In this document: piece after piece, positions 1-64,000 of the stretch
Numbering within the stretch: position 1 is the first letter of the stretch
How the letters are laid out: the number at the start of each line of letters is the position of its first letter
NCBI GenBank assembly: GCA_028875225.1
Contig: JAPPFB010000017.1
Coordinates: forward strand, 81,920 to 145,919
Direction of reading: 5' to 3'
DNA: 64,000 nt
Source: Chloroflexota bacterium
GTDB lineage: Bacteria; Chloroflexota; Dehalococcoidia; Bin125
Program-made: the position numbers and the translations under genes
The notes under the pieces: generated by a model
Databases searched by the model: none
Told to the model about the DNA's origin: nothing
Seen by the model: only the letters and a program-made list of their open reading frames with translations

Positions 1-37
1 GCGGAGGCCCAGGCGCCGAGGAGCCTCAGTCCGATTC

Positions 38-1150
38 ATGACCGCTCCCACTTCACGTCTCGACCGAATCCGCGAGCGTCTCGAACAGGCAAACGTCGAC
101 GCGCTCCTGGTCACCAATCCTCACAACCGGCGCTACGCCTCTGGCTTCACCGGCTCCAACGGCTGGCTGCTGATTCCCGCCGACGCCTCAAGTCCGCCCA
201 CGTTGGCCACCGATTTCCGCTACCTCGAGCAGGCCGCCCAGGAATCGCCCGAGTTCGAGATCGTCAACATGAAGGACGGCATCGACAAGTGGTGGGGCGA
301 ACTGGCCAAACCACTCGGCCGCGGACGGCTCGGCTTCGAGTCGAACGACGTCACCGTTGCCGCGCATAAGCAGCTCCGCGACGTCAACGCCAAACTGCCC
401 GCCAGTCAGCGACCCGCGCTCGTCCAGACCGATCAGATCGTCGAGCAGGTGCGCGCGCTCAAGGACGACGCCGAGCTGGCCCTGCTCCGCCGGGCCGTCG
501 CCCTCACCGACGACGCCTTCGCCCACGCCCAGCGCGCCATGCAGCCGGGTTGGACCGAGCGGCAAGTCTCCTGGGAGATCGAGCAGTACGCCCGCTCCAA
601 CGGCGCCGACGGCATGGCCTTCGAATCAATCGTCGCCGCCGGCCCCTGGGGCGCGAGACCGCACGCCCGCCCTCGCGACGAAGTCATCCACGAGGGACAA
701 CCCATCGTCATCGACATGGGCGTCCGCTACCACGGCTACTGCGCCGACATGACCCGCACCATCGTCCTCGGCGACCACGACGACACCTTTCCCCGCATCT
801 ACGACATCGTGCTCGCCGCCCACGAAACCGCGGCCCAGATGGTCGAGCCCGGCATGTCGGCCAAGGACGCCGACCAGTTGGCCCGCCAGGTCGTCACCGA
901 CGCCGGCTACGGCGACCAGTTCGGCCACGGTCTCGGGCACGGAGTCGGACTCCAGATCCACGAGAAGCCCTACCTCGGCATCACCTCGAAGGACACGCTC
1001 GAAGCCGGCATGGTCATCACCATCGAGCCCGGCATCTACCTGCCCGAGTGGGGCGGCGTGCGGATCGAGGACATGGGCCTGCTCGACGAGGACGGCTTCC
1101 ACTCCTTCACCGGCACGCCCAAACTGCGCATGATTGCTGAGCCCGTCTAA
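38..1150 (+). CDS. pepP: Xaa-Pro aminopeptidase / M24 family peptidase
   Basis: Creatinase-like N-terminal region; M24 metal-ligand motif HGLGHGVGLQIHE; adjacent to efp as in many bacteria. Confidence 0.9.
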   Translation: MTAPTSRLDRIRERLEQANVDALLVTNPHNRRYASGFTGSNGWLLIPADASSPPTLATDFRYLEQAAQESPEFEIVNMKDGIDKWWGELAKPLGRGRLGFESNDVTVAAHKQLRDVNAKLPASQRPALVQTDQIVEQVRALKDDAELALLRRAVALTDDAFAHAQRAMQPGWTERQVSWEIEQYARSNGADGMAFESIVAAGPWGARPHARPRDEVIHEGQPIVIDMGVRYHGYCADMTRTIVLGDHDDTFPRIYDIVLAAHETAAQMVEPGMSAKDADQLARQVVTDAGYGDQFGHGLGHGVGLQIHEKPYLGITSKDTLEAGMVITIEPGIYLPEWGGVRIEDMGLLDEDGFHSFTGTPKLRMIAEPV

Positions 1151-1228
1151 CCTGCCCATCAACCCGCTCTGCTCCCGAACACAACCGAACAGACCCGAAC
1201 GCAACGGAACACAACTGACAGGCACGAG

Positions 1229-1786
1229 ATGATCTCCACCGGCGACCTCAAGCGCGGATTCGTGATCGAACTCGACGGCAATGAGTACCAGATCGTCGAC
1301 TGGGAACACATCAAGGTCGGTCGCGGTTCGGCCCAGGCTCGGCTCAAGCTGCGCGACATCCGCGGCGGCCACACGATCGAGCGCACCTTTCAGGCCGGCA
1401 CCAAGTTCCGACGCATCCGCACCGAGCATCAGACGATGCAATACCTCTACCGCGACGGCGATCTGCTCTACTTCATGAACACCGACACCTACGAGCAGGA
1501 GCCGCTCTCCCTCGACGTCGTCGGCGACGCCGTTCACTACCTGGCCGAGAACGCCGAAGCGGAAGTCCTGATCGTCGGAGAAAACCCCGTCGCCGTCGAA
1601 CTCCCCGCCGCCGTCCCGCTGGTCGTCGCCGACTCCGATCCCGGCGTCAAGGGCGACACCGCCACCGGAGCGACCAAGCCGGCCACCCTCGAAACCGGCC
1701 TCACCGTCAACGTCCCCCTCTTCATCAACCCCGGCGACACCGTCAAAGTCGACACCCGCTCCGGCCAATACCTCGAACGCGCCTGA
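1229..1786 (+). CDS. efp: Elongation factor P
   Basis: 185 aa; KVGRGSAQARLKLRD loop; FMNTDTYEQ; DPGVKGDTATGATKPATLETG; close to Thermus-type EF-P with Arg at the modified-loop position. Confidence 0.93.
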   Translation: MISTGDLKRGFVIELDGNEYQIVDWEHIKVGRGSAQARLKLRDIRGGHTIERTFQAGTKFRRIRTEHQTMQYLYRDGDLLYFMNTDTYEQEPLSLDVVGDAVHYLAENAEAEVLIVGENPVAVELPAAVPLVVADSDPGVKGDTATGATKPATLETGLTVNVPLFINPGDTVKVDTRSGQYLERA

Positions 1787-1798
1787 CCCTTTCCGATC

Positions 1799-1833
1799 CT
1801 CTCTCCCCGAGGGAGAGGGTTAGGGTGAGGGCC
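1799..1833 (+). repeat. Family B hairpin repeat (CTCTCCC-N4-GGGAGAGGG + TTAGGGTGAGGGC)
   Basis: Same module at 46181-46276 (inverted pair), 62939-62973 and degenerate at 61153-61186. Confidence 0.8.
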
Positions 1834-1879
1834 AACGGGCCTTTGTGCCCACTCACACGAGGAGATGTCAAATCACCCT

Positions 1880-2010
1880 CCGCTCTCCCCTGTTCCAAAG
1901 GGAGACGCCTGCCCACCTCGTTCTTCCCCCTTTCAGGAGGAGATGCCTGCCCCTACTTTCTCCCCCCTTCCAGGGGAAGATGCCGAAGGCAGAGGGGGTC
2001 CCCCGTCCCA
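1880..2010 (+). repeat. Family A composite/degenerate copy (C-rich hairpins ... GATGCCGAAGGCAGAGGGGGTCCC)
   Basis: Several C5-7/G5-7 hairpins followed by the conserved GCCGAAGGC + AGAGGGGG(C/T)CCC tail; lies in the efp-xseA spacer. Confidence 0.7.
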
Positions 2011-2046
2011 TCGCAGACCCGTTCAACCAGCCAGACCTCACAAGCC

Positions 2047-3384
2047 ATGCCCAAACGCCCACCCACCGGCTTCAACGTCCGCCGAGCCCAACAACAACGC
2101 ATCGACTGGGACAATTCGCAGCCCCAACCCACCGAGCAGCCCGTCTCGACCCCTCAATCCCGACCCGTCGGCGAAGTCGCGCGACACATCAAGAGCCAGC
2201 TCAAGGCCGACCCACAGCTCAACGACGTCTGGATCGAGGGCGAGGTCCGCAGCTTCAACCGCTCCGGCGCCGGCCACTACTACTTCGACCTCGCTGATTC
2301 ACAGAAAGACGGCAAGTCCGACGCCGCCCTGGCCTGTGCATTCTTCCGCCGCGACAACCGAGGCATGGCTGTCCAACAGGGCGACCAGGTGCTCGTTCAC
2401 GGCAGCGCCGATGTCTACCTCCCCCGAGGCTCGTTGCAGATCATCGTCGACGACCTTCGCCCAATCGGCGAAGGCGTCCTCCAGGCCGAGTTCGAGCGCC
2501 TCTTTCGCAACCTGAACGCCGAGGGCCTCTTCAATCCCGAGCGCAAGCGCTCGTTGCCGCCGTATCCCCGCCGGATCGGAGTCGTCACCTCGCCCAGCGG
2601 CGCGGTCTGGCACGACATCCAGCAGGTGCTTTCCCGTCGCTGGCCCTTAACCTCGCTGGTCCTCTCCCCCTGCCTCACCCAGGGCGCCGGGGCGGCTGAA
2701 TCGATCGCCGAGGGCATCCAGCGGCTCAACCTTCTGACTGTTGACGAACCCGACCTGATCATCGTCGCCCGAGGCGGTGGCTCGCCCGAGGACCTCTGGG
2801 CCTACAACGAGGAACCCGTCGCCCGCGCCATCTTCGCCAGCGACATCCCCGTCATCTCCGCGGTCGGACACGAGACCGACGTCAGCATCGCCGATCACGT
2901 CGCCGACCGCCGAGCGCCGACCCCGTCCGCCGCCGCCGAGATCGCCGTCCCCGACCGCGCCGAAGAAGCTGCCCGCGTCGCCGGACTTCGCCAGGCTGCC
3001 GACCAGAAGATTGACAGCCGAATCGTGGAACTCGCTCAGCGAGGACTGCTCAGCCGCGAACGACTTGAACGCGCCGCGCCGCATCCGCCGACGATGCGCG
3101 TCGAACTCAACCGCCGCAGGCGAGAACTCGATCAGGCGATCGAACGGCAGCTGGCGCTCTTGAGAGCGCAGCAGACCGCCAGCGCCTCCAGGCTCAGCGC
3201 TCTCAACCCCCTGGCAACCCTCGAACGCGGCTACGCCATCGTCTCGGACGATCAGGAACGGGTCGTCACCACCGCCGCTGACCTGTCCCGCGACCAGCGC
3301 GTCTCAATCAGGTTCGCCGACGGAGAAATCGCTGCCCGGACCACCTCAGACGCCACTCCCGGCAAGGAGCTACCACATGCCTGA
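2047..3384 (+). CDS. xseA: Exodeoxyribonuclease VII large subunit
   Basis: OB-fold N-terminus (VWIEGEVRSFNRSGAGHYYFDL) and catalytic core (VVTSPSGAVWHDIQ...IVARGGGS). ATG at 2047 chosen because the track ORF from 1825 runs through an intergenic repeat region. Confidence 0.88.
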   Translation: MPKRPPTGFNVRRAQQQRIDWDNSQPQPTEQPVSTPQSRPVGEVARHIKSQLKADPQLNDVWIEGEVRSFNRSGAGHYYFDLADSQKDGKSDAALACAFFRRDNRGMAVQQGDQVLVHGSADVYLPRGSLQIIVDDLRPIGEGVLQAEFERLFRNLNAEGLFNPERKRSLPPYPRRIGVVTSPSGAVWHDIQQVLSRRWPLTSLVLSPCLTQGAGAAESIAEGIQRLNLLTVDEPDLIIVARGGGSPEDLWAYNEEPVARAIFASDIPVISAVGHETDVSIADHVADRRAPTPSAAAEIAVPDRAEEAARVAGLRQAADQKIDSRIVELAQRGLLSRERLERAAPHPPTMRVELNRRRRELDQAIERQLALLRAQQTASASRLSALNPLATLERGYAIVSDDQERVVTTAADLSRDQRVSIRFADGEIAARTTSDATPGKELPHA

Positions 3385-3574
3385 CGATCCCGAACGACCC
3401 TACGAGGAAATCGTCGAGGACCTCGAGACTGTCCTCACCGAACTGGAAGACGGAGGCCTCCCCCTCGATCAGGCCGTCGACGCCTACGAACGAGGAGTCA
3501 AGCTCAGCCAGCAAGCCCAGCAACTCCTCACCAACGCCGAACTCCGCATCGACACCCTCCGCGACGACCCGTGA
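3377..3574 (+). CDS. xseB: Exodeoxyribonuclease VII small subunit
   Basis: 65 aa; LEDGGLPLDQAVDAYERGVKL motif; overlaps xseA stop by 8 nt. Confidence 0.9.
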   Translation: MPDDPERPYEEIVEDLETVLTELEDGGLPLDQAVDAYERGVKLSQQAQQLLTNAELRIDTLRDDP

Positions 3575-3585
3575 TGCCCGCCCTC

Positions 3586-3638
3586 AGACCTCCCCCTTTG
3601 GGGGAGGTGCGCCGAAGGCGCGGAGGGGGCCGCCCGGC
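3586..3638 (+). repeat. Family A hairpin element, immediately after xseB
   Basis: CCTCCCCC-tttg-GGGGGAGG + tgcGCCGAAGGCgcGGAGGGGGCC. Confidence 0.75.
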
Positions 3639-3939
3639 CGACATCCACATAGCTCGAGTTACACAGAGAACACAGCCCATCAGAACATCCGTACACATAC
3701 AATGGCAGGTACCCGAGAAACATTGACCGCCTCCCGGAGCCTGACATGACCCGCCCCGCAATCCGGACCACCCTGGAACCGCCTGGAATGGCCCAGCCAA
3801 ACCCTCACGAATTCCGGACTGATCTGGACGAATCTGGACAAATCTGGACAAATCCGCTCGATTCTGACCAGAATCTCCATTCCACAGCGGGAAACTGTCC
3901 CTCTTCGACCCGAATTCCCTCTCCTCACCGCGCACAAGC

Positions 3940-4752
3940 TTGGGATCCGGCCCGATGACACTCCGAATCGCCTGGTTCGCGACCGCCAGGGGCACGAGTT
4001 CGCGCAAGTTGCTCCACGCCGCGAACGACGCAATTCGCGACGGCCGACTGGACGCGGAGATCGTCTGCGTCGTCTGCAACCGGGTCCGCGGCCAGTCAGC
4101 CAACACGGACCTGTTTCTCGACGACGTCGAGCAGGCCGGAATCCCCTTGATCTCCAACAGCTCGCTGGAATGGCGTCGACGCGTAGCCGGCGAAATCTCG
4201 GTGCCCGGACAAGAACTCGCTTCCTGGCGGCGCGACTACGACCGCCATCTGTTCGAGCAAATCCGCGAGCACTCGCCCGATGTGGCAATGCTGGCCGGAT
4301 ACATGCTGGTCATCACCGACGTCATCTGCGACCACCTGCCCTGCCTCAACCTCCATCCCGCCCTCCCGGACGGGCCGATCGGCACCTGGCAGCAAGTCAT
4401 TCACGAACTCATCGCCCAGCGAGCGGACCGATCCGGCATGGTCCTGCAACGCGTGACCACGGAGCTCGACCGAGGTCCAACCGTCACCTGGGCCGAGTAC
4501 CCCATCCGCGGACCCCTGTTCGATCCGCTCTGGGCCGAATACGGCGACGACGCCGAATCCGAGACCCCGCTCTTCCACGCCATCCGCGAAGCCGGCGCCA
4601 GCCGCGAGCCCGCCTTCATCCTCCAGTCCCTGCAGGCAATCGCCGCCCGGAGCTCCGCTTCATCCACATCGCTCGCCGCATCGACCGGGGACGAGATAGG
4701 CTCGGACCTCACCGCAGAGGTCGAGTCGGAGATGAAGCGGCTAGAGATCTGA
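3940..4752 (+). CDS. Formyltransferase-family protein (PurN-like fold, divergent)
   Basis: Aligns by eye to PurN: RIAWFATARGTSS, PDVAMLAGYM, LNLHPALPDG (Asn/His of the NxH motif retained), TTELDRGP (Asp retained); extra C-terminal tail. Start may be ATG at 3955. Confidence 0.6.
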   Translation: MGSGPMTLRIAWFATARGTSSRKLLHAANDAIRDGRLDAEIVCVVCNRVRGQSANTDLFLDDVEQAGIPLISNSSLEWRRRVAGEISVPGQELASWRRDYDRHLFEQIREHSPDVAMLAGYMLVITDVICDHLPCLNLHPALPDGPIGTWQQVIHELIAQRADRSGMVLQRVTTELDRGPTVTWAEYPIRGPLFDPLWAEYGDDAESETPLFHAIREAGASREPAFILQSLQAIAARSSASSTSLAASTGDEIGSDLTAEVESEMKRLEI

Positions 4753-4827
4753 CCCTCGTGTTATGTCAACTGTGGACGCTGTGAGTAATTGTTTACGTGT
4801 GTAGTCCGATAACTATATGATGCCGTC

Positions 4828-5124
4828 ATGACCGATCCGGATCTGCCGGTCCTGACTCCGACCATTGTCGAGCCGCGCTCGAACGGCCACGTGAACGAGT
4901 TGCTGCCCGCGATCCGTGAGGATTTGGCCCCATTCCTCCCCGCCTTGCGCAGCGCCGCGCAACTCATCGCGGCCGCCACCGTGCTTGAGTTCACCGCTCG
5001 CTATGCTGCACCAGCGATGATTGACCAGGTTCGACAGATCATCGCCCCGGCGCCCCAGCACAAGCAAACGATCCTGGTCGAGGAACAAACCACTGTTCGC
5101 CGTCGCGTTACGGTCGTTTCCTAA
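4828..5124 (+). CDS. Hypothetical 98-aa protein; high GC3 coding signal; may belong to the downstream LTD gene
   Basis: Strong third-position GC bias in this frame up to 5124; preceded by an AT-rich segment at 4760-4827; no recognisable domain. Confidence 0.4.
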   Translation: MTDPDLPVLTPTIVEPRSNGHVNELLPAIREDLAPFLPALRSAAQLIAAATVLEFTARYAAPAMIDQVRQIIAPAPQHKQTILVEEQTTVRRRVTVVS

Positions 5125-7471
5125 ATCTCTGGTTCCGCTCACGCTCACGATTCTCCTGTTCCCGCTTGCTAACCAACCCGGTTCCATCCATGCGTCGCAC
5201 AATCCCCGCTTGGTGATCAGTGAAGTGCATCCAAACGTTGCCGCCGACGGCTCGTCCTGGGATTCGTACGAGTGGATCGAAATCCACAATCTCGAACGCC
5301 ATCCGGCCAACCTGGACGGCTGGATCATCGAGGACGCCCAGTCCATCGCGCCGCTTCCTGACATCGAGCTGCCAGCGGGCGGCGCCGTGTTGGTCGCTGG
5401 CAGCGCCGCCGACATCGAGGTACCTTCGGGCAAGACTCTGATCATCCTGGACCGTCCGAGGATCGGCACCGGTCTGCGCAATGCCGGCGACCGGGTGGCG
5501 CTGATCAATCCGTACGGAGTTCGCTACGACGCCGTCAGTTGGGGAGACGTGCGCTGGCCGCGCGCCAGCGAGCCGCCCAATCCGCGCCAATCGATCGTCA
5601 GAACTTCCACTGGCGGGCAGTCGTTGTCGGACCGATTGACGCCCTGGACCGTCGGCGAAGCGATCAGCGCGGCACCGGACCGGCATCGCCATCCACTTCC
5701 TGAAACGTCGGTCCGGATGGTCAAGGCGCTCATCGATCCCGGCGAAGGCGACTCGGAGACGCTCACGATTCGCAACCTCTCCGATCGCCCACTGATCACT
5801 GTCAACTGGACGCTGACCGTCAACAACTCCCTGATCACGCTGCCCTCGGTCCGAATCGAACCCGGCGTGTCCTACGACATCCGAGAGGCGGATGGCACAC
5901 TGGGCGCCGGCATATCCAGCGACGGCGGCCATCTGGTCCTCCGAGACAGCAGAGGCAACTGGCTGGCGACCGCCAGCTGGGGCGACGACCACACGTTTCA
6001 CAAGATTCCTCCGCCCGCGCCCGGGCAGGAGTTGCGATTCAATCCGTTCGCGAGGATTCACCCGCGCGTCCCCTGGTTCGACGTCGATCGCGAAGACAGA
6101 CTCATGGTTGGTCGGGGTCGGGGGACGAAGTCACTGCTGGCTTCCAGCATTAGCTCTCTGTCGCTGCGCGAACATCACCGTGCGAGCCCACACCAGGATT
6201 CCGATCGAGCGCCGATCTGGATCAGCGAGGTCTACCCTAATGCCGGGCAGGGCAGAAGTGACGCCGCGCATGAGTGGTTTGAATTGACCAACTCCACCGA
6301 ATCGCCACTGCAGCTCGATGAGTGGTCAATCGCCGACAACACCTCCGCCGACTCCCTCGACGGGGTCACGATTCCACCAGGCTCATCCGTCGTCATTGGC
6401 GGCGCCGCGCAGGCTGATTCAGGCGTCGTGGCCGCTATCGAAGACGGTCGAATCGGCAATGGCCTGGCCAACAGTGGGGACCAACTCCGGCTGATCAATC
6501 CGGCCGGCGAGGTGGTCAGTGCGATCAGCTGGGGCGACGACCGGTCGTTCGACGCGATCACTGCGCCACAGCCCGATGAGTCGCTGCATCGCGAGTCGCC
6601 ATCCGACATCCCGTTCCTCGGCAGACCTTCGCCCGGGATGTTGACCGTGTCTCCGACCCCGGCGCCGGCGCTTACCAATGTCGAAACGCCGACAGCGCCG
6701 GCCGGTCAGGACGATCTGCTCGATTCCACGCAGCCTGCGCAAACAGAACCGTCGATTGCCCCGGTCATCGACGAAACCCTGCCGGTGCTGATGATCACCG
6801 AAATCCTGTCTGCTCCGTTGCCGGGACAACCGGAGTGGGTTGAGATTCACAATCCAAACGAGGAGTCTGTCGATCTCAATGGATGGACAATCGGCGATCC
6901 GCAACGACGAACGGCGTTGCACGGCACCATGACCGCCGGTTCCTACGTCGTGGTCACCACCCAACCGCTGGAGTCGGATGTCGATACCATCGTCGTCGAA
7001 CGGATTGGCAACGGTCTCAACAATGACGCCGACTCCATTGCCATCTTCACTCCAACTGGACGCGTCGTTGACGAAGTCAGCTACGGACACGGTGAGTTGC
7101 CTGCTCCTGATCGAGGACTGTCGATCGCATTGGATCCCGAGCGCTGGGTCGTCACGGCATTGCCGACTCCCGGTGCAGCCGATGTCACTCCGCTCCTGGC
7201 AGACGCCTTCCGTTCTGCCGCTCCGAAAGCTCCGATTTCCGATGAGGGTCGCCTGCCGCTGGTGAGCGCAGAAGCGGACGCCGGCGTGAATGCCTGGATG
7301 ATCGTGAGCTTCGCTCTGATCGGCGTGATCATCACCCTGGTCGTCCGTCGCGTCCAGCCCGACCAGGTACAGCCGGAGGCGACGGTTGAGGCGAGCCACT
7401 ACTCCGGGCCGGACGCTGTTTCAGCGTCCTCAGTGGACCCCGAGGAACACAATGATCCGACGAGAACATGA
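5021..7471 (+). CDS. Surface protein with three lamin-tail domains and a C-terminal TM anchor
   Basis: Three LTD (PF00932-like) units: LVISEVHPN...EWIEIHN...LDGWII...NAGDRVALINPYG (about 5210-5560), IWISEVYPN...EWFELTN...LDEWSI (about 6220-6540), LMITEIL...EWVEIHNP...LNGWTI (about 6790-7100); C-terminal hydrophobic AWMIVSFALIGVIITLVV. The 5' end is uncertain: the 5021 ATG frame has poor GC3 until about 5125 and overlaps the upstream ORF. Confidence 0.7.
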   Translation: MTRFDRSSPRRPSTSKRSWSRNKPLFAVALRSFPKSLVPLTLTILLFPLANQPGSIHASHNPRLVISEVHPNVAADGSSWDSYEWIEIHNLERHPANLDGWIIEDAQSIAPLPDIELPAGGAVLVAGSAADIEVPSGKTLIILDRPRIGTGLRNAGDRVALINPYGVRYDAVSWGDVRWPRASEPPNPRQSIVRTSTGGQSLSDRLTPWTVGEAISAAPDRHRHPLPETSVRMVKALIDPGEGDSETLTIRNLSDRPLITVNWTLTVNNSLITLPSVRIEPGVSYDIREADGTLGAGISSDGGHLVLRDSRGNWLATASWGDDHTFHKIPPPAPGQELRFNPFARIHPRVPWFDVDREDRLMVGRGRGTKSLLASSISSLSLREHHRASPHQDSDRAPIWISEVYPNAGQGRSDAAHEWFELTNSTESPLQLDEWSIADNTSADSLDGVTIPPGSSVVIGGAAQADSGVVAAIEDGRIGNGLANSGDQLRLINPAGEVVSAISWGDDRSFDAITAPQPDESLHRESPSDIPFLGRPSPGMLTVSPTPAPALTNVETPTAPAGQDDLLDSTQPAQTEPSIAPVIDETLPVLMITEILSAPLPGQPEWVEIHNPNEESVDLNGWTIGDPQRRTALHGTMTAGSYVVVTTQPLESDVDTIVVERIGNGLNNDADSIAIFTPTGRVVDEVSYGHGELPAPDRGLSIALDPERWVVTALPTPGAADVTPLLADAFRSAAPKAPISDEGRLPLVSAEADAGVNAWMIVSFALIGVIITLVVRRVQPDQVQPEATVEASHYSGPDAVSASSVDPEEHNDPTRT

Positions 7472-8247
7472 TTGACTCGGATCGAGTCCGCATCGCTGTA
7501 GCCATCGCCCGAAGTGGGGCCGCGTCCCGGCGTGCGGCAGAGACAATGGTCCGCGAACGGCGCGTCACCGTTGACGGTCAGGTCACCACCGACCTCTCCA
7601 CTCGAGTCCATCCGGCGACCCAGCAAATCACGCTCGATGGTCGACCGCTGCCCTCCCGCGAACCGCTCCGCTACTACGCGCTCAACAAGCCGCGCGGCGT
7701 GCTCTCGACCGTTCGCGACGACCGAGGCCGCCACACGGTCGTCGAGTTCCTCCCGGCTGACGCGCCACGCTGCGTGCCCGTCGGCCGGCTCGATCTGGAC
7801 AGCGAAGGCCTGCTCCTGCTGACTAACGATGGCCCCTTGATCGACAGACTGTTACACCCGTCACGCGAGGTGCAGCGGGTGTACCTGGCTGAGGTTGTCG
7901 GTCGACCGACCGATCGCGCGCTCGATCGAATCTACGAAGGCATCCACGACCAGGGCGAAGTGCTCCAGGCCAAACCGGCCAGGTCCCGTCGGCCAGGACG
8001 GACGCTGAACAACCGGCGCCCCACTTCCTGGCTCACGTTGACGCTGCACACGGGCCGCAAACGTGAATTGCGGCGCCTCTGCGACGCGATTGGCCACCCG
8101 GTGGTCACACTGCGCCGAGTTCGCTTCGGCCCGTTGTTGCTGCGCGACCTGCCAACAGGCAAGATTCGTCCGCTCAACCGCCGAGAAATCCGGATGCTGC
8201 GGCGCGCCTCCGGTTTGACCGACGACGCCGGCGTTGCTGAGTCGTAA
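7468..8247 (+). CDS. rluB: Pseudouridine synthase, RsuA/RluB family
   Basis: N-terminal S4 domain (RIAVAIARSGAASRRAAETMVRERRVTVDG) and PseudoU_synth_2 core (YYALNKPRGVLST...VGRLDLDSEGLLLLTNDG). Confidence 0.88.
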   Translation: MIDSDRVRIAVAIARSGAASRRAAETMVRERRVTVDGQVTTDLSTRVHPATQQITLDGRPLPSREPLRYYALNKPRGVLSTVRDDRGRHTVVEFLPADAPRCVPVGRLDLDSEGLLLLTNDGPLIDRLLHPSREVQRVYLAEVVGRPTDRALDRIYEGIHDQGEVLQAKPARSRRPGRTLNNRRPTSWLTLTLHTGRKRELRRLCDAIGHPVVTLRRVRFGPLLLRDLPTGKIRPLNRREIRMLRRASGLTDDAGVAES

Positions 8248-8271
8248 GTCGGCCGCCTTTACCATTGGGCT

Positions 8272-9012
8272 GTGACACGCTCCTCCAGTCCGGATTGTCG
8301 AAATCAACTAGTCGCGATCGACGGGCCGGTCGCCTCCGGCAAGACCGCTGTCGGCCGGGCCCTGGCGCAGCGCCTGGGCTGGCGGTTGTTCGACACCGGA
8401 ATCATGTATCGCGCCGCGACCTGGCAAGCACAGCGCAAGGGCGTCCATCTGGACGAAGAGGACAGCGTCACCGAGCTGATTCGCGCATCGGAGTTTCGAT
8501 TGACGCCGAGAGCAGACAGCGACTCGATCGAGATGGATGTCTTCGTCGACGGCGACGATGCCACGCCGCACCTGCGCCAGCCCGAGGTCGAGTCCGTGGT
8601 CCCCATCGTCGCCGCCAACGCCGGCGTGCGCGTGCTGATGGTCGCGATTCAGCAGTCGGAAGCCGCGCAGGGCTGCATGATCGTCGTCGGCCGAGATATC
8701 GGCACGGTCGTCCTGCCCGACGCCCCGGTCAAAATTTTCCTCGACGCCAGCGAGGAGGTCCGTGCCAGGCGGCGGGCCGCCGAGCAGGATGGTGGCGCCG
8801 ACGAAGCCGCCGTGCTCAAGGCGACCCAGCGTCGCGATCGTCGTGACCGCGGCAGAGCCGCGTCGCCGCTGACGGTGGCTGCTGACGCCGTCCGGCTGGA
8901 CACTTCAGACCTCACGCTCGAACAGGCGATTGTTGCCACCGAATCAATCGTTCGAGAACGAATGCCCGAGCTGACCCTGCAACAGGCAGCCACACCCGTG
9001 CAGCAGAGATAG
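8272..9012 (+). CDS. cmk: Cytidylate kinase
   Basis: P-loop VAIDGPVASGKT; FDTGIMYRAATW; GTP start as in the track. Confidence 0.88.
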   Translation: MTRSSSPDCRNQLVAIDGPVASGKTAVGRALAQRLGWRLFDTGIMYRAATWQAQRKGVHLDEEDSVTELIRASEFRLTPRADSDSIEMDVFVDGDDATPHLRQPEVESVVPIVAANAGVRVLMVAIQQSEAAQGCMIVVGRDIGTVVLPDAPVKIFLDASEEVRARRRAAEQDGGADEAAVLKATQRRDRRDRGRAASPLTVAADAVRLDTSDLTLEQAIVATESIVRERMPELTLQQAATPVQQR

Positions 9013-9015
9013 CCC

Positions 9016-9831
9016 ATGCGCCGACGCGTGTATCGCTGGGTCACCCGACAGCTGACGCGCCTCGTCTTTGGCGAGTACAAGGCGCTTGCCGATATCGGGA
9101 TGACCGGTATGCCCAACGCCTCCCGGGTCTGGTTTCTCGTCGCCGGCTTCTTCGCGCGCCTGGCCTTTCTCAGGATCGTCCGTTGCGAGTGGCGGCATTT
9201 CGATCGGATTCCCAAGGGCGGCGTGATCATCGCCTCCAATCACGTGTCCTCCGCCGATCCCGCGATGATGGCGTCCGCCATCTATCCCCGCTCACCGCGA
9301 TACATGGCCAAGGTCGAGCTATTTCGCAAGGAGCCGATCATTGGCTACCTCTTCGCGCTGTCGGGCGCGTTCCCGGTGCGGCGCGGCGCCGGCGATCGAC
9401 TGGCGATTCGCGAAGCAGAGCGACTGCTCGCCAATGGCGCCGCCGTCGGCATGTTTCCCGAGGGACATCGCTCCGATACCGGCGCCATGATGCAGGCGCA
9501 CTCCGGCACCGCCTTGCTGGCGCTCCGCACCCAGGTTCCTGTCGTTGCGGTGGGAATCACTGGGTCAGAGAGGATGCGGGCCGGCTGGCGCTCGCTCATC
9601 GCTCGGACCCAGGTGCGAATGACTGCCTCTCACCCCTTCGTGGTCAAACCCAGGGGCGCGCGAGTGACCCGCGACGACATTGACGCCGCGCACATCACTA
9701 TCATGCGTGCCATTGCCGAACAGCTACCCCCCGCGTATCGTGGCGTGTATGCACACTTGGTCGACGACGACGCCGACCAGGACGCTGGAAGCGACCGGTC
9801 CAGCAGCGACAGACCAGGAGCAGCAGCATGA
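9016..9831 (+). CDS. plsC: 1-acyl-sn-glycerol-3-phosphate acyltransferase
   Basis: Acyltransferase motifs NHVSSADP and FPEGHRS. Confidence 0.85.
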   Translation: MRRRVYRWVTRQLTRLVFGEYKALADIGMTGMPNASRVWFLVAGFFARLAFLRIVRCEWRHFDRIPKGGVIIASNHVSSADPAMMASAIYPRSPRYMAKVELFRKEPIIGYLFALSGAFPVRRGAGDRLAIREAERLLANGAAVGMFPEGHRSDTGAMMQAHSGTALLALRTQVPVVAVGITGSERMRAGWRSLIARTQVRMTASHPFVVKPRGARVTRDDIDAAHITIMRAIAEQLPPAYRGVYAHLVDDDADQDAGSDRSSSDRPGAAA

Positions 9832-10703
9832 AAATACACCGCGCCAGCGACATGGGCTTCTGCTTCGGCGTGCGTCGCGCTGTCGACATGATGAAAGAAG
9901 CGGCGGCCAACGGCACCAGAGTGACCACACTTGGACAGGTCGTGCACAATCCGCAGGTGGTCGCAGAGCTCGAACAGACAGGAATCAAGGTCAAGGAAGA
10001 TCGCTCGGCGGTCGGCGTCGAGAGTGATACGGTCGCGATTACGGCGCATGGAGTCGGTGAAACCGTTGTCCGCGACATTGAAGCACGCGGACTCAAGGTC
10101 ATCGACACCACCTGTCAGTTCGTCTCCCGTTCCCAGCGCGCCGCGCGCAACCTGGCCGAGCGCGGCTTTACCGTGATCATCTTCGGCGACCCCACTCACC
10201 CGGAGGTCAAGGGCGTGTTGGGCTGGTGCCGCGGGCGCGGCATTGTGATCAAGAACGAGTCGCTCGAAGATCTTCCCGACTATCTGCCGTCCAAGATCGG
10301 CGTGATTTCTCAGACCACGCATACGCCCGAGCGCTTCGCGGTGTTCGTCGCCAACCTGATGCGCGCCCGGATCGACCAGATCACCGAGATCAGAGTCGTC
10401 AACGTGCTCTGCAACGCCACGACGTCTCAACAGGCCGCCACTCGCGATTTGACGGAGGATGTCGACCTGATGATCGTCGTCGGCGGGCACAACTCCGCCA
10501 ACACCAGACACCTGGCCGAACTCTCGCGGGCCAACGGCGTTGAGACATATCACGTCGAGACCGCAGCAGAGCTGAAGTTCGAGTGGTTCGACGGTCACGA
10601 AGACATTGGCGTCACCGCCGGCGCCTCTACTCCCGATTTCTCGATTGACGCCGTGGTCGAGCGTATCGAAGAGATCGACGCCGCCTTGTCGGCCGCCGTC
10701 TAG
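9828..10703 (+). CDS. ispH: 4-hydroxy-3-methylbut-2-enyl diphosphate reductase
   Basis: LytB-family sequence throughout (GFCFGVRRAV, TTCQFV, VLCNAT, MIVVGGHNSANT). Confidence 0.92.
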   Translation: MKIHRASDMGFCFGVRRAVDMMKEAAANGTRVTTLGQVVHNPQVVAELEQTGIKVKEDRSAVGVESDTVAITAHGVGETVVRDIEARGLKVIDTTCQFVSRSQRAARNLAERGFTVIIFGDPTHPEVKGVLGWCRGRGIVIKNESLEDLPDYLPSKIGVISQTTHTPERFAVFVANLMRARIDQITEIRVVNVLCNATTSQQAATRDLTEDVDLMIVVGGHNSANTRHLAELSRANGVETYHVETAAELKFEWFDGHEDIGVTAGASTPDFSIDAVVERIEEIDAALSAAV

Positions 10704-10733
10704 TTCAGCCTGACAGAGCATCCCGGACATCGA

Positions 10734-12155
10734 ATGCCCCGTCCGCGTCGTTCTGCCGTTCCTGCTGGCGCCATTAGCACTGTCGCATCGGGCTCGCTCG
10801 CCGAGGAAGCCGGTCTGCGGCCCGGCGACCAGGTACTCGCGGTCAACGGGCAATCGATTCGTGACCCGGTCGATTACCGGTTCCAGACCACCGAGGACTT
10901 CGTCGAACTGGAAGTCGTTCACGACGACGAACTGGCAATTGTTGAGTTCGAGAAACCGATCGATGAGCCGCTCGGCATCGAGTTCGACGACGACGCGTTC
11001 GACGGCACCCGCATCTGCAACAACAAGTGCTTCTTCTGCTTTCTCAAGGGGTTGCCGAAGGGGCTGCGACGTCCGCTCTACATCAAGGACGACGACTATC
11101 GCCTCTCGTTCCTGCACGGGAACTTCGTCACTCTGACCAACCTGTCGGACGATGACTGGAACCGGCTCGAGGAACAGCGACTGAGCCCGCTGCACGTGAG
11201 CGTCCATGCCACGGACCTCGACCTGCGGCGCCAGTTGCTGGGAAATCGAAACGCCCCCGACATCATCGAACAATTGCAACGGCTGGCAGAAATGAGGATT
11301 GACGTCCATACGCAGGTCGTGCTGTGCCCGGGCGTCAACGACGGCGACGCGCTCGATCAGACCGTGGAAGACCTGCTTGGTCAAGCGAATGTGACATCCA
11401 TCGGCGTGGTCCCGGTCGGCTCTTCGCTGGAAGGCGAAGAACGAATCCAGGACGCCGGCATGCGCGCGCACAGCAGATCGGAAGCGCAGCGTGTGGTCAG
11501 GCAGCTGCGCCGCTGGCAACGTCACGCTCGGTCGCGACGTGGGCGCTCGGTCGTGTTTCCCAGCGACGAGTTCTATCTCACCGCTGGCGCTCAGATTCCG
11601 TCAGAGGGGCGCTACGACGGGTTTCCCCAGTGGGAAAACGGCGTTGGCATGACCCGCACCCTGATCGATGACTGGCGAAAGACCAGACGCCGGATTCGAG
11701 AGGGTCGGCTCCACGTTTCCCCAACCGCTGCCGTGATCGCTTGCGGGACTCTGATCGCGCCAGCACTTAGGGAACTGTGCGACGAAGTGACGAGCCTCAC
11801 AGGCGTCGAGTTCACGATCATCCCGGTCCAGAATTCTCTCTTCGGCGAACGGGTCAACGTCAGTGGTCTGATTCCCGGAGCAGACTTCGTCGCGGCGCTC
11901 TCTCGATTGGAACTGCCCGAGCACGTGTTCCTTCCGCGGGCATCCCTCGACTACTTCGGCGCGAAGTTTCTCGACGATCTCACACCTGCCGAGTTGGAAT
12001 CCAGACTCAAACGCCAGATTTCTTTCGTCTACACGCTCTCTGAGCTCCTAGAGTCAATTGCAGACGGCGATGTCCGGGACGGTTCGGCCAGCAGGCAGCC
12101 GCGACCGAATCCTCGTTCGAACGGACGCAGCTGGACCACGCCGGCGGCGGGGTAG
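10734..12155 (+). CDS. PDZ-domain radical SAM protein with C-terminal DUF512
   Basis: N-terminal PDZ (GSLAEEAGLRPGDQVLAVNG) followed by CNNKCFFCF (CxxxCxxC); architecture of the poorly characterised PDZ/radical-SAM/DUF512 family. Confidence 0.6.
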   Translation: MPRPRRSAVPAGAISTVASGSLAEEAGLRPGDQVLAVNGQSIRDPVDYRFQTTEDFVELEVVHDDELAIVEFEKPIDEPLGIEFDDDAFDGTRICNNKCFFCFLKGLPKGLRRPLYIKDDDYRLSFLHGNFVTLTNLSDDDWNRLEEQRLSPLHVSVHATDLDLRRQLLGNRNAPDIIEQLQRLAEMRIDVHTQVVLCPGVNDGDALDQTVEDLLGQANVTSIGVVPVGSSLEGEERIQDAGMRAHSRSEAQRVVRQLRRWQRHARSRRGRSVVFPSDEFYLTAGAQIPSEGRYDGFPQWENGVGMTRTLIDDWRKTRRRIREGRLHVSPTAAVIACGTLIAPALRELCDEVTSLTGVEFTIIPVQNSLFGERVNVSGLIPGADFVAALSRLELPEHVFLPRASLDYFGAKFLDDLTPAELESRLKRQISFVYTLSELLESIADGDVRDGSASRQPRPNPRSNGRSWTTPAAG

Positions 12156-12169
12156 ACGGGGGGTACGCC

Positions 12170-14026
12170 ATGTGCGGCATTGTGGGTTACGTCGGCCATC
12201 AGGCGGCCGGCCCGATCCTGATTGAGGGACTACAACGTCTCGAATACCGGGGATACGACTCGTCCGGAATCGCGGTCATCGATCGCGACGGCGTCCTCGA
12301 CGTGATGAAACGGGAGGGCAAGCTCCGCGACCTGCAGGCTGCGATCACGCGGATGCCGAATGGCGGAACCGGGATCGGACACACCAGATGGGCGACCCAC
12401 GGTCAACCGTCGGATCGCAACGCGCATCCGCACGCGTCATCCTCCGGAGATGTGATCGTCGTCCAGAACGGCATCGTCGAGAACTACCGCGAACTGCGAG
12501 CCGAGCTACAGGAACGGCTCGACGCTGAAGGCCGAACCTGGCAATCGGAGACCGACACTGAGGTCATTCCCGAACTGATTTCGAGGGAGATCTCAGCGGG
12601 GAAGCCACTCGAAGACGCCATCGCCTATGCCATTGGCCGTCTGCGCGGCGCCAACGCGATTGCGGTGGTCCATCGCGGCAGTCCAGACAGGATGTACGCC
12701 GCCCGGAAGGGCTCGGCGGGAGGGATCGTGATTGGCTATGGCGACGGCGAGATGTTCCTCGCCAGCGACCTGCCGGCGCTGTTGCCGCATACGACCAGCG
12801 TGTACCACCTCGAGGACGGTGACATCGCGGCAATCGATGCTGATCTCGTGCAGGTGCGGCGCGGCGGAAGTCCAACGTTCCAGCCCACGCCTACGCAGGT
12901 CGATCTGGATCCGGTCGCCATTGCACGCGGGCCGTATCGGCACTTCATGCTCAAGGAAATCCACGAACAGCCGCGCGCTCTGTCTGACACGATCCGGGGA
13001 CGCGCTCGGCTTGATCCGGCCAGCGCTCTGGCTGATGACTTCGATCTCGCCGACGACACCCTCCGAGGTATTGAGCGGGTCCTGGTCATTGGCATGGGCA
13101 CCTCACTGCATGCCGCGATGATCGGACGCTGGTGGATCGAACAGATCGCGGGCATCCCCGCCGATTTCGAGAACGCGTCGGAGTTCCGATTCCGGGCGCC
13201 GCTGCTAGGCCCATCGACCCTGGTCGTGGCGGTCACGCAATCCGGCGAGACGATTGACACCCTGGGCGCCATGAATCACGTCCGCGAGCGTTGGGGCGCG
13301 CCGCAACTAGTGATCACCAACGTCGACGGCTCCGAGGCAACCCGCCAGGCCGATGCTTCGATCATCATTCGCTGTGGGCCCGAGGTTGGAGTCGCATCGA
13401 CCAAGACGTTCGTGGGGTCTCTGGCAGCGTTGTATCTGCTTGCCTGTCGGATCGGACACGCCCGGGGGCAGCTGAACGAGCAGGAACTGACCGATCGCCT
13501 GGAACAGCTGCTGACCGCACCGTCTCTGCTGGAGCGCGGAATCCGTCAGGCAGAACGGTGCGCCGAAATCGCGCAGGTATTCGGCGGCGCTTCCAACTTC
13601 CTCGTCCTCGGACGCGGCATCGAATATCCGCTGGCCATGGAAGCGGCGCTGAAGTGCAAGGAGATTTCTTACGTTCACGCCGAGGGCTACGCGGCCGGGG
13701 AAATGAAGCATGGGCCGATCGCCCTCCTGGACCAGGGCTTCCCGGTGATCGCGCTGGCGCCACGCGGACCACTGTTCGACAAGATGACTTCGGCGATCCA
13801 ACAGGTCAGGGCACGCCGAGCGCCGGTGATCGCAGTGGGCGACGAGGGCGACCAGGAGCTGGCCGGGTTGGTCGACCATTTCATCGGTGTTCCGCCCGCT
13901 CCGCCGCTGTTGACCCCCTTCTCTCTGACGCCGGTCGTCCAGTTGCTTGCATATCAACTGGCGCTCACGCGCGGCCTGGACATCGATCAACCGCGCAACC
14001 TCGCCAAGACGGTCACGGTCGAGTAG
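12170..14026 (+). CDS. glmS: Glutamine--fructose-6-phosphate aminotransferase
   Basis: MCGIVGY N-terminal nucleophile; two SIS domains; ends ...KTVTVE. Confidence 0.95.
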   Translation: MCGIVGYVGHQAAGPILIEGLQRLEYRGYDSSGIAVIDRDGVLDVMKREGKLRDLQAAITRMPNGGTGIGHTRWATHGQPSDRNAHPHASSSGDVIVVQNGIVENYRELRAELQERLDAEGRTWQSETDTEVIPELISREISAGKPLEDAIAYAIGRLRGANAIAVVHRGSPDRMYAARKGSAGGIVIGYGDGEMFLASDLPALLPHTTSVYHLEDGDIAAIDADLVQVRRGGSPTFQPTPTQVDLDPVAIARGPYRHFMLKEIHEQPRALSDTIRGRARLDPASALADDFDLADDTLRGIERVLVIGMGTSLHAAMIGRWWIEQIAGIPADFENASEFRFRAPLLGPSTLVVAVTQSGETIDTLGAMNHVRERWGAPQLVITNVDGSEATRQADASIIIRCGPEVGVASTKTFVGSLAALYLLACRIGHARGQLNEQELTDRLEQLLTAPSLLERGIRQAERCAEIAQVFGGASNFLVLGRGIEYPLAMEAALKCKEISYVHAEGYAAGEMKHGPIALLDQGFPVIALAPRGPLFDKMTSAIQQVRARRAPVIAVGDEGDQELAGLVDHFIGVPPAPPLLTPFSLTPVVQLLAYQLALTRGLDIDQPRNLAKTVTVE

Positions 14027-14154
14027 CCCCGAACGGACCAGTCGAGCCCGTGCGGCGCGCAGGGATACTGCGCAACATTCGTGCGTTGCTGACGCGGTGA
14101 TATCCTGCCTCAGCGAGCCGTGAACGTCCCAGGCAGGCTGCGCGGACATCCTTC

Positions 14155-16446
14155 ATGACCTTTGACTCCCAACACATCGTCTGGTTCGCCGAAGTCGGAC
14201 GAGACGCCGTCCCGCTTGTGGGCGGCAAAGGGGCGAACCTGGGCGAGCTGACGCAGGCCCGAATTCCGGTGCCGCCAGGATTTGTCGTCACCACTCGCGC
14301 GTATCGAGAATTCATCATTCACTCCGGGCTCGACCACATTCTGCGCCGACTGCTCCATGGCCTGAACGTCGACGACGACGAGCAGCTCAACACCACTGCC
14401 GACGCTGTGCAACACGCGATCGAACAGGCGGAGATGCCGGCCACGATGCAGCAGGAGATCACTGCCGCCTACGCAGAACTGGGCGAGGGGCCGGTCGCGG
14501 TCCGCAGTTCCGCAACCGCCGAAGATCTGGCCGAAGCGTCCTTTGCGGGTCAGCAGGCAACTTTCCTGAACATCGAGGGCGGGGTCAACGTCGTCGAAGC
14601 CGTGCAGCGTTGCTGGGCCTCTCTGTTTGAAGCGCGCGCCATCTTTTACCGCGAGCAGGCCGGTTGGGGCCACCTCGACGTCGACCTGGCCGTTCCGGTG
14701 CAGCGCATGGTGCAATCGGAGTCTTCCGGCGTGATGTTCACTGTCGATCCGATCACCAATGACCGGAACCGCGTCGTGATCGAGGCCGCGTTCGGACTGG
14801 GCGAGGCCGTCGTCGGCGGCCTGGTGTCGCCTGACCACTACGAGGTCGACAAAGCGGCCAACCAGATTCTGGAACGCCAGATTTTCACGCAGGATCGCCG
14901 CCTGGTCCGTTCGCCTGACGGCCGGCTGGACCCCGAGCATGGAGCCAATGTCTGGCAAGATCTGACCGAGGCGGACGGCTCGACAGCGAAACTCAGCGAT
15001 GATCAGATCATCGAGTTGAGCTCGATCGGCAAGCGAATCGAATCACACTACGGCTCTCCTCAGGACATCGAATGGGGATGGGCCGACGACCAGTTCTACC
15101 TGCTCCAGACCCGACCGATCACGACGGTCGCGCCATCGGCGAAGACGAACGGCGACAACCCGGCGCCGACGCCCGCCTCGCCGCCGATTCTTGACGGTTC
15201 GCCGGCTTCGCCCGGAGTCGCCAGCGGGCGCATTCGCGTGATTCTCAACGCCCGCGAGACAGCGAGCATCGGCGAGGGCGACGTGTTGGTCGCCGAGATG
15301 ACGACGCCTGACTTCGTCCCCGCAATGAAGCGCGCGGCGGCAATCATCACCGAGCGCGGCGGCCGCACCTGTCACGCCGCCATCATCTCCCGCGAGCTCG
15401 GCGTGCCCTGCGTCGTCGGCGCTTCGGGAGCAGCCCAACTGGCCGACGGCCTCGAGGTCACCGTGGACGGCGCATCGGGTCTGATCTATGACGGCGTCCA
15501 GACCGACCTGCTCAATTGGTGGCACGACCGGGAGGAAGAACTGTACGCGCCGATTGCCACCGAGACCAAGCTCTACGTCAACCTCGCCGAACCGGAGATC
15601 GCCGATCGTGTCGCTGAACGCGATGTCGATGGCGTCGGGCTATTGCGCGCCGAGTTCATTATCGCCCGGCTGGGAGAGCATCCGCGGAACTTCATCAATA
15701 CCGGCCGCCAGGACGAGTACGTTCGGCGGCTGTCCGAGGGCATGCGCAAGATCGCTTCCGCCTTCGACCCTCGCCCGGTTGTCTACCGGGCCACCGACTT
15801 CAAGACCAACGAATACGCCAATCTGACCGGCGGCGACATCTACGAGCCCGACGAAGAAAATCCAATGATCGGCTATCGCGGCGCCGCTCGATACATCCGG
15901 GAACCCGACCTGTTCGAGCTCGAGCTTCGCGCGCTGGAACTGGTCCGCGAAGAGCATCCCAACCTGCACCTGATGATTCCCTTCGTCCGGACGCCAGACG
16001 AGATGGCCCAGGTCGTGCAACAGGTCGATCGGTACGGGCTGGAGCGAAATGCTGCAGAGCCCGACGGCTTCCAGCTCTGGATGATGGTTGAAGTGCCGTC
16101 CAATGTGTTGCTGCTCGACGAGTTCATCGACTGTGGAATCGACGGCGTCTCGATCGGTTCGAACGACCTGACACAGCTCACACTGGGCATTGACCGTGAC
16201 TCGGAACGATTCGCCGACACGTTCGACGAGCGGAATCCCGCCGTGCTGAGGGCCATTGAGCAGGTCATCACCACTGCCAAGCGGCGCGGCATCACCGTGT
16301 CCGTCTGCGGCCAGGGGCCGTCGGAACATCCCGACCTGGCTCAACGTCTAGTTGACTGGGGGATCACCTCGATCTCCGTCACTCCCGACGTGATCGAACA
16401 GACACGTCACCTGGTCGCCAACGCCGAGGCGAAGCGCCAGCGCTAA
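14155..16446 (+). CDS. ppsA: Phosphoenolpyruvate synthase (pyruvate, water dikinase)
   Basis: 763 aa; ATP-grasp GGKGANLGEL; phospho-His domain GGRTCHAAIISRELGVPCVVG; PEP-utilising C-terminal domain. Confidence 0.93.
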   Translation: MTFDSQHIVWFAEVGRDAVPLVGGKGANLGELTQARIPVPPGFVVTTRAYREFIIHSGLDHILRRLLHGLNVDDDEQLNTTADAVQHAIEQAEMPATMQQEITAAYAELGEGPVAVRSSATAEDLAEASFAGQQATFLNIEGGVNVVEAVQRCWASLFEARAIFYREQAGWGHLDVDLAVPVQRMVQSESSGVMFTVDPITNDRNRVVIEAAFGLGEAVVGGLVSPDHYEVDKAANQILERQIFTQDRRLVRSPDGRLDPEHGANVWQDLTEADGSTAKLSDDQIIELSSIGKRIESHYGSPQDIEWGWADDQFYLLQTRPITTVAPSAKTNGDNPAPTPASPPILDGSPASPGVASGRIRVILNARETASIGEGDVLVAEMTTPDFVPAMKRAAAIITERGGRTCHAAIISRELGVPCVVGASGAAQLADGLEVTVDGASGLIYDGVQTDLLNWWHDREEELYAPIATETKLYVNLAEPEIADRVAERDVDGVGLLRAEFIIARLGEHPRNFINTGRQDEYVRRLSEGMRKIASAFDPRPVVYRATDFKTNEYANLTGGDIYEPDEENPMIGYRGAARYIREPDLFELELRALELVREEHPNLHLMIPFVRTPDEMAQVVQQVDRYGLERNAAEPDGFQLWMMVEVPSNVLLLDEFIDCGIDGVSIGSNDLTQLTLGIDRDSERFADTFDERNPAVLRAIEQVITTAKRRGITVSVCGQGPSEHPDLAQRLVDWGITSISVTPDVIEQTRHLVANAEAKRQR

Positions 16447-16542
16447 CCGGTTCGGCTCCCACGCGAGATAGAGTGACGGCGGATCGGTCCGCCACGGCAT
16501 TGGCCATCCTCGGCCGCGGGTCTTGCAGGGCGTTGGAGACGC

Positions 16543-18456
16543 ATGGGCAGCAGAATCGGTTCAATCGCCATTCTCCTGGTCATTGGCGGGATCGTCGCCG
16601 CGGTCGTCGTCGTCATCAATCGACTCGATCTCCTCAACACCGGCGAGTCCGATGCACCCGTGATGGTGGTCTCGCTCGACGAGGGCGAACTCGTGCTGCT
16701 CAACGAGCCACGGAGCATTACGGTCACCATCTCCTCAGGCAGTCCGATCGCGACGCTGGAGCTGTTCGTCGACGACGCCAAGATCGCCGATGTGGTACCG
16801 CCCTATTCGCAGGATCGCGGCGCCTGGATCGGGTCGTTCGTATGGACTCCCGAACGGCTTGGATTCGCCAGCGTCCGTGTGGTCGCGCTCGATGCCGACG
16901 GCGAAGAATCCTTCAGGCAGATTCGGGTCGAAGTCACCGACGACCAGGCGCGCGTCGCCGCCGCTTTGAGAGTGACGGTTCTCGGCATTGCTCCGCTCCA
17001 ACAGTTTCCCGCGGGAACGACCATCCTGCTGGCGATTTCGGCCACCGGCAGCCAGCCGATTGAACGGTTCGAGATGCTGGTCAACGACAACTTCGTCATC
17101 GCGATCACGCCTCGCCTGGACGAGGCCACCGGTCGCTACTCGGCCACCATTGAATGGACGCCAGGCGAGACGGGCGAGGTCGACGTCACGATCAACGCGG
17201 TAGATGCAGCCGGCAGAACCGAATCGCAGACGATCCCGGTGGTCCTGGTGCCGCAGGGCCGAGCGGCGGAAACCACCGCCGTAGAGGAGTCGCAGGAGCG
17301 GGGCGGTACGGATGAACGCACCGCGGACGACGGCCCTGCTGCGGAAGGCGTCGGTGCGGCGCGAATCGCTTCACCGTCCGATGGTGAGCGATTCACGCTC
17401 GATTCCGACTTTGAACTTGACGTTGAACTGCAGGCGCAGAACATCGGAGTGGTCGCCAGCGCGTTGCTGTACATCACGCCGATCGCCCCCGACAACACAC
17501 TCGGTAACTCTGTCCTGATCCACTCTTCTGAAGATCATCCGGCGGGCGACTACCGAGAGCGCGTTGTTGATGTCGAAGACTTCATCGCGAGCTCAGGCTC
17601 ATACGAGCTGCAACTCGTCATTTTCACCCCCGAGGACGATCGATATGACCACCGCATCGTGATCCATGTCGTCGCAGTGGCGGACCAGGACGGGGCTGAC
17701 GCTGAGGATGATGAACAGGACGAACAGTCCGAGGCCAGCGACGAGATCGACCTCGCCATCGTCACCGCTCGACAGGCAGACGATGATCGCACGCGCCTCA
17801 ATGTCACGATCACTAACGACAGTACCGTCGACATCGATCGCACCGAGGTCGTGGTCACGGTCGTGGAAGCATCCTCGGGCGCGGAACTGGCTTCGGCCGC
17901 GGTCACGTTGGGCATCGAGTCGGACGACCTGCGAACGATTCCCCTCGATCTCAAACTGGATCCTGGCGAGCAGGTCGAAGCGCTGGTCGTGCTCGAGGCC
18001 AGTATCGACACCAACACGGCCAATAACACCTTCCAGATCACGCTGACCGCCCCAGAATCCGACAGTCAGGACGAAACGAGTCAGTCGCCAGAAGATTCGC
18101 AACAGTCGGGCCAGCAATCGCCTTCGACCCAGCCTGAATCAGAGACTCCCCGCCCCGATCTGACTTTTCTCGATGCCCAGTACACCAACGACGGCTACGT
18201 CCTGGTGACCGTGATCAACAATGGAGCAGGTCCTGCGGAGACCTTCTTCATCGTGGTCGCGAATGAGGCGGGAGAGCAAATCGAAGTGATCACTCGTCGT
18301 TCTGCCGATGCTCAACCGCTCGATTCCGGTCAAACCGAGATTCTGACCAGCCTGGAACCACATTCGGGCACCATCGTGATGACGATAGTTGCAGGAGGTG
18401 ATATCGCCGAAGACAACCTCGAAGACAACCGTCTCACGCTTGAGATCGGCAGCTGA
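16543..18456 (+). CDS. Membrane-anchored acidic protein with Ig-like and CARDB-like repeats
   Basis: N-terminal TM helix (IAILLVIGGIVAAVVVVI); repeated beta-rich modules; Asp/Glu-rich linkers; C-terminal CARDB-like modules (GEQIEVITRRSADAQPLDSGQTEIL). Confidence 0.6.
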   Translation: MGSRIGSIAILLVIGGIVAAVVVVINRLDLLNTGESDAPVMVVSLDEGELVLLNEPRSITVTISSGSPIATLELFVDDAKIADVVPPYSQDRGAWIGSFVWTPERLGFASVRVVALDADGEESFRQIRVEVTDDQARVAAALRVTVLGIAPLQQFPAGTTILLAISATGSQPIERFEMLVNDNFVIAITPRLDEATGRYSATIEWTPGETGEVDVTINAVDAAGRTESQTIPVVLVPQGRAAETTAVEESQERGGTDERTADDGPAAEGVGAARIASPSDGERFTLDSDFELDVELQAQNIGVVASALLYITPIAPDNTLGNSVLIHSSEDHPAGDYRERVVDVEDFIASSGSYELQLVIFTPEDDRYDHRIVIHVVAVADQDGADAEDDEQDEQSEASDEIDLAIVTARQADDDRTRLNVTITNDSTVDIDRTEVVVTVVEASSGAELASAAVTLGIESDDLRTIPLDLKLDPGEQVEALVVLEASIDTNTANNTFQITLTAPESDSQDETSQSPEDSQQSGQQSPSTQPESETPRPDLTFLDAQYTNDGYVLVTVINNGAGPAETFFIVVANEAGEQIEVITRRSADAQPLDSGQTEILTSLEPHSGTIVMTIVAGGDIAEDNLEDNRLTLEIGS

Positions 18457-18489
18457 CCCGCCGAATCTCGATTTTTCTTTGTTCGATCA

Positions 18490-18518
18490 TTGAAAAATAT
18501 TCCGCTTCAACGTAAATT
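18490..18518 (+). promoter_or_regulatory. Candidate sigma-70-type promoter of the dnaG-sigA operon
   Basis: TTGAAA, 17 nt, TAAATT inside a conspicuously AT-rich 60-nt island, about 50 nt upstream of the dnaG ATG. Confidence 0.4.
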
Positions 18519-18568
18519 TGCCGTATGCCCGCGCCCGCCCCTCTGAATCCTCAGCCCGGCTTCTGCGC

Positions 18569-20437
18569 ATGTCAGTAGCGGAAGAAGTCAAGGCGAAGAT
18601 CGACATCGTCGATCTGATCGCCGCCGAGGTCCCGCTGAAGCGGAGCGGCTCCACGTTCAAGGCTCCCTGTCCCTTCCACGCCGAGAAGACGCCGTCATTC
18701 ATCGTCAATCCCGACCGCCAGACCTGGCATTGCTTCGGCGCCTGTTCCGAGGGCGGCGATGCATTCAGCTGGGAAATGAAGCGCCACAACGTCGATTTCC
18801 GCGAAGCGCTGCAACGTCTGGCGCAGCGGGCCGGCGTCCAGCTCAGGCCCCGTACCGACGAGCAAGTTCGCCGTGACGAGCAGCGTCAACGGCTGCTGCG
18901 CGCCAACGACTCTGCACTGCACTTCTGGCGGGGCCAGTTGCAGGACGCATCCACAGGACGAGACGCACAAGACTACTTGCGAGAACGCGGGATCTCGGCA
19001 GAATCGGCGCAACGGTTCAACCTTGGCCTCTCCGGTTCAGATCCCGACGCGCTCGTCCACCATCTCTCCGCGCGCGGCATCCATCCGGACGACGCCGCGG
19101 CGGCCGGGCTGATTCTGCAGGCGGAGAATGGTCCACGCGACCGCTTTCGCGACCGGCTCATGTTCCCAATTCGCAATGCCCGGGGCGAGACGGTTGGTTT
19201 TGGCGGCAGAACCCTGATTGGCGAGCCGGCCAAGTACGTCAACACGCCGGAATCCGACCTGTTCCGCAAGCGCGACCTCCTGTACGGCTTCGATCTCGCT
19301 CGCGGCGCCATTCGGGAGACTGGTTCCGTGATCATCGTTGAGGGCTACACCGACGTGATCAGCGCCCACGAGTTCGGCAGCCCCAACGCCGTCGCTTCGA
19401 TGGGGACCGCGTTGACGGAAACGCAGATCGGCTTGATCAAGCCGCTGGCCACCGATATCCGTCTGGCGCTCGATCCCGACGCCGCCGGGCGTGCGGCGGC
19501 ACGGCGCGGGATCGACACAGCGCGGGAGGCGCTGGGCACGGAGCAGCAGGTAGCTACCGACTTCCGCAGAGTCGGGACGCTGCAAAACCAGCTGACCAAC
19601 GACATTCGCATCATTCCCTTGCCGGAAGGGCGTGACCCCGATGATCTGATCCGCTCGGAGCCTGATCGCTGGCAGACGCTGGTCGATACGGCCCCGACCT
19701 TCCTCGATTGGCTCGTCGAGCACGCTCGCAGCCGACACAACCTCGACACGCCACGAGGCAGGGCAGACTTCCTCGATGAGCTGATGCCGACAGTTGGCTC
19801 GATTGGCCATGCGGTCCTACGTGAGGAATATCTCAGGCGGGTCGCCGCCTGGGCTCGTGTCGAACCTGAGTCATTGCTCAATCGACAGGCTCCACCGCGA
19901 CTTCGCGAATCGGGCGTTCGACACAGCGAGGCGCCTGCAATGCGGCGCCATGAAGACCGACAACAGACCTTCATTGTGCAGCTGGCCCTCGGCTACGAAT
20001 CGGCTCGAGATGCGCTGGAGCCAACCGACATTGAGCTGATCGAGGACACGGAAGACCGCGCGATTCTCAACGCCCGACTTGCGGCTGCCGACGACGCCTG
20101 GTCAGATCACCTGACCGAATCCGAGGATCGAATTGCGCGGCATCTGCGTGACGCGAAGCGACTTCCGCCCTACAGTGACGCGGAAGCCGGAGAGGCCATA
20201 CGCGATGCCGTCGGCCGAGTTCAACGCAAACGAAGCAAAGAAGGCCTTCGCCTGAAGAACATGGAGATCGGTGAGCGCGAACGCGAACTCGGCGTCGACG
20301 AGCTCGCCCGCGCCGCTGCCCAACTTGAGAATTCAGAAGCTTGCGACCCCGACCTGGTCGAGGCCGCTCATTCCGTTGTCCAGGCGCGTGATGCAGCTCG
20401 ACGTCTGCATCAACCGTCACCCGCCAGTACGGCCTGA
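18569..20437 (+). CDS. dnaG: DNA primase
   Basis: CHC2 zinc finger CPFHAEKTPSFIVNPDRQTWHCFGAC; TOPRIM IIVEGYTDVIS. ATG at 18569; the track ORF starts at an upstream TTG at 18518. Confidence 0.9.
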   Translation: MSVAEEVKAKIDIVDLIAAEVPLKRSGSTFKAPCPFHAEKTPSFIVNPDRQTWHCFGACSEGGDAFSWEMKRHNVDFREALQRLAQRAGVQLRPRTDEQVRRDEQRQRLLRANDSALHFWRGQLQDASTGRDAQDYLRERGISAESAQRFNLGLSGSDPDALVHHLSARGIHPDDAAAAGLILQAENGPRDRFRDRLMFPIRNARGETVGFGGRTLIGEPAKYVNTPESDLFRKRDLLYGFDLARGAIRETGSVIIVEGYTDVISAHEFGSPNAVASMGTALTETQIGLIKPLATDIRLALDPDAAGRAAARRGIDTAREALGTEQQVATDFRRVGTLQNQLTNDIRIIPLPEGRDPDDLIRSEPDRWQTLVDTAPTFLDWLVEHARSRHNLDTPRGRADFLDELMPTVGSIGHAVLREEYLRRVAAWARVEPESLLNRQAPPRLRESGVRHSEAPAMRRHEDRQQTFIVQLALGYESARDALEPTDIELIEDTEDRAILNARLAAADDAWSDHLTESEDRIARHLRDAKRLPPYSDAEAGEAIRDAVGRVQRKRSKEGLRLKNMEIGERERELGVDELARAAAQLENSEACDPDLVEAAHSVVQARDAARRLHQPSPASTA

Positions 20438-20497
20438 TTGCTTCAACGAACAGGTACACCACGCTGGGGGACCACGCTGAGAGAAGGGACCACGACC

Positions 20498-22633
<2,136 letters not shown>

Positions 22634-22654
22634 CTCGGCACTTCAGGCGCAACC

Positions 22655-23119
22655 ATGTGGCAAGACGTCGTCAATCTGCTCCGCCGCGTCGGCCTGCTCA
22701 GGCCGATGGAAGAGATGGCCGTGCGGCTGACGGGCTATTCGATCATGGGCCGGATGATCACCTGGAACGCGGGGGTTCCGTACGTCGACTCGCTGATGCT
22801 GCGTTCGGTGGGCGCGAAGTCGGGGGATCTGCGTGACGCCGTGCTGTTTTATGTGCCCGACGGCCAGAGCTGGGTGATCATCGGTTCGGTTGGCGGCGGT
22901 CCGAAGCATCCGGCCTGGGTTCACAACCTTCGGGCGAATCCGCACGCCTGGGTCTTTGTCGACCGCAGTCGACATCCGGTTGAGGCGGAGTTCCTTGAGG
23001 GTGACGAGCGGGAACGCCTGTGGTCGGCGGCGGCCGAGGTCTGGCCGCCCTACCTCCAGTACGCGGAACGGGCGCAGCCGCGAGTGATCGAAATCATCCG
23101 ACTCAATCGTTCCACTTGA
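22655..23119 (+). CDS. Deazaflavin (F420H2)-dependent nitroreductase family protein (DDN-like)
   Basis: PF04075-type signature GGGPKHPAWVHNLRANPHAWV. Confidence 0.75.
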   Translation: MWQDVVNLLRRVGLLRPMEEMAVRLTGYSIMGRMITWNAGVPYVDSLMLRSVGAKSGDLRDAVLFYVPDGQSWVIIGSVGGGPKHPAWVHNLRANPHAWVFVDRSRHPVEAEFLEGDERERLWSAAAEVWPPYLQYAERAQPRVIEIIRLNRST

Positions 23120-23148
23120 TCCCGGTTCCGTCGCTTCACGCGGCGATC

Positions 23149-23186
23149 TGGGTCTGGGCCCCGTGTCAAACACGGGGCATCGCGTA
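23149..23186. repeat. Family D REP-like hairpin (GTCTGGGCCCCGTG-tcaaa-CACGGGGCATCG)
   Basis: Between convergent DDN-like and LLM genes; copies at 25284, 27920 and 28053. Confidence 0.8.
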
Positions 23187-23210
23187 GGTGGCCGAATGGA
23201 CCAGACCTGG

Positions 23211-24131
23211 CTACAGCGCCGGCGCCAGCGAACCGAGGAACTCTTCGGTGCGTGTACGTTCGTCTTCGGAACCGAAGACGACACCGACAAAGTCGGTCGT
23301 GCCGGCGTCCTTGAGTTGACGCAGCTGCGTCTCGATCTGTTCCTCGGTGCCGAGGATTGCGACGTCTTCAGGGTGGGCCGCGCCCTGCTTGTCCAGCATT
23401 GAGCGGTAGGACGGCAGTCGCTCGTAGTTGGCGAACTGCTCGGCAGCTGTGGCACGCGCGGCGTCGACGTTGGAACTGAGCATGACCGGCAGTCCGACGA
23501 CGATGCGGGCATGGGGCCGGCCGGCGTCGTCGGCGGCGGCGTTCATCGTCGGGGCGATGTATGACTCGACGACGCTGGCGGCGGTCATCCAGAGGATGGT
23601 GCCGTCGGTGCGGGCGCCGGCGAGGCGAAGCATCGCGGGACCCATGGCGGCGAGCATGCAGGAGACAGGCTTCTCGGCGTCGGGGATGTCGAGGCTGACC
23701 TGGCCGCGATAGTGTTCGCCATCGGTCTGGACCGCCTCGCCGTTGAGGAGCGGGAGCAGGACATCGAGGTACTCCTTCATGTGCCGGGCGGGGCGGTCGA
23801 AGGAGTAGCCGAACATGTTCTCGATCACGATCTTGTGCGAGAGGCCGATGCCCATGACGAATCGCTTGCCTCCGGCTGCGGCCTGGACGGTGAGCGCCTG
23901 CTGGGCCATTGCGTGCGGATGTCGCGGATAGGTCGGGACCACTGCGGTCATCAGCTCGATCCGCTCGGTTTGCGCTCCGGCGAGCGTGAGCGCGCCCATG
24001 GCGTCGTGGGAGAAGATGTTGGCCATGCCGAAAGTGGAGAATCCGGCCGCCTCGGCCGATTGGGCCTGCTCGACGATGCTCTGCACGCTGGGCGCCGGTC
24101 CGGCGCCGCCGATGAAGATGCCAATTTGCAT
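23211..24131 (-). CDS. LLM-class (luciferase-like) F420-dependent oxidoreductase
   Basis: Luciferase-like TIM-barrel sequence (MQIGIFIGG...ELMTAVVPTYPRHP...GIGLSHK). Confidence 0.75.
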   Translation of the reverse strand: MQIGIFIGGAGPAPSVQSIVEQAQSAEAAGFSTFGMANIFSHDAMGALTLAGAQTERIELMTAVVPTYPRHPHAMAQQALTVQAAAGGKRFVMGIGLSHKIVIENMFGYSFDRPARHMKEYLDVLLPLLNGEAVQTDGEHYRGQVSLDIPDAEKPVSCMLAAMGPAMLRLAGARTDGTILWMTAASVVESYIAPTMNAAADDAGRPHARIVVGLPVMLSSNVDAARATAAEQFANYERLPSYRSMLDKQGAAHPEDVAILGTEEQIETQLRQLKDAGTTDFVGVVFGSEDERTRTEEFLGSLAPAL

Positions 24132-24155
24132 GTCATGCCTCCCTGGTGGGATTCG

Positions 24156-25144
24156 CTATGAGGGACGCACGAGGATGCGTCCGCGGACGCCGCCGGCGAG
24201 GATTTTCGCGGCTGCGTCGGGGACTTCTTCGAGTCCGATGCGTGACTCAACGAGGTCGAGCAAGTTGCGGTTGCGGAAGTCCTCGGCCATGCGCGACCAG
24301 AGGCGAGGGCGGTCGTCGCTGGGCCAGTAGACGGACTCGATGCCGACCAGGGCGACGCCGCGCAGGATGAAGGGCATCACGTTGGTCTCGACGCCAACGC
24401 CGCCGGTCAGTCCGGACAGCGCCACGACGCCTCCGTACTTGGTCTGCCTGAGGATCGACGCCGAGGTCGAGCCGCCGACGGGGTCGACGGCGGCCGCCCA
24501 ACGCTCGCGCTCGATCGGACGCCGAGATTCGGCGGCCAGCTCTTCGCGGTCGAGGATTTCCGTTGCTCCGAGCGCCCGCAGGAAGTCGTGCTCAGCGGAC
24601 TTGCCGGTGCTGGCGTGGACCTCGTAGCCGCGGGCGGCGAGCATGGCCACGGCGGTTGAGCCGACGCCGCCCGTCGCGCCGCTGACGATCACGGGCCCGG
24701 CGTCGGGTCCGACGCCACCTTTCTCGATCACATCGACCGACATGGCGGCAGTGATTCCGGCGGTGCCCAGGACCATCGCTTCTTCAGACGTCATGCCATC
24801 GGGCAGCGGCGCCAGCCAGTCGGCCGGCACGCGGACTCGCTCGGCGTACCCGCCCGGATGGGCGGTACCGAGGTCGTAGCCGGTGGCCACGACCGAATCA
24901 CCCGCCGAGTAGCGAGAATCTGAGGACTCCAGCACCGTGCCGGCGAAGTCGATGCCGATCGTCATCGGGTACTTGAAGACGACGCGGCCGTTTGGCGTGC
25001 AGGCGAGGCCGTCCTTGTAGTTCAGGTCGGACCACTCGACGGCCACCGTGACATCGCCTTCGGGCAGCGATGATTCCTCCAGCGTCTGCACCGACGCGGT
25101 GAAGTCGTCCTCGTCCTTGTTGACCACAAACGCTCGAAAACTCA
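24156..25144 (-). CDS. NADPH:quinone oxidoreductase, YhdH/AcuI family (MDR superfamily)
   Basis: LNYKDGLA motif; GATGGVGSTAV Rossmann. GTG start at 25144 with AGGAGA SD. The longer track ORF (to 25463) reads through an intergenic repeat array and is rejected. Confidence 0.8.
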
Positions 25145-25283
25145 CGGGGTCTCCTGTCTCATCGGTTGCAGTCAGGCTAGGTGGGAGTCTAGGTGCGGGG
25201 AAGGGTACGGGCTGGTGGGCGAGTGGCAAGCTCTTGATGATGGGCTCGGCGAGGGGGACTTCGACCTGCGAGCGAGGATCGAC

Positions 25284-25400
25284 GTCTGGGCCCCGCATCA
25301 AGTGCGGGGCATCGGAGTTGGGGGCGAGAGTGCGGGGCATCGGAGAGGAAGGAGTGCGAGGCATCGGAACGGGGGATGGGGGAGTGTGTGGGGAGGGGGC
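25284..25400. repeat. Family D hairpin followed by a degenerate tandem array of its 3' half (AGTGCGGGGCATCGGAG, three copies, period ~27)
   Basis: gtctgggccccgcatcaagtgcggggcatcggag, then agtgcggggcatcggag, then agtgcgaggcatcggaa, within a G-rich spacer. Confidence 0.75.
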
Positions 25401-25496
25401 GGGAGGTGGGGAAATGATGGTCGGTGCGGACCGCTGCGAGATGGCCGCGGCGAGCGCGGCCATGACGGAACCAGGGTGCGGGGATGGCGGTAGGGG

Positions 25497-26336
25497 CTAA
25501 TGGAGGCGGGCGGCGAGCATGGGGTTGGCGGTCTGGGGATCTGATTCGGCTCCGTCGTGGAGTTCGTGGCGGACGACGACTCCCTCGGCGCTGAAATCGA
25601 CGATGGTGGCTCCACCGGAGTGGCGCGGTGCGCCGGGGTAGTAGGCCGGGACGGTGCCGTCTCCGACGCCTTCGTGGACGTCGATGTGGCCGAGCGCGAC
25701 GTAGTCGGCGCCGAGCGACTGAATTTCTGAGGAGTGAATCTGGTAGGAGTAGCGCGATTCGCCAGTGCCGACGTAGTAGCCGTGGGCCATGGCCACGCGC
25801 CAGACGTACTGGCCGGAGCCGTTGGCCCAGGCGGGCATTGCGGAGGCGGGTGAGAAGTCGTTGTAGCTCTCGTGCGCCTGGCCCCAGAACTGGACGCCGT
25901 GCTCTTCGAGCAGGATCAACTCGCCCTCGGCCGAGGCGATGATGTGCACGTTGGACGGAAAGGCGTCGGCGAACTTCTGGTAGATGCCGTCGGGCATGTG
26001 CGGGTCGTGGTTTCCGGGGAGGACGACGACGGGCCGGCCGACGGCCTCCATCAGTTCCCCCGTGACTTCGACGTAGGGTCGCTTGACGCGGACGTGATCG
26101 AAGAAGTCGCCGGCGATGGCGACGACGTCGACATCGGCCTCAACACCGAGTTCCAGCACGTGCTGGAAGGCCTTGAGCGCCGGCTCCAGCGTTTCCGAGC
26201 CGTCGCGTTCGGTCTTACAGGGCTGCGAGGTGTAGGCGCCCAGGTGGACGTCGGAGGTGTGCAGCATCCGCAGCGGGCGAACCTCCTCCGTGACCTCCGA
26301 CAACCCGGCTCGCGGCGAATAAACGTCAGTACTCAT
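25497..26336 (-). CDS. Calcineurin-like metallophosphoesterase (SbcD/DNA-repair-exonuclease-like)
   Basis: MPE motifs HTSDVHLG, GDFFD, GNHD; start could be ATG at 26336 or 26264. Confidence 0.75.
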   Translation of the reverse strand: MSTDVYSPRAGLSEVTEEVRPLRMLHTSDVHLGAYTSQPCKTERDGSETLEPALKAFQHVLELGVEADVDVVAIAGDFFDHVRVKRPYVEVTGELMEAVGRPVVVLPGNHDPHMPDGIYQKFADAFPSNVHIIASAEGELILLEEHGVQFWGQAHESYNDFSPASAMPAWANGSGQYVWRVAMAHGYYVGTGESRYSYQIHSSEIQSLGADYVALGHIDVHEGVGDGTVPAYYPGAPRHSGGATIVDFSAEGVVVRHELHDGAESDPQTANPMLAARLH

Positions 26337-26420
26337 GCAGCGCACGCATCCCCGGCACCGCTCCCGCACGGCGCAATGCTCCTCGCAGACTAGCAGCAGA
26401 CCGGGATTACACTGAGCGTC

Positions 26421-27899
26421 ATGACCACTGAAACCACCACCGAATTCGAGACCGTGATCGGTCTCGAAGTGCACTGCCAGTTGCGCACGCAGAGCAAGAT
26501 GTTCTGCCGCTGTCCGGCCGATTACGCCTCAGCCGAGCCGAACACCTACGTCTGCCCGCTCTGCCTGGGCATGCCGGGGACACTGCCGGTGATTAACCGG
26601 ACGGCGGTCGAATGGACGATCCGCACGGCGCTCGCGCTGAACATGACGATTCCCGAGTTGTCGAAGTTCGACCGCAAGAACTATCCCTACCCCGACCTGA
26701 TGAAGGGCTACCAGATTTCGCAGTACGACATGCCGCTGTCGGAGGGCGGCTGGATGGATGTCGAGACGGAGGAGCTGGGCAAGCGGCGGATTGGGATTAC
26801 CAGGGTTCACCTGGAGGAAGACACGGCGCGGCTGCTGCATCGGGAGAACGAGGCGGGCGAGCGCTTCTCGCTGGTCGACGTCAACCGCTCGGGCGTGCCG
26901 CTGATGGAGATTGTCTCGGAGCCGGACATGCGCTCAGCGGACGAGGCGCGCTCGTACCTGGTGCAGCTCCGGCAGATCCTGCGCTACCTCGGAGTTTCGA
27001 CCGCAGACATGGAGAAGGGTTCGTTCCGCTGCGACGCAAACGTCTCGCTGCGGCCGGTTGGTTCGTCAGAGCTGGGCGCCAAGGTCGAGATCAAGAACAT
27101 GAACTCGTTCCGCGGCGTGCACAGCGCGCTCGAGCATGAGGTCAAGCGGCAGGCGGACGTGCTGCGCTCGGGCGGCACGATCGACCAGGAGACGCGCGGC
27201 TGGGATGAGGACCGGCAGATCACGTTGTCACAGCGCTCGAAGGAAGAGGCGCACGACTACCGCTACTTCCCCGAGCCCGATCTGCCACCGCTCTCGATCA
27301 CCAGTGAAGAGGTCGAGGCGCTGCGCAGCCAGCTTCCCGAACTGCCGGAGGATCGGCGGGCCAGGTTCAAGTCCGACTACGGTCTCGGCGAGTTCGAAGC
27401 CAACCTGCTGACCGAGGAGCCGTCGCGCGCGGACTACTTCGACCAGACGGTTGCGGCGCTCAAGGACTCGTCCAACGCCAGAGAGGCGGCGAACTGGATC
27501 ACCGGCGACCTGTTCGCGCAGATCAACAAGGATCCGTCGCATCCCGATCTCGAGAACCAGCCGATCCGGCCGGAGCAGATTGCGGAGCTGGTCGGGCTGA
27601 TCGTCGGCGGCGACATCTCGCGCAGCCAGGCGAGAACGGTCTTCGAGTCGATGTACGAGAGCGGCGACGCGCCAGCGGACATCGTGAAGGCAAAGGGGCT
27701 GACGCAGATCAGCGGCGAGGATGCGCTATCGCCGATCATCAGCCAGGTGATCGGCGATAACCCGGACGCGGTTGAGGATTATCGGTCGGGGAAAGAGGCG
27801 GCGCTGAAGTTCCTGGTCGGTCAGGTGATGCGGCATTCTCGCGGTCAGGCGAATCCGGCGCAGGCGTCGGAGTTGTTGGTGTCGGCGTTGAGCGAGTAG
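26421..27899 (+). CDS. gatB: Asp-tRNA(Asn)/Glu-tRNA(Gln) amidotransferase subunit B
   Basis: ETVIGLEVHCQL N-terminus; GatB/YqeY C-terminal domain; no gatA or gatC adjacent. Confidence 0.93.
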   Translation: MTTETTTEFETVIGLEVHCQLRTQSKMFCRCPADYASAEPNTYVCPLCLGMPGTLPVINRTAVEWTIRTALALNMTIPELSKFDRKNYPYPDLMKGYQISQYDMPLSEGGWMDVETEELGKRRIGITRVHLEEDTARLLHRENEAGERFSLVDVNRSGVPLMEIVSEPDMRSADEARSYLVQLRQILRYLGVSTADMEKGSFRCDANVSLRPVGSSELGAKVEIKNMNSFRGVHSALEHEVKRQADVLRSGGTIDQETRGWDEDRQITLSQRSKEEAHDYRYFPEPDLPPLSITSEEVEALRSQLPELPEDRRARFKSDYGLGEFEANLLTEEPSRADYFDQTVAALKDSSNAREAANWITGDLFAQINKDPSHPDLENQPIRPEQIAELVGLIVGGDISRSQARTVFESMYESGDAPADIVKAKGLTQISGEDALSPIISQVIGDNPDAVEDYRSGKEAALKFLVGQVMRHSRGQANPAQASELLVSALSE

Positions 27900-27919
27900 C
27901 AGAGCCTTGCCCCTCTGAT

Positions 27920-28120
27920 TCGATGCCCCGTGCTTGACACGGGGCCCAGAGCACGTCGCTTTACTCGCGAGGCGGCGATGCACCTTGCACAGCCTTTGAT
28001 AGCGGGATCCGTCCGAGACGAGAAGCTACTCTCATCCGCGCTCGTCGGCTGAGGTCTGGGCCCCGTGTCAAGCACGGGGCATCGCGAGCATGGGCATCGG
28101 GAGCACGGGGTATCGGGATG
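27920..28120. repeat. Inverted pair of Family D hairpins flanking about 100 nt (MITE-like), plus trailing half-repeats
   Basis: 27920-27951 is the reverse complement of 28053-28086 (31 of 32 nt); lies between convergent gatB and AKR paralog 1. Confidence 0.75.
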
Positions 28121-28153
28121 GAGTGGTCGTTTGCGTCGATGGTCGTCGATGCG

Positions 28154-29173
28154 CTAGCGGCGCATGGCGGCGACTCTTGGGTTGTGGATGATCTGCGGGG
28201 TGTTCTGGTAGGTGGGGACGCCGACGTCGTCGAAGATCTGGTTGATTCCGCTTCGGATTTCCTCGGTCAGTTTCCAGTCGGTGGCGGCGACGTTCTCCTC
28301 GAGTTCTCGCTCGTTTCGCATCCCGACGAGGGCGCAGGAGACTCCGGGATGGTCGAGGACCCAGGCGAGCGCGAGCTGGGCAACGGTCTTGCCGTAGCCG
28401 TCGGCGAATTGGGCGAGTCGGTTGCAGACTTCGACTTCGCGGCGGAAGTGCTCACGCTCGAACAGGGGCAGGTTGAAGGCGAGCGGGTTGCGACGCCAGT
28501 CGCCCTCTTCGAAGGTGTGCTCGGGCGTGAAGGCTCCGGTCAGCAGGCCAAAGGCGAGTGAGCCGTAGGACATGAAGCCGACTCCGTTGGCCATGCACCA
28601 GGGCAGGACTCGGGCCTCCATGCGCCGATCGAACATGTGGTATCCGATCTGGTTGGCCGTGATGTGTCCGTACCGCTCGCATTCCTGCATCAGGTCGATG
28701 TCGTAGTTCGAGACGCCATAGTGTCGAATCTTGCCGCTCTGCTTCAGTTCTTCGAGGGCCTCCATCGTTTCCTCGATCGGCGTGTCGAAGTCGGGCCAGT
28801 GGATCAGGAGCAGGTCCAGATAGTCCGTGTTCAGACGCCGGAGACAGCCCTCCGCGCACTCGATGACGTTCTGCTTCGACGAGTTGAGTCCCGTCATGGT
28901 CGGCGTGTCGTCGAAATCGAATCCGACTTTGGTGACGAGGATGATCTCGTTGCGCCGGCTGCCGAGCGCTCTGGCGAGTAGTTCTTCCGAGAGAAAGGGT
29001 CCGTAGCCTTCGGCGGTGTCGAAGAGGGTGATGCCGCGGTCGATGGCCATGTTGACGGCGCGGGAGGCCTCGTCGACGTCGATATGGCCGTACATCGTCG
29101 TGCTCATCTCCCAGGTGCCGAAGCCGACCGCGGAGGAGACGAGATCTGTGTTGCCGAATCGTCGCTGTTCCAT
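28154..29173 (-). CDS. Aldo/keto reductase (paralog 1 of 3)
   Basis: AKR fold: FGTWEM, IDRGITLFDTAEGYG, IHWPD, GVSNYD; tandem with two paralogs. Confidence 0.88.
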   Translation of the reverse strand: MEQRRFGNTDLVSSAVGFGTWEMSTTMYGHIDVDEASRAVNMAIDRGITLFDTAEGYGPFLSEELLARALGSRRNEIILVTKVGFDFDDTPTMTGLNSSKQNVIECAEGCLRRLNTDYLDLLLIHWPDFDTPIEETMEALEELKQSGKIRHYGVSNYDIDLMQECERYGHITANQIGYHMFDRRMEARVLPWCMANGVGFMSYGSLAFGLLTGAFTPEHTFEEGDWRRNPLAFNLPLFEREHFRREVEVCNRLAQFADGYGKTVAQLALAWVLDHPGVSCALVGMRNERELEENVAATDWKLTEEIRSGINQIFDDVGVPTYQNTPQIIHNPRVAAMRR

Positions 29174-29188
29174 CGTCGTTGCCGAACC

Positions 29189-30178
29189 TCAGATCGCCTG
29201 AGGGGCGTTCTGGTAGGTCGGGACTCCGACTTCTTCGAAGATCTCGTTGATTGCGTTGCGGATCTCCTCGTTGAGTTTCCAGTCGGTGGCGGCGACGTTT
29301 TCCTCGAGTTCTCGCTCGTTTCTCATGCCGACGAGGGCGCAAGAGACGGCGGGATGGTCGAGTACCCAGGCGAGGGCGAGTTGGGCGACGGTCTTGTTGT
29401 AGCCGTCGGCGAGTTCGACGAGGCGGTTGGTGACTTCGACTTCTTTGCGGAAATGCTCCTCCTGGAAGAGGGGGAGGTTGAAGGCCATGCCGCTGCGCCG
29501 CCAGTCGCCCTCTTCGAAGGTGGTGTCGGGCGTGAAGGCGCCGGTCAGCAGGCCGAAGCCGAGCGAGCCATAGGCCATGTAGCCGACGCCGTTGGCGAGA
29601 CACCAGGGCAGGACGCGCGATTCCATGCGGCGGTCGAACATGTTGTAGCCGACCTGGTTGGCGGCGATGTGTCCGTACTGCTCGCACTCTTCCATCATGT
29701 CGATGTTGAAGTTGGAGACGCCGTAGTGTCGGATTTTGCCGCTCTGCTTGAGTTCTTCGAGGCCCTCCATCGTTTCCTCGATCGGCGTGTCGTGATCGGG
29801 CCAGTGGATCAGCATCAGGTCGACGAAGTCGGTGTTGAGGCGGCGAAGACAATCATCCGTGTGCTCGATGATGTGTGCCTTCTTCGAGTTGCGGCCGATC
29901 ACCTTGGGCGTGTCGTCGTAGTCGAAGCCAACCTTGGTCACGAGCACGATTTCGTTGCGGCGGTTGCCGAGCGCTTTGGCCAGCAGCTCCTCGGAGTGGT
30001 AGGGGCCGTAGACCTCGGCGGTGTCGAAGAGGGTGATGCCGCGGTCGATTGCCATGTTGACGGCGCGAGCGGCCTCATCGACGTCGATGTGGCCGTACAT
30101 GGTGGTGCTCATCTCCCAGGTGCCGAAGCCGACGGCCGAGGCGACCAGGTCGGTGTTGCCGAATTGTCGTTGTTCCAT
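29189..30178 (-). CDS. Aldo/keto reductase (paralog 2 of 3)
   Basis: About 85-90% aa identity to paralog 1 by eye. Confidence 0.88.
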   Translation of the reverse strand: MEQRQFGNTDLVASAVGFGTWEMSTTMYGHIDVDEAARAVNMAIDRGITLFDTAEVYGPYHSEELLAKALGNRRNEIVLVTKVGFDYDDTPKVIGRNSKKAHIIEHTDDCLRRLNTDFVDLMLIHWPDHDTPIEETMEGLEELKQSGKIRHYGVSNFNIDMMEECEQYGHIAANQVGYNMFDRRMESRVLPWCLANGVGYMAYGSLGFGLLTGAFTPDTTFEEGDWRRSGMAFNLPLFQEEHFRKEVEVTNRLVELADGYNKTVAQLALAWVLDHPAVSCALVGMRNERELEENVAATDWKLNEEIRNAINEIFEEVGVPTYQNAPQAI

Positions 30179-30218
30179 AGTGTTCCTTGGTGGGTGATGG
30201 TGGGTTGGACTGGGCCGG

Positions 30219-30272
30219 AAGGGACCCCCTCAGCCTTCGGCAGCTCCCCCTGCAAGGGGGAGCCGGGAGGTG
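30219..30272 (-). repeat. Family A hairpin element between AKR paralogs 3 and 2
   Basis: Reverse complement reads CTCCCCC-ttgc-AGGGGGAG + ctGCCGAAGGC + tGAGGGGGTCCC; same orientation as the flanking minus-strand genes. Confidence 0.75.
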
Positions 30273-30275
30273 GAC

Positions 30276-31307
30276 CTAGTCGCGGAGGTTGCGACGGGCG
30301 CCGGTGGCTCGGGCGACGTGGACGACCTGGTCGAGGTTCTGATAGGTGGGCACCCCGACCTCGGCGAAGATCTCGTTGACTCCGCTGCGGATTTCCTCGG
30401 TCAGCTTCCAGTCGGTGGCGGCGACGTTCTCTTCGAGTTCGCGCTCGTTGCGCATACCGACCAGGGCGCAGCTGACCCCTGGGTGGTCGAGGACCCAGGC
30501 GATGCCGAGCTGGGCGCAGGTCTTGCCGTAGCCGTCGGCGAGCTCCGCGAGTCGGTTGGCGATCTCGACCTCCTGCCTGAAGCGGTCGCTCTCGAACAGG
30601 GGCAGGTTGAAGGCGGTGCCGTTGCGCCGCCAGTCGCTCTCGTCGAATTGGTGATCGGGCTCGAACGCGGCGGTCAAGAGACCGAAGGCGAGCGAGCCGT
30701 AGGACATGAAGCCGACGCCGTTGGCCATGCACCAGGGCAACACGCGAGACTCCATCCGCCGGTCGAACATGTGGTAGCCGACCTGGTTGGCGACGATCGT
30801 GCCGTGACGCTGGCACTCCTCCATCATGTCGATGTTGAAGTTGGAGACGCCGTAATGGCGGATCTTGCCGGCCTGCTTCAATTCTTCCAGACCCTCCATC
30901 GTCTCTTCGAAGGGCGTGTCGTGGTCGGGCCAGTGAATCAGCATCAGGTCGACGTAGTCGGTGTTCAGCCGGCGCAGGCAACCCTCGGTGTGCTCGATGA
31001 TGTGGTCCTTCTTGGAGTTGAGGCCGATCACCTGGGGCACGTCGTTGTAGTCGAAGCCGACCTTGGTCACCAACACAACTTCGTTGCGCCGGCTGCCCAG
31101 GCCCTCGGCGAGCAGCTCCTCGGAGTGATTCGGGCCGTATACCTCGGCCGTGTCGAACAGGGTGATGCCGCGGTCGATCGCCATGTTCACGGCGCGTGCG
31201 GCCTCGCTGCGGTCGATGTGACCGTACATGTTGCCGCTCATCTCCCACGTGCCGAAGCCGACGGCGGAAGCCACCAGGTCGCTGTTTCCGAATCGTCGCT
31301 GTTCCAT
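30276..31307 (-). CDS. Aldo/keto reductase (paralog 3 of 3)
   Basis: About 75% identity to paralogs 1 and 2; start taken at MEQRRFGNSD (31307) to match the paralogs. Confidence 0.85.
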   Translation of the reverse strand: MEQRRFGNSDLVASAVGFGTWEMSGNMYGHIDRSEAARAVNMAIDRGITLFDTAEVYGPNHSEELLAEGLGSRRNEVVLVTKVGFDYNDVPQVIGLNSKKDHIIEHTEGCLRRLNTDYVDLMLIHWPDHDTPFEETMEGLEELKQAGKIRHYGVSNFNIDMMEECQRHGTIVANQVGYHMFDRRMESRVLPWCMANGVGFMSYGSLAFGLLTAAFEPDHQFDESDWRRNGTAFNLPLFESDRFRQEVEIANRLAELADGYGKTCAQLGIAWVLDHPGVSCALVGMRNERELEENVAATDWKLTEEIRSGVNEIFAEVGVPTYQNLDQVVHVARATGARRNLRD

Positions 31308-31397
31308 GGCTTGATTCCTGTCTAGTTGGTTGGATGCCAATCGGATGCGCAGCGCCTAAGTTACTGCTTTGGCGGGGAGCGGCACTATAGTGACGTT

Positions 31398-32804
31398 ATG
31401 TTCCGCCTGCGCCGAGGAAATGATCCCCGACCAGACAACGCTCATGGCAACGGCGCGCGCGCGGAGTGGCAACTGCGCAAGTGGCTGGCGCCCGGCATCG
31501 GGATCAAGCGCTGGTTCGTCCTGCTGCTGTTCGGTATGGCGTTGCTTGGCCTGGGGGTATCGTTTCTCGCGCGCGAACTCTACCTGACCGTCACGCTGCC
31601 CGACGCCTTCTACTACATCACGCTGCAGTTTCTGCCGTACGCGGTACGCGGAGCGGTGCTGATCGGACTGGCAGTTCTCTGCGTCGGCGTGGGCATCGGC
31701 AAGTTCACATCCGGATTGGTCGTCGCGGCCCGCTCGTCGGACAGCCGGACCGGCGGCGAGGAGCCGCTGGTCGATCTGCTGCACCGGCAACGGTTCGCCG
31801 GACGCGGCATCCGGATCGTCTGCATGGGAGGCGGCACCGGGCTCTCGGTGCTATTGCGCGGGCTGAAGGCGTACACGGACAATCTCTCGGCTGTGGTCAG
31901 CGTCGCCGACGATGGTGGCTCGTCGGGTCGCCTGAGGCGCGACCTCGGGATTATCCCGCCGGGCGACCTGCGCAACTGCATCGCGGCGCTGGCCGAGGCA
32001 GAGCCCTTGATGACTCGCCTCTTTCAGTACCGCTTCCCCGAGGGTTCGGGCAACGGGCTCGAAGGGCACTCATTCGGCAACCTGTTCATCGTTGCGATGT
32101 CCGACGTCGCCGGCTCAATGGAGGAAGCGATCCATGAGACGGGTCGCGTGCTTGCCGTTCGCGGCAAGATTCTGCCCTCAACCCTGGAGAACATCCGGCT
32201 CGCGGCCGTGACCGCCGAGGGTGAGCGGATCCGGGGCGAATCGTCGATTACGGAGGCGGGACAGAGAATCGCGCAGTTGAATCTCGAGCCTCAGCACCCG
32301 CCGGCTTATCCGGAAACCGTCAACGCGATACGCAACGCGGACCTGATCGTGGTCGGACCCGGCTCACTGTTTACCTCCGTCTTGCCCAACCTCTTGGTTC
32401 CAGACCTCCGGATCGCGTTCCAGGAATCCGCGGCGATGAAGCTCTACGTCTCCAACGTCGCGACGCAACACGGAGAAACGGACAATTTCTCGGTGCAGGA
32501 TCACGTCCGCGTGATTGCCGACCATATTGGCGGTCTACCGTTCGACGCCGTGGTCGCGAACAGCAATAGCCGGGCGAGACTGCCTCGAGGCTGGAAATCG
32601 GAGCCTGTGCGGGTGGCGCCGTTGGAGGATCGATCTGATCCGGCCGGCGGGTTGCGGATTATCGAAGCGGACATCGTCGACACCGGCAACCGCTACCGGC
32701 ACGACAGCGACAAGCTCGCCGATGCGATCATGACCGCATACCATGAAGGCCGCGAGGCCGGCGTGCGGCCTCGCCGCCAGCAGCGAGTGACGATTCCGGA
32801 ATAG
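31398..32804 (+). CDS. yvcK: YvcK/CofD-like gluconeogenesis-factor family protein with N-terminal TM extension
   Basis: UPF0052 core (IVCMGGGTGLSVLLRGLK...VADDGGSSGRLRRDLGIIPPGDLRNC) preceded by about 100 aa with two hydrophobic helices; ATG at 31398. Confidence 0.8.
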   Translation: MFRLRRGNDPRPDNAHGNGARAEWQLRKWLAPGIGIKRWFVLLLFGMALLGLGVSFLARELYLTVTLPDAFYYITLQFLPYAVRGAVLIGLAVLCVGVGIGKFTSGLVVAARSSDSRTGGEEPLVDLLHRQRFAGRGIRIVCMGGGTGLSVLLRGLKAYTDNLSAVVSVADDGGSSGRLRRDLGIIPPGDLRNCIAALAEAEPLMTRLFQYRFPEGSGNGLEGHSFGNLFIVAMSDVAGSMEEAIHETGRVLAVRGKILPSTLENIRLAAVTAEGERIRGESSITEAGQRIAQLNLEPQHPPAYPETVNAIRNADLIVVGPGSLFTSVLPNLLVPDLRIAFQESAAMKLYVSNVATQHGETDNFSVQDHVRVIADHIGGLPFDAVVANSNSRARLPRGWKSEPVRVAPLEDRSDPAGGLRIIEADIVDTGNRYRHDSDKLADAIMTAYHEGREAGVRPRRQQRVTIPE

Positions 32805-32837
32805 CCCAGAGACGGGGAAGTCAGGTACAACAGAAGC

Positions 32838-33065
32838 GTGAGCACCTCGGAACTCCTCAATGTGATTCAGATCCTGGTCGCGCTCGTCGTGATCGGCGCC
32901 GTGATCCTGCAGGCGAAAGGCGCCGGACTGGGGAACATTTTCGGCGGCGCTGGGGCGGATTCCTCGTACCGGACCCGACGCGGACTGGAGCGCTCGCTCT
33001 TTCGCGGCACGATCGTGCTGATGCTCATCTTCGTCGGTCTCAGCATCGCCGCCACCCAGGTCTGA
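32838..33065 (+). CDS. secG: Preprotein translocase subunit SecG
   Basis: 75 aa; two TM helices; LQAKGAGLGNIFGG...RRGLERSL signature. Confidence 0.85.
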   Translation: MSTSELLNVIQILVALVVIGAVILQAKGAGLGNIFGGAGADSSYRTRRGLERSLFRGTIVLMLIFVGLSIAATQV

Positions 33066-33093
33066 CGACGTTCCACAGCTGCTCGGCAGAACC

Positions 33094-34036
33094 ATGCCCG
33101 ACGCGCCGCGAGTCCTCTTCTATGGATCGCCGGACTTCGCCGTTCCGACGCTTCGGGCGCTGATCGACAGTCCGTATCGGCCGATCGCGGTCGTCACTCA
33201 GCCGGACGCGCGCGCCGGACGGGGCAAGACGCTCCGACCGCCGCCGATCAAGGAGTTGGCAGCCGACCACGGCATCCCGGCCCTGCAGCCGGCGCGACTG
33301 CGCGACCCGGCCGCCATCGCCCAGGTTGGCAGTCTGAGGCCGGAACTACAGATTGTCGCCGCCTACGGACAGATCATCCCGGTCGAGATCCTCGACCTGC
33401 CAGCTCACGGCACGCTCAACGTGCATGCCTCGCTCCTGCCGCGCTGGCGCGGCGCCTCGCCGATCTCAGCAGCGATCCTTCATGGCGACGCGGAGACCGG
33501 GATCACGATCATGCTGGTCGACGAAACCGAGGACACCGGCGACATCCTGCGACAGCGGGCGACGCCGATCGATCCGTCGGAGCATGCCGGTCAACTCAGC
33601 GACCGTCTCGCAGACCTGGGCGCCGAGTTGCTGCTCGAGACCATTCCCGATTGGCTGGACGGGGCGATCACTCCGATCGAGCAACAACCAGAGCTGGCGA
33701 CCAGGGCCCGCCGGGTGAAGAAACGGCAAGGCAGGATCGACTGGACGGCCTCGGCCGAGCACATCGCTCGGCACGTCCGCGCCTACACGCCCTGGCCCGC
33801 AGCCTCGACTCAACTGGGCGAGACTCCCATCCGGATTACTGAGGCCACCGTCGGTCATGGTGAAGCGACCGCTTCGCCCGGGATGATCCTCTCGGCCGGT
33901 CAGAACATTGCGGTCTGCACCGGCTCGGGCGTGCTCGACATTGTCCGACTCCAGCGCGCCGGCAAGCGAGAGCTTGGGGCCGAGGAGTTTGCCCGCGGTA
34001 CCCGGGACCTCGTCGGCCAGCGATTCGGCTCCGGCC

Positions 34037-34044
<8 letters not shown>
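33094..34044 (+). CDS. fmt: Methionyl-tRNA formyltransferase
   Basis: VVTQPD, NVHASLLPRWRGASPI, C-terminal Fmt domain. Confidence 0.92.
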
Positions 34045-35074
<1,030 letters not shown>

Positions 35075-35078
35075 CGAG

Positions 35079-35750
35079 CTACTCCTCCGACTCTTCCTCT
35101 TCTTCGACTTCCCCTTCCGCGGCTTCGGCCAGCGCCTCTTCTGCCGCCAACTCTTCGGCTTCCTCTTCTTCCTCGGTCACGCGAGGCGCCAACGCGGTGG
35201 CGACCGCGACCGCGCCATCGGTGATGGCGATGACGCCCTCGGGCAATGACATGTCGCGGACGAGCACCGAGTGTCCAAACTCCGTGAGGACCGAGATGTC
35301 GACTTCCAGCACGGAGGGCATCTCTGTCGGCAACGCCTCCAGCGTGACGGTGTCGAGCGATTGCACGACGGTGCCGCCCATCGCGACCGCCTCCGAGTCG
35401 CCGATCAGGACCAGCCGTGCTTCGGAGTGAATTGCGCGGGTCAAGTCCACTTCGTAGAAGTCCAGGTGCAGCAGGCTGCGATTGACCGGGTGCCGCTGAA
35501 TCTCGCGTAACACGACCGGAATTGTGGCCGTCGCTCCATCAATGGACATGGGCACCACGGCGTTTCGGTCGACGGCGCCGAAGACTCGCTGAATTTCGGT
35601 CAGTTCGGTCTGGATGGCGCGGGACTCCTGTCCGCGGCCGTAGACGTTGCCAGGGACCAGACCGTCACGTCGCAGCTGCTTGACTCTCTTGCCCAGCACT
35701 GCCCGGCTCCTGGTGTTCAGCACGATTTCGGCAGCGTCAGACATCGTCAT
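35079..35750 (-). CDS. rplY: 50S ribosomal protein L25, Ctc form
   Basis: L25 N-domain plus Ctc C-domain and an acidic Glu/Ala tail. Confidence 0.88.
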   Translation of the reverse strand: MTMSDAAEIVLNTRSRAVLGKRVKQLRRDGLVPGNVYGRGQESRAIQTELTEIQRVFGAVDRNAVVPMSIDGATATIPVVLREIQRHPVNRSLLHLDFYEVDLTRAIHSEARLVLIGDSEAVAMGGTVVQSLDTVTLEALPTEMPSVLEVDISVLTEFGHSVLVRDMSLPEGVIAITDGAVAVATALAPRVTEEEEEAEELAAEEALAEAAEGEVEEEEESEE

Positions 35751-35862
35751 CCATCCGTCTCAGGCATGTGTGGTCAGTCGGCGTTGAGCCTATCCACTGA
35801 CGCTATGAGCGCATCTGAGGGCAGTCAAGCAACTCGCATACGCCTCCTAGACTGGCACGACC

Positions 35863-37887
35863 ATGACGACGAGCGCTATCGAACGCACCAGGAGCACACA
35901 GGATCTCATCCTCGGCGTTGACGTCGGGGGCACCTTCACCGACTTCGTGTTCCTCCAGGATGGTGCGATCAAGATCGCCAAGCGGCCCTCGACCCCCGAC
36001 GATCCCGGACGCGCGATCATCAATGGACTGACCGAGTTCGGCTGGTCGCCGGAGGAAGTGGTACATGGTTCGACGGTCGCCACGAACACGCTGCTCACCC
36101 GCACTGGTGCGCCCACGGCGCTGATCACAACCAGGGGGTTTCGCGACACCCTGGTCATTGGACGTCAGGCCCGGCCCGATCTGTATGCGCTCCATCCCCA
36201 GCGGCACGAACCATTGGTGCCGCAACGATGGCGCTTTGAAGTTGAAGAACGAATCTCCGCTGACGGCACTGTCGTGACCGCTCTGGATCTCGAGGAACTC
36301 GACGGGGTCCTGGACCGGATCGAGCGGACGGGAGTACGCAGCGTCGCGATCTGTTTCCTGTTCAGCTTCATCAACTCCGTGCACGAAGCGCAGGCTGCTC
36401 AACGCGCCCGAGAGCGAGGCTTTCGGGTGTCGGCCTCCTACGAAGTGCTGCCGCAGCATCGAGAGTTCGAGCGGATGAGCACCACGGCCGCCAACGCCTA
36501 CCTCGCCCCGGTGATGACCGGCTACCTGGACGCCCTGGAAGCGCGGCTCAGCAGCGATGCCTCGCGGGACGTGCGGTTGCGCATCATGCAGTCCAACGGC
36601 GGCTCGCTCTCGGCGGGCTCGGCGGGCAGACACGCCGTCCGGACGGTGCTATCGGGACCCGCCGGCGGGGTCGCGGGCGCGTTTGCCTCCGCGGAATCCG
36701 ACGGCTTTCCACAGGCCATCACGTTCGACATGGGCGGCACATCCGCGGATGTGGCTCTGTGCCCGGGTCGGCTGTTGGAACGCACCGACCTCGTGGTCGA
36801 TGACATGCCGATTCGCACTCCGGCCGTCGATTTGCATACCGTCGGCGCGGGGGGCGGCTCGATTGCCTGGTTCGATCCCGGTGGAGCCTTGAGGGTCGGT
36901 CCGCAGTCCGCCGGAGCTGATCCCGGACCGGCGTCATACGGAACCGGCACGCAGCCGACTGTGACCGATGCGCACGCCGTGCTCGGGCGTCTGCGGCCGG
37001 AGCAGCAGCTCGGGGGAACGGTCGCACTGGACATAGATCGGGCGCGACGGGCGATCGCAGCCATCTCCGAACCGTTCGGCTCAGTCGAGTCCGCGGCGCA
37101 AGCAGTGATCGACGTGGTCAACGCCAATATGGCTCGCGCGCTTCGGGTGATCTCGGTGGAGCGCGGCTACGATCCCGCCAACTTCACGCTCGTTGCATTT
37201 GGCGGGGCAGGGCCGCTGCATGCCTGCGACCTGGCCGACGCCGTGGGAATCCCACAGGCCTTAATCCCGTCGTCTCCCGGAGTCCTCTCTGCCGCCGGCA
37301 TGCTGATTTCCGACATCACTCGAGACGCCGAACAGGGACTGCATGTGGCTGTCGATCCCGATGCGTCCGGACGCATCAACGCGCTCACCGCAGCGCTCGA
37401 CGACCTCGCTGGACAGGCGCGAAGGGCGATCGCCGAAGATGGGTACGACCAGGGCGTCGTCATCGAGTTCGCAGCAGACCTTCGCTATCGAGGCCAGTCG
37501 CATGAGCTCACGGTCTCCCTGAGTGACGGGTTCGAGGCCGAATCCGTTCGCGACGCCTTCCACGTCGCTCACCGCGAGCGCTTCGGTTTTGCTTCGTTGG
37601 ATACTCCGGTCGAGGTCGTCACGGCGCGAGCCAAAGCTCGCCATCCAGGGCATCGTGGAGACATCACGCTTCGGCAAGAAGCTGGCGGCAGCGAAGATGG
37701 CCGAGCGGTCGTCACCTGGCATCAACCGCTGGACACCCGAATCCTGCCGCGAGACCTGGTCGTTGAGCCGATCCACGGACCGGCGATTATCACCCAGATT
37801 GACACGACCGTCACGGTCCCGCCCGGCTGGATCTCAGCCCCGTTGCCGAGCGGCAGTCTCCTGCTCAGCCGAGAGACACGTTCATGA
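35863..37887 (+). CDS. hyuA: Hydantoinase/oxoprolinase family protein, A subunit
   Basis: LGVDVGGTFTDFVF N-terminus; Hydantoinase_A domain. Confidence 0.88.
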   Translation: MTTSAIERTRSTQDLILGVDVGGTFTDFVFLQDGAIKIAKRPSTPDDPGRAIINGLTEFGWSPEEVVHGSTVATNTLLTRTGAPTALITTRGFRDTLVIGRQARPDLYALHPQRHEPLVPQRWRFEVEERISADGTVVTALDLEELDGVLDRIERTGVRSVAICFLFSFINSVHEAQAAQRARERGFRVSASYEVLPQHREFERMSTTAANAYLAPVMTGYLDALEARLSSDASRDVRLRIMQSNGGSLSAGSAGRHAVRTVLSGPAGGVAGAFASAESDGFPQAITFDMGGTSADVALCPGRLLERTDLVVDDMPIRTPAVDLHTVGAGGGSIAWFDPGGALRVGPQSAGADPGPASYGTGTQPTVTDAHAVLGRLRPEQQLGGTVALDIDRARRAIAAISEPFGSVESAAQAVIDVVNANMARALRVISVERGYDPANFTLVAFGGAGPLHACDLADAVGIPQALIPSSPGVLSAAGMLISDITRDAEQGLHVAVDPDASGRINALTAALDDLAGQARRAIAEDGYDQGVVIEFAADLRYRGQSHELTVSLSDGFEAESVRDAFHVAHRERFGFASLDTPVEVVTARAKARHPGHRGDITLRQEAGGSEDGRAVVTWHQPLDTRILPRDLVVEPIHGPAIITQIDTTVTVPPGWISAPLPSGSLLLSRETRS

Positions 37888-39491
37888 CAAACGTCAGCAT
37901 TGATCCCGCGCGGCTGGCCATTTTCGACTCGCTGGTCAGTTCGATCGCCGAGGAGATGGGCGCCGCGCTGCGCCATACGGCGCTCTCGCCCAACATCAAG
38001 GAGCGCGCCGATTTCTCCTGCGCCGTCTTCGACCGCGAGGGACAACTCCTGGCGCAGGCTGCTCACATTCCCGTCCACCTGGGCGCGATGCCGGAGTCGG
38101 TTCGGGCAGTCGAGCGCCTGGCGCCCTGGCGACCGGGCGACCTGGCCATCCTCAATGACCCGTTCCTCGGTGGGACCCATTTGCCCGACGTGACCATGGT
38201 CTCGCCGGTGTTTGCACACGGGGCAATGGAGGGCGACGAGCCGATCGGGTATGTCGCGAGCCGCGCTCATCAGGCCGACATCGGGGGGATGGCTCCCGGC
38301 TCGATGCCGGTGGCCCGCGAACTGATCCAGGAAGGGATCGTGATTCCGCCGATTCGCCTCTATCGCGGCGGCGTCCTGGTCGAAGAGGCGATGGACCTGA
38401 TCCTGCGCAACGTGCGCACGCCGGACGAGCGGCGCGGCGACTTCAATGCGCAGATTGCCGCGCAACGTCTGGGTGAGCGCCGCATCGCCGATCTGCACCG
38501 CGACTACGGAGACGACAGCTATCTGCGGACGACGAAGGCGTTGCTTGACTACGGCGAGCGGCTAACGCGCGCAGCGCTGATGGAGCTGCCGCACGGAACG
38601 TGGGAATTCAGCGACTCGTTGGACGACGACGGACATTCGTCCGAGCCGGTTCCCATCAGACTCAAACTGACCCTGTCGGATGATCGCGCCCACTTCGATT
38701 TCTCCGGCAGCGCCGAACAACGTGCGGCGTCAATCAATGCCGTAGCGCCGGTCACGCGATCGGCCTGCTACTACGTGATTCGCTGCCTGCTGCCTCCCGA
38801 CACGCCGATGAACTCGGGGCTGTTCCGTCCGATTACGTTCACGCTGCCCGAGCGCTCCGTCGTTGCCGCGCAGTCCCCGGTCGCGGTTGCGGCCGGCAAT
38901 GTCGAGACCTCCCAACGCATCGTCGACACCGTCTGGGGCGCGTTCAATCAACTGCTGCCAGAGCGGATGCCGGCGGCCTCGTCGGGCACGATGAACAATC
39001 TCACCGCCGGCGGGATTGACCCGCGCAGCGGTCAACCCTGGGCCTACTACGAAACGTCGGGCGGCGGGCTCGGTGGCGGTCCGGAGGGTCCTGGACTGGA
39101 CGCCGCCCACTCGCACATGACCAACACGCTCAACACCCCGGCTGAAGCGCTCGAACTGGCGTATCCCCTGCGTGTGGTCGAGAACAGTATCCGCCCGCGT
39201 TCCGGCGGCCCCGGACGGCACCGCGGCGGACACGGGCTGATCCGCCGAACCCAGTTCCTGGGTGAGGCCCAGCTCACGCTGATCACCGAACGCCGGACCG
39301 GACAGCCCTGGGGTTCTCAGGGCGGGGAGCCGGGAACCATCGGGCGCAACATCCTCGAGACCATCTCCGCCAACGGCCGGCCAGTTCGTCGCAAGCTGCC
39401 CGGCAAGGTCACGATCAACGTGCAACCCGGTGATGTGATCAGGGTTGAGACGCCGGGCGGCGGCGGTTGGGGTCGGCCCAAACCACGCTAA
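37884..39491 (+). CDS. hyuB: Hydantoinase B/oxoprolinase family protein
   Basis: Hydantoinase_B sequence (AVFDREGQLLAQAAHIPVHLGAM...ILNDPFLGGTHLPD); start overlaps the hyuA stop. Confidence 0.88.
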   Translation: MTNVSIDPARLAIFDSLVSSIAEEMGAALRHTALSPNIKERADFSCAVFDREGQLLAQAAHIPVHLGAMPESVRAVERLAPWRPGDLAILNDPFLGGTHLPDVTMVSPVFAHGAMEGDEPIGYVASRAHQADIGGMAPGSMPVARELIQEGIVIPPIRLYRGGVLVEEAMDLILRNVRTPDERRGDFNAQIAAQRLGERRIADLHRDYGDDSYLRTTKALLDYGERLTRAALMELPHGTWEFSDSLDDDGHSSEPVPIRLKLTLSDDRAHFDFSGSAEQRAASINAVAPVTRSACYYVIRCLLPPDTPMNSGLFRPITFTLPERSVVAAQSPVAVAAGNVETSQRIVDTVWGAFNQLLPERMPAASSGTMNNLTAGGIDPRSGQPWAYYETSGGGLGGGPEGPGLDAAHSHMTNTLNTPAEALELAYPLRVVENSIRPRSGGPGRHRGGHGLIRRTQFLGEAQLTLITERRTGQPWGSQGGEPGTIGRNILETISANGRPVRRKLPGKVTINVQPGDVIRVETPGGGGWGRPKPR

Positions 39492-39522
39492 ACTGATGGC
39501 AACGGGCAGCGGAGGAGCGACC

Positions 39523-39924
39523 ATGTCGGACGGTTCTGACCGACTCGAACGCGACGTTGAAGAGGTGCTCTCGAACATCGAGGATTTCGACTGGCGGCGG
39601 CGTCAATCCCGCCGGCCCGGTCCAATCCGGATCGCGATTCAGCGATTCGGAGCCGGACTGGTCAACCGAGTGACATCGCTGACGCCCAATCACCTGCTCC
39701 TGCTCGGCGCCATCCTGCTGATCGTCGGACTCGTGCTCCGCGGCGGAGGTCTCTGGATTGCGGTAGTCGGGATCGTCGTGTTCGTGATTGGGTTGTTCTG
39801 GACCTCGCGCGGCGGAAATCCGCAGGCCAATCAACCGCGCGGCGGCTACTGGCGAGATCGTTACATCAGCTACGACCAGTCCAGTCAGAGCCCCTTGCGA
39901 CGGTTCTTCCGCCGCAACCGCTAG
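39523..39924 (+). CDS. Small membrane protein (hypothetical)
   Basis: ATG at 39523 preceded by GGAGGA SD (6-nt spacing); two TM helices (LLLLGAILLIVGLVL / IAVVGIVVFVIGLFW); the track ORF starts upstream at 39445. Confidence 0.55.
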   Translation: MSDGSDRLERDVEEVLSNIEDFDWRRRQSRRPGPIRIAIQRFGAGLVNRVTSLTPNHLLLLGAILLIVGLVLRGGGLWIAVVGIVVFVIGLFWTSRGGNPQANQPRGGYWRDRYISYDQSSQSPLRRFFRRNR

Positions 39925-39941
39925 CTTCGATCGGCACTCAT

Positions 39942-41438
39942 GTGCTGACCCGGCTCCTGCTCTTCGGCCTCACACTTCCGCTCCTCGTTGTCGCCTGCCG
40001 TGGCGATGATGCAGACCAACCTGCCGTCGTGCCGACCGGTCAGTCGGCCGAACAGGCCTCGCAACAGCAACAGGCGCAACCGAACCAGAGCGATCCAACT
40101 GATCGCGCCGACAGCCCCGCCGACGCACGAGCCGAGCAACAGGATCAGACCTCTCAGTCGGAGTCGCGCGACACGGTCGAACCATCCTCACAATCTGTCG
40201 AACAGCAACACCAGCCCCAATCTCCACCGCTCAGACCCGGCGGGCCGCCTGAGCCTGAGTTCGACTACGACATCGCGGTCGGCTATCTCAATCATCTCGC
40301 GGGAGTACTGGGACCGCGCGCCTCGGGAACCGAGCAAGAACGAGCAGCGGCCGCGTACCTGGCCGAGACGTTCGCCAGCCTCGGTTACGAGGTCGAATTA
40401 CAGGATTTCGGCTACACCACGCAGGCGGGGATCAGCCGGATCGATACCCCCGACGGTTATCGCAGCTTCGCCTTTCGCTTTCCCGGCTCGGCCGACAATC
40501 CGGTGAGTGGGGAATTGGTCAACGTCGAGGGTTTCGGTGAGCCTGCTGACTTTGCTTCGGTCGATGTGCGCGGCAAGATTGCCATCGTTGATCGAGGGCT
40601 GATCGAGTTTCGGGAGAAGGGCGCCAACGCCGTTGCGGGCGGCGCGATCGCCCTGATCATCGCCAACCGAACACTGAGCGAGACGATCGGCGGCACGCTG
40701 GGCGAGGAGACCAGCACGATTCCACTTCTTCAGGTCAGCAAGGAGGCGGGCGACGAACTTCGGAGTCGGCTGGGCACCATGATCTCAATTCCAGAATCCA
40801 CGCCAAACATGGGTGAGTCGCAAAATGTGATCGCTCGGAAGACGGACGGCGCCTGCCGTGTCGTCGTGGGCGGTCACTACGACACGGTGCCCGATGTCGA
40901 CGGCGCCAACGACAACGCCTCGGGCACGGCGCTCACGCTCGCACTGGCCGAGCTCTGGTCCGAGCACCCGAGCGCGATCGACATCTGCTTCATCGGATTC
41001 GGCGCCGAGGAGCTCGGCCTGCACGGCTCCAGGCATTACGTCAGACAGCTTCGCGCCGAGGACACCCTCTCGCACGTCACGTCAATGCTCAATCTCGACG
41101 CGATCGGCGATGGCCGCGCACCCTACCGCATCATGGCGTCATTCCAGCTGCAGGACATCACCGGCTCTGTAGCGGCACAGCTTCAGATCAACGCCGGATC
41201 CGGCAGTCCGCCTCGGAACCTGGGCTCGGACCACTCCAGCTTCGCCAATGCGGGCATCCCCGTCGTCTTCGTATTCCCTCCCGGTGCGATCCTGCACACA
41301 CCGCTGGACAACCTCGACAACGTTAATCATGAGCTGTACAAGGACATCTCCCTGCTCAACCACGGCATCCTCGCTTGCCTGCTGGAGCGCGCGGGAAGCC
41401 CGATCTCGCCAAAGATTTCCTGCGACGCCGAACAATGA
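39942..41438 (+). CDS. M28-family zinc aminopeptidase lipoprotein with PA domain
   Basis: Lipobox LLVVAC; M28 motifs GGHYDTV, NDNASG, GAEELGLHGS; long low-complexity linker. Confidence 0.82.
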   Translation: MLTRLLLFGLTLPLLVVACRGDDADQPAVVPTGQSAEQASQQQQAQPNQSDPTDRADSPADARAEQQDQTSQSESRDTVEPSSQSVEQQHQPQSPPLRPGGPPEPEFDYDIAVGYLNHLAGVLGPRASGTEQERAAAAYLAETFASLGYEVELQDFGYTTQAGISRIDTPDGYRSFAFRFPGSADNPVSGELVNVEGFGEPADFASVDVRGKIAIVDRGLIEFREKGANAVAGGAIALIIANRTLSETIGGTLGEETSTIPLLQVSKEAGDELRSRLGTMISIPESTPNMGESQNVIARKTDGACRVVVGGHYDTVPDVDGANDNASGTALTLALAELWSEHPSAIDICFIGFGAEELGLHGSRHYVRQLRAEDTLSHVTSMLNLDAIGDGRAPYRIMASFQLQDITGSVAAQLQINAGSGSPPRNLGSDHSSFANAGIPVVFVFPPGAILHTPLDNLDNVNHELYKDISLLNHGILACLLERAGSPISPKISCDAEQ

Positions 41439-42130
41439 CGATCGCCGTCACGTGCGACACTAGAAGCGTGAGACTCCACCCCTTTGCCGGCGTGCTGGTC
41501 GCGTTGTCCGTGTTGATCACGGGGGCATTGGCGGTTGGTTGCGCCAATGGCGCGGAGACCGTAGCCGAGGTTCCTGAGACCGTCCCCACCGCCGAACGCA
41601 CAACTGTCGATGAAGACATCCCCGTTGAGGCGCTGCCCGATCCGCTGCCCGTGCCCTATCTCTTCCGCGACGATGTCGTCTTTGAGGAAGCGCCGATCAC
41701 CGAGACCATTTATGTCGTGCAACCGGGCGACACGCTGGCCACCATCGCCAACCAGTTCTGTCTCACCGTCGAAGAGATTCAACGTCTCAACAACATCGTT
41801 GACATTGACGCATTGAGTGTCGGCCAGGAGTTGCGCGTCCCAATCCGTGAGGGCGCCTGCGGCGCGGCGGCGCCGGAACGCCCGGACGCCGAAGAGCCTG
41901 AGGGTCCGCAACGACCGCCCGGCGAGATCTACATCGTCCAGGAGGGCGACACGCTCGCTCAGATCGCGGCCGTCTATGGCTACACCTGGGTCGATCTGAT
42001 GAACTACAACAATCTCACCGAGGCGCAGGCCGCCAACATACAAATCGGCCAGGCTCTGATCATTCCGCCGCCGCCCATCGAACAGCAAGAGACAGCTCAA
42101 CAGGCAGGCCCGTCCGAGCCTCCCGGATGA
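41435..42130 (+). CDS. LysM-domain (2x) secreted protein or lipoprotein
   Basis: Two LysM modules (YVVQPGDTLATIANQF...; YIVQEGDTLAQIAAVYG...); signal/lipobox ALAVGC; ATG overlaps the upstream stop (ATGA). Confidence 0.78.
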   Translation: MTIAVTCDTRSVRLHPFAGVLVALSVLITGALAVGCANGAETVAEVPETVPTAERTTVDEDIPVEALPDPLPVPYLFRDDVVFEEAPITETIYVVQPGDTLATIANQFCLTVEEIQRLNNIVDIDALSVGQELRVPIREGACGAAAPERPDAEEPEGPQRPPGEIYIVQEGDTLAQIAAVYGYTWVDLMNYNNLTEAQAANIQIGQALIIPPPPIEQQETAQQAGPSEPPG

Positions 42131-42247
42131 CGGACGGACCGATCAGCCCGTTCGCGATTGATTGTCCGCGCGATACCCCTGTTGTAGCCTCAACCCCTGC
42201 CAAGCCTCGTCCAACAGGCTCTGTTCCGGCCGATCGACAGGTAACTC

Positions 42248-43846
42248 ATGGTCTCTGAATCCGCTCAGCAAACTTCGCAGACAGTCACACAGCGCGGCAT
42301 TGATTTCCTGCTCGAGGAAGTCGCCCAGCGACGCCTCAATGGCAACGCCAGCGAGGTCCGAGCGGCCGCGATGGAACGCCAGCACGGGCGCGGCAAACTC
42401 GGCGCCCGCGAGCGGCTGGACATCCTGTTCGACGCCGGATCGTTCACCGAGATCGATCCTTTCGTCAAGCATCGGGGCGCCGGATTCGGGCTCGAGAACA
42501 ACCGACCCGAGGGTGACGCCGTCGTCGTTGGTCATGGCACGGTCGACGGCCGCACGGTCTTCGCCTACGCCCAGGATTTCACCCTGTACGGAGGTTCGGT
42601 TTCCGAGGCCGCCGCCGAGAAGATCGCCAAGATCCAGGACCTGTCGATGAAGGTCGGCGCGCCCATCGTTGCGATCAACGACGGGGGCGGCGCGCGCATC
42701 CAGGAAGGCGTGACGTCACTGCGCGGCTACGGCGAGATCTTCCTGCGCAACACGCTTTCGTCCGGCCTCGTGCCCCAGATCGCGGTCTGTGCTGGACCGG
42801 CCGCCGGCGGCGGCGTCTACTCACCCGCGATTATGGACTTCATTTTCATGGTCCAGGGCACCGGACAGATGTACATCACGGGCCCCGATGTGATCCGCGC
42901 CGTCTCCGGTGAAGAGGTCACTCACGAGGAACTCGGCGGGGCGATGACCCATGCCACCAAGACCGGCGTCGCGCACTTCTGCATCCCCGGCGAGGAGGCC
43001 ACGCTGAACAGCGTCCGCCAGCTGCTCACCTTCTTGCCTCAGAACAACATGGAAGACCCGCGCTGGACCGACACCGGCGACTCGCCGGAGCGCAAACTCG
43101 ACAGCCTCGTCGACATCGTTCCGGCCGACTCGACCCGCCCATACGACATTCGGCGCGTGATCCGGGAGATTGTCGATAACGGCGAATACATGGAAATCCA
43201 GGCGCAGTGGGCGCGCAACGTGTCCGTGGGATTCGCCCACCTGGGCGGCTACGGCGTCGGAATCGTCGCCAACGATCCCGACACCATGGCCGGCGTGCTC
43301 GACATCGACGCCTCGCGCAAGGCGGCCCGCTTCGTCCGCTTCTGCGACTGTTTCAATATCCCCATCATCACACTCGTCGACGTACCCGGTTTCCTGCCCG
43401 GCACGCAACAGGAGTACGGCGGGATCATCGCCCACGGCGCCAAGCTGCTCTACGCCTACGCCGAGGCGACCGTGCCCAAAGTCGCCGTCACCCTGCGCAA
43501 GTCGATCGGCGGCGCATATGTGGTGATGAGCAGCAAGCACCTGCGCTCCGACATCAACCTCGCCTGGCCCACGGCGCAGATCGCCGTGACCGGCTCCGAC
43601 GGCGCGGTGAACATCATCCATCGCCGCCGAATCGCCGCCGCGGACGATCCTACGGCCGAACGAGCCAAACTCATCGCCGAGTACGAGGCGGAGTTTTACC
43701 GTCCGTACCAGGCTGCGGAACTGGGATTCATCGACGACGTGATCCACCCGCGCGACACTCGCACCGCCATCTTCCGAGCGCTCGACATGCTTGCCGACAA
43801 GGTCGATACCTCGCCGCCCAAGAAACACGGCAACATCCCTCTCTAA
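42248..43846 (+). CDS. pccB: Acyl-CoA carboxylase carboxyltransferase beta subunit (propionyl-CoA carboxylase beta-like)
   Basis: AccD/PccB family across both CoA-carboxyltransferase domains (VVVGHGTVDGRTVFAYAQDFTLYGGS). Confidence 0.9.
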   Translation: MVSESAQQTSQTVTQRGIDFLLEEVAQRRLNGNASEVRAAAMERQHGRGKLGARERLDILFDAGSFTEIDPFVKHRGAGFGLENNRPEGDAVVVGHGTVDGRTVFAYAQDFTLYGGSVSEAAAEKIAKIQDLSMKVGAPIVAINDGGGARIQEGVTSLRGYGEIFLRNTLSSGLVPQIAVCAGPAAGGGVYSPAIMDFIFMVQGTGQMYITGPDVIRAVSGEEVTHEELGGAMTHATKTGVAHFCIPGEEATLNSVRQLLTFLPQNNMEDPRWTDTGDSPERKLDSLVDIVPADSTRPYDIRRVIREIVDNGEYMEIQAQWARNVSVGFAHLGGYGVGIVANDPDTMAGVLDIDASRKAARFVRFCDCFNIPIITLVDVPGFLPGTQQEYGGIIAHGAKLLYAYAEATVPKVAVTLRKSIGGAYVVMSSKHLRSDINLAWPTAQIAVTGSDGAVNIIHRRRIAAADDPTAERAKLIAEYEAEFYRPYQAAELGFIDDVIHPRDTRTAIFRALDMLADKVDTSPPKKHGNIPL

Positions 43847-43902
43847 GCTGGTTTCAAACGGCGAACATTGCCTCAGGCATCAGCACCGAACTGGACCTCG
43901 CC

Positions 43903-46170
43903 ATGGCTATCGAACCCGACGCCCTCCTGCGAATCGAGGAGGCATACGCGAAGCTGCGCGACGGCATTGACGTCGCCCGACGACGAATCGATCGACCGCT
44001 GACGCTGGCCGAGAAGATCCTCTTCGGTCACTTCACCGATCCGGCCAATCAGCCGATCGAACGCGGCGTGGACCACGCCGCGCTGCAGCCGGACCGAGTC
44101 GCGCTACAGGACGCCACAGCCCAGATGGCGCTGCTCCAGTTCGAACTGGCCGGACTGCAACGCGTCGTGGTGCCGACCACCGTCCACTGTGACCACTTGA
44201 TCCAGGCTCGGATCGGCGCCGACCCAGATCTCGAAGTCGCCATCTCGGAGAACGAGGAAGTCTACGAGTTCCTGCGCAGCGCCGCCGCCCGCTATGGCGC
44301 GGGCTTCTGGAAGCCCGGCTCCGGCATCATTCACCAGGTCGTCTTTGAGAACTACGCGTTCCCCGGCGGCATGATGATCGGTACCGACTCGCATACGCCC
44401 AACGCCGGAGGCATGGGAATGATCGCGATCGGCGTCGGGGGCGCCGACGCCGTCGACGTGATGGCCGGACTCGGCTGGGGCGTCACCATGCCAAGGCTGA
44501 TCGGCGTCCACCTGACCGGCGAACTCGACGGCTGGACCGCGCCCAAGGACGTCATCCTGCGCGTCGCCGACGAACTCACGGTTAAGGGCGGTACCGGCGC
44601 GATCGTCGAGTACTTCGGTCCCGGCCTCCAGTCGATGAGCGCCACCGGTCGCGGCACCGTCACCAACATGGGCGCCGAAATCGGCGCGACGACCTCGCTC
44701 TTCCCCTTCGACGAGCGAACCGCTGCGTATCTGCGCAGCACCGACCGCGCCGACATCGCCGCACTGGCAGAGGCGAATGCCGACCATCTCCGCGCCGACG
44801 ACGACGTCGCCGACGCGCGTCACGAAATCTTCGACCGGGTGATCGAGATCAACCTCAGTGAGCTGGAGCCGGCCTGGGTCGGACCGCACACGCCCGACCT
44901 GCGTAACACCGTGGCAGAGATTCGCGGATTCATGGAGTCTGAGGCCTACCCGCTCAATGTGACCAACGCCCTGATCGGCTCATGCACCAACTCCTCATAC
45001 GAGGACATGAGCCGCGCCGCCCACATCGCCCGCCAGGCCGCCGACGCCGGCCTCGAACTGCGCGCGCCCCTGTTGGTCACGCCGGGCTCCGAACAGATCC
45101 GCGCCACGACCAAGCGCGACGGCCAGATCGACGCCTTCGAGTCGGCCGGCGCGACCGTGCTCGCCAATGCCTGCGGACCCTGCATCGGTCAATGGAAGCG
45201 CGAGGACATCGAGGGCGACGAGCAGAACACGATCGTCACGTCCTTCAACCGCAACTTCCCGGGCCGCAACGACGCCAACCGCAACACCCTCGCCTTCATC
45301 GGCTCGCCCGAGCTGGTCGTCGCCACCGCCTTCGCCGGTGAAATGGGATTCGATCCTCGCAGCGACTCCATCGCCACGGCCGACGGCGAGTTCCGCTTCT
45401 CTGCGCCCACAGGTGACGAGTTGCCGGCAGATGGGTTCGATGTCGGGGACGAGGGATTTATCGCTCCGCCCAAAGATGGCAGCGACGTCGACGTAATCGT
45501 CAGCCCTGAGAGCGACCGTCTCCAGCGGCTCACCCCGTTCAACGCCTGGGACGGTAACGACTACACCTTCATGTCGCTGCTACTCAAGACCCAGGGCAAG
45601 ACCACGACCGACCACATATCGCCGGCCGGTTCCTGGTTGCGATTCCGCGGCCATCTCGAGAACATCTCCGGCAACCTCTTCAGCGGCGGGGTCAACGCCT
45701 TCACCGGCGAGACCGGAACCACGCTCAATCAGATCAGCGGTCAGGCCGACCAACCAATCAACGAGGTCGCCCGCGCCTACAAGGACGCCGGCATCCGCTG
45801 GGTCGCCGTGGGCGACGAGAACTACGGCGAGGGATCCAGCCGCGAGCACGCCTCGATGGAGATCCGCTGGAGCGGCGGCTACATGGTGATCGCCCGCTCG
45901 TTCGCCCGCATCGCCGAGACCAACCTGAAAAAGCAGGGCATCCTCGCACTCACCTTCAGCGACCCGGCGGACTACGACCTCGTCGGCCAGCTCGACCGCT
46001 TGAGCGTGCTCGGATTGTCTGAGTTCGCCCCCGGCCAGCCTCTCACCCTGCGCATCGACCACGAGGACGGCTCCAGCGACGAGGTCGCCGTCAACCACAG
46101 TTACACCGACGAGCAGATCACTTGGTTCCAGGCCGGCAGCGCCCTGAACAAGATCGCGGCGTCGCAGTAG
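43903..46170 (+). CDS. acn: Aconitate hydratase, mitochondrial-type (ACO2-like)
   Basis: 755 aa; [13 protein letters not shown]...[13 protein letters not shown]...[11 protein letters not shown]...[12 protein letters not shown]; domain order and size of the mitochondrial-type enzyme rather than AcnA/AcnB. ATG at 43903; the track ORF from 43207 is an overlap artefact. Confidence 0.88.
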
Positions 46171-46180
46171 CGCCAGTCAG

Positions 46181-46276
46181 GCCCTCACCCTAACCCTCTC
46201 CCTTGGGGAGAGGGAAAACGAGCGAAGAGCGAAAGATCGGCTCCCTCTCCCACTGGGAGAGGGCTGGGGTGAGGGC
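46181..46276. repeat. Inverted pair of Family B modules forming a long potential hairpin (acn to mdh spacer)
   Basis: GCCCTCACCCTAACCctctcccTTGGggagaggg ... ccctctcccACTGggagagggCTGGGGTGAGGGC with a 26-nt spacer. Confidence 0.8.
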
Positions 46277-46408
46277 CCGCCAAGAGGCAAGTCTCGTCAT
46301 CTCAGCCACTCACATAGCAGACTCAAAGCCCCCTATCCGATAACAATTGGACAAGTCCCGTCTATTCCCCGCGGGTATGGCTGCCCGTGTTCAGAAAGGT
46401 CCGAGACC

Positions 46409-47356
46409 ATGCGAACGAAGGTGACCGTCATTGGAGCTGGAAACGTCGGCGCGACCACAGCTCAGCGACTCGCCGAGCGCGGATACGCCGACGTTGTCCT
46501 GGTCGATATCGTCGATGGCCTGCCCCAGGGCAAGGCGCTCGACATGTACGAGGCTTCGCCTGTGATCGGCATCGACTCCAGCATCACCGGCGCTACCGAC
46601 TACGGCCCAACCGCGGGCTCCGACATCGTCGTGATCACCTCCGGCGTCGCCCGCAAACCAGGCATGTCCCGCGACGACTTGCTGCAAATCAACATGGGCA
46701 TCGTCGACTCGGTCACCCGCGCCGCGATCGCCGAGTCGCCCGACGCCACCATCGTCGTGGTCTCGAATCCGCTCGACGCGATGTGCCACGTCGCCTACGA
46801 CGCGGCAGGGATTCCCAGTTCGCGCGTCGTGGGCATGGCCGGCATTCTCGACACCGCGCGCTACCGCTCTTTCCTCGCCGAAGCGATCAACGTCTCGGTC
46901 GAGGACATCAACGCCTTCGTCCTCGGCGGCCACGGCGACACCATGGTCCCGCTCGCTTCCTACACCACCGCCGCCGGCATTCCGATCACGAAACTCCTGC
47001 CTCAGGACCAGCTCGACCAGATCATCCAGCGCACCCGCGACGGTGGCGCCGAGATCGTCAACCTGCTCAAGACCGGTTCCGCCTTCTACGCGCCCTCCGC
47101 CGCCGTCGCGCAGATGGTCGACGCCATCGCGCTCGACAAGCGCCGCATCCTCCCCTGCGCCGCCCTATTGAACGGCGAGTACGGGGTTGACGGCCTGTTC
47201 ATCGGTGTGCCGGTCGTGCTCGGCCAGAACGGGATCGAGCAGATCCTCGAGATCAGCCTCACCGACGAGGAGCAGTCTCAGCTCCAGCACTCTGCCGACG
47301 CCGTCCAGGGCCTCGTCGACGACATGGCCCGACTCAGCCAGAACAACGGCGGCTAA
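46409..47356 (+). CDS. mdh: Malate dehydrogenase (LDH-like)
   Basis: VIGAGNVG; LDH/MDH family throughout. Confidence 0.92.
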
Positions 47357-47470
47357 ATCCGCACTTCGACTGACCAGGATCGCACAGCGACCGTCCAACA
47401 TCGAACAGAATCGAACAGAATCGTCCAAGACCGAACAACGAGAGCGCTCAAACCCCGCTGAGGACTGAAC

Positions 47471-48859
<1,389 letters not shown>

Positions 48860-48865
48860 GGCTCT

Positions 48866-48945
48866 TTTCTCCCCCCGCTTTGCGGGGGGAGATGCCGAAA
48901 GCCTGCCCCCGCGAAGGCGGGGGGCAGAGGGGGCTCCCGCTTTGC
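48866..48945 (+). repeat. Family A two-hairpin element (fumC to PPOX spacer)
   Basis: TCCCCCCGC-tttg-GCGGGGGGA + gatGCCGAAAGC + CTGCCCCCGC-gaag-GCGGGGGGCAG + AGGGGGCTCCC. Confidence 0.85.
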
Positions 48946-48988
48946 GCCCCTACACTTCTCGTATCGCAGAAACCGGAGCGGAGTAACC

Positions 48989-49468
48989 ATGCCCAGCCGA
49001 CGCAACATGATCGCCATGACCGACGAGGAAGCCAAGGAGTTCATCGAGACCGGCTGGACGCTGCAGGTCGCATCCAACGGCCACAATGGCTTCCCGCACA
49101 TGGTCGCCATGTGGTACGGCGTGATTGACGACAAGATCCACTTCACCACCTACGCCAAGGCGCAGAAGGTGCTCAATCTCAAGCGCGATCCGCGGATCAC
49201 GGTCATGCTGGAGTCGGGCGTCGAGTATTCGAAGATCAAGGGTCTCGTGATCGAGGGCGAAGCCGACGTGATCGAGAACGACCCCCAGCTGGTGATGGCC
49301 GTCCAGGACGCCACCGGCGAGAAGCGTAATCCCAACGCCCAGGGCCGCTCCACCACCCCCATGGATGACGAGCAGCGAGTCCGCCAGGCTTCCAAGCGCG
49401 CGGTCGTGCGAATCAATCCCACCCGCGTCTACAGCTGGGACCACAACAAGCTCGGCGGCGTCTACTGA
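48989..49468 (+). CDS. Pyridoxamine 5'-phosphate oxidase family / PPOX-class F420-dependent protein
   Basis: Split-barrel PNPOx-like sequence (GWTLQVASNGHNGFPHMVAMWY). Confidence 0.7.
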   Translation: MPSRRNMIAMTDEEAKEFIETGWTLQVASNGHNGFPHMVAMWYGVIDDKIHFTTYAKAQKVLNLKRDPRITVMLESGVEYSKIKGLVIEGEADVIENDPQLVMAVQDATGEKRNPNAQGRSTTPMDDEQRVRQASKRAVVRINPTRVYSWDHNKLGGVY

Positions 49469-49660
49469 CGCGCTTGCGCCTGGTTACAATGACCCCACAG
49501 TCAGGCGGAGGGATCCGTATGGCAACTGCCAAACCAACGGACGACCGGCAGACCAATACGCGCCCGCCAGAGACGGAGCAGGAGCCCCTCCGTCTGTATG
49601 GCGTGGAACCTCCTTGGACGCTCTTCTTCATCGCCCGGGACTGGTGGCGAGAGCGGAAAG

Positions 49661-50140
49661 CTAGACAGCAAGAATCGCAGCCACCGCAATAGCAATCGCA
49701 GTTGCCCCCGTCAGCAACAATGCAGCGCCAACCAGGGCCGACTTGACGCGGAGCAGCCTCCTGCTGCGGCGCTCTGCGGTCCATATTTCTTCAGCAGCAC
49801 CATGAAACGCACTGGTCTCATCCTCCCCCGAGGTCGCGCGAGACATTGCCAATGGCGTGGGAATGACGTCGGAGCGACCGATCAGCAATGCGGCCGTTAA
49901 CACCACGATGTTCGCGATAAACAAGCCCGCCGCCGCCGTCACTGCGGCTGCGACTCCGCCTTGCTCAACCGGCGCAGCAAAGATCAGGGCCGATCCCAGC
50001 AGGGCAATCATCGCCGCACTCAGAGCGAAAGCGCTGCCCAGCTTCGAGTCCAATGATCTGCCATATTCGATTTGCTCGCGCAGACGCCACAGCGCGGTCT
50101 CGTAGGCCAATCGCGCCCCCGAAACATCATCAGCCATCAC
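49661..50140 (-). CDS. Hypothetical membrane protein
   Basis: 159 aa; three predicted TM segments; overlaps the downstream cupin gene start by 4 nt; no recognisable domain. Confidence 0.45.
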   Translation of the reverse strand: MMADDVSGARLAYETALWRLREQIEYGRSLDSKLGSAFALSAAMIALLGSALIFAAPVEQGGVAAAVTAAAGLFIANIVVLTAALLIGRSDVIPTPLAMSRATSGEDETSAFHGAAEEIWTAERRSRRLLRVKSALVGAALLLTGATAIAIAVAAILAV

Positions 50141-50442
50141 CCCGCTCCGGCCCCGTGTTCTCCGCCCTCGGGCCCGTAGAACACCACCCAGACGGCCAGG
50201 TCGTCGCTGAAGTCCTCAAACCGGTGCCGCGCCCCGGCACCCACGAAGAACGTGTCGCCCGGGCCGCACGCCATCCGCTTGTTGCCCAGGGCGAACACGC
50301 CCGTGCCTGACGCCACGATGTAGACCTCGTCCTGATTATGTGGACTCTGCTTATCCACCTCATGCGGTGTGTAGAGGCCTACCGACATCGTCCCGTGCCG
50401 CAGCATCTCGCGGTATTCGTCGGGCTGGACTTGGCTGGCCAT
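50137..50442 (-). CDS. Cupin-domain protein
   Basis: Cupin_2-like core (VYIVASGTGVFALGNKRMACGPGDTFFVGAGARHRF). Confidence 0.7.
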   Translation of the reverse strand: MASQVQPDEYREMLRHGTMSVGLYTPHEVDKQSPHNQDEVYIVASGTGVFALGNKRMACGPGDTFFVGAGARHRFEDFSDDLAVWVVFYGPEGGEHGAGAG

Positions 50443-50508
50443 GACAATCTCCTCGCGCTGAACCCTTGGCTCAGCTTATGATCGACGAGTGTCCGAATCT
50501 GGTGGAGG

Positions 50509-51045
50509 ATGAGTCTGATGCCCCTCTCGCAACTGGAAGTGATTCAGGAAGGCCTCGACGGTATGCACGCCATGCTCGACCGTGCCGTCCCCGACATGAC
50601 CGCCGACCAATGGAATGCCCGACCCGCCGGCGACGGCGTCAGCGCGTTTTTCTCGCTCTGGCACTATGTCCGCACCGAGGACAACATCGTCAACTGGGTC
50701 GTCCATCGCCGCCCCACCGTCTGGCTCGACGGCGAGTGGGACCAGTGCTTTGGCCTGCACAGAACCTCCCAGGGCACCGGCATGACCAAAGAGGAAGCCG
50801 ACGCCGTCCTGCTCAACGACGTCGACGCCTGGCTCACCTACCAGCAGGGAGTCTGGGTCGTCACACGCGAATGGGTCTCATCGCTCACCGAGGACGATCT
50901 GCCAAAAGAAATCGTCATCCGGCCGACGCCGCCGATGTCGATCTGGCAGGCGCTGACCGGCATGCTGCTCTACCACGGCTATCGTCACGTCGGAGAAGTC
51001 GAACACGCGCGCGGCCTGCTCGGACTTGGCGGCCTGACGATCTGA
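50509..51045 (+). CDS. DinB/YfiT-family metal-dependent protein
   Basis: DinB_2-like His positions (WHYVRTED, YHGYRHVGE). Confidence 0.65.
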   Translation: MSLMPLSQLEVIQEGLDGMHAMLDRAVPDMTADQWNARPAGDGVSAFFSLWHYVRTEDNIVNWVVHRRPTVWLDGEWDQCFGLHRTSQGTGMTKEEADAVLLNDVDAWLTYQQGVWVVTREWVSSLTEDDLPKEIVIRPTPPMSIWQALTGMLLYHGYRHVGEVEHARGLLGLGGLTI

Positions 51046-51049
51046 TTCG

Positions 51050-51985
51050 CTAGAACACCGCAATGGGATTGACCGGCGAACCTGTGCCGCCCTGGATGTT
51101 CAGCGGCAGGACGCAGAGCAACATCTCGTAGCGTCCTTCCTCGGCGCAGGCTTCGGCCAACGGTTGCAGCAGCGCGTTGTCCAGCAATACAACGCCGAAG
51201 CTGTAGATCACGCCGTGCACCGGCCAGGCGAGCCCGTATTCGCTAGGTCTGTGGTCCATCATGTCCCAGCCCAGCATCGAGACATCCTGGTCTCGGATGA
51301 AAATGCTGCACGACGCGTGCAGCCCTGGTGACGGCGGACTGCCAAAGAAGTCGTCGGGATGATCGGCCTGGTAGGCCTCGCGGCCGGAGTAGACGAGCAG
51401 CGCGTCGCCCGGCTCGACGGCGACGCCCTGCGCATCGGCGATGTCCTGCAGCTCGGCGCCCATGACCGGCTGATCGAACGTGACGTACGGCTCGCCGCGG
51501 AATCTGGGCACATCAAGCAGCACGGCCTTCGTGAAGATGCCCTGGTTCCAGGCCGTGACATCGGCGAATGTGGCGCCCGTCGCAGAGTCAATCGCCTCGT
51601 CGGGGTCGCGACCCTGCCAGATCCCGTCTGAGTCCCAGATGTGGCACAGGGCGTCGACGTGGGTGAACGTGTGGCCGTGATAGATGAAGCCGTAGTAGTC
51701 GACCACCGCGCCGTCACCCTCGTCGCCACGATCGAACGTCCGCATGAAGTGCTGCGCCGGGGTCGGATTGAGCGCCGATGGATCCTTCGGATAGGGCCGG
51801 GACAGCGAAACCGTCCGCCCGTTCTGCACCGAGGCAAGCGCGCTCAGTCGCTTCTCGACGGTGATCAGATTGACCGCGCCGACTGAATCGTCGTCGCCCC
51901 AACGACCCCAGTTGCGCCGCTCCTTGAAGTTGCGCATGATCTCTTCGCGGCTTGGCGACGGGTACTTCTGCTGGTGACTGGCCAT
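51050..51985 (-). CDS. Putative cyclase / kynurenine-formamidase-like protein
   Basis: PF04199 motif HxGTHxDxxxH present as YHGHTFTHVDALCH; start at MASHQQ. Confidence 0.75.
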   Translation of the reverse strand: MASHQQKYPSPSREEIMRNFKERRNWGRWGDDDSVGAVNLITVEKRLSALASVQNGRTVSLSRPYPKDPSALNPTPAQHFMRTFDRGDEGDGAVVDYYGFIYHGHTFTHVDALCHIWDSDGIWQGRDPDEAIDSATGATFADVTAWNQGIFTKAVLLDVPRFRGEPYVTFDQPVMGAELQDIADAQGVAVEPGDALLVYSGREAYQADHPDDFFGSPPSPGLHASCSIFIRDQDVSMLGWDMMDHRPSEYGLAWPVHGVIYSFGVVLLDNALLQPLAEACAEEGRYEMLLCVLPLNIQGGTGSPVNPIAVF

Positions 51986-52113
51986 CGTGCATTCCTTTCC
52001 AGGATTCACAAGTAACGCCGTGAGACGCTATGGATCGCAGCGAAGATAGCGCCCGGACATCCACGCGATATCCTCAGTCGCGAACCTTGAGAAGCACACA
52101 GACAGGACACAGC

Positions 52114-52962
52114 ATGACCGACTTCGGCGTATCGATGTTCCCGACCGACTACGCGATCCAGCCGCCCGAGCTGGGTCGCGAAGTGGAAGCGCGCGGCTTC
52201 GAGTCGCTCTGGTTCCCCGAGCACACGCACATTCCAACCTCGCGCATTTCACCCTGGCCGGGCGGCGGCGACCTGCCCCAGGAATACTGGCACACCCACG
52301 ACCCGTTCGTCTCACTCATGGCAGCCGCCGCAGCTACTGAGACGATCAAAGTCGGCACCGGCATCCTGCTCGTCCCCGAGCACGATGTGCTGGTCTCAGC
52401 CAAGTCGGCGGCCTCACTCGACATGATCTCCGGCGGCCGCCTGATTCTGGGCATTGGCGCCGGCTGGAATGCGGAAGAACTCGAGAACCACGGCTGGAAC
52501 TTCAAGGATCGCTGGAAGGTCACCCGCGAGATCGTCCTCGCCTGGCGCGAGCTCTGGACCCAGGACGAGCCCGAGTTCCACGGCGAATTCATCGACTTCG
52601 ACCCCGTCTGGAGCTATCCGAAGCCGGTGGACGGCGATGTCCCCGTCCTGCTGGGAGCGCAGTCGAAGTGGTCCTTCGACCGGGTGGTTGACTACTGTGA
52701 CGGCTGGCTGCCGATCAACGGTCGCGGCGACCTGCGGGCCGACATGGAGCAGCTCCGCGCCGCAGCCGACCGAGGCGAACGCGACTTCGAGACCATCCAG
52801 CGCAGCGTCTTCGGAGTCGGACCCGACCCAAAACTCGTCCAGGATCTGATTGACATGGGCTTCCAGCGGATCATCTTCGGCCTGCCGCCGGCGGACGCCG
52901 GGACCGTGATTCCGCTCCTCGATCGCTACAACGACGTCAAGGCCGAGTTCAACGGCAGCTAG
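52114..52962 (+). CDS. LLM-class F420-dependent oxidoreductase
   Basis: Luciferase-like fold (MFPTDYAI...LWFPEHTHIP...GTGILLVPEH...GIGAGW); ATG at 52114. Confidence 0.78.
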   Translation: MTDFGVSMFPTDYAIQPPELGREVEARGFESLWFPEHTHIPTSRISPWPGGGDLPQEYWHTHDPFVSLMAAAAATETIKVGTGILLVPEHDVLVSAKSAASLDMISGGRLILGIGAGWNAEELENHGWNFKDRWKVTREIVLAWRELWTQDEPEFHGEFIDFDPVWSYPKPVDGDVPVLLGAQSKWSFDRVVDYCDGWLPINGRGDLRADMEQLRAAADRGERDFETIQRSVFGVGPDPKLVQDLIDMGFQRIIFGLPPADAGTVIPLLDRYNDVKAEFNGS

Positions 52963-52983
52963 TCACAGAAAGCCCTCTCCCAT

Positions 52984-53056
52984 CTCCCCCCGCTGAGCGG
53001 GGGGAGATGCCGCAAGCCTGCCCCGCACTTTATGCGGGGGCAGAGGGGGGGCTCCC
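52984..53056 (+). repeat. Family A two-hairpin element (LLM to trmH spacer)
   Basis: Near-identical architecture to 48866-48945; the 3' G-run abuts the GTG start at 53057. Confidence 0.85.
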
Positions 53057-53839
53057 GTGAGCAACGAGGAACCAGTCCAACGACTTACGCGCGCCCGCCT
53101 GCGCCAGTTGCAGCAACTCAAGACGGCTCGAGAACGCCGAGAGCAGGGTCGGTTTCTGATCGATGGCGAAAAGCTCGTTCGCGACGCCCTCGAAGCCGGC
53201 GCGCCGGTGGTCGAGATCTTGTCCACGACTCCCGAGCTGTGGCAACAAGCGGACCTACCGCTCACTGCGCTGAGTCGAGCAGACGCAGAACGAATCTCCG
53301 ACACACGAACGCCGCAGGGACACTTCGCGCTCGTTCGAGATCATCTCGGCGAGGTCCAGACACCCTCGGGCGATCGCTGGCAAGTCGTCGCGCTGGACGC
53401 GATCCAGGATGCCGGCAATGTCGGCGGCATCATCCGCTCGGCCGCAGCATTCGGCGTTGACGCATTGCTGGTCGGGCCAGGCAGCGCCGATCCCACCCAT
53501 CCCAGGGTCACGCGTGCGGCCACAGGTGCCTGGTTCAACATACGGATTAGTCGATCAATGGACTTGTTCGCGGACGTCAAGGAGCTACGCGAACAGGGAG
53601 CAGCCGTCTGGGCGGCCGACCAGCGAGGCGCACCGTTGCAGGATCAGAAGCTGCCGTCAAAGATCGTATGGATCTTCGGCAACGAGGGCTCAGGAATCAG
53701 CGCCGAGCTTGAGCCGCTCGTCGATGAGCGAGTCGCAGTCCCGATCGCCGAAGGCGTCGATTCGCTCAACGTCAATGTCGCCGCCGGCATCATCCTTCAT
53801 CATGCATATGCGAGAGTTCACGAGAGGAGCGCGACGTGA
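53057..53839 (+). CDS. TrmH/SpoU-family RNA 2'-O-methyltransferase (RlmB-like)
   Basis: SpoU motifs (ALDAIQDAGNVGGIIRSAAAFG; IFGNEGSGIS; VDSLNVNVAAGIIL); GTG start directly after a repeat element. Confidence 0.82.
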   Translation: MSNEEPVQRLTRARLRQLQQLKTARERREQGRFLIDGEKLVRDALEAGAPVVEILSTTPELWQQADLPLTALSRADAERISDTRTPQGHFALVRDHLGEVQTPSGDRWQVVALDAIQDAGNVGGIIRSAAAFGVDALLVGPGSADPTHPRVTRAATGAWFNIRISRSMDLFADVKELREQGAAVWAADQRGAPLQDQKLPSKIVWIFGNEGSGISAELEPLVDERVAVPIAEGVDSLNVNVAAGIILHHAYARVHERSAT

Positions 53840-54612
53840 AGATCACCACCTGGAACGTGAACTCGATCAGGGCGCGAGAAGACCGCGTCCTCAACTGGCT
53901 CGACCAGCACCAGCCCGACGTCCTCTGCCTGCAAGAGCTCAAGTGCACCGAGGAACAATTCCCCTTCGACGGCTTCGACGCGCTCGGCTACAACGTCGTC
54001 CTGCACGGACAGAAGTCCTACAACGGCGTCGCAATCGTCTCGCTCGACTATCCGGACTGGGTAGAGGAGGCCGTGCCCTGGCCCGAGGACGATCAGTCGC
54101 GCGGGATCGCCGCAGAGGTCAACGGCGTGCGCGTCGTCAGCCTCTACTGCCCCAACGGCCGCGAGGTCGGTCACGAGATGTATCGCTACAAACTGGATTG
54201 GTTCGACCGTCTGCGATCATGGCTCGATGGGCAGGATCAGGAGGCAGAGTTGGTACTCACTGGCGATTACAACATCACTTTCGACGACCGCGACGTGAAC
54301 GACCCCGAGTTCTGGCACGAACGAATTCTCTGCTCGACGCCGGAACGGGAACGGCTCAACGCCCTGGTCGACTGGGGCCTGACCGACGCGCTGCGCCTGT
54401 TCGACGAGTCGGACGGCGTCTACACCTGGTGGGACTACCGAACCGGCGGCGTGCAGCAGGACAAGGGATTGCGGATTGATCATCACCTGATCACCGCGCC
54501 GCTGGTCGACCGGGCCGTCGCAGTCGAGATCGACGTCGAAGAGCGGCAGATGGAGGGCGACGGCGACAAGCCCTCCGACCACGCACCGGTCACACTGGTG
54601 CTTGCGGACTAG
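53836..54612 (+). CDS. xth: Exodeoxyribonuclease III
   Basis: MKITTWNVNSIRAR...LCLQELK; ExoIII/APE family. Confidence 0.92.
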   Translation: MKITTWNVNSIRAREDRVLNWLDQHQPDVLCLQELKCTEEQFPFDGFDALGYNVVLHGQKSYNGVAIVSLDYPDWVEEAVPWPEDDQSRGIAAEVNGVRVVSLYCPNGREVGHEMYRYKLDWFDRLRSWLDGQDQEAELVLTGDYNITFDDRDVNDPEFWHERILCSTPERERLNALVDWGLTDALRLFDESDGVYTWWDYRTGGVQQDKGLRIDHHLITAPLVDRAVAVEIDVEERQMEGDGDKPSDHAPVTLVLAD

Positions 54613-56005
54613 CGTCGTTCAATCCCGCCTCTTCCAGGACGGCTGCGCAGCGGATGACGGTGGCGTCGTTGCCTTCTCTGGCCACGAGCTGCACCGAGAC
54701 CGGCAGCCCATCAGCGTCGAGACCCGCCGGCATCGCCATGGCCGGCGCCTGAATCAGGTTGGCCAGCGGCGTGTAGAGGATGGAGATCATCCACGGATTC
54801 ACCGGTCGACCGGCGATTTCGTCGATTCGGGCGCCGTGCGGATGCGCGGCGATGGCGCTGGTCGGCGCAAGCAGGACATCGAACTCATTGAACCACGCCT
54901 CCATCTGTCGCCTCAGCCGGTCGAGACGTGCATAGGCCTCGGCGACCTGAACTCCCGTCAGCGATCGGCCTCGCCGAATGCTGCCGCGCGTGTAGTCGGA
55001 CAGCTCGTCCTCGCGCCCCTCGCAGAGCGCCCTGTAGTTCGCTGTCGCGCCGACCGCCGAGAGCGTGGGAAACACCTCGAGCGGGTCGGCGATTGACGGA
55101 TCAGATCGTTCAACTAGTGCGCCGGCGTCGCCGAGCATTGCCGCAGCCCGCTCCACCCGCCTGGCGATGTGCGGCTCGCAGGGCGTCGGGCCGGCCAGAT
55201 CCGTTGTCCACGCGACTCGCAGCTCGCTGAGCGATCCTGCCTGCGCCGCCTCGTTGACGTCGCTCAGCGTGGTACTGCGCTGCGCTGGATCGCGCGTATC
55301 CGTCCTAGCCATGACCGAGAACATCATCGCTGCGTCGGCCACGGAACGCGCCAGGACTCCATCGGTGGAAATCTGCGACATTCCGGCCCCTCTGACGCGG
55401 CGAGGCACCAGTCTGCCGGTTGGCTTGAGTCCCACGACCCCGCAATAGGCCGCGGGAACGCGAACCGAGCCGCCGCCGTCCGTCCCATGATGCAGCGGTC
55501 CGAAGCCCGCCGCACACGCCGCTGCCGCCCCACCACTCGAACCGCCGGCGGTCCGCTCCATATTCCACGGGTTTGCCGTCGGCTGCCCCAGCCGATTCAT
55601 GGTCTGCGCCGCGAGGCCAAACTCGGATGTGTTGGTTTTGCCAAGGAAGACAGCGCCCGCGTCCCTGAGCCGTTCGACAAACAATTCGTCTCGTTGCGCA
55701 GGCTGGCGGTCAGTGACCAGCGATCCCATCGTCGTTGGAACGCCCTGAACATCAACGAGATCCTTGATTGTGATCGGAACGCCGAGCAGCGGCGGCTGGT
55801 TCCCATCCCTCAAGCGCCACCGTCGAGCGGCGGCGTGTGCCTGCTCGAGCGCAGCGTCCCGAGTCTGATTGATGAACGCATTCAGCGATGGCTCAAGCGC
55901 GTCGATGCGCTTGTAGATCGCCTCGACGACCTCTTCGGGCGAAAACGTTCGAGCCTCGTACCCGGCTCGCAGCTCACGTGCCGAGAGTTCGTGGATCTCC
56001 GCCAT
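54590..56005 (-). CDS. Amidase (amidase-signature family)
   Basis: AS-family GGSSGG in ERTAGGSSGGAAAACAAG and the Ser-cisSer-Lys context. Confidence 0.85.
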   Translation of the reverse strand: MAEIHELSARELRAGYEARTFSPEEVVEAIYKRIDALEPSLNAFINQTRDAALEQAHAAARRWRLRDGNQPPLLGVPITIKDLVDVQGVPTTMGSLVTDRQPAQRDELFVERLRDAGAVFLGKTNTSEFGLAAQTMNRLGQPTANPWNMERTAGGSSGGAAAACAAGFGPLHHGTDGGGSVRVPAAYCGVVGLKPTGRLVPRRVRGAGMSQISTDGVLARSVADAAMMFSVMARTDTRDPAQRSTTLSDVNEAAQAGSLSELRVAWTTDLAGPTPCEPHIARRVERAAAMLGDAGALVERSDPSIADPLEVFPTLSAVGATANYRALCEGREDELSDYTRGSIRRGRSLTGVQVAEAYARLDRLRRQMEAWFNEFDVLLAPTSAIAAHPHGARIDEIAGRPVNPWMISILYTPLANLIQAPAMAMPAGLDADGLPVSVQLVAREGNDATVIRCAAVLEEAGLNDASPQAPV

Positions 56006-57976
56006 CTACAGGTTCTCGATCTTGACCGGCTCAATCTCTCCGGCCGGCGTGAACCCGAAGATGCGGCCGTAGAAGTCGAGTTCCGCTTCGGTCGCGCGCT
56101 GGATGTTCGCCGCCTGGCGAAACCCGTGCTGCTCGCCCTCAAAGGCGAGGTACGCGACAGGTAACCCCTTCTCCCGCAGCGCATCGACCATCCGCTCTGC
56201 CTGGTTCGGCGGCACGATCTTATCTTCCAGGCCCTGAAGGAAAATGATCGGGCAGGACAGCCGGTCAACAGCGTGGATCGGCGACCGCTGCTCATACAGC
56301 TCGGCTCGCTCGGGATACGGACCAATCAGCGAATCGAGATAGCGCGACTCGAATTTGTGCGTGTCCTCGGCCAGGGCCGCAACATCCGACACGCCGTAGT
56401 AGGACGCGCCCGCGGTAAACACATCGCCGAAGGTGAGCGCGCCCAACGTGGTGTAGCCGCCGGCCGATCCGCCGCGGATGGCGAGCCGGGATCCGTCGAC
56501 ATCGCCGCGCTCGACCAGGAATTGTGCGGCAGCTTCACAGTCCTCCCGGTCGACGATGCCCCAGCGTCCGTTCAGCGCGCGGCGATAGGCGGTGCCGTAT
56601 CCGGTCGAGCCTCGGTAGTCCACGTCGACCACCGCGAACCCCCGCGTCGTCCAATACTGGATGGCCAGGTTGAATCCGGGGCTGGTCGCGCTGGTGGGAC
56701 CGCCGTGAATGAACGTGACCAGGGGCGGAAGCTCGCCCGCAGGGGGTTCGAAATCGGGATTGCGCGGCGCGTAGTAGTACGCGTGAGATGTCGCTCCGTT
56801 CGTTGTCGGGTACTCGATCGGTTCTGCGGTCGAGAAGTAAGCGCCATCAATCTCCGGCGCCTCGGACGCGCGAAGCGTCTCAATCTCGCCGTTGTCGACG
56901 TCGATTGCAACGATTGCTGCTCCAGTCTGCGATCCGGCCCCGGCGCAGACCGCTCGTGGCCCGACGGCGGCAGTGAAGTAACCGAAGCTGTTGAACGGCG
57001 TCTCAAGCTCCCGGAGCTCGCCCGCCTCAACGTCGATCACGCCGATGCGGCGTCCGTCGGCGTTGCCGTACTGCGCAACAATGCAGCATTCATCCATCAC
57101 CGCATAGGTCGACATTGAGAATTCCCACTGCGGCTGTCCGAACTCGGCCTCCATCGACAGTACCGGGACCAGCTCGGCGCCATCCCAGCGTTGGATGTTC
57201 CACCACCCGGACGCGTCGGAGACGCAGTACAGCGCGCCATCCGGGCCCCATTTCGGCTCGATGATCGAGACGTCGCCTCGAGCGTCGCCGGCAATTCTGC
57301 GCGGCGAGAGCAGCGAGCCGTTGGTTGCGATTTCGGCAAGCCACAGCTCGGTGGCGTCCCAGGGCATGTTCGGATGATTCCAGCAGATCCAGGCCAACCG
57401 GCGCCCATCCGGGCTAATGCGCGGCGACGAACAGAAATCGAACCCTTCGTGCAGACGAGTGATGTCGTCCGCATCCGCGCCGCTGCCGTCGGTCGGAATC
57501 GAGGCCAGATAGTTTTCGGCCTCCAGACCTTCTCGGCGGTGGTCCTCGGCGACGCAGATCAATCGTCCTCTGGCATCGTCTACGGCGGCGTCCGCGTAAC
57601 GGACCGGCAGTTCCGGGGTCAACGGAGTCGGCTCCGCCGAACCGTCGACCGGCCGTCGATAGAGGCGTTGATCGCTGAAGTTGGAGTAGTAGCCGATGCC
57701 CTGGGACACGGCAAAGGAGCCGCCGCCGTACTCGTGGACGAGTGTTCGCGCGCTGTGGTCCGATGTCGTCACCTCCGAGATCTGGCCACTGGCTGAGTAG
57801 CGCATGGCGGCATACCGGCCGCGCTCATCCGGCCTGGACTCGACCCAGTAGAGGTCATCGCCATCCACATCGAGTTCATCGAAGCGAAGGGCTCCGGCAG
57901 TCAGCATTTCCGTGGCGACCGGAGACTCCCAGGATCCGTACGGTGCGACCCGCGGCGTGCGCGATTGTTCACTCAT
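56006..57976 (-). CDS. S9-family serine peptidase (prolyl oligopeptidase / acylaminoacyl-peptidase-like) with N-terminal beta-propeller
   Basis: C-terminal alpha/beta hydrolase with GGSAGGYTT nucleophile elbow; start at MSEQSRT. Confidence 0.85.
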   Translation of the reverse strand: MSEQSRTPRVAPYGSWESPVATEMLTAGALRFDELDVDGDDLYWVESRPDERGRYAAMRYSASGQISEVTTSDHSARTLVHEYGGGSFAVSQGIGYYSNFSDQRLYRRPVDGSAEPTPLTPELPVRYADAAVDDARGRLICVAEDHRREGLEAENYLASIPTDGSGADADDITRLHEGFDFCSSPRISPDGRRLAWICWNHPNMPWDATELWLAEIATNGSLLSPRRIAGDARGDVSIIEPKWGPDGALYCVSDASGWWNIQRWDGAELVPVLSMEAEFGQPQWEFSMSTYAVMDECCIVAQYGNADGRRIGVIDVEAGELRELETPFNSFGYFTAAVGPRAVCAGAGSQTGAAIVAIDVDNGEIETLRASEAPEIDGAYFSTAEPIEYPTTNGATSHAYYYAPRNPDFEPPAGELPPLVTFIHGGPTSATSPGFNLAIQYWTTRGFAVVDVDYRGSTGYGTAYRRALNGRWGIVDREDCEAAAQFLVERGDVDGSRLAIRGGSAGGYTTLGALTFGDVFTAGASYYGVSDVAALAEDTHKFESRYLDSLIGPYPERAELYEQRSPIHAVDRLSCPIIFLQGLEDKIVPPNQAERMVDALREKGLPVAYLAFEGEQHGFRQAANIQRATEAELDFYGRIFGFTPAGEIEPVKIENL

Positions 57977-58063
57977 CGTTACCCATCCCCCTGTGCAAAC
58001 GTGCAATCATCGTATGCGAGGTTTCGGAACACAACCGCGACCGAGCGGTGCGACGGAAGGTGA

Positions 58064-60949
58064 ATGATGGCCGCCTCTGCTGAGGGAAGCGCCCAGGTCG
58101 CCAGCCCGACCGTACCGGGCCCGAACCATGACCGAGCCCTGGTTGACGCGCCCCTGGCCGCCGACGTCAGGTTGCTGAGCAGCCTGCTGGGCAACACCAT
58201 CCGCGTGGTCGACGGCGAAGAAGTGTTCAACGCCGTCGAGCAGCTTCGCGGCCTCGCCCAGCGACGCCGAGGCGTCCGCCAGGAACCGGAGCCTCAACTA
58301 ACGGCCGAGATTGTCGATCTGGTCAAGAGTTGGCCGTTGTGGCTGGCGGCTGAAGTCGGCAATGCGTTCCTGACCTACTTCCTGCTCACCAACACCGCCG
58401 AAGAGACGCACCGCATCCGTCGCCGCCGGCTGCGTTCGTCCGAAACCGGCGCGGCGCCCCGATCAATCGCCGCCATGGTCGAACAACTGTTGTCGTCGGG
58501 CAATGACGAAGCAACCATTCGCCAGCGGGCGATGGCAATCCATTTGCAGCCCGTGTTCACCGCTCATCCGACAGAGTCGCAGCGCCTGACCATGCTGGGC
58601 ACGCTGCAGGACGTACATCGGCTGCTGCTGGAACGCGAGCACGCGATTCCTTCCGAACTCGAAGACATCGACTTCGCCCTCAGGACCCACATTGAAGGGC
58701 TCTGGCAGGCCGATCATCTGCGCCACCGGCGACCCACCGTCCTTGAGGAGTCGCGATTGCTGTTGCGCACCTTTGAGACCACCCTGTGGGACGCCGTGCC
58801 CGAGGTCACGCGCCGATTCCGCCGAGCCACCGGCGTCAGCGCCAGCGAATCGCCGGCGCCGATCGTCCTGGGTTCCTGGATGGGCGGCGACGCCGACGGC
58901 AATCCCAACGTGACCCCCGATCTCACCTGGCAGACCGCGCTGACCATGCGCGCCCGCGTACTGCGCATGCACCTGGAGGCTGTCAGGTCGATGGATGCGA
59001 TGTTGCCGCACTCGGTTCGGCGAGTCGCGACATCGCAGGCGCTGGACGCTTCGATTCAACGAGATGAGCGCCGGATGCCGCGTGTCGAGGAACGCCTGCA
59101 GAATCGCAACCAGGCCGAACGCTATCGGCACAAGATCCGCTACATGGCCGCCCGCCTGCAGGCGACGTTGGAGGCGGACTACGCGTTGCTGGACACGCGC
59201 GCTGCGCAAATCCATGACGCCAGACTGACGACCAATGAACCAGACGGCGTTCCCTACGACTCGGCTCGAGACTTCGTGGAGGATCTCCAGGACATCGCCG
59301 ACAGTCTCCGCCATCACGGCGCGACCTCCGGCGCCGAGCAGGTGGTCCAACCGCTGATCGATCGCGCCAGGGCGTTCGGCTTCCATCTGGCCACGCTCGA
59401 CATCCGCGATCATGCCGATCGTTTTCACGCCGCAGCCGATGGCGTGCTCCAGGGTCTCGATATCCAGCCGCCAAGCGGCAGTTATCTGGAGTTGGACAAA
59501 GATCGCCGCGAAGAGTTTCTCGCCGGCGAACTCGACCGCGACTACTTCCCGGTCGGTCACGCCATGTCAACCCACGACGACGAGACCTTGCGCCGGTTTC
59601 GCACGGCTCGGCGGATTCAGCGCATTTGCGGCGATGAGGCGGTTCAGACCTGCATCGTCTCGATGGCGGAACATGCCGCCGACGTGCTGGCCCCTGTGCT
59701 GGTCGCCAGACAGGCCGGACTCAACGACATCCAGCTCGGCGCGCCTGCCGGCCGCATCAGAATCGCCCCGCTGTTCGAACGCGTCGCCGACCTGGACCGG
59801 GCCCCGTCCGTGCTCCGCTCACTCTTCAGCCATGGCGCATATCAGCGACATCTCAAGGCCCACAACAACCTGCAGGAAGTCATGGTCGGCTACTCGGACT
59901 CGGCCAAGGACGCCGGCGTGCTGCCCTCGCTCTGGGGTCTCTACCGGGCTCAGGACAACATGCATGAGGTCGCGCGTGAGTTTGACGTGGATCTTATGTT
60001 TTTTCACGGCCGCGGCGGCACCGTCAGCCGCGGCGGTGGGCCGTCGCACGACGCCATCCTCGCGCTGCCCCCGCACACGACCGAGGGCGGAATCAAACTC
60101 ACCGAGCAGGGCGAAATGATCCAGTTCACGTACGGGATGCCCGGACTGGCGAAATGGAACCTCGAGCAAACACTGGCCGCCGCAGTCGTCAAACGCTTCG
60201 ACCATGACCACAACGACACGCCCGACGCCGAGCGTGAACGCTACCACGCGGCGATGGACGAACTGGCGGCGACCGCCGAGCAGGCCTACCGCACGCAGGT
60301 CGTCGATGACGCCGACCTTCATGCCTACTTCCAGCGCGTCACACCGATCGGCATGCTGGGCAACCTCGCCATCGGCTCACGACCCACCTTCCGACCCGGC
60401 TCCGACGCCTCGCTCACCTCGCTGCGGGCAATCCCGTGGGTCTTCGCCTGGATGCAGACCCGCCACGTCATCACCGGATGGATGGGCGTCGGCACGGCGC
60501 TCGAACAGTTCATCCAGAATCACGGCGACGCCGGCGAAACACTGTTGCGAGACATGCGCGCCCGCTGGCCGTTCTTCGCCACGCTGCTCTCGAATGTGGA
60601 AATGGTGCTGGCCAAGGCCGACTTCGATGTGGCCGAGCACTACGCGCGAACCCTGGGCGACGCGGACCGCGATTTACGCACCTTCGCCCGGCTGAGCGAG
60701 GAGTATCACCGGACGGTCGACATGGTCAATCGCCTCTCAGACCAGGATCGCCTGCTCGATGGCACGCCGGTCTTGCAGCGCTCGATCGCGCTGCGCAATC
60801 CCTACGTCGACGCGCTCAGCTTCCTGCAAGTGGAGCTGCTCAGCCGAATCCGCGATCTGCCCGAGGATGATCCCGAATACGCCGACACCCTGGAAGCCAT
60901 CCTGCGCAGCGTCAACGGCGTCGCCGCCGGGCTGCGCAACACCGGCTAG
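58064..60949 (+). CDS. ppc: Phosphoenolpyruvate carboxylase
   Basis: VFTAHPTE; FHGRGGTVSRGGGP; C-terminal ...NTG. Confidence 0.95.
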   Translation: MMAASAEGSAQVASPTVPGPNHDRALVDAPLAADVRLLSSLLGNTIRVVDGEEVFNAVEQLRGLAQRRRGVRQEPEPQLTAEIVDLVKSWPLWLAAEVGNAFLTYFLLTNTAEETHRIRRRRLRSSETGAAPRSIAAMVEQLLSSGNDEATIRQRAMAIHLQPVFTAHPTESQRLTMLGTLQDVHRLLLEREHAIPSELEDIDFALRTHIEGLWQADHLRHRRPTVLEESRLLLRTFETTLWDAVPEVTRRFRRATGVSASESPAPIVLGSWMGGDADGNPNVTPDLTWQTALTMRARVLRMHLEAVRSMDAMLPHSVRRVATSQALDASIQRDERRMPRVEERLQNRNQAERYRHKIRYMAARLQATLEADYALLDTRAAQIHDARLTTNEPDGVPYDSARDFVEDLQDIADSLRHHGATSGAEQVVQPLIDRARAFGFHLATLDIRDHADRFHAAADGVLQGLDIQPPSGSYLELDKDRREEFLAGELDRDYFPVGHAMSTHDDETLRRFRTARRIQRICGDEAVQTCIVSMAEHAADVLAPVLVARQAGLNDIQLGAPAGRIRIAPLFERVADLDRAPSVLRSLFSHGAYQRHLKAHNNLQEVMVGYSDSAKDAGVLPSLWGLYRAQDNMHEVAREFDVDLMFFHGRGGTVSRGGGPSHDAILALPPHTTEGGIKLTEQGEMIQFTYGMPGLAKWNLEQTLAAAVVKRFDHDHNDTPDAERERYHAAMDELAATAEQAYRTQVVDDADLHAYFQRVTPIGMLGNLAIGSRPTFRPGSDASLTSLRAIPWVFAWMQTRHVITGWMGVGTALEQFIQNHGDAGETLLRDMRARWPFFATLLSNVEMVLAKADFDVAEHYARTLGDADRDLRTFARLSEEYHRTVDMVNRLSDQDRLLDGTPVLQRSIALRNPYVDALSFLQVELLSRIRDLPEDDPEYADTLEAILRSVNGVAAGLRNTG

Positions 60950-61007
60950 CCGCATCATCGTCATTCCCGCGCTCGACGACACCGCCGTCATTCCCCCGCT
61001 TGCAGCG

Positions 61008-61186
61008 GGAATCTCGATTCCTTCTCCCTGAGGAGACCTGCGCGTAAACCCATCAAAGTCGGCCCCGCGTAGGCGGGGCCCAGCGCATGTTGTCTGGACA
61101 CGCCGCCCCCGCCTGCGCGGGGGCGACTTCTTCAAGGAGCTACGCGCAGGTCTCCTGAGGGAAAGGGCTAGCGTGAGGGCCGTACC
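61008..61186. repeat. Family C nested-palindrome composite element (MITE-like), copy 1
   Basis: Outer ~25-bp inverted repeat (cttctccctgaggagacctgcgcgta / tacgcgcaggtctcctgagggaaag) enclosing two GC hairpins (GGCCCCGCG-tagg-CGGGGCC; CGCCCCCGC-ctgc-GCGGGGGCG); sits between convergent ppc and the DUF35 gene. Confidence 0.8.
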
Positions 61187-61190
61187 TGGC

Positions 61191-61649
61191 CTACTCGACC
61201 ACTTCCCAGTGAACCAGCGTGAACGGGTCGATCTCGTCGTTTCCCTCGTGGTCCTCGAAGTATGGACGCACCTCGGCGCCGATCTCGACCGTCTGCATCG
61301 GGTCGCCGACGAGATTGCCGACCATGCGCACGTTCTCGTGATTCGGCAGCTCGACCAGCACGACGAGATACGGACAGCTGTCTTGCAGGGCCGGATGCAC
61401 CGGATGCCAGACGCGCTCCCACGAGTAGATCCGGCCATTGCCCTCGACCGGTTTCCAGCCGAGGTCGAAGGAGTGGCAGCGGTGGCAATTCCATTCGGGG
61501 CCGAACTGCGGTCGGTCGCACGTGTTGCAGTTCTGGACAAGCAGCTCGTGGCGCTTGACCGCTTCCCAGTACTCCGTGTCGAGTCCGTCGATCGCCGGCG
61601 CGGGCGCGGGCATGCCCTCGCCCAGGTAGTAGGCTCCGGGATTCGCCAT
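61191..61649 (-). CDS. Zn-ribbon/OB-fold DUF35 protein (partner of SCP2-type thiolase)
   Basis: CNTCDRPQFGPEWNCHRCHS zinc ribbon plus OB fold; translationally coupled to the upstream thiolase. Confidence 0.8.
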   Translation of the reverse strand: MANPGAYYLGEGMPAPAPAIDGLDTEYWEAVKRHELLVQNCNTCDRPQFGPEWNCHRCHSFDLGWKPVEGNGRIYSWERVWHPVHPALQDSCPYLVVLVELPNHENVRMVGNLVGDPMQTVEIGAEVRPYFEDHEGNDEIDPFTLVHWEVVE

Positions 61650-62830
61650 TAGAGCACCGCCTCAGAACCGACGATCATGTCGGACACCGGCGTCACCATC
61701 GGACCCGACGCGACCAGCGACACATTCACGTCGTCGACCTGGTTGCAGGACTCGCCCCGCACCTGGCGGACCGCCTCGATGTTCAATTCCAGGCCGTGCA
61801 TGTAGCACTCGGCCAGGTTGCCGCCGCTGGTGTTGATCGGCATCTTGCCATTCGGCGCGGTCAGGTTCTCGAACGTGATGAACTCGTTGGCCTCTTCGTA
61901 AGTGGTCAGCCCATGCTCGATGATGCTCATCACGACGCCGCCGGTGAAGTTCTCATAGACCTGCGCCACGTCGACCTCTTCCGGCTTGACCTGCGCCATC
62001 TCGTACATGCGCGGCGCGACCGTCTTGAAGTTGGAGGTGGCGTAATCGGTGGCGTTGTGCGAGCCGGATCCGGCCCGGTTGCCCGAGCCGACCGCGCCGC
62101 CGAGGAAGTAGACCGGCGTCTTCGCGTAGTCCTTGGCCCGATCGGCCGAGACGAAGATCATCGCCGCCGCGCCGTCGTTCTCCTGGCAGCAGTCGAACAG
62201 GTGGAACGGTTCGACAATCCAGCGCGAGGCGTCGTAGTCCTCCGGCGTTAGCGGACGGCCGTACATCACCGCGCGCGGGTTGTTCTGCGCGTGGTGGTAC
62301 GAGGCCAGCGAGCACGCCTTGAGCGTGTCCTGCGTGATCCCGTGGTCCTCGTACAGCCGATGGATGCGCATCGCAAACGACTGCGCCGGCGACATCAGTC
62401 CGTACGGCGCCGTGTAGGCCTGGTCGCCGCGCACGTGCGGTACGCGAGCGCCCTGCCCGAAGCGTCCGAATTGACCCTGCGCCAGTCCCCGGAAGACGAC
62501 CACCGTGTCGGCCAGACCGGTCGCAACCGCCGAGGCCGCGTGAGCGCAGGCCGCCGAGCCGCCGCCGCCACCGCCACCCCACTCCATGTTGGAGAAGCGC
62601 AGGTCCTTGATGTCAAGCGCCGCCGCGATCCGCGACGGGTCGTTGCGGTCGTTGGAGTACGAGGCAAACCCGTCAATCTCCCGCGGGTCAATGCCTGCAT
62701 CGGCGCTGGCCTTGAGGATCGCCTCGATCACGAGCTTGAACTCCGGATCGGGCGAGCGTCCCCGCTTGTAGTACGTCGTCTCACCGACGCCGATGATCGC
62801 CACTTCGCCGCGCATCGTGCGGTTACCCAT
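61649..62830 (-). CDS. Thiolase-like protein, SCP2/lipid-transfer type
   Basis: Thiolase fold lacking the standard acetyl-CoA thiolase motifs; typical DUF35 partner; ATG at 62830 with GGAAGGA SD. Confidence 0.8.
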   Translation of the reverse strand: MGNRTMRGEVAIIGVGETTYYKRGRSPDPEFKLVIEAILKASADAGIDPREIDGFASYSNDRNDPSRIAAALDIKDLRFSNMEWGGGGGGGSAACAHAASAVATGLADTVVVFRGLAQGQFGRFGQGARVPHVRGDQAYTAPYGLMSPAQSFAMRIHRLYEDHGITQDTLKACSLASYHHAQNNPRAVMYGRPLTPEDYDASRWIVEPFHLFDCCQENDGAAAMIFVSADRAKDYAKTPVYFLGGAVGSGNRAGSGSHNATDYATSNFKTVAPRMYEMAQVKPEEVDVAQVYENFTGGVVMSIIEHGLTTYEEANEFITFENLTAPNGKMPINTSGGNLAECYMHGLELNIEAVRQVRGESCNQVDDVNVSLVASGPMVTPVSDMIVGSEAVL

Positions 62831-62938
62831 ATCTGATGTCCTTCCCAGTGCCTCGTTACGCAGGCAGTTTAGATGATGGTCGTGAGAACCACTCAGCTCG
62901 CACCCCGAATTCATCGATTCATGACTCGGACTTCGGTT

Positions 62939-62973
62939 CCCTCTCCCTGAGGGAGAGGGTTAGGGTGAGGGCG
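62939..62973 (+). repeat. Family B hairpin repeat
   Basis: ccctctcccTGAGggagagggTTAGGGTGAGGGC; an inverted partial copy follows at 63021-63047. Confidence 0.8.
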
Positions 62974-63018
62974 CCTCGGCGATGGAGGACGTGCAATGAC
63001 CAGAGAGCGAGCAACGGC

Positions 63019-63185
63019 CAGACCCTCACCCCGGCCCTCTCCCGGTGGAGGCTTGCGCGTCAACCAACCAAGGTCGGCCCCGCGCAGGCGGGGCCCTGCA
63101 GCGCCTATCCGGTCACCGCGCCCCCGCCTGCGCGGGGGCGACTTCATCGAGGGATTACGCGCAACTCTCCAGTGGGAGAGGCAGT
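63019..63185. repeat. Family C nested-palindrome composite element, copy 2
   Basis: Same two inner hairpins (GGCCCCGCG-cagg-CGGGGCC; CGCCCCCGC-ctgc-GCGGGGGCG) and a homologous outer stem (cctctcccggtggaggcttgcgcgtcaa / ttacgcgcaactctccagtgggagagg). Confidence 0.8.
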
Positions 63186-63251
63186 CGTGCAAACACGGTG
63201 CGAACGAAGGTCACTACCGCGAGATGGCTCCAGTGAGATTTCCGAAGATTC

Positions 63252-64000
63252 CTACTGCAGCGCCCCGGCGACCAACGCTTCCGTAATCTCCTCGTCCGGC
63301 ACCGACAGGATCTCCGAGAGCACATAGTGCGTATGCTCACCGATCGCCGGCGCGGCTCGGCGCAGACGCGCCGTCCCTCCGGAGAACCGGGTGACCAGGC
63401 CGTCGTAGGGCGTTGGACCCATGACCGAGTGGTCGAGCGTGACGAAGAAATCACGATGAGTCAGCTGCGGGTCCTCGTAGAGGTCCGACGGCCATTCAAC
63501 CGTCGCCGCCGGAACACCGGCAGCCGTGAGCGCGCCGACGACCGCATTGGCAGTCTGAGGCGCGCACCACTCGGCAACCGCCGCCTCGATCTCGGCCTTG
63601 GCCGCGATTCGCGTTGACAGGTCGTCGTACTCGCTACCGGACCAGTTCTCCAGGCCCGCTGCGTCGCGCAGCGCGTGCCATTGCTCGGCCGTCTCCGTCG
63701 CAATCGCCACGTAGCGCTCCTCGTTGCCGACTCGGAAAATGCCGTTCGGCGCGGCGTACAACGATCCGTGGCCGGGCGCGTCAGCGACGCGGCCATTCTC
63801 CAGGTAATCGAGCAACAGCGGCGCATTGAAGTGGATCCCTGCCTCGGTCTGCGCCAGGTCGATGTACTGGCCCTTGCCCGTCTGGTCGCGGTAGCGGATC
63901 GCAGCGGCGAGCGTGCCGGAACCAAACCGTGGGTTGATGAAGTCGGTGTATGCGCCCCACGTGCCCGAGGGCTGCCGGTCGGGCCAGCCGGTAATCCGGT
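63252..64000 (-). CDS. CoA-transferase family III (CaiB/BaiF-like), 5'-partial at window edge
   Basis: C-terminal CaiB-family sequence (...ITGWPDRQPSGTWGAYTDF...LVTRFSGGTA); the reading frame stays open to the window end, so the N-terminus lies beyond 64000. Confidence 0.8.
   Translation of the reverse strand, partial: RITGWPDRQPSGTWGAYTDFINPRFGSGTLAAAIRYRDQTGKGQYIDLAQTEAGIHFNAPLLLDYLENGRVADAPGHGSLYAAPNGIFRVGNEERYVAIATETAEQWHALRDAAGLENWSGSEYDDLSTRIAAKAEIEAAVAEWCAPQTANAVVGALTAAGVPAATVEWPSDLYEDPQLTHRDFFVTLDHSVMGPTPYDGLVTRFSGGTARLRRAAPAIGEHTHYVLSEILSVPDEEITEALVAGALQ

Follow-up and report, generated by a model that had tools for sequence, protein, structure and literature searches.

In the 64,000-nucleotide stretch of DNA analysed here (the window), which comes from the genome of an uncultured and apparently sponge-associated member of the Chloroflexota, two copies of an intergenic repeat, Family C, are best read as one more selfish palindrome family and not as a new RNA or terminator. 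The two copies are homologous and palindromic, each interrupts a BoxC repeat, both are absent from the orthologous sites of relatives, and the same inverted repeats enclose a different interior in another lineage. These observations support the mobile-element option that a preliminary description of this DNA had listed beside a bidirectional terminator and a structured RNA, and we consider it probable that Family C belongs to the MITE/REP class of mobile DNA, being small, non-coding and non-autonomous, and that it is neither a dedicated RNA nor a dedicated terminator.

The copies lie 2 kb apart at 61020–61167 and 63035–63182 and are the only two in the window. They align over 147 nt with 78% identity, and both are near-perfect palindromes; in copy 1, outer arms of 27 nt (61020–61046 and 61141–61167) are 89% complementary. 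Fold energies on either strand were −102 to −106.6 kcal/mol (z = −8.5 to −10.7), and none of 200 shuffled sequences folded as well as the copies on either strand. The claim of two homologous elements was thus borne out, with folding far beyond that of shuffles. Chance palindromes were ruled out, at z of about −10 and with the hairpin motif occurring four times in the window against 0.00 expected. The proposed architecture fared less well. The two GC hairpins had been described as independent, but the right one is an inverted copy of the left (21 nt, 95% complementary), and the two are paired in the minimum-energy fold, which is one long hairpin. Forcing local hairpins, as in the three-way junction that had been suggested, gives an inferior fold, 6–11 kcal/mol worse with RNA and DNA parameters alike.

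We propose that the mobile unit would be 122 bp long, with a 14-bp terminal inverted repeat, (G)GAGACCTGCGCGTA, at each end. Between these ends lie two REP-like GC hairpins, inverted head-to-head, whose tags face outward and which are separated by 24 nt. Because the hairpin pair is inverted, the whole element is one long palindrome. The features of the cores, and of a neighbouring hairpin, are as follows.

61033–61154, + strand: Family C core of copy 1, 122 bp, with GAGACCTGCGCGTA ... TACGCGCAGGTCTC as terminal inverted repeats, 14/14 complementary
61058–61080, + strand: left REP-like hairpin of copy 1, with tag aGTC, 8-bp stem GGCCCCGC and loop GTAG
61105–61127, − strand: right REP-like hairpin of copy 1, reading aGTC GCCCCCGC GCAG GCGGGGGC on the − strand, the left hairpin inverted
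63048–63169, + strand: Family C core of copy 2, 122 bp, its inverted repeats (GAGGCTTGCGCGTC ... TACGCGCAACTCTC) decayed, oriented as copy 1
63073–63095, + strand: left REP-like hairpin of copy 2, gGTC GGCCCCGC GCAG GCGGGGCC
63120–63142, − strand: right REP-like hairpin of copy 2, inverted
60986–61013, + strand: neighbouring CGTC-tagged REP-like hairpin, CGTC ATTCCCCCGC TTGCA GCGGGAAT, part of the same intergenic mosaic and not of Family C

The hairpins of copy 1 form a head-to-head dimer around a spacer at 61081–61104, and copy 2 has the same 24-nt spacing and outward tags. The cores have the same orientation in both copies (nhmmer scores of 132 and 123 bits on the + strand and 60 and 49 on the − strand). 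The GAGACCTGCGCGTA repeats match at 14/14 positions in copy 1, are identical in locus L134 and carry one mismatch in locus L041; they have decayed in copy 2 and in loci L051 and L023. Substitutions in the arms had been said mostly to preserve pairing. The case for this is weak: the inverted repeats of copy 2 depart from those of copy 1 at three pairs, of which one is compensated, another is a wobble and the third is broken. The outer inverted repeat of about 25 bp is present, but it is a composite of the 14-bp terminal repeat and a split stem of the flanking Family B modules.

Judged by sequence, the Family B modules that flank the cores are the already known BoxC/intrastrand-triplex repeat, also termed PIT or TM (Holder et al. 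2015, PMC4666352). They follow the BoxC format of pyrimidine block, loop, purine block, linker, second purine block and conserved sequence, with the same block order (CCCTCTCCC, loop, GGGAGAGGG, TTAG/CCGG linker, GGGTGAGGG), and here, as in E. coli, units of type A and type B form inverted pairs. The BoxC unit matches E. coli at 100% over 39 nt and is present in 5409/5426 complete E. coli genomes; positions 62939–62971 are identical over 33 nt to E. coli TMECO no. 17. What sets the present case apart is that two units are broken at the loop by another repeat.

61014–61032, + strand: left half of the BoxC/triplex unit split by copy 1, TCGATT CCTTCTCCC TGAG
61155–61180, + strand: right half of the same unit with its third-strand tail, CTGAG GGAAAGGG CTAGCGTGAGGGC
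63023–63047, − strand: tail and one stem of the type-B BoxC unit split by copy 2, CCCTCACCCCGG CCCTCTCCC GGTG, in reverse orientation
63170–63187, − strand: other stem of the unit split by copy 2, CAGTG GGAGAGG CAGTCG
62939–62971, + strand: intact type-A BoxC/triplex motif, the inverted partner of the split unit and an 'empty-site' paralogue

Both cores break their BoxC units precisely at the hairpin loop. When the flanks were rejoined after removal of one 5-nt direct repeat, they gave gapless alignments with intact BoxC copies, identical at 35/41 and 35/40 positions. Our analysis suggests that hairpin loops serve as landing sites. Each copy may have entered the 3–4-nt loop of a pre-existing BoxC/intrastrand-triplex hairpin, and the split BoxC stem lengthens the palindrome, giving the outer arm of about 25 bp and the nested look. 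The search for target-site duplications gave a mixed answer. At copy 1, CTGAG (61028–61032) recurs at 61155–61159 (5/5), and at copy 2, CGGTG (63043–63047) matches CAGTG at 4/5 positions, but no such repeat was found at the L134 or L041 elements. The target site is itself palindromic, so a direct and an inverted repeat differ by only about 4 nucleotides and the insertion boundary may lie anywhere within 3–7 nt. The host BoxC unit is on the + strand at copy 1 and on the − strand at copy 2, and the cores thus lie in opposite orientations relative to their host repeats. This favours two separate insertions over one composite unit, although recombination between the inverted repeats could also produce the opposite orientation.

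The gene context given in the preliminary description proved correct for both copies. Copy 1 sits between the convergent 3′ ends of the PEP carboxylase gene (ppc; 58064–60949, + strand) and a DUF35/ChsH2-OB gene (61191–61649, − strand). Copy 2 occupies a 421-nt gap between co-directional genes, from a CoA-transferase (ending at 63252, − strand) to the start of a thiolase (62830, − strand). Public records annotate a 163-aa ORF across copy 2. In relatives with thiolase identities of 96, 92 and 90%, the CoA-transferase–thiolase gap is 61, 158 and 82 nt, compared with 421 nt here, and the DUF35–ppc gap is 32 nt in locus L129, compared with 241 nt here. No Family C match was found in the 20-kb loci L126–L131 at E ≤ 1 or in the 5.6–9.2-kb loci L134–L136 at E ≤ 10. 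Both filled and empty sites are thus seen, the latter as intact BoxC paralogues that match the rejoined flanks and as orthologous gaps without elements; formally, this presence/absence pattern would also fit loss in the relatives.

The orthologous DUF35–ppc gap of L134 holds a 175-bp element (5693–5867) with the same perfect 14-bp inverted repeats, and its interior does not align with that of Family C. This element splits a short hairpin repeat, CGCCCCC-TGA-GGGGG, an intact copy of which lies 40 nt away. All three informative elements lie in the loop of another short hairpin repeat, which is a BoxC/triplex motif in two of them. A 659-aa unannotated ORF at the same hot spot in L135 is not a transposase and gave only a sub-threshold SprT-like match.

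The preliminary description had proposed checking for further copies, and nhmmer found full-length homologues in two other Dehalococcoidia MAG chromosomes (L041 219–358, L051 7614–7756 and L023 5086–5222; E values of 1e-28 to 1e-36). Related genomes also contain a solo hairpin (L060) and a 65-nt tandem array (L100). Such occurrence, together with the hairpins being better conserved than any other part of the element, resembles that of REPs. Every copy examined, in the window and in L041, L051, L023, L100 and L060, is extragenic and lies just 3′ of a gene; of this genome, the analysis covered 64 kb plus a further 7.6 kb.

If Family C is mobile, its transposition may be aimed at single-stranded or extruded hairpin loops, and the mobilising enzyme would be encoded elsewhere in the genome. 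Fitting candidates would be a DDE transposase that reads the inverted repeats or a RAYT-like HUH enzyme that reads the REP hairpins. Within the window, the called genes, which cover about 57 of 64 kb, include no transposase-type Pfam domains, and a crude search of all ORFs in the window and fetched loci with regular expressions for HUH/Y motifs returned nothing. A parent IS with GGAGACCTGCGCGTA-type ends was likewise sought in 1.2 Mb of fetched sequence, which contained no further inverted-repeat match. If the hairpin also influences the genes beside it, for instance by shielding mRNA 3′ ends, this would be a by-product.

Although the preliminary description recognised no named family, the parts do have names: BoxC/triplex motifs make up the flanks, and the inner hairpins agree in general format with CGTC-type REP dimers, which are placed head-to-head and nested in palindromes of greater length, as described by Di Nocera, De Gregorio & Rocco (2013, PMC3733652). 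CGTC REPs have an unpaired terminal CGTC tag (TGTC and CCTC are tolerated), an 8–9-bp stem with A/T at its first two positions, a loop of 4–5 nt and a 3-nt tail near CCA; they form mostly head-to-head dimers with spacers of 20–100 nt and number tens to thousands of extragenic copies per genome (PMC3733652). Family C shares an unpaired XGTC tag, the 8-bp stem (GGCCCCGC/GCGGGGCC and GCCCCCGC/GCGGGGGC), the 4-nt loop (GYAG) and dimers whose tags point outward across a short spacer, 20–50 nt in this format, and which can form a single large stem-loop. In both cases the dimers are found past the ends of ORFs, whether the adjoining genes are unidirectional or convergent, and are embedded in outer palindromic arms. 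By contrast, its tag is AGTC or GGTC in all Chloroflexota copies (3/4 positions matching), its stem starts with GG or GC where A/T is near-invariant, and its tails (CAG, CTG, GGC and GCG) are not a conserved CCA. In T. roseum, also of the Chloroflexota, a REP insertion lies inside a separate small palindrome family that is also found uninterrupted (PMC3733652). As with Family C, this is an insertion within another small palindrome.

Other mobile repeats offer partial parallels. MITEs with terminal inverted repeats, such as Correia/NEMIS and ERIC, resemble Family C in size (120–175 bp), perfect terminal repeats, lack of coding capacity, presence or absence among relatives and possible short direct repeats; Family C differs in its inconsistent target duplication, its interior of REP-like hairpins and the absence of a parent IS from the 1.2 Mb. 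The BIMEs of E. coli combine several kinds of palindromic repeat, alternating in orientation, into intergenic mosaics like the present one, and IS1397 and ISKpn1 are IS elements that target REP loops. Here, too, a probably mobile element lies in the loop of another palindromic repeat, but the host repeat is BoxC/triplex rather than REP and the Family C insert is non-coding. REPINs are REP doublets that form hairpins and are mobilised by RAYTs (Bertels & Rainey 2011, PMC3116915). They share with Family C the two inverted REPs and spacer giving a hairpin of about 100 nt, as well as non-autonomy and intergenic location, whereas Family C adds 14-bp terminal inverted repeats that recur in another lineage without a REP pair.

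One alternative is that Family C is a strict REPIN, an inverted REP pair moved through single-stranded DNA by a single-copy RAYT (Y1 HUH), with incidental outer inverted repeats. The inverted doublet does fold as a single long hairpin, decay affects the outer arms and spares the invariant hairpins, related genomes hold hairpins singly and in tandem, and an ssDNA transposase could plausibly target a single-stranded hairpin loop. However, the tag is RGTC and not GTAG or GTGG, CGTC-type REPs were reported as lacking a dedicated transposase (PMC3733652), and the crude search revealed no RAYT-like ORF in the window or fetched loci. Moreover, L134 retains perfect inverted repeats without a REP pair, and so the inverted repeats, rather than the hairpins, look like the mobilised feature. 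We regard the strict REPIN as unlikely. It is very unlikely that the BoxC halves and the core are one composite repeat from which BoxC-only copies derived by deletion between short direct repeats. Halves and core do form a continuous 148-nt palindrome, and the core of L051, from another genome, also has a BoxC-like flank on its right; against this, the relative orientation of core and BoxC is opposite in the two copies, BoxC is independent and widespread (PMC4666352), and the L134 inverted repeats lie in a different hairpin repeat.

A functional element acting at the RNA level, either a factor-independent or bidirectional terminator or a 3′-end stabiliser kept for insulating transcription units, would account for the position of all examined copies past a gene 3′ end and for the extreme stability of the stems. 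REPs in E. coli stabilise upstream mRNA. Yet the stems are not followed by a T-run: in 60800–63400 we found no terminator-like sites (hairpin plus T-run) on either strand, against 0.8 expected by chance. The same gene junctions lack the elements in relatives with 90–96% identical proteins, and copy 2 lies within a co-directional run of genes, an apparent operon, all of which speaks against the bidirectional terminator. The structured RNA suggested earlier fares no better. At gathering thresholds no Rfam family was found in the window, the sole sub-threshold match being a plant miRNA precursor, a generic long hairpin, at 25 bits against a threshold of 268 bits. Both strands fold equally well, without a strand-specific wobble signature, which points to a DNA-level palindrome. 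The proposed covariation check gave no convincing signal: across five copies from three genomes, 17/23 inner pairs are invariant, and only four outer pairs changed on both sides, a number matched by 73/500 shuffles. An RNA-level function is accordingly quite improbable, and the reading as mobile DNA of the MITE/REP class is preferred.

That reading makes Family C a clean example of repeats nested in repeats, and REP-like hairpins bracketed by transposon-like inverted repeats may hint at how the transposase-less CGTC REP class moves. Holder et al. tied triplex-motif loci to rearrangement and reported no mobility functions nearby (PMC4666352); hairpin-loop landing sites would connect triplex motifs with local rearrangement in a way that can be tested. 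We further speculate, as an unlikely extension, that elements with (G)GAGACCTGCGCGTA ends form a structure-targeting family that inserts specifically into the single-stranded loops of extruded GC hairpins or BoxC triplexes by means of an unrecognised shape-reading enzyme, for instance an HUH or IS110-like recombinase. Such a family, if real, would show concretely how the genomic instability reported for triplex-motif loci could come about and would explain the spread of CGTC-type REPs, which have no known transposase. In practical terms, such elements cause spurious gene calls and inflate intergenic regions in MAGs.

Viral contigs and plasmids contained no matches, a metagenome scan with the G-variant hairpin pattern returned three single hairpins, all unrelated, and a protein-database search for spurious ORFs over other copies, using concatenated six-frame translations of the element, scored nothing. 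A degenerate single-hairpin pattern, too loose for this purpose, matched at least four Dehalococcoidia loci and at least one Chloroflexota locus in the genome collection; among the matches listed, most were CGTC REPs of Sphingopyxis, Novosphingobium and Massilia. In the proteobacterial loci fetched, whose hairpins are near-identical to those of Family C, C precedes GTC in 122/134 copies, and 95/134 have a partner with tags outward.

We found that the two Family C elements of the window (nested palindromes of about 150 nt, at 61020-61167 and 63035-63182) are homologous, as the preliminary description had claimed, with 78% identity across 147 nt. Both are near-perfect palindromes, and folding either strand as RNA gave -102 to -106.6 kcal/mol, compared with -61 to -70 kcal/mol for dinucleotide shuffles (z = -8.5 to -10.7). 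Chance palindromes are excluded, as none of 200 shuffles folded equally well and the hairpin motif GTCGGCCCCGCGNAGGCGGGGCC (up to 3 mismatches) occurs four times in the window, always inside the two copies, against 0.00 expected. Gene context was read from Pfam labels on public gene calls of identical contigs; contigs of the MAGs GCA_034423335.1 and GCA_028874415.1 match the window at 99.98-99.99% identity, and a 279-kb scaffold named ROBB21-1 also contains its sequence. Study labels suggest that the source genome is of sponge origin. These calls agree with the context described previously, in which copy 1 lies between the converging PEP carboxylase and DUF35/ChsH2-OB genes and copy 2 lies before the thiolase start, within the 421-nt gap between the CoA-transferase and thiolase genes:

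58064-60949, + strand: PEP carboxylase (ppc) gene
61033-61154: core of Family C copy 1, 122 bp from inverted repeat to inverted repeat
61191-61649, - strand: DUF35/ChsH2-OB gene
62830, - strand: start of the thiolase gene
63048-63169: core of Family C copy 2, 122 bp from inverted repeat to inverted repeat
63252, - strand: stop of the CoA-transferase gene

A public 163-aa gene with no Pfam match spans copy 2 and neighbouring BoxC repeat units (62836-63327, + strand; 8323-8814 in locus L001) and is almost certainly a spurious open reading frame produced by GC-rich repeats.

The internal anatomy differs from that first proposed. The two GC hairpins of each element had been regarded as independent parts of a three-way-junction-like structure. 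They are instead inverted copies of each other (95% complementary over 21 nt) and pair with each other in the minimum-energy fold, so that Family C folds as a single long hairpin; a three-way junction, with both local hairpins imposed, was 6-11 kcal/mol worse with RNA or DNA parameters. The outer inverted repeat of about 25 bp is present, but it is a composite: its inner 14 nt, GAGACCTGCGCGTA, form the terminal inverted repeat of Family C, perfect in copy 1, and its outer 9-12 nt are halves of one BoxC hairpin stem. Each Family C hairpin has an 8-bp, G/C-first stem, a 4-nt GYAG loop, an AGTC or GGTC tag (the unpaired nucleotides beside it) and a tail that is not conserved, and the pair forms a tags-outward dimer with a 24-nt spacer. 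Both cores have the + orientation (nhmmer scores of 132 and 123 bits on that strand, versus 60 and 49 bits on the - strand).

Copy 2 had been described as embedded with short repeat modules (Family B). Judged by sequence, Family B is the intrastrand-triplex repeat already known as BoxC/PIT/"TM", and copy 2 splits one unit. Over 62939-62971, an intact unit (CCCTCTCCCTGAGGGAGAGGGTTAGGGTGAGGG) has exactly the sequence of TMECO no. 17 from E. coli K-12 (Holder et al. 2015, PMC4666352). Of 5426 complete E. coli genomes, 5409 matched a 41-nt BoxC query, the median being 19 places per genome, and the best matches were 100% identical over 39 nt. Finding such identical sequence in a Chloroflexota MAG and in enterobacteria is striking, yet the motif is already known from more than 260 genomes. 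As in E. coli, type A and type B units of BoxC form inverted pairs in the window; loci L126, L129 and L130 of the relatives had no BoxC units. The window holds four intact and two interrupted units:

1799-1831, 46182-46214, 46243-46275 and 62939-62971: intact BoxC units
61014-61180: BoxC unit split by Family C copy 1
63023-63187: BoxC unit split by Family C copy 2

We excised each core together with one of its two 5-nt direct repeats (CTGAG/CTGAG at copy 1, CGGTG/CAGTG at copy 2) and rejoined the flanks. The rejoined flanks of copy 1 matched the intact BoxC at 62933-62973 at 35 of 41 positions, and those of copy 2 matched the reverse complement of the intact BoxC at 46238-46277 at 35 of 40, both ungapped. 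The host BoxC lies on the + strand at copy 1 and on the - strand at copy 2, and the core orientation relative to the host is thus opposite.

The orthologous junctions of relatives L126-L131 are far shorter than those of the window, and Family C had no match in these 20-kb loci (nhmmer, E <= 1) or in the shorter loci L134-L136. One source gives the origin of the closest thiolase relative as a "Chloroflexi bacterium".

Orthologous junctions: thiolase identity; CoA-transferase-thiolase gap; DUF35-ppc junction (coordinates local to each locus)
Window: 100%; 421 nt; 241 nt (60950-61190)
L126-128: 96%; 61 nt; ppc not adjacent
L129: 92%; 158 nt; 32 nt, empty (11632-11663)
L130/131: 90%; 82 nt; RNase T gene between DUF35 and ppc (with repeats in L130, 11626-12477)
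L134: 90%; DUF35-ppc 420-nt repeat mosaic including a 175-bp inverted-repeat element (5626-6045)
L135: DUF35-ppc 659-aa unannotated ORF (5626-7620)

The most informative relative is L134, in which the 175-bp element (5693-5867) carries the same perfect 14-nt inverted repeats around an interior that does not align with Family C; it splits a short hairpin repeat, CGCCCCC-TGA-GGGGGAG, an intact copy of which lies 40 nt downstream. Relatives differ strongly at the DUF35-ppc junction, a hot spot of variation; the ORF in L135 had only a sub-threshold SprT-like match. A Uma2-family (PF05685) gene lies between the CoA-transferase and thiolase genes in one relative (L134, 3214-3873) and another is nearby in a second (L136, 1-201), further evidence that the operon junctions are variable.

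Among the options raised in the preliminary description, a non-autonomous mobile element is the best-supported reading of Family C. It is favoured by presence in the window and absence at orthologous junctions (a pattern that by itself gives no direction, gain or loss), by identical inverted repeats around different interiors in two lineages, and by precise interruption of the loop of another repeat in all three informative cases. BoxC loops total an estimated 24 nt or so, against several kilobases of intergenic DNA. Two chance insertions into them are very unlikely, which leaves insertion directed at hairpin loops or movement of BoxC halves and core as one composite; the opposite core orientations relative to the host argue against the composite. 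A bidirectional terminator, or an insulator, is not favoured, as the elements have no T-run, close relatives do without them and copy 2 lies within a co-directional gene run, although a side-effect on mRNA 3'-end stability is possible. Nor is a structured non-coding RNA supported: no Rfam family matched and both strands fold equally well. In a covariation test on five copies, four outer pairs changed on both sides, a count reached by 73 of 500 shuffles, and 17 of 23 inner pairs never vary.

For the mobile element, we infer the mobilizing enzyme and chemistry from the features of the copies. A DDE-type transposase working in trans would fit the perfect inverted repeats and the short direct repeats at the window copies. 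An HUH/RAYT-like route would fit the REP hairpins, which are invariant, their occurrence alone and in tandem, and a target that is a single-stranded loop. Support from the direct repeats is thin: the site is itself a palindrome, in which about 4 nt are all that distinguish a direct from an inverted repeat, and neither L134 nor L041 has a direct repeat. The called genes, which span about 57 of the 64 kb, showed no transposase domain, and a crude motif scan revealed no RAYT. It is rather improbable that a loop-targeting mobile system links triplex motifs to instability. We place Family C in the MITE/REP class of intergenic palindromic repeats, as a new and so far unnamed member; it is ordinary in kind and notable mainly for its nesting in BoxC/triplex-motif loops.

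Full-length homologues with the hairpin pair occur in L041, L023 and L051, on at least two Dehalococcoidia MAG chromosomes (E 1e-28 to 1e-36), and the hairpin also stands alone in L060 and is repeated in tandem, every 65 nt, in L100; all are intergenic, just downstream of a gene 3' end. In L100 (650-873, Dehalococcoidia MAG OZ242948), a Family-C-like left arm precedes three tandem GC hairpins with a 65-nt period, arranged head-to-tail and not as an inverted pair.

A metagenome scan with the hairpin pattern gave nothing useful. A loose pattern run against a genome collection returned, among the matches listed, mostly CGTCGCCCCCGCGAAGGCGGGGGC, from Sphingomonadaceae, Massilia and others. Among these listed copies, C precedes GTC (a CGTC tag) in 122 of 134, an inverted tags-outward partner lies within 130 nt in 95 of 134, and tails are CGC, CCA or CCC. 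As a CGTC-tagged REP, CGTCGCCCCCGCGAAGGCGGGGGC is abundant in several proteobacterial genera (Sphingopyxis, Novosphingobium, Massilia and others; L003-L122), mostly in tags-outward dimers whose spacers cluster at about 30, 37 and 42 nt among the matches listed; even across this phylum-level distance, the CGTCGCCCCCGCGAAGGCGGGGGC hairpin closely matches the right-hand Family C hairpin and is nearly identical to it. These repeats fit the format of the CGTC-tagged REP superfamily, which has stems of 8-9 bp, loops of 4-5 nt and mostly head-to-head dimers downstream of ORFs, and members of which "apparently lack a dedicated transposase" (Di Nocera et al. 2013, PMC3733652). Family C shares the 8-bp stem, 4-nt loop and tags-outward dimer with a short spacer, but differs in its AGTC/GGTC tag, G/C-first stem and unconserved tail. 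REP dimers lie inside longer palindromes in H. neapolitanus and A. variabilis, and in T. roseum (Chloroflexota) REPs are inserted in a separate small-palindrome family that is also found uninterrupted (PMC3733652), the closest precedent for Family C inside BoxC. CGTC-tagged REP-like hairpins of the GTCATTCCCGC...GCGGGAATGAC type adjoin copy 1 (60959-61013, a half-unit and a bulged unit). A clean copy, CGTC ATTCCCGC GCAG GCGGGAAT, lies in the ppc-proximal gap of L130 (12314-12339), with the loop and stem length of the Family C hairpin.

The window also contains two other palindromic repeat families, GGTCTGGGCCCCGTGTCAAACACGGGGCATCGCG (three copies: 23151-23184, 25283-25316 and 28053-28086) and TCTCCCCCCGCTTTGCGGGGGGAGATGCCG... 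(two copies: 48868-48909 and 52983-53024). A TCTCCCCCCGCTTTGCGGGGGGAGATGCCG-type unit lies inside the L134 element, and this element splits a repeat of similar form, C5-TGA-G5 ...GGGGGAGATGCCGCAGGCAGAG.... At 28145-30635, three tandem segments, each about 300 nt long and 77-85% identical, match three aldo-keto reductase paralogues that lie side by side (Pfam PF00248 in L133, 2297-5445).
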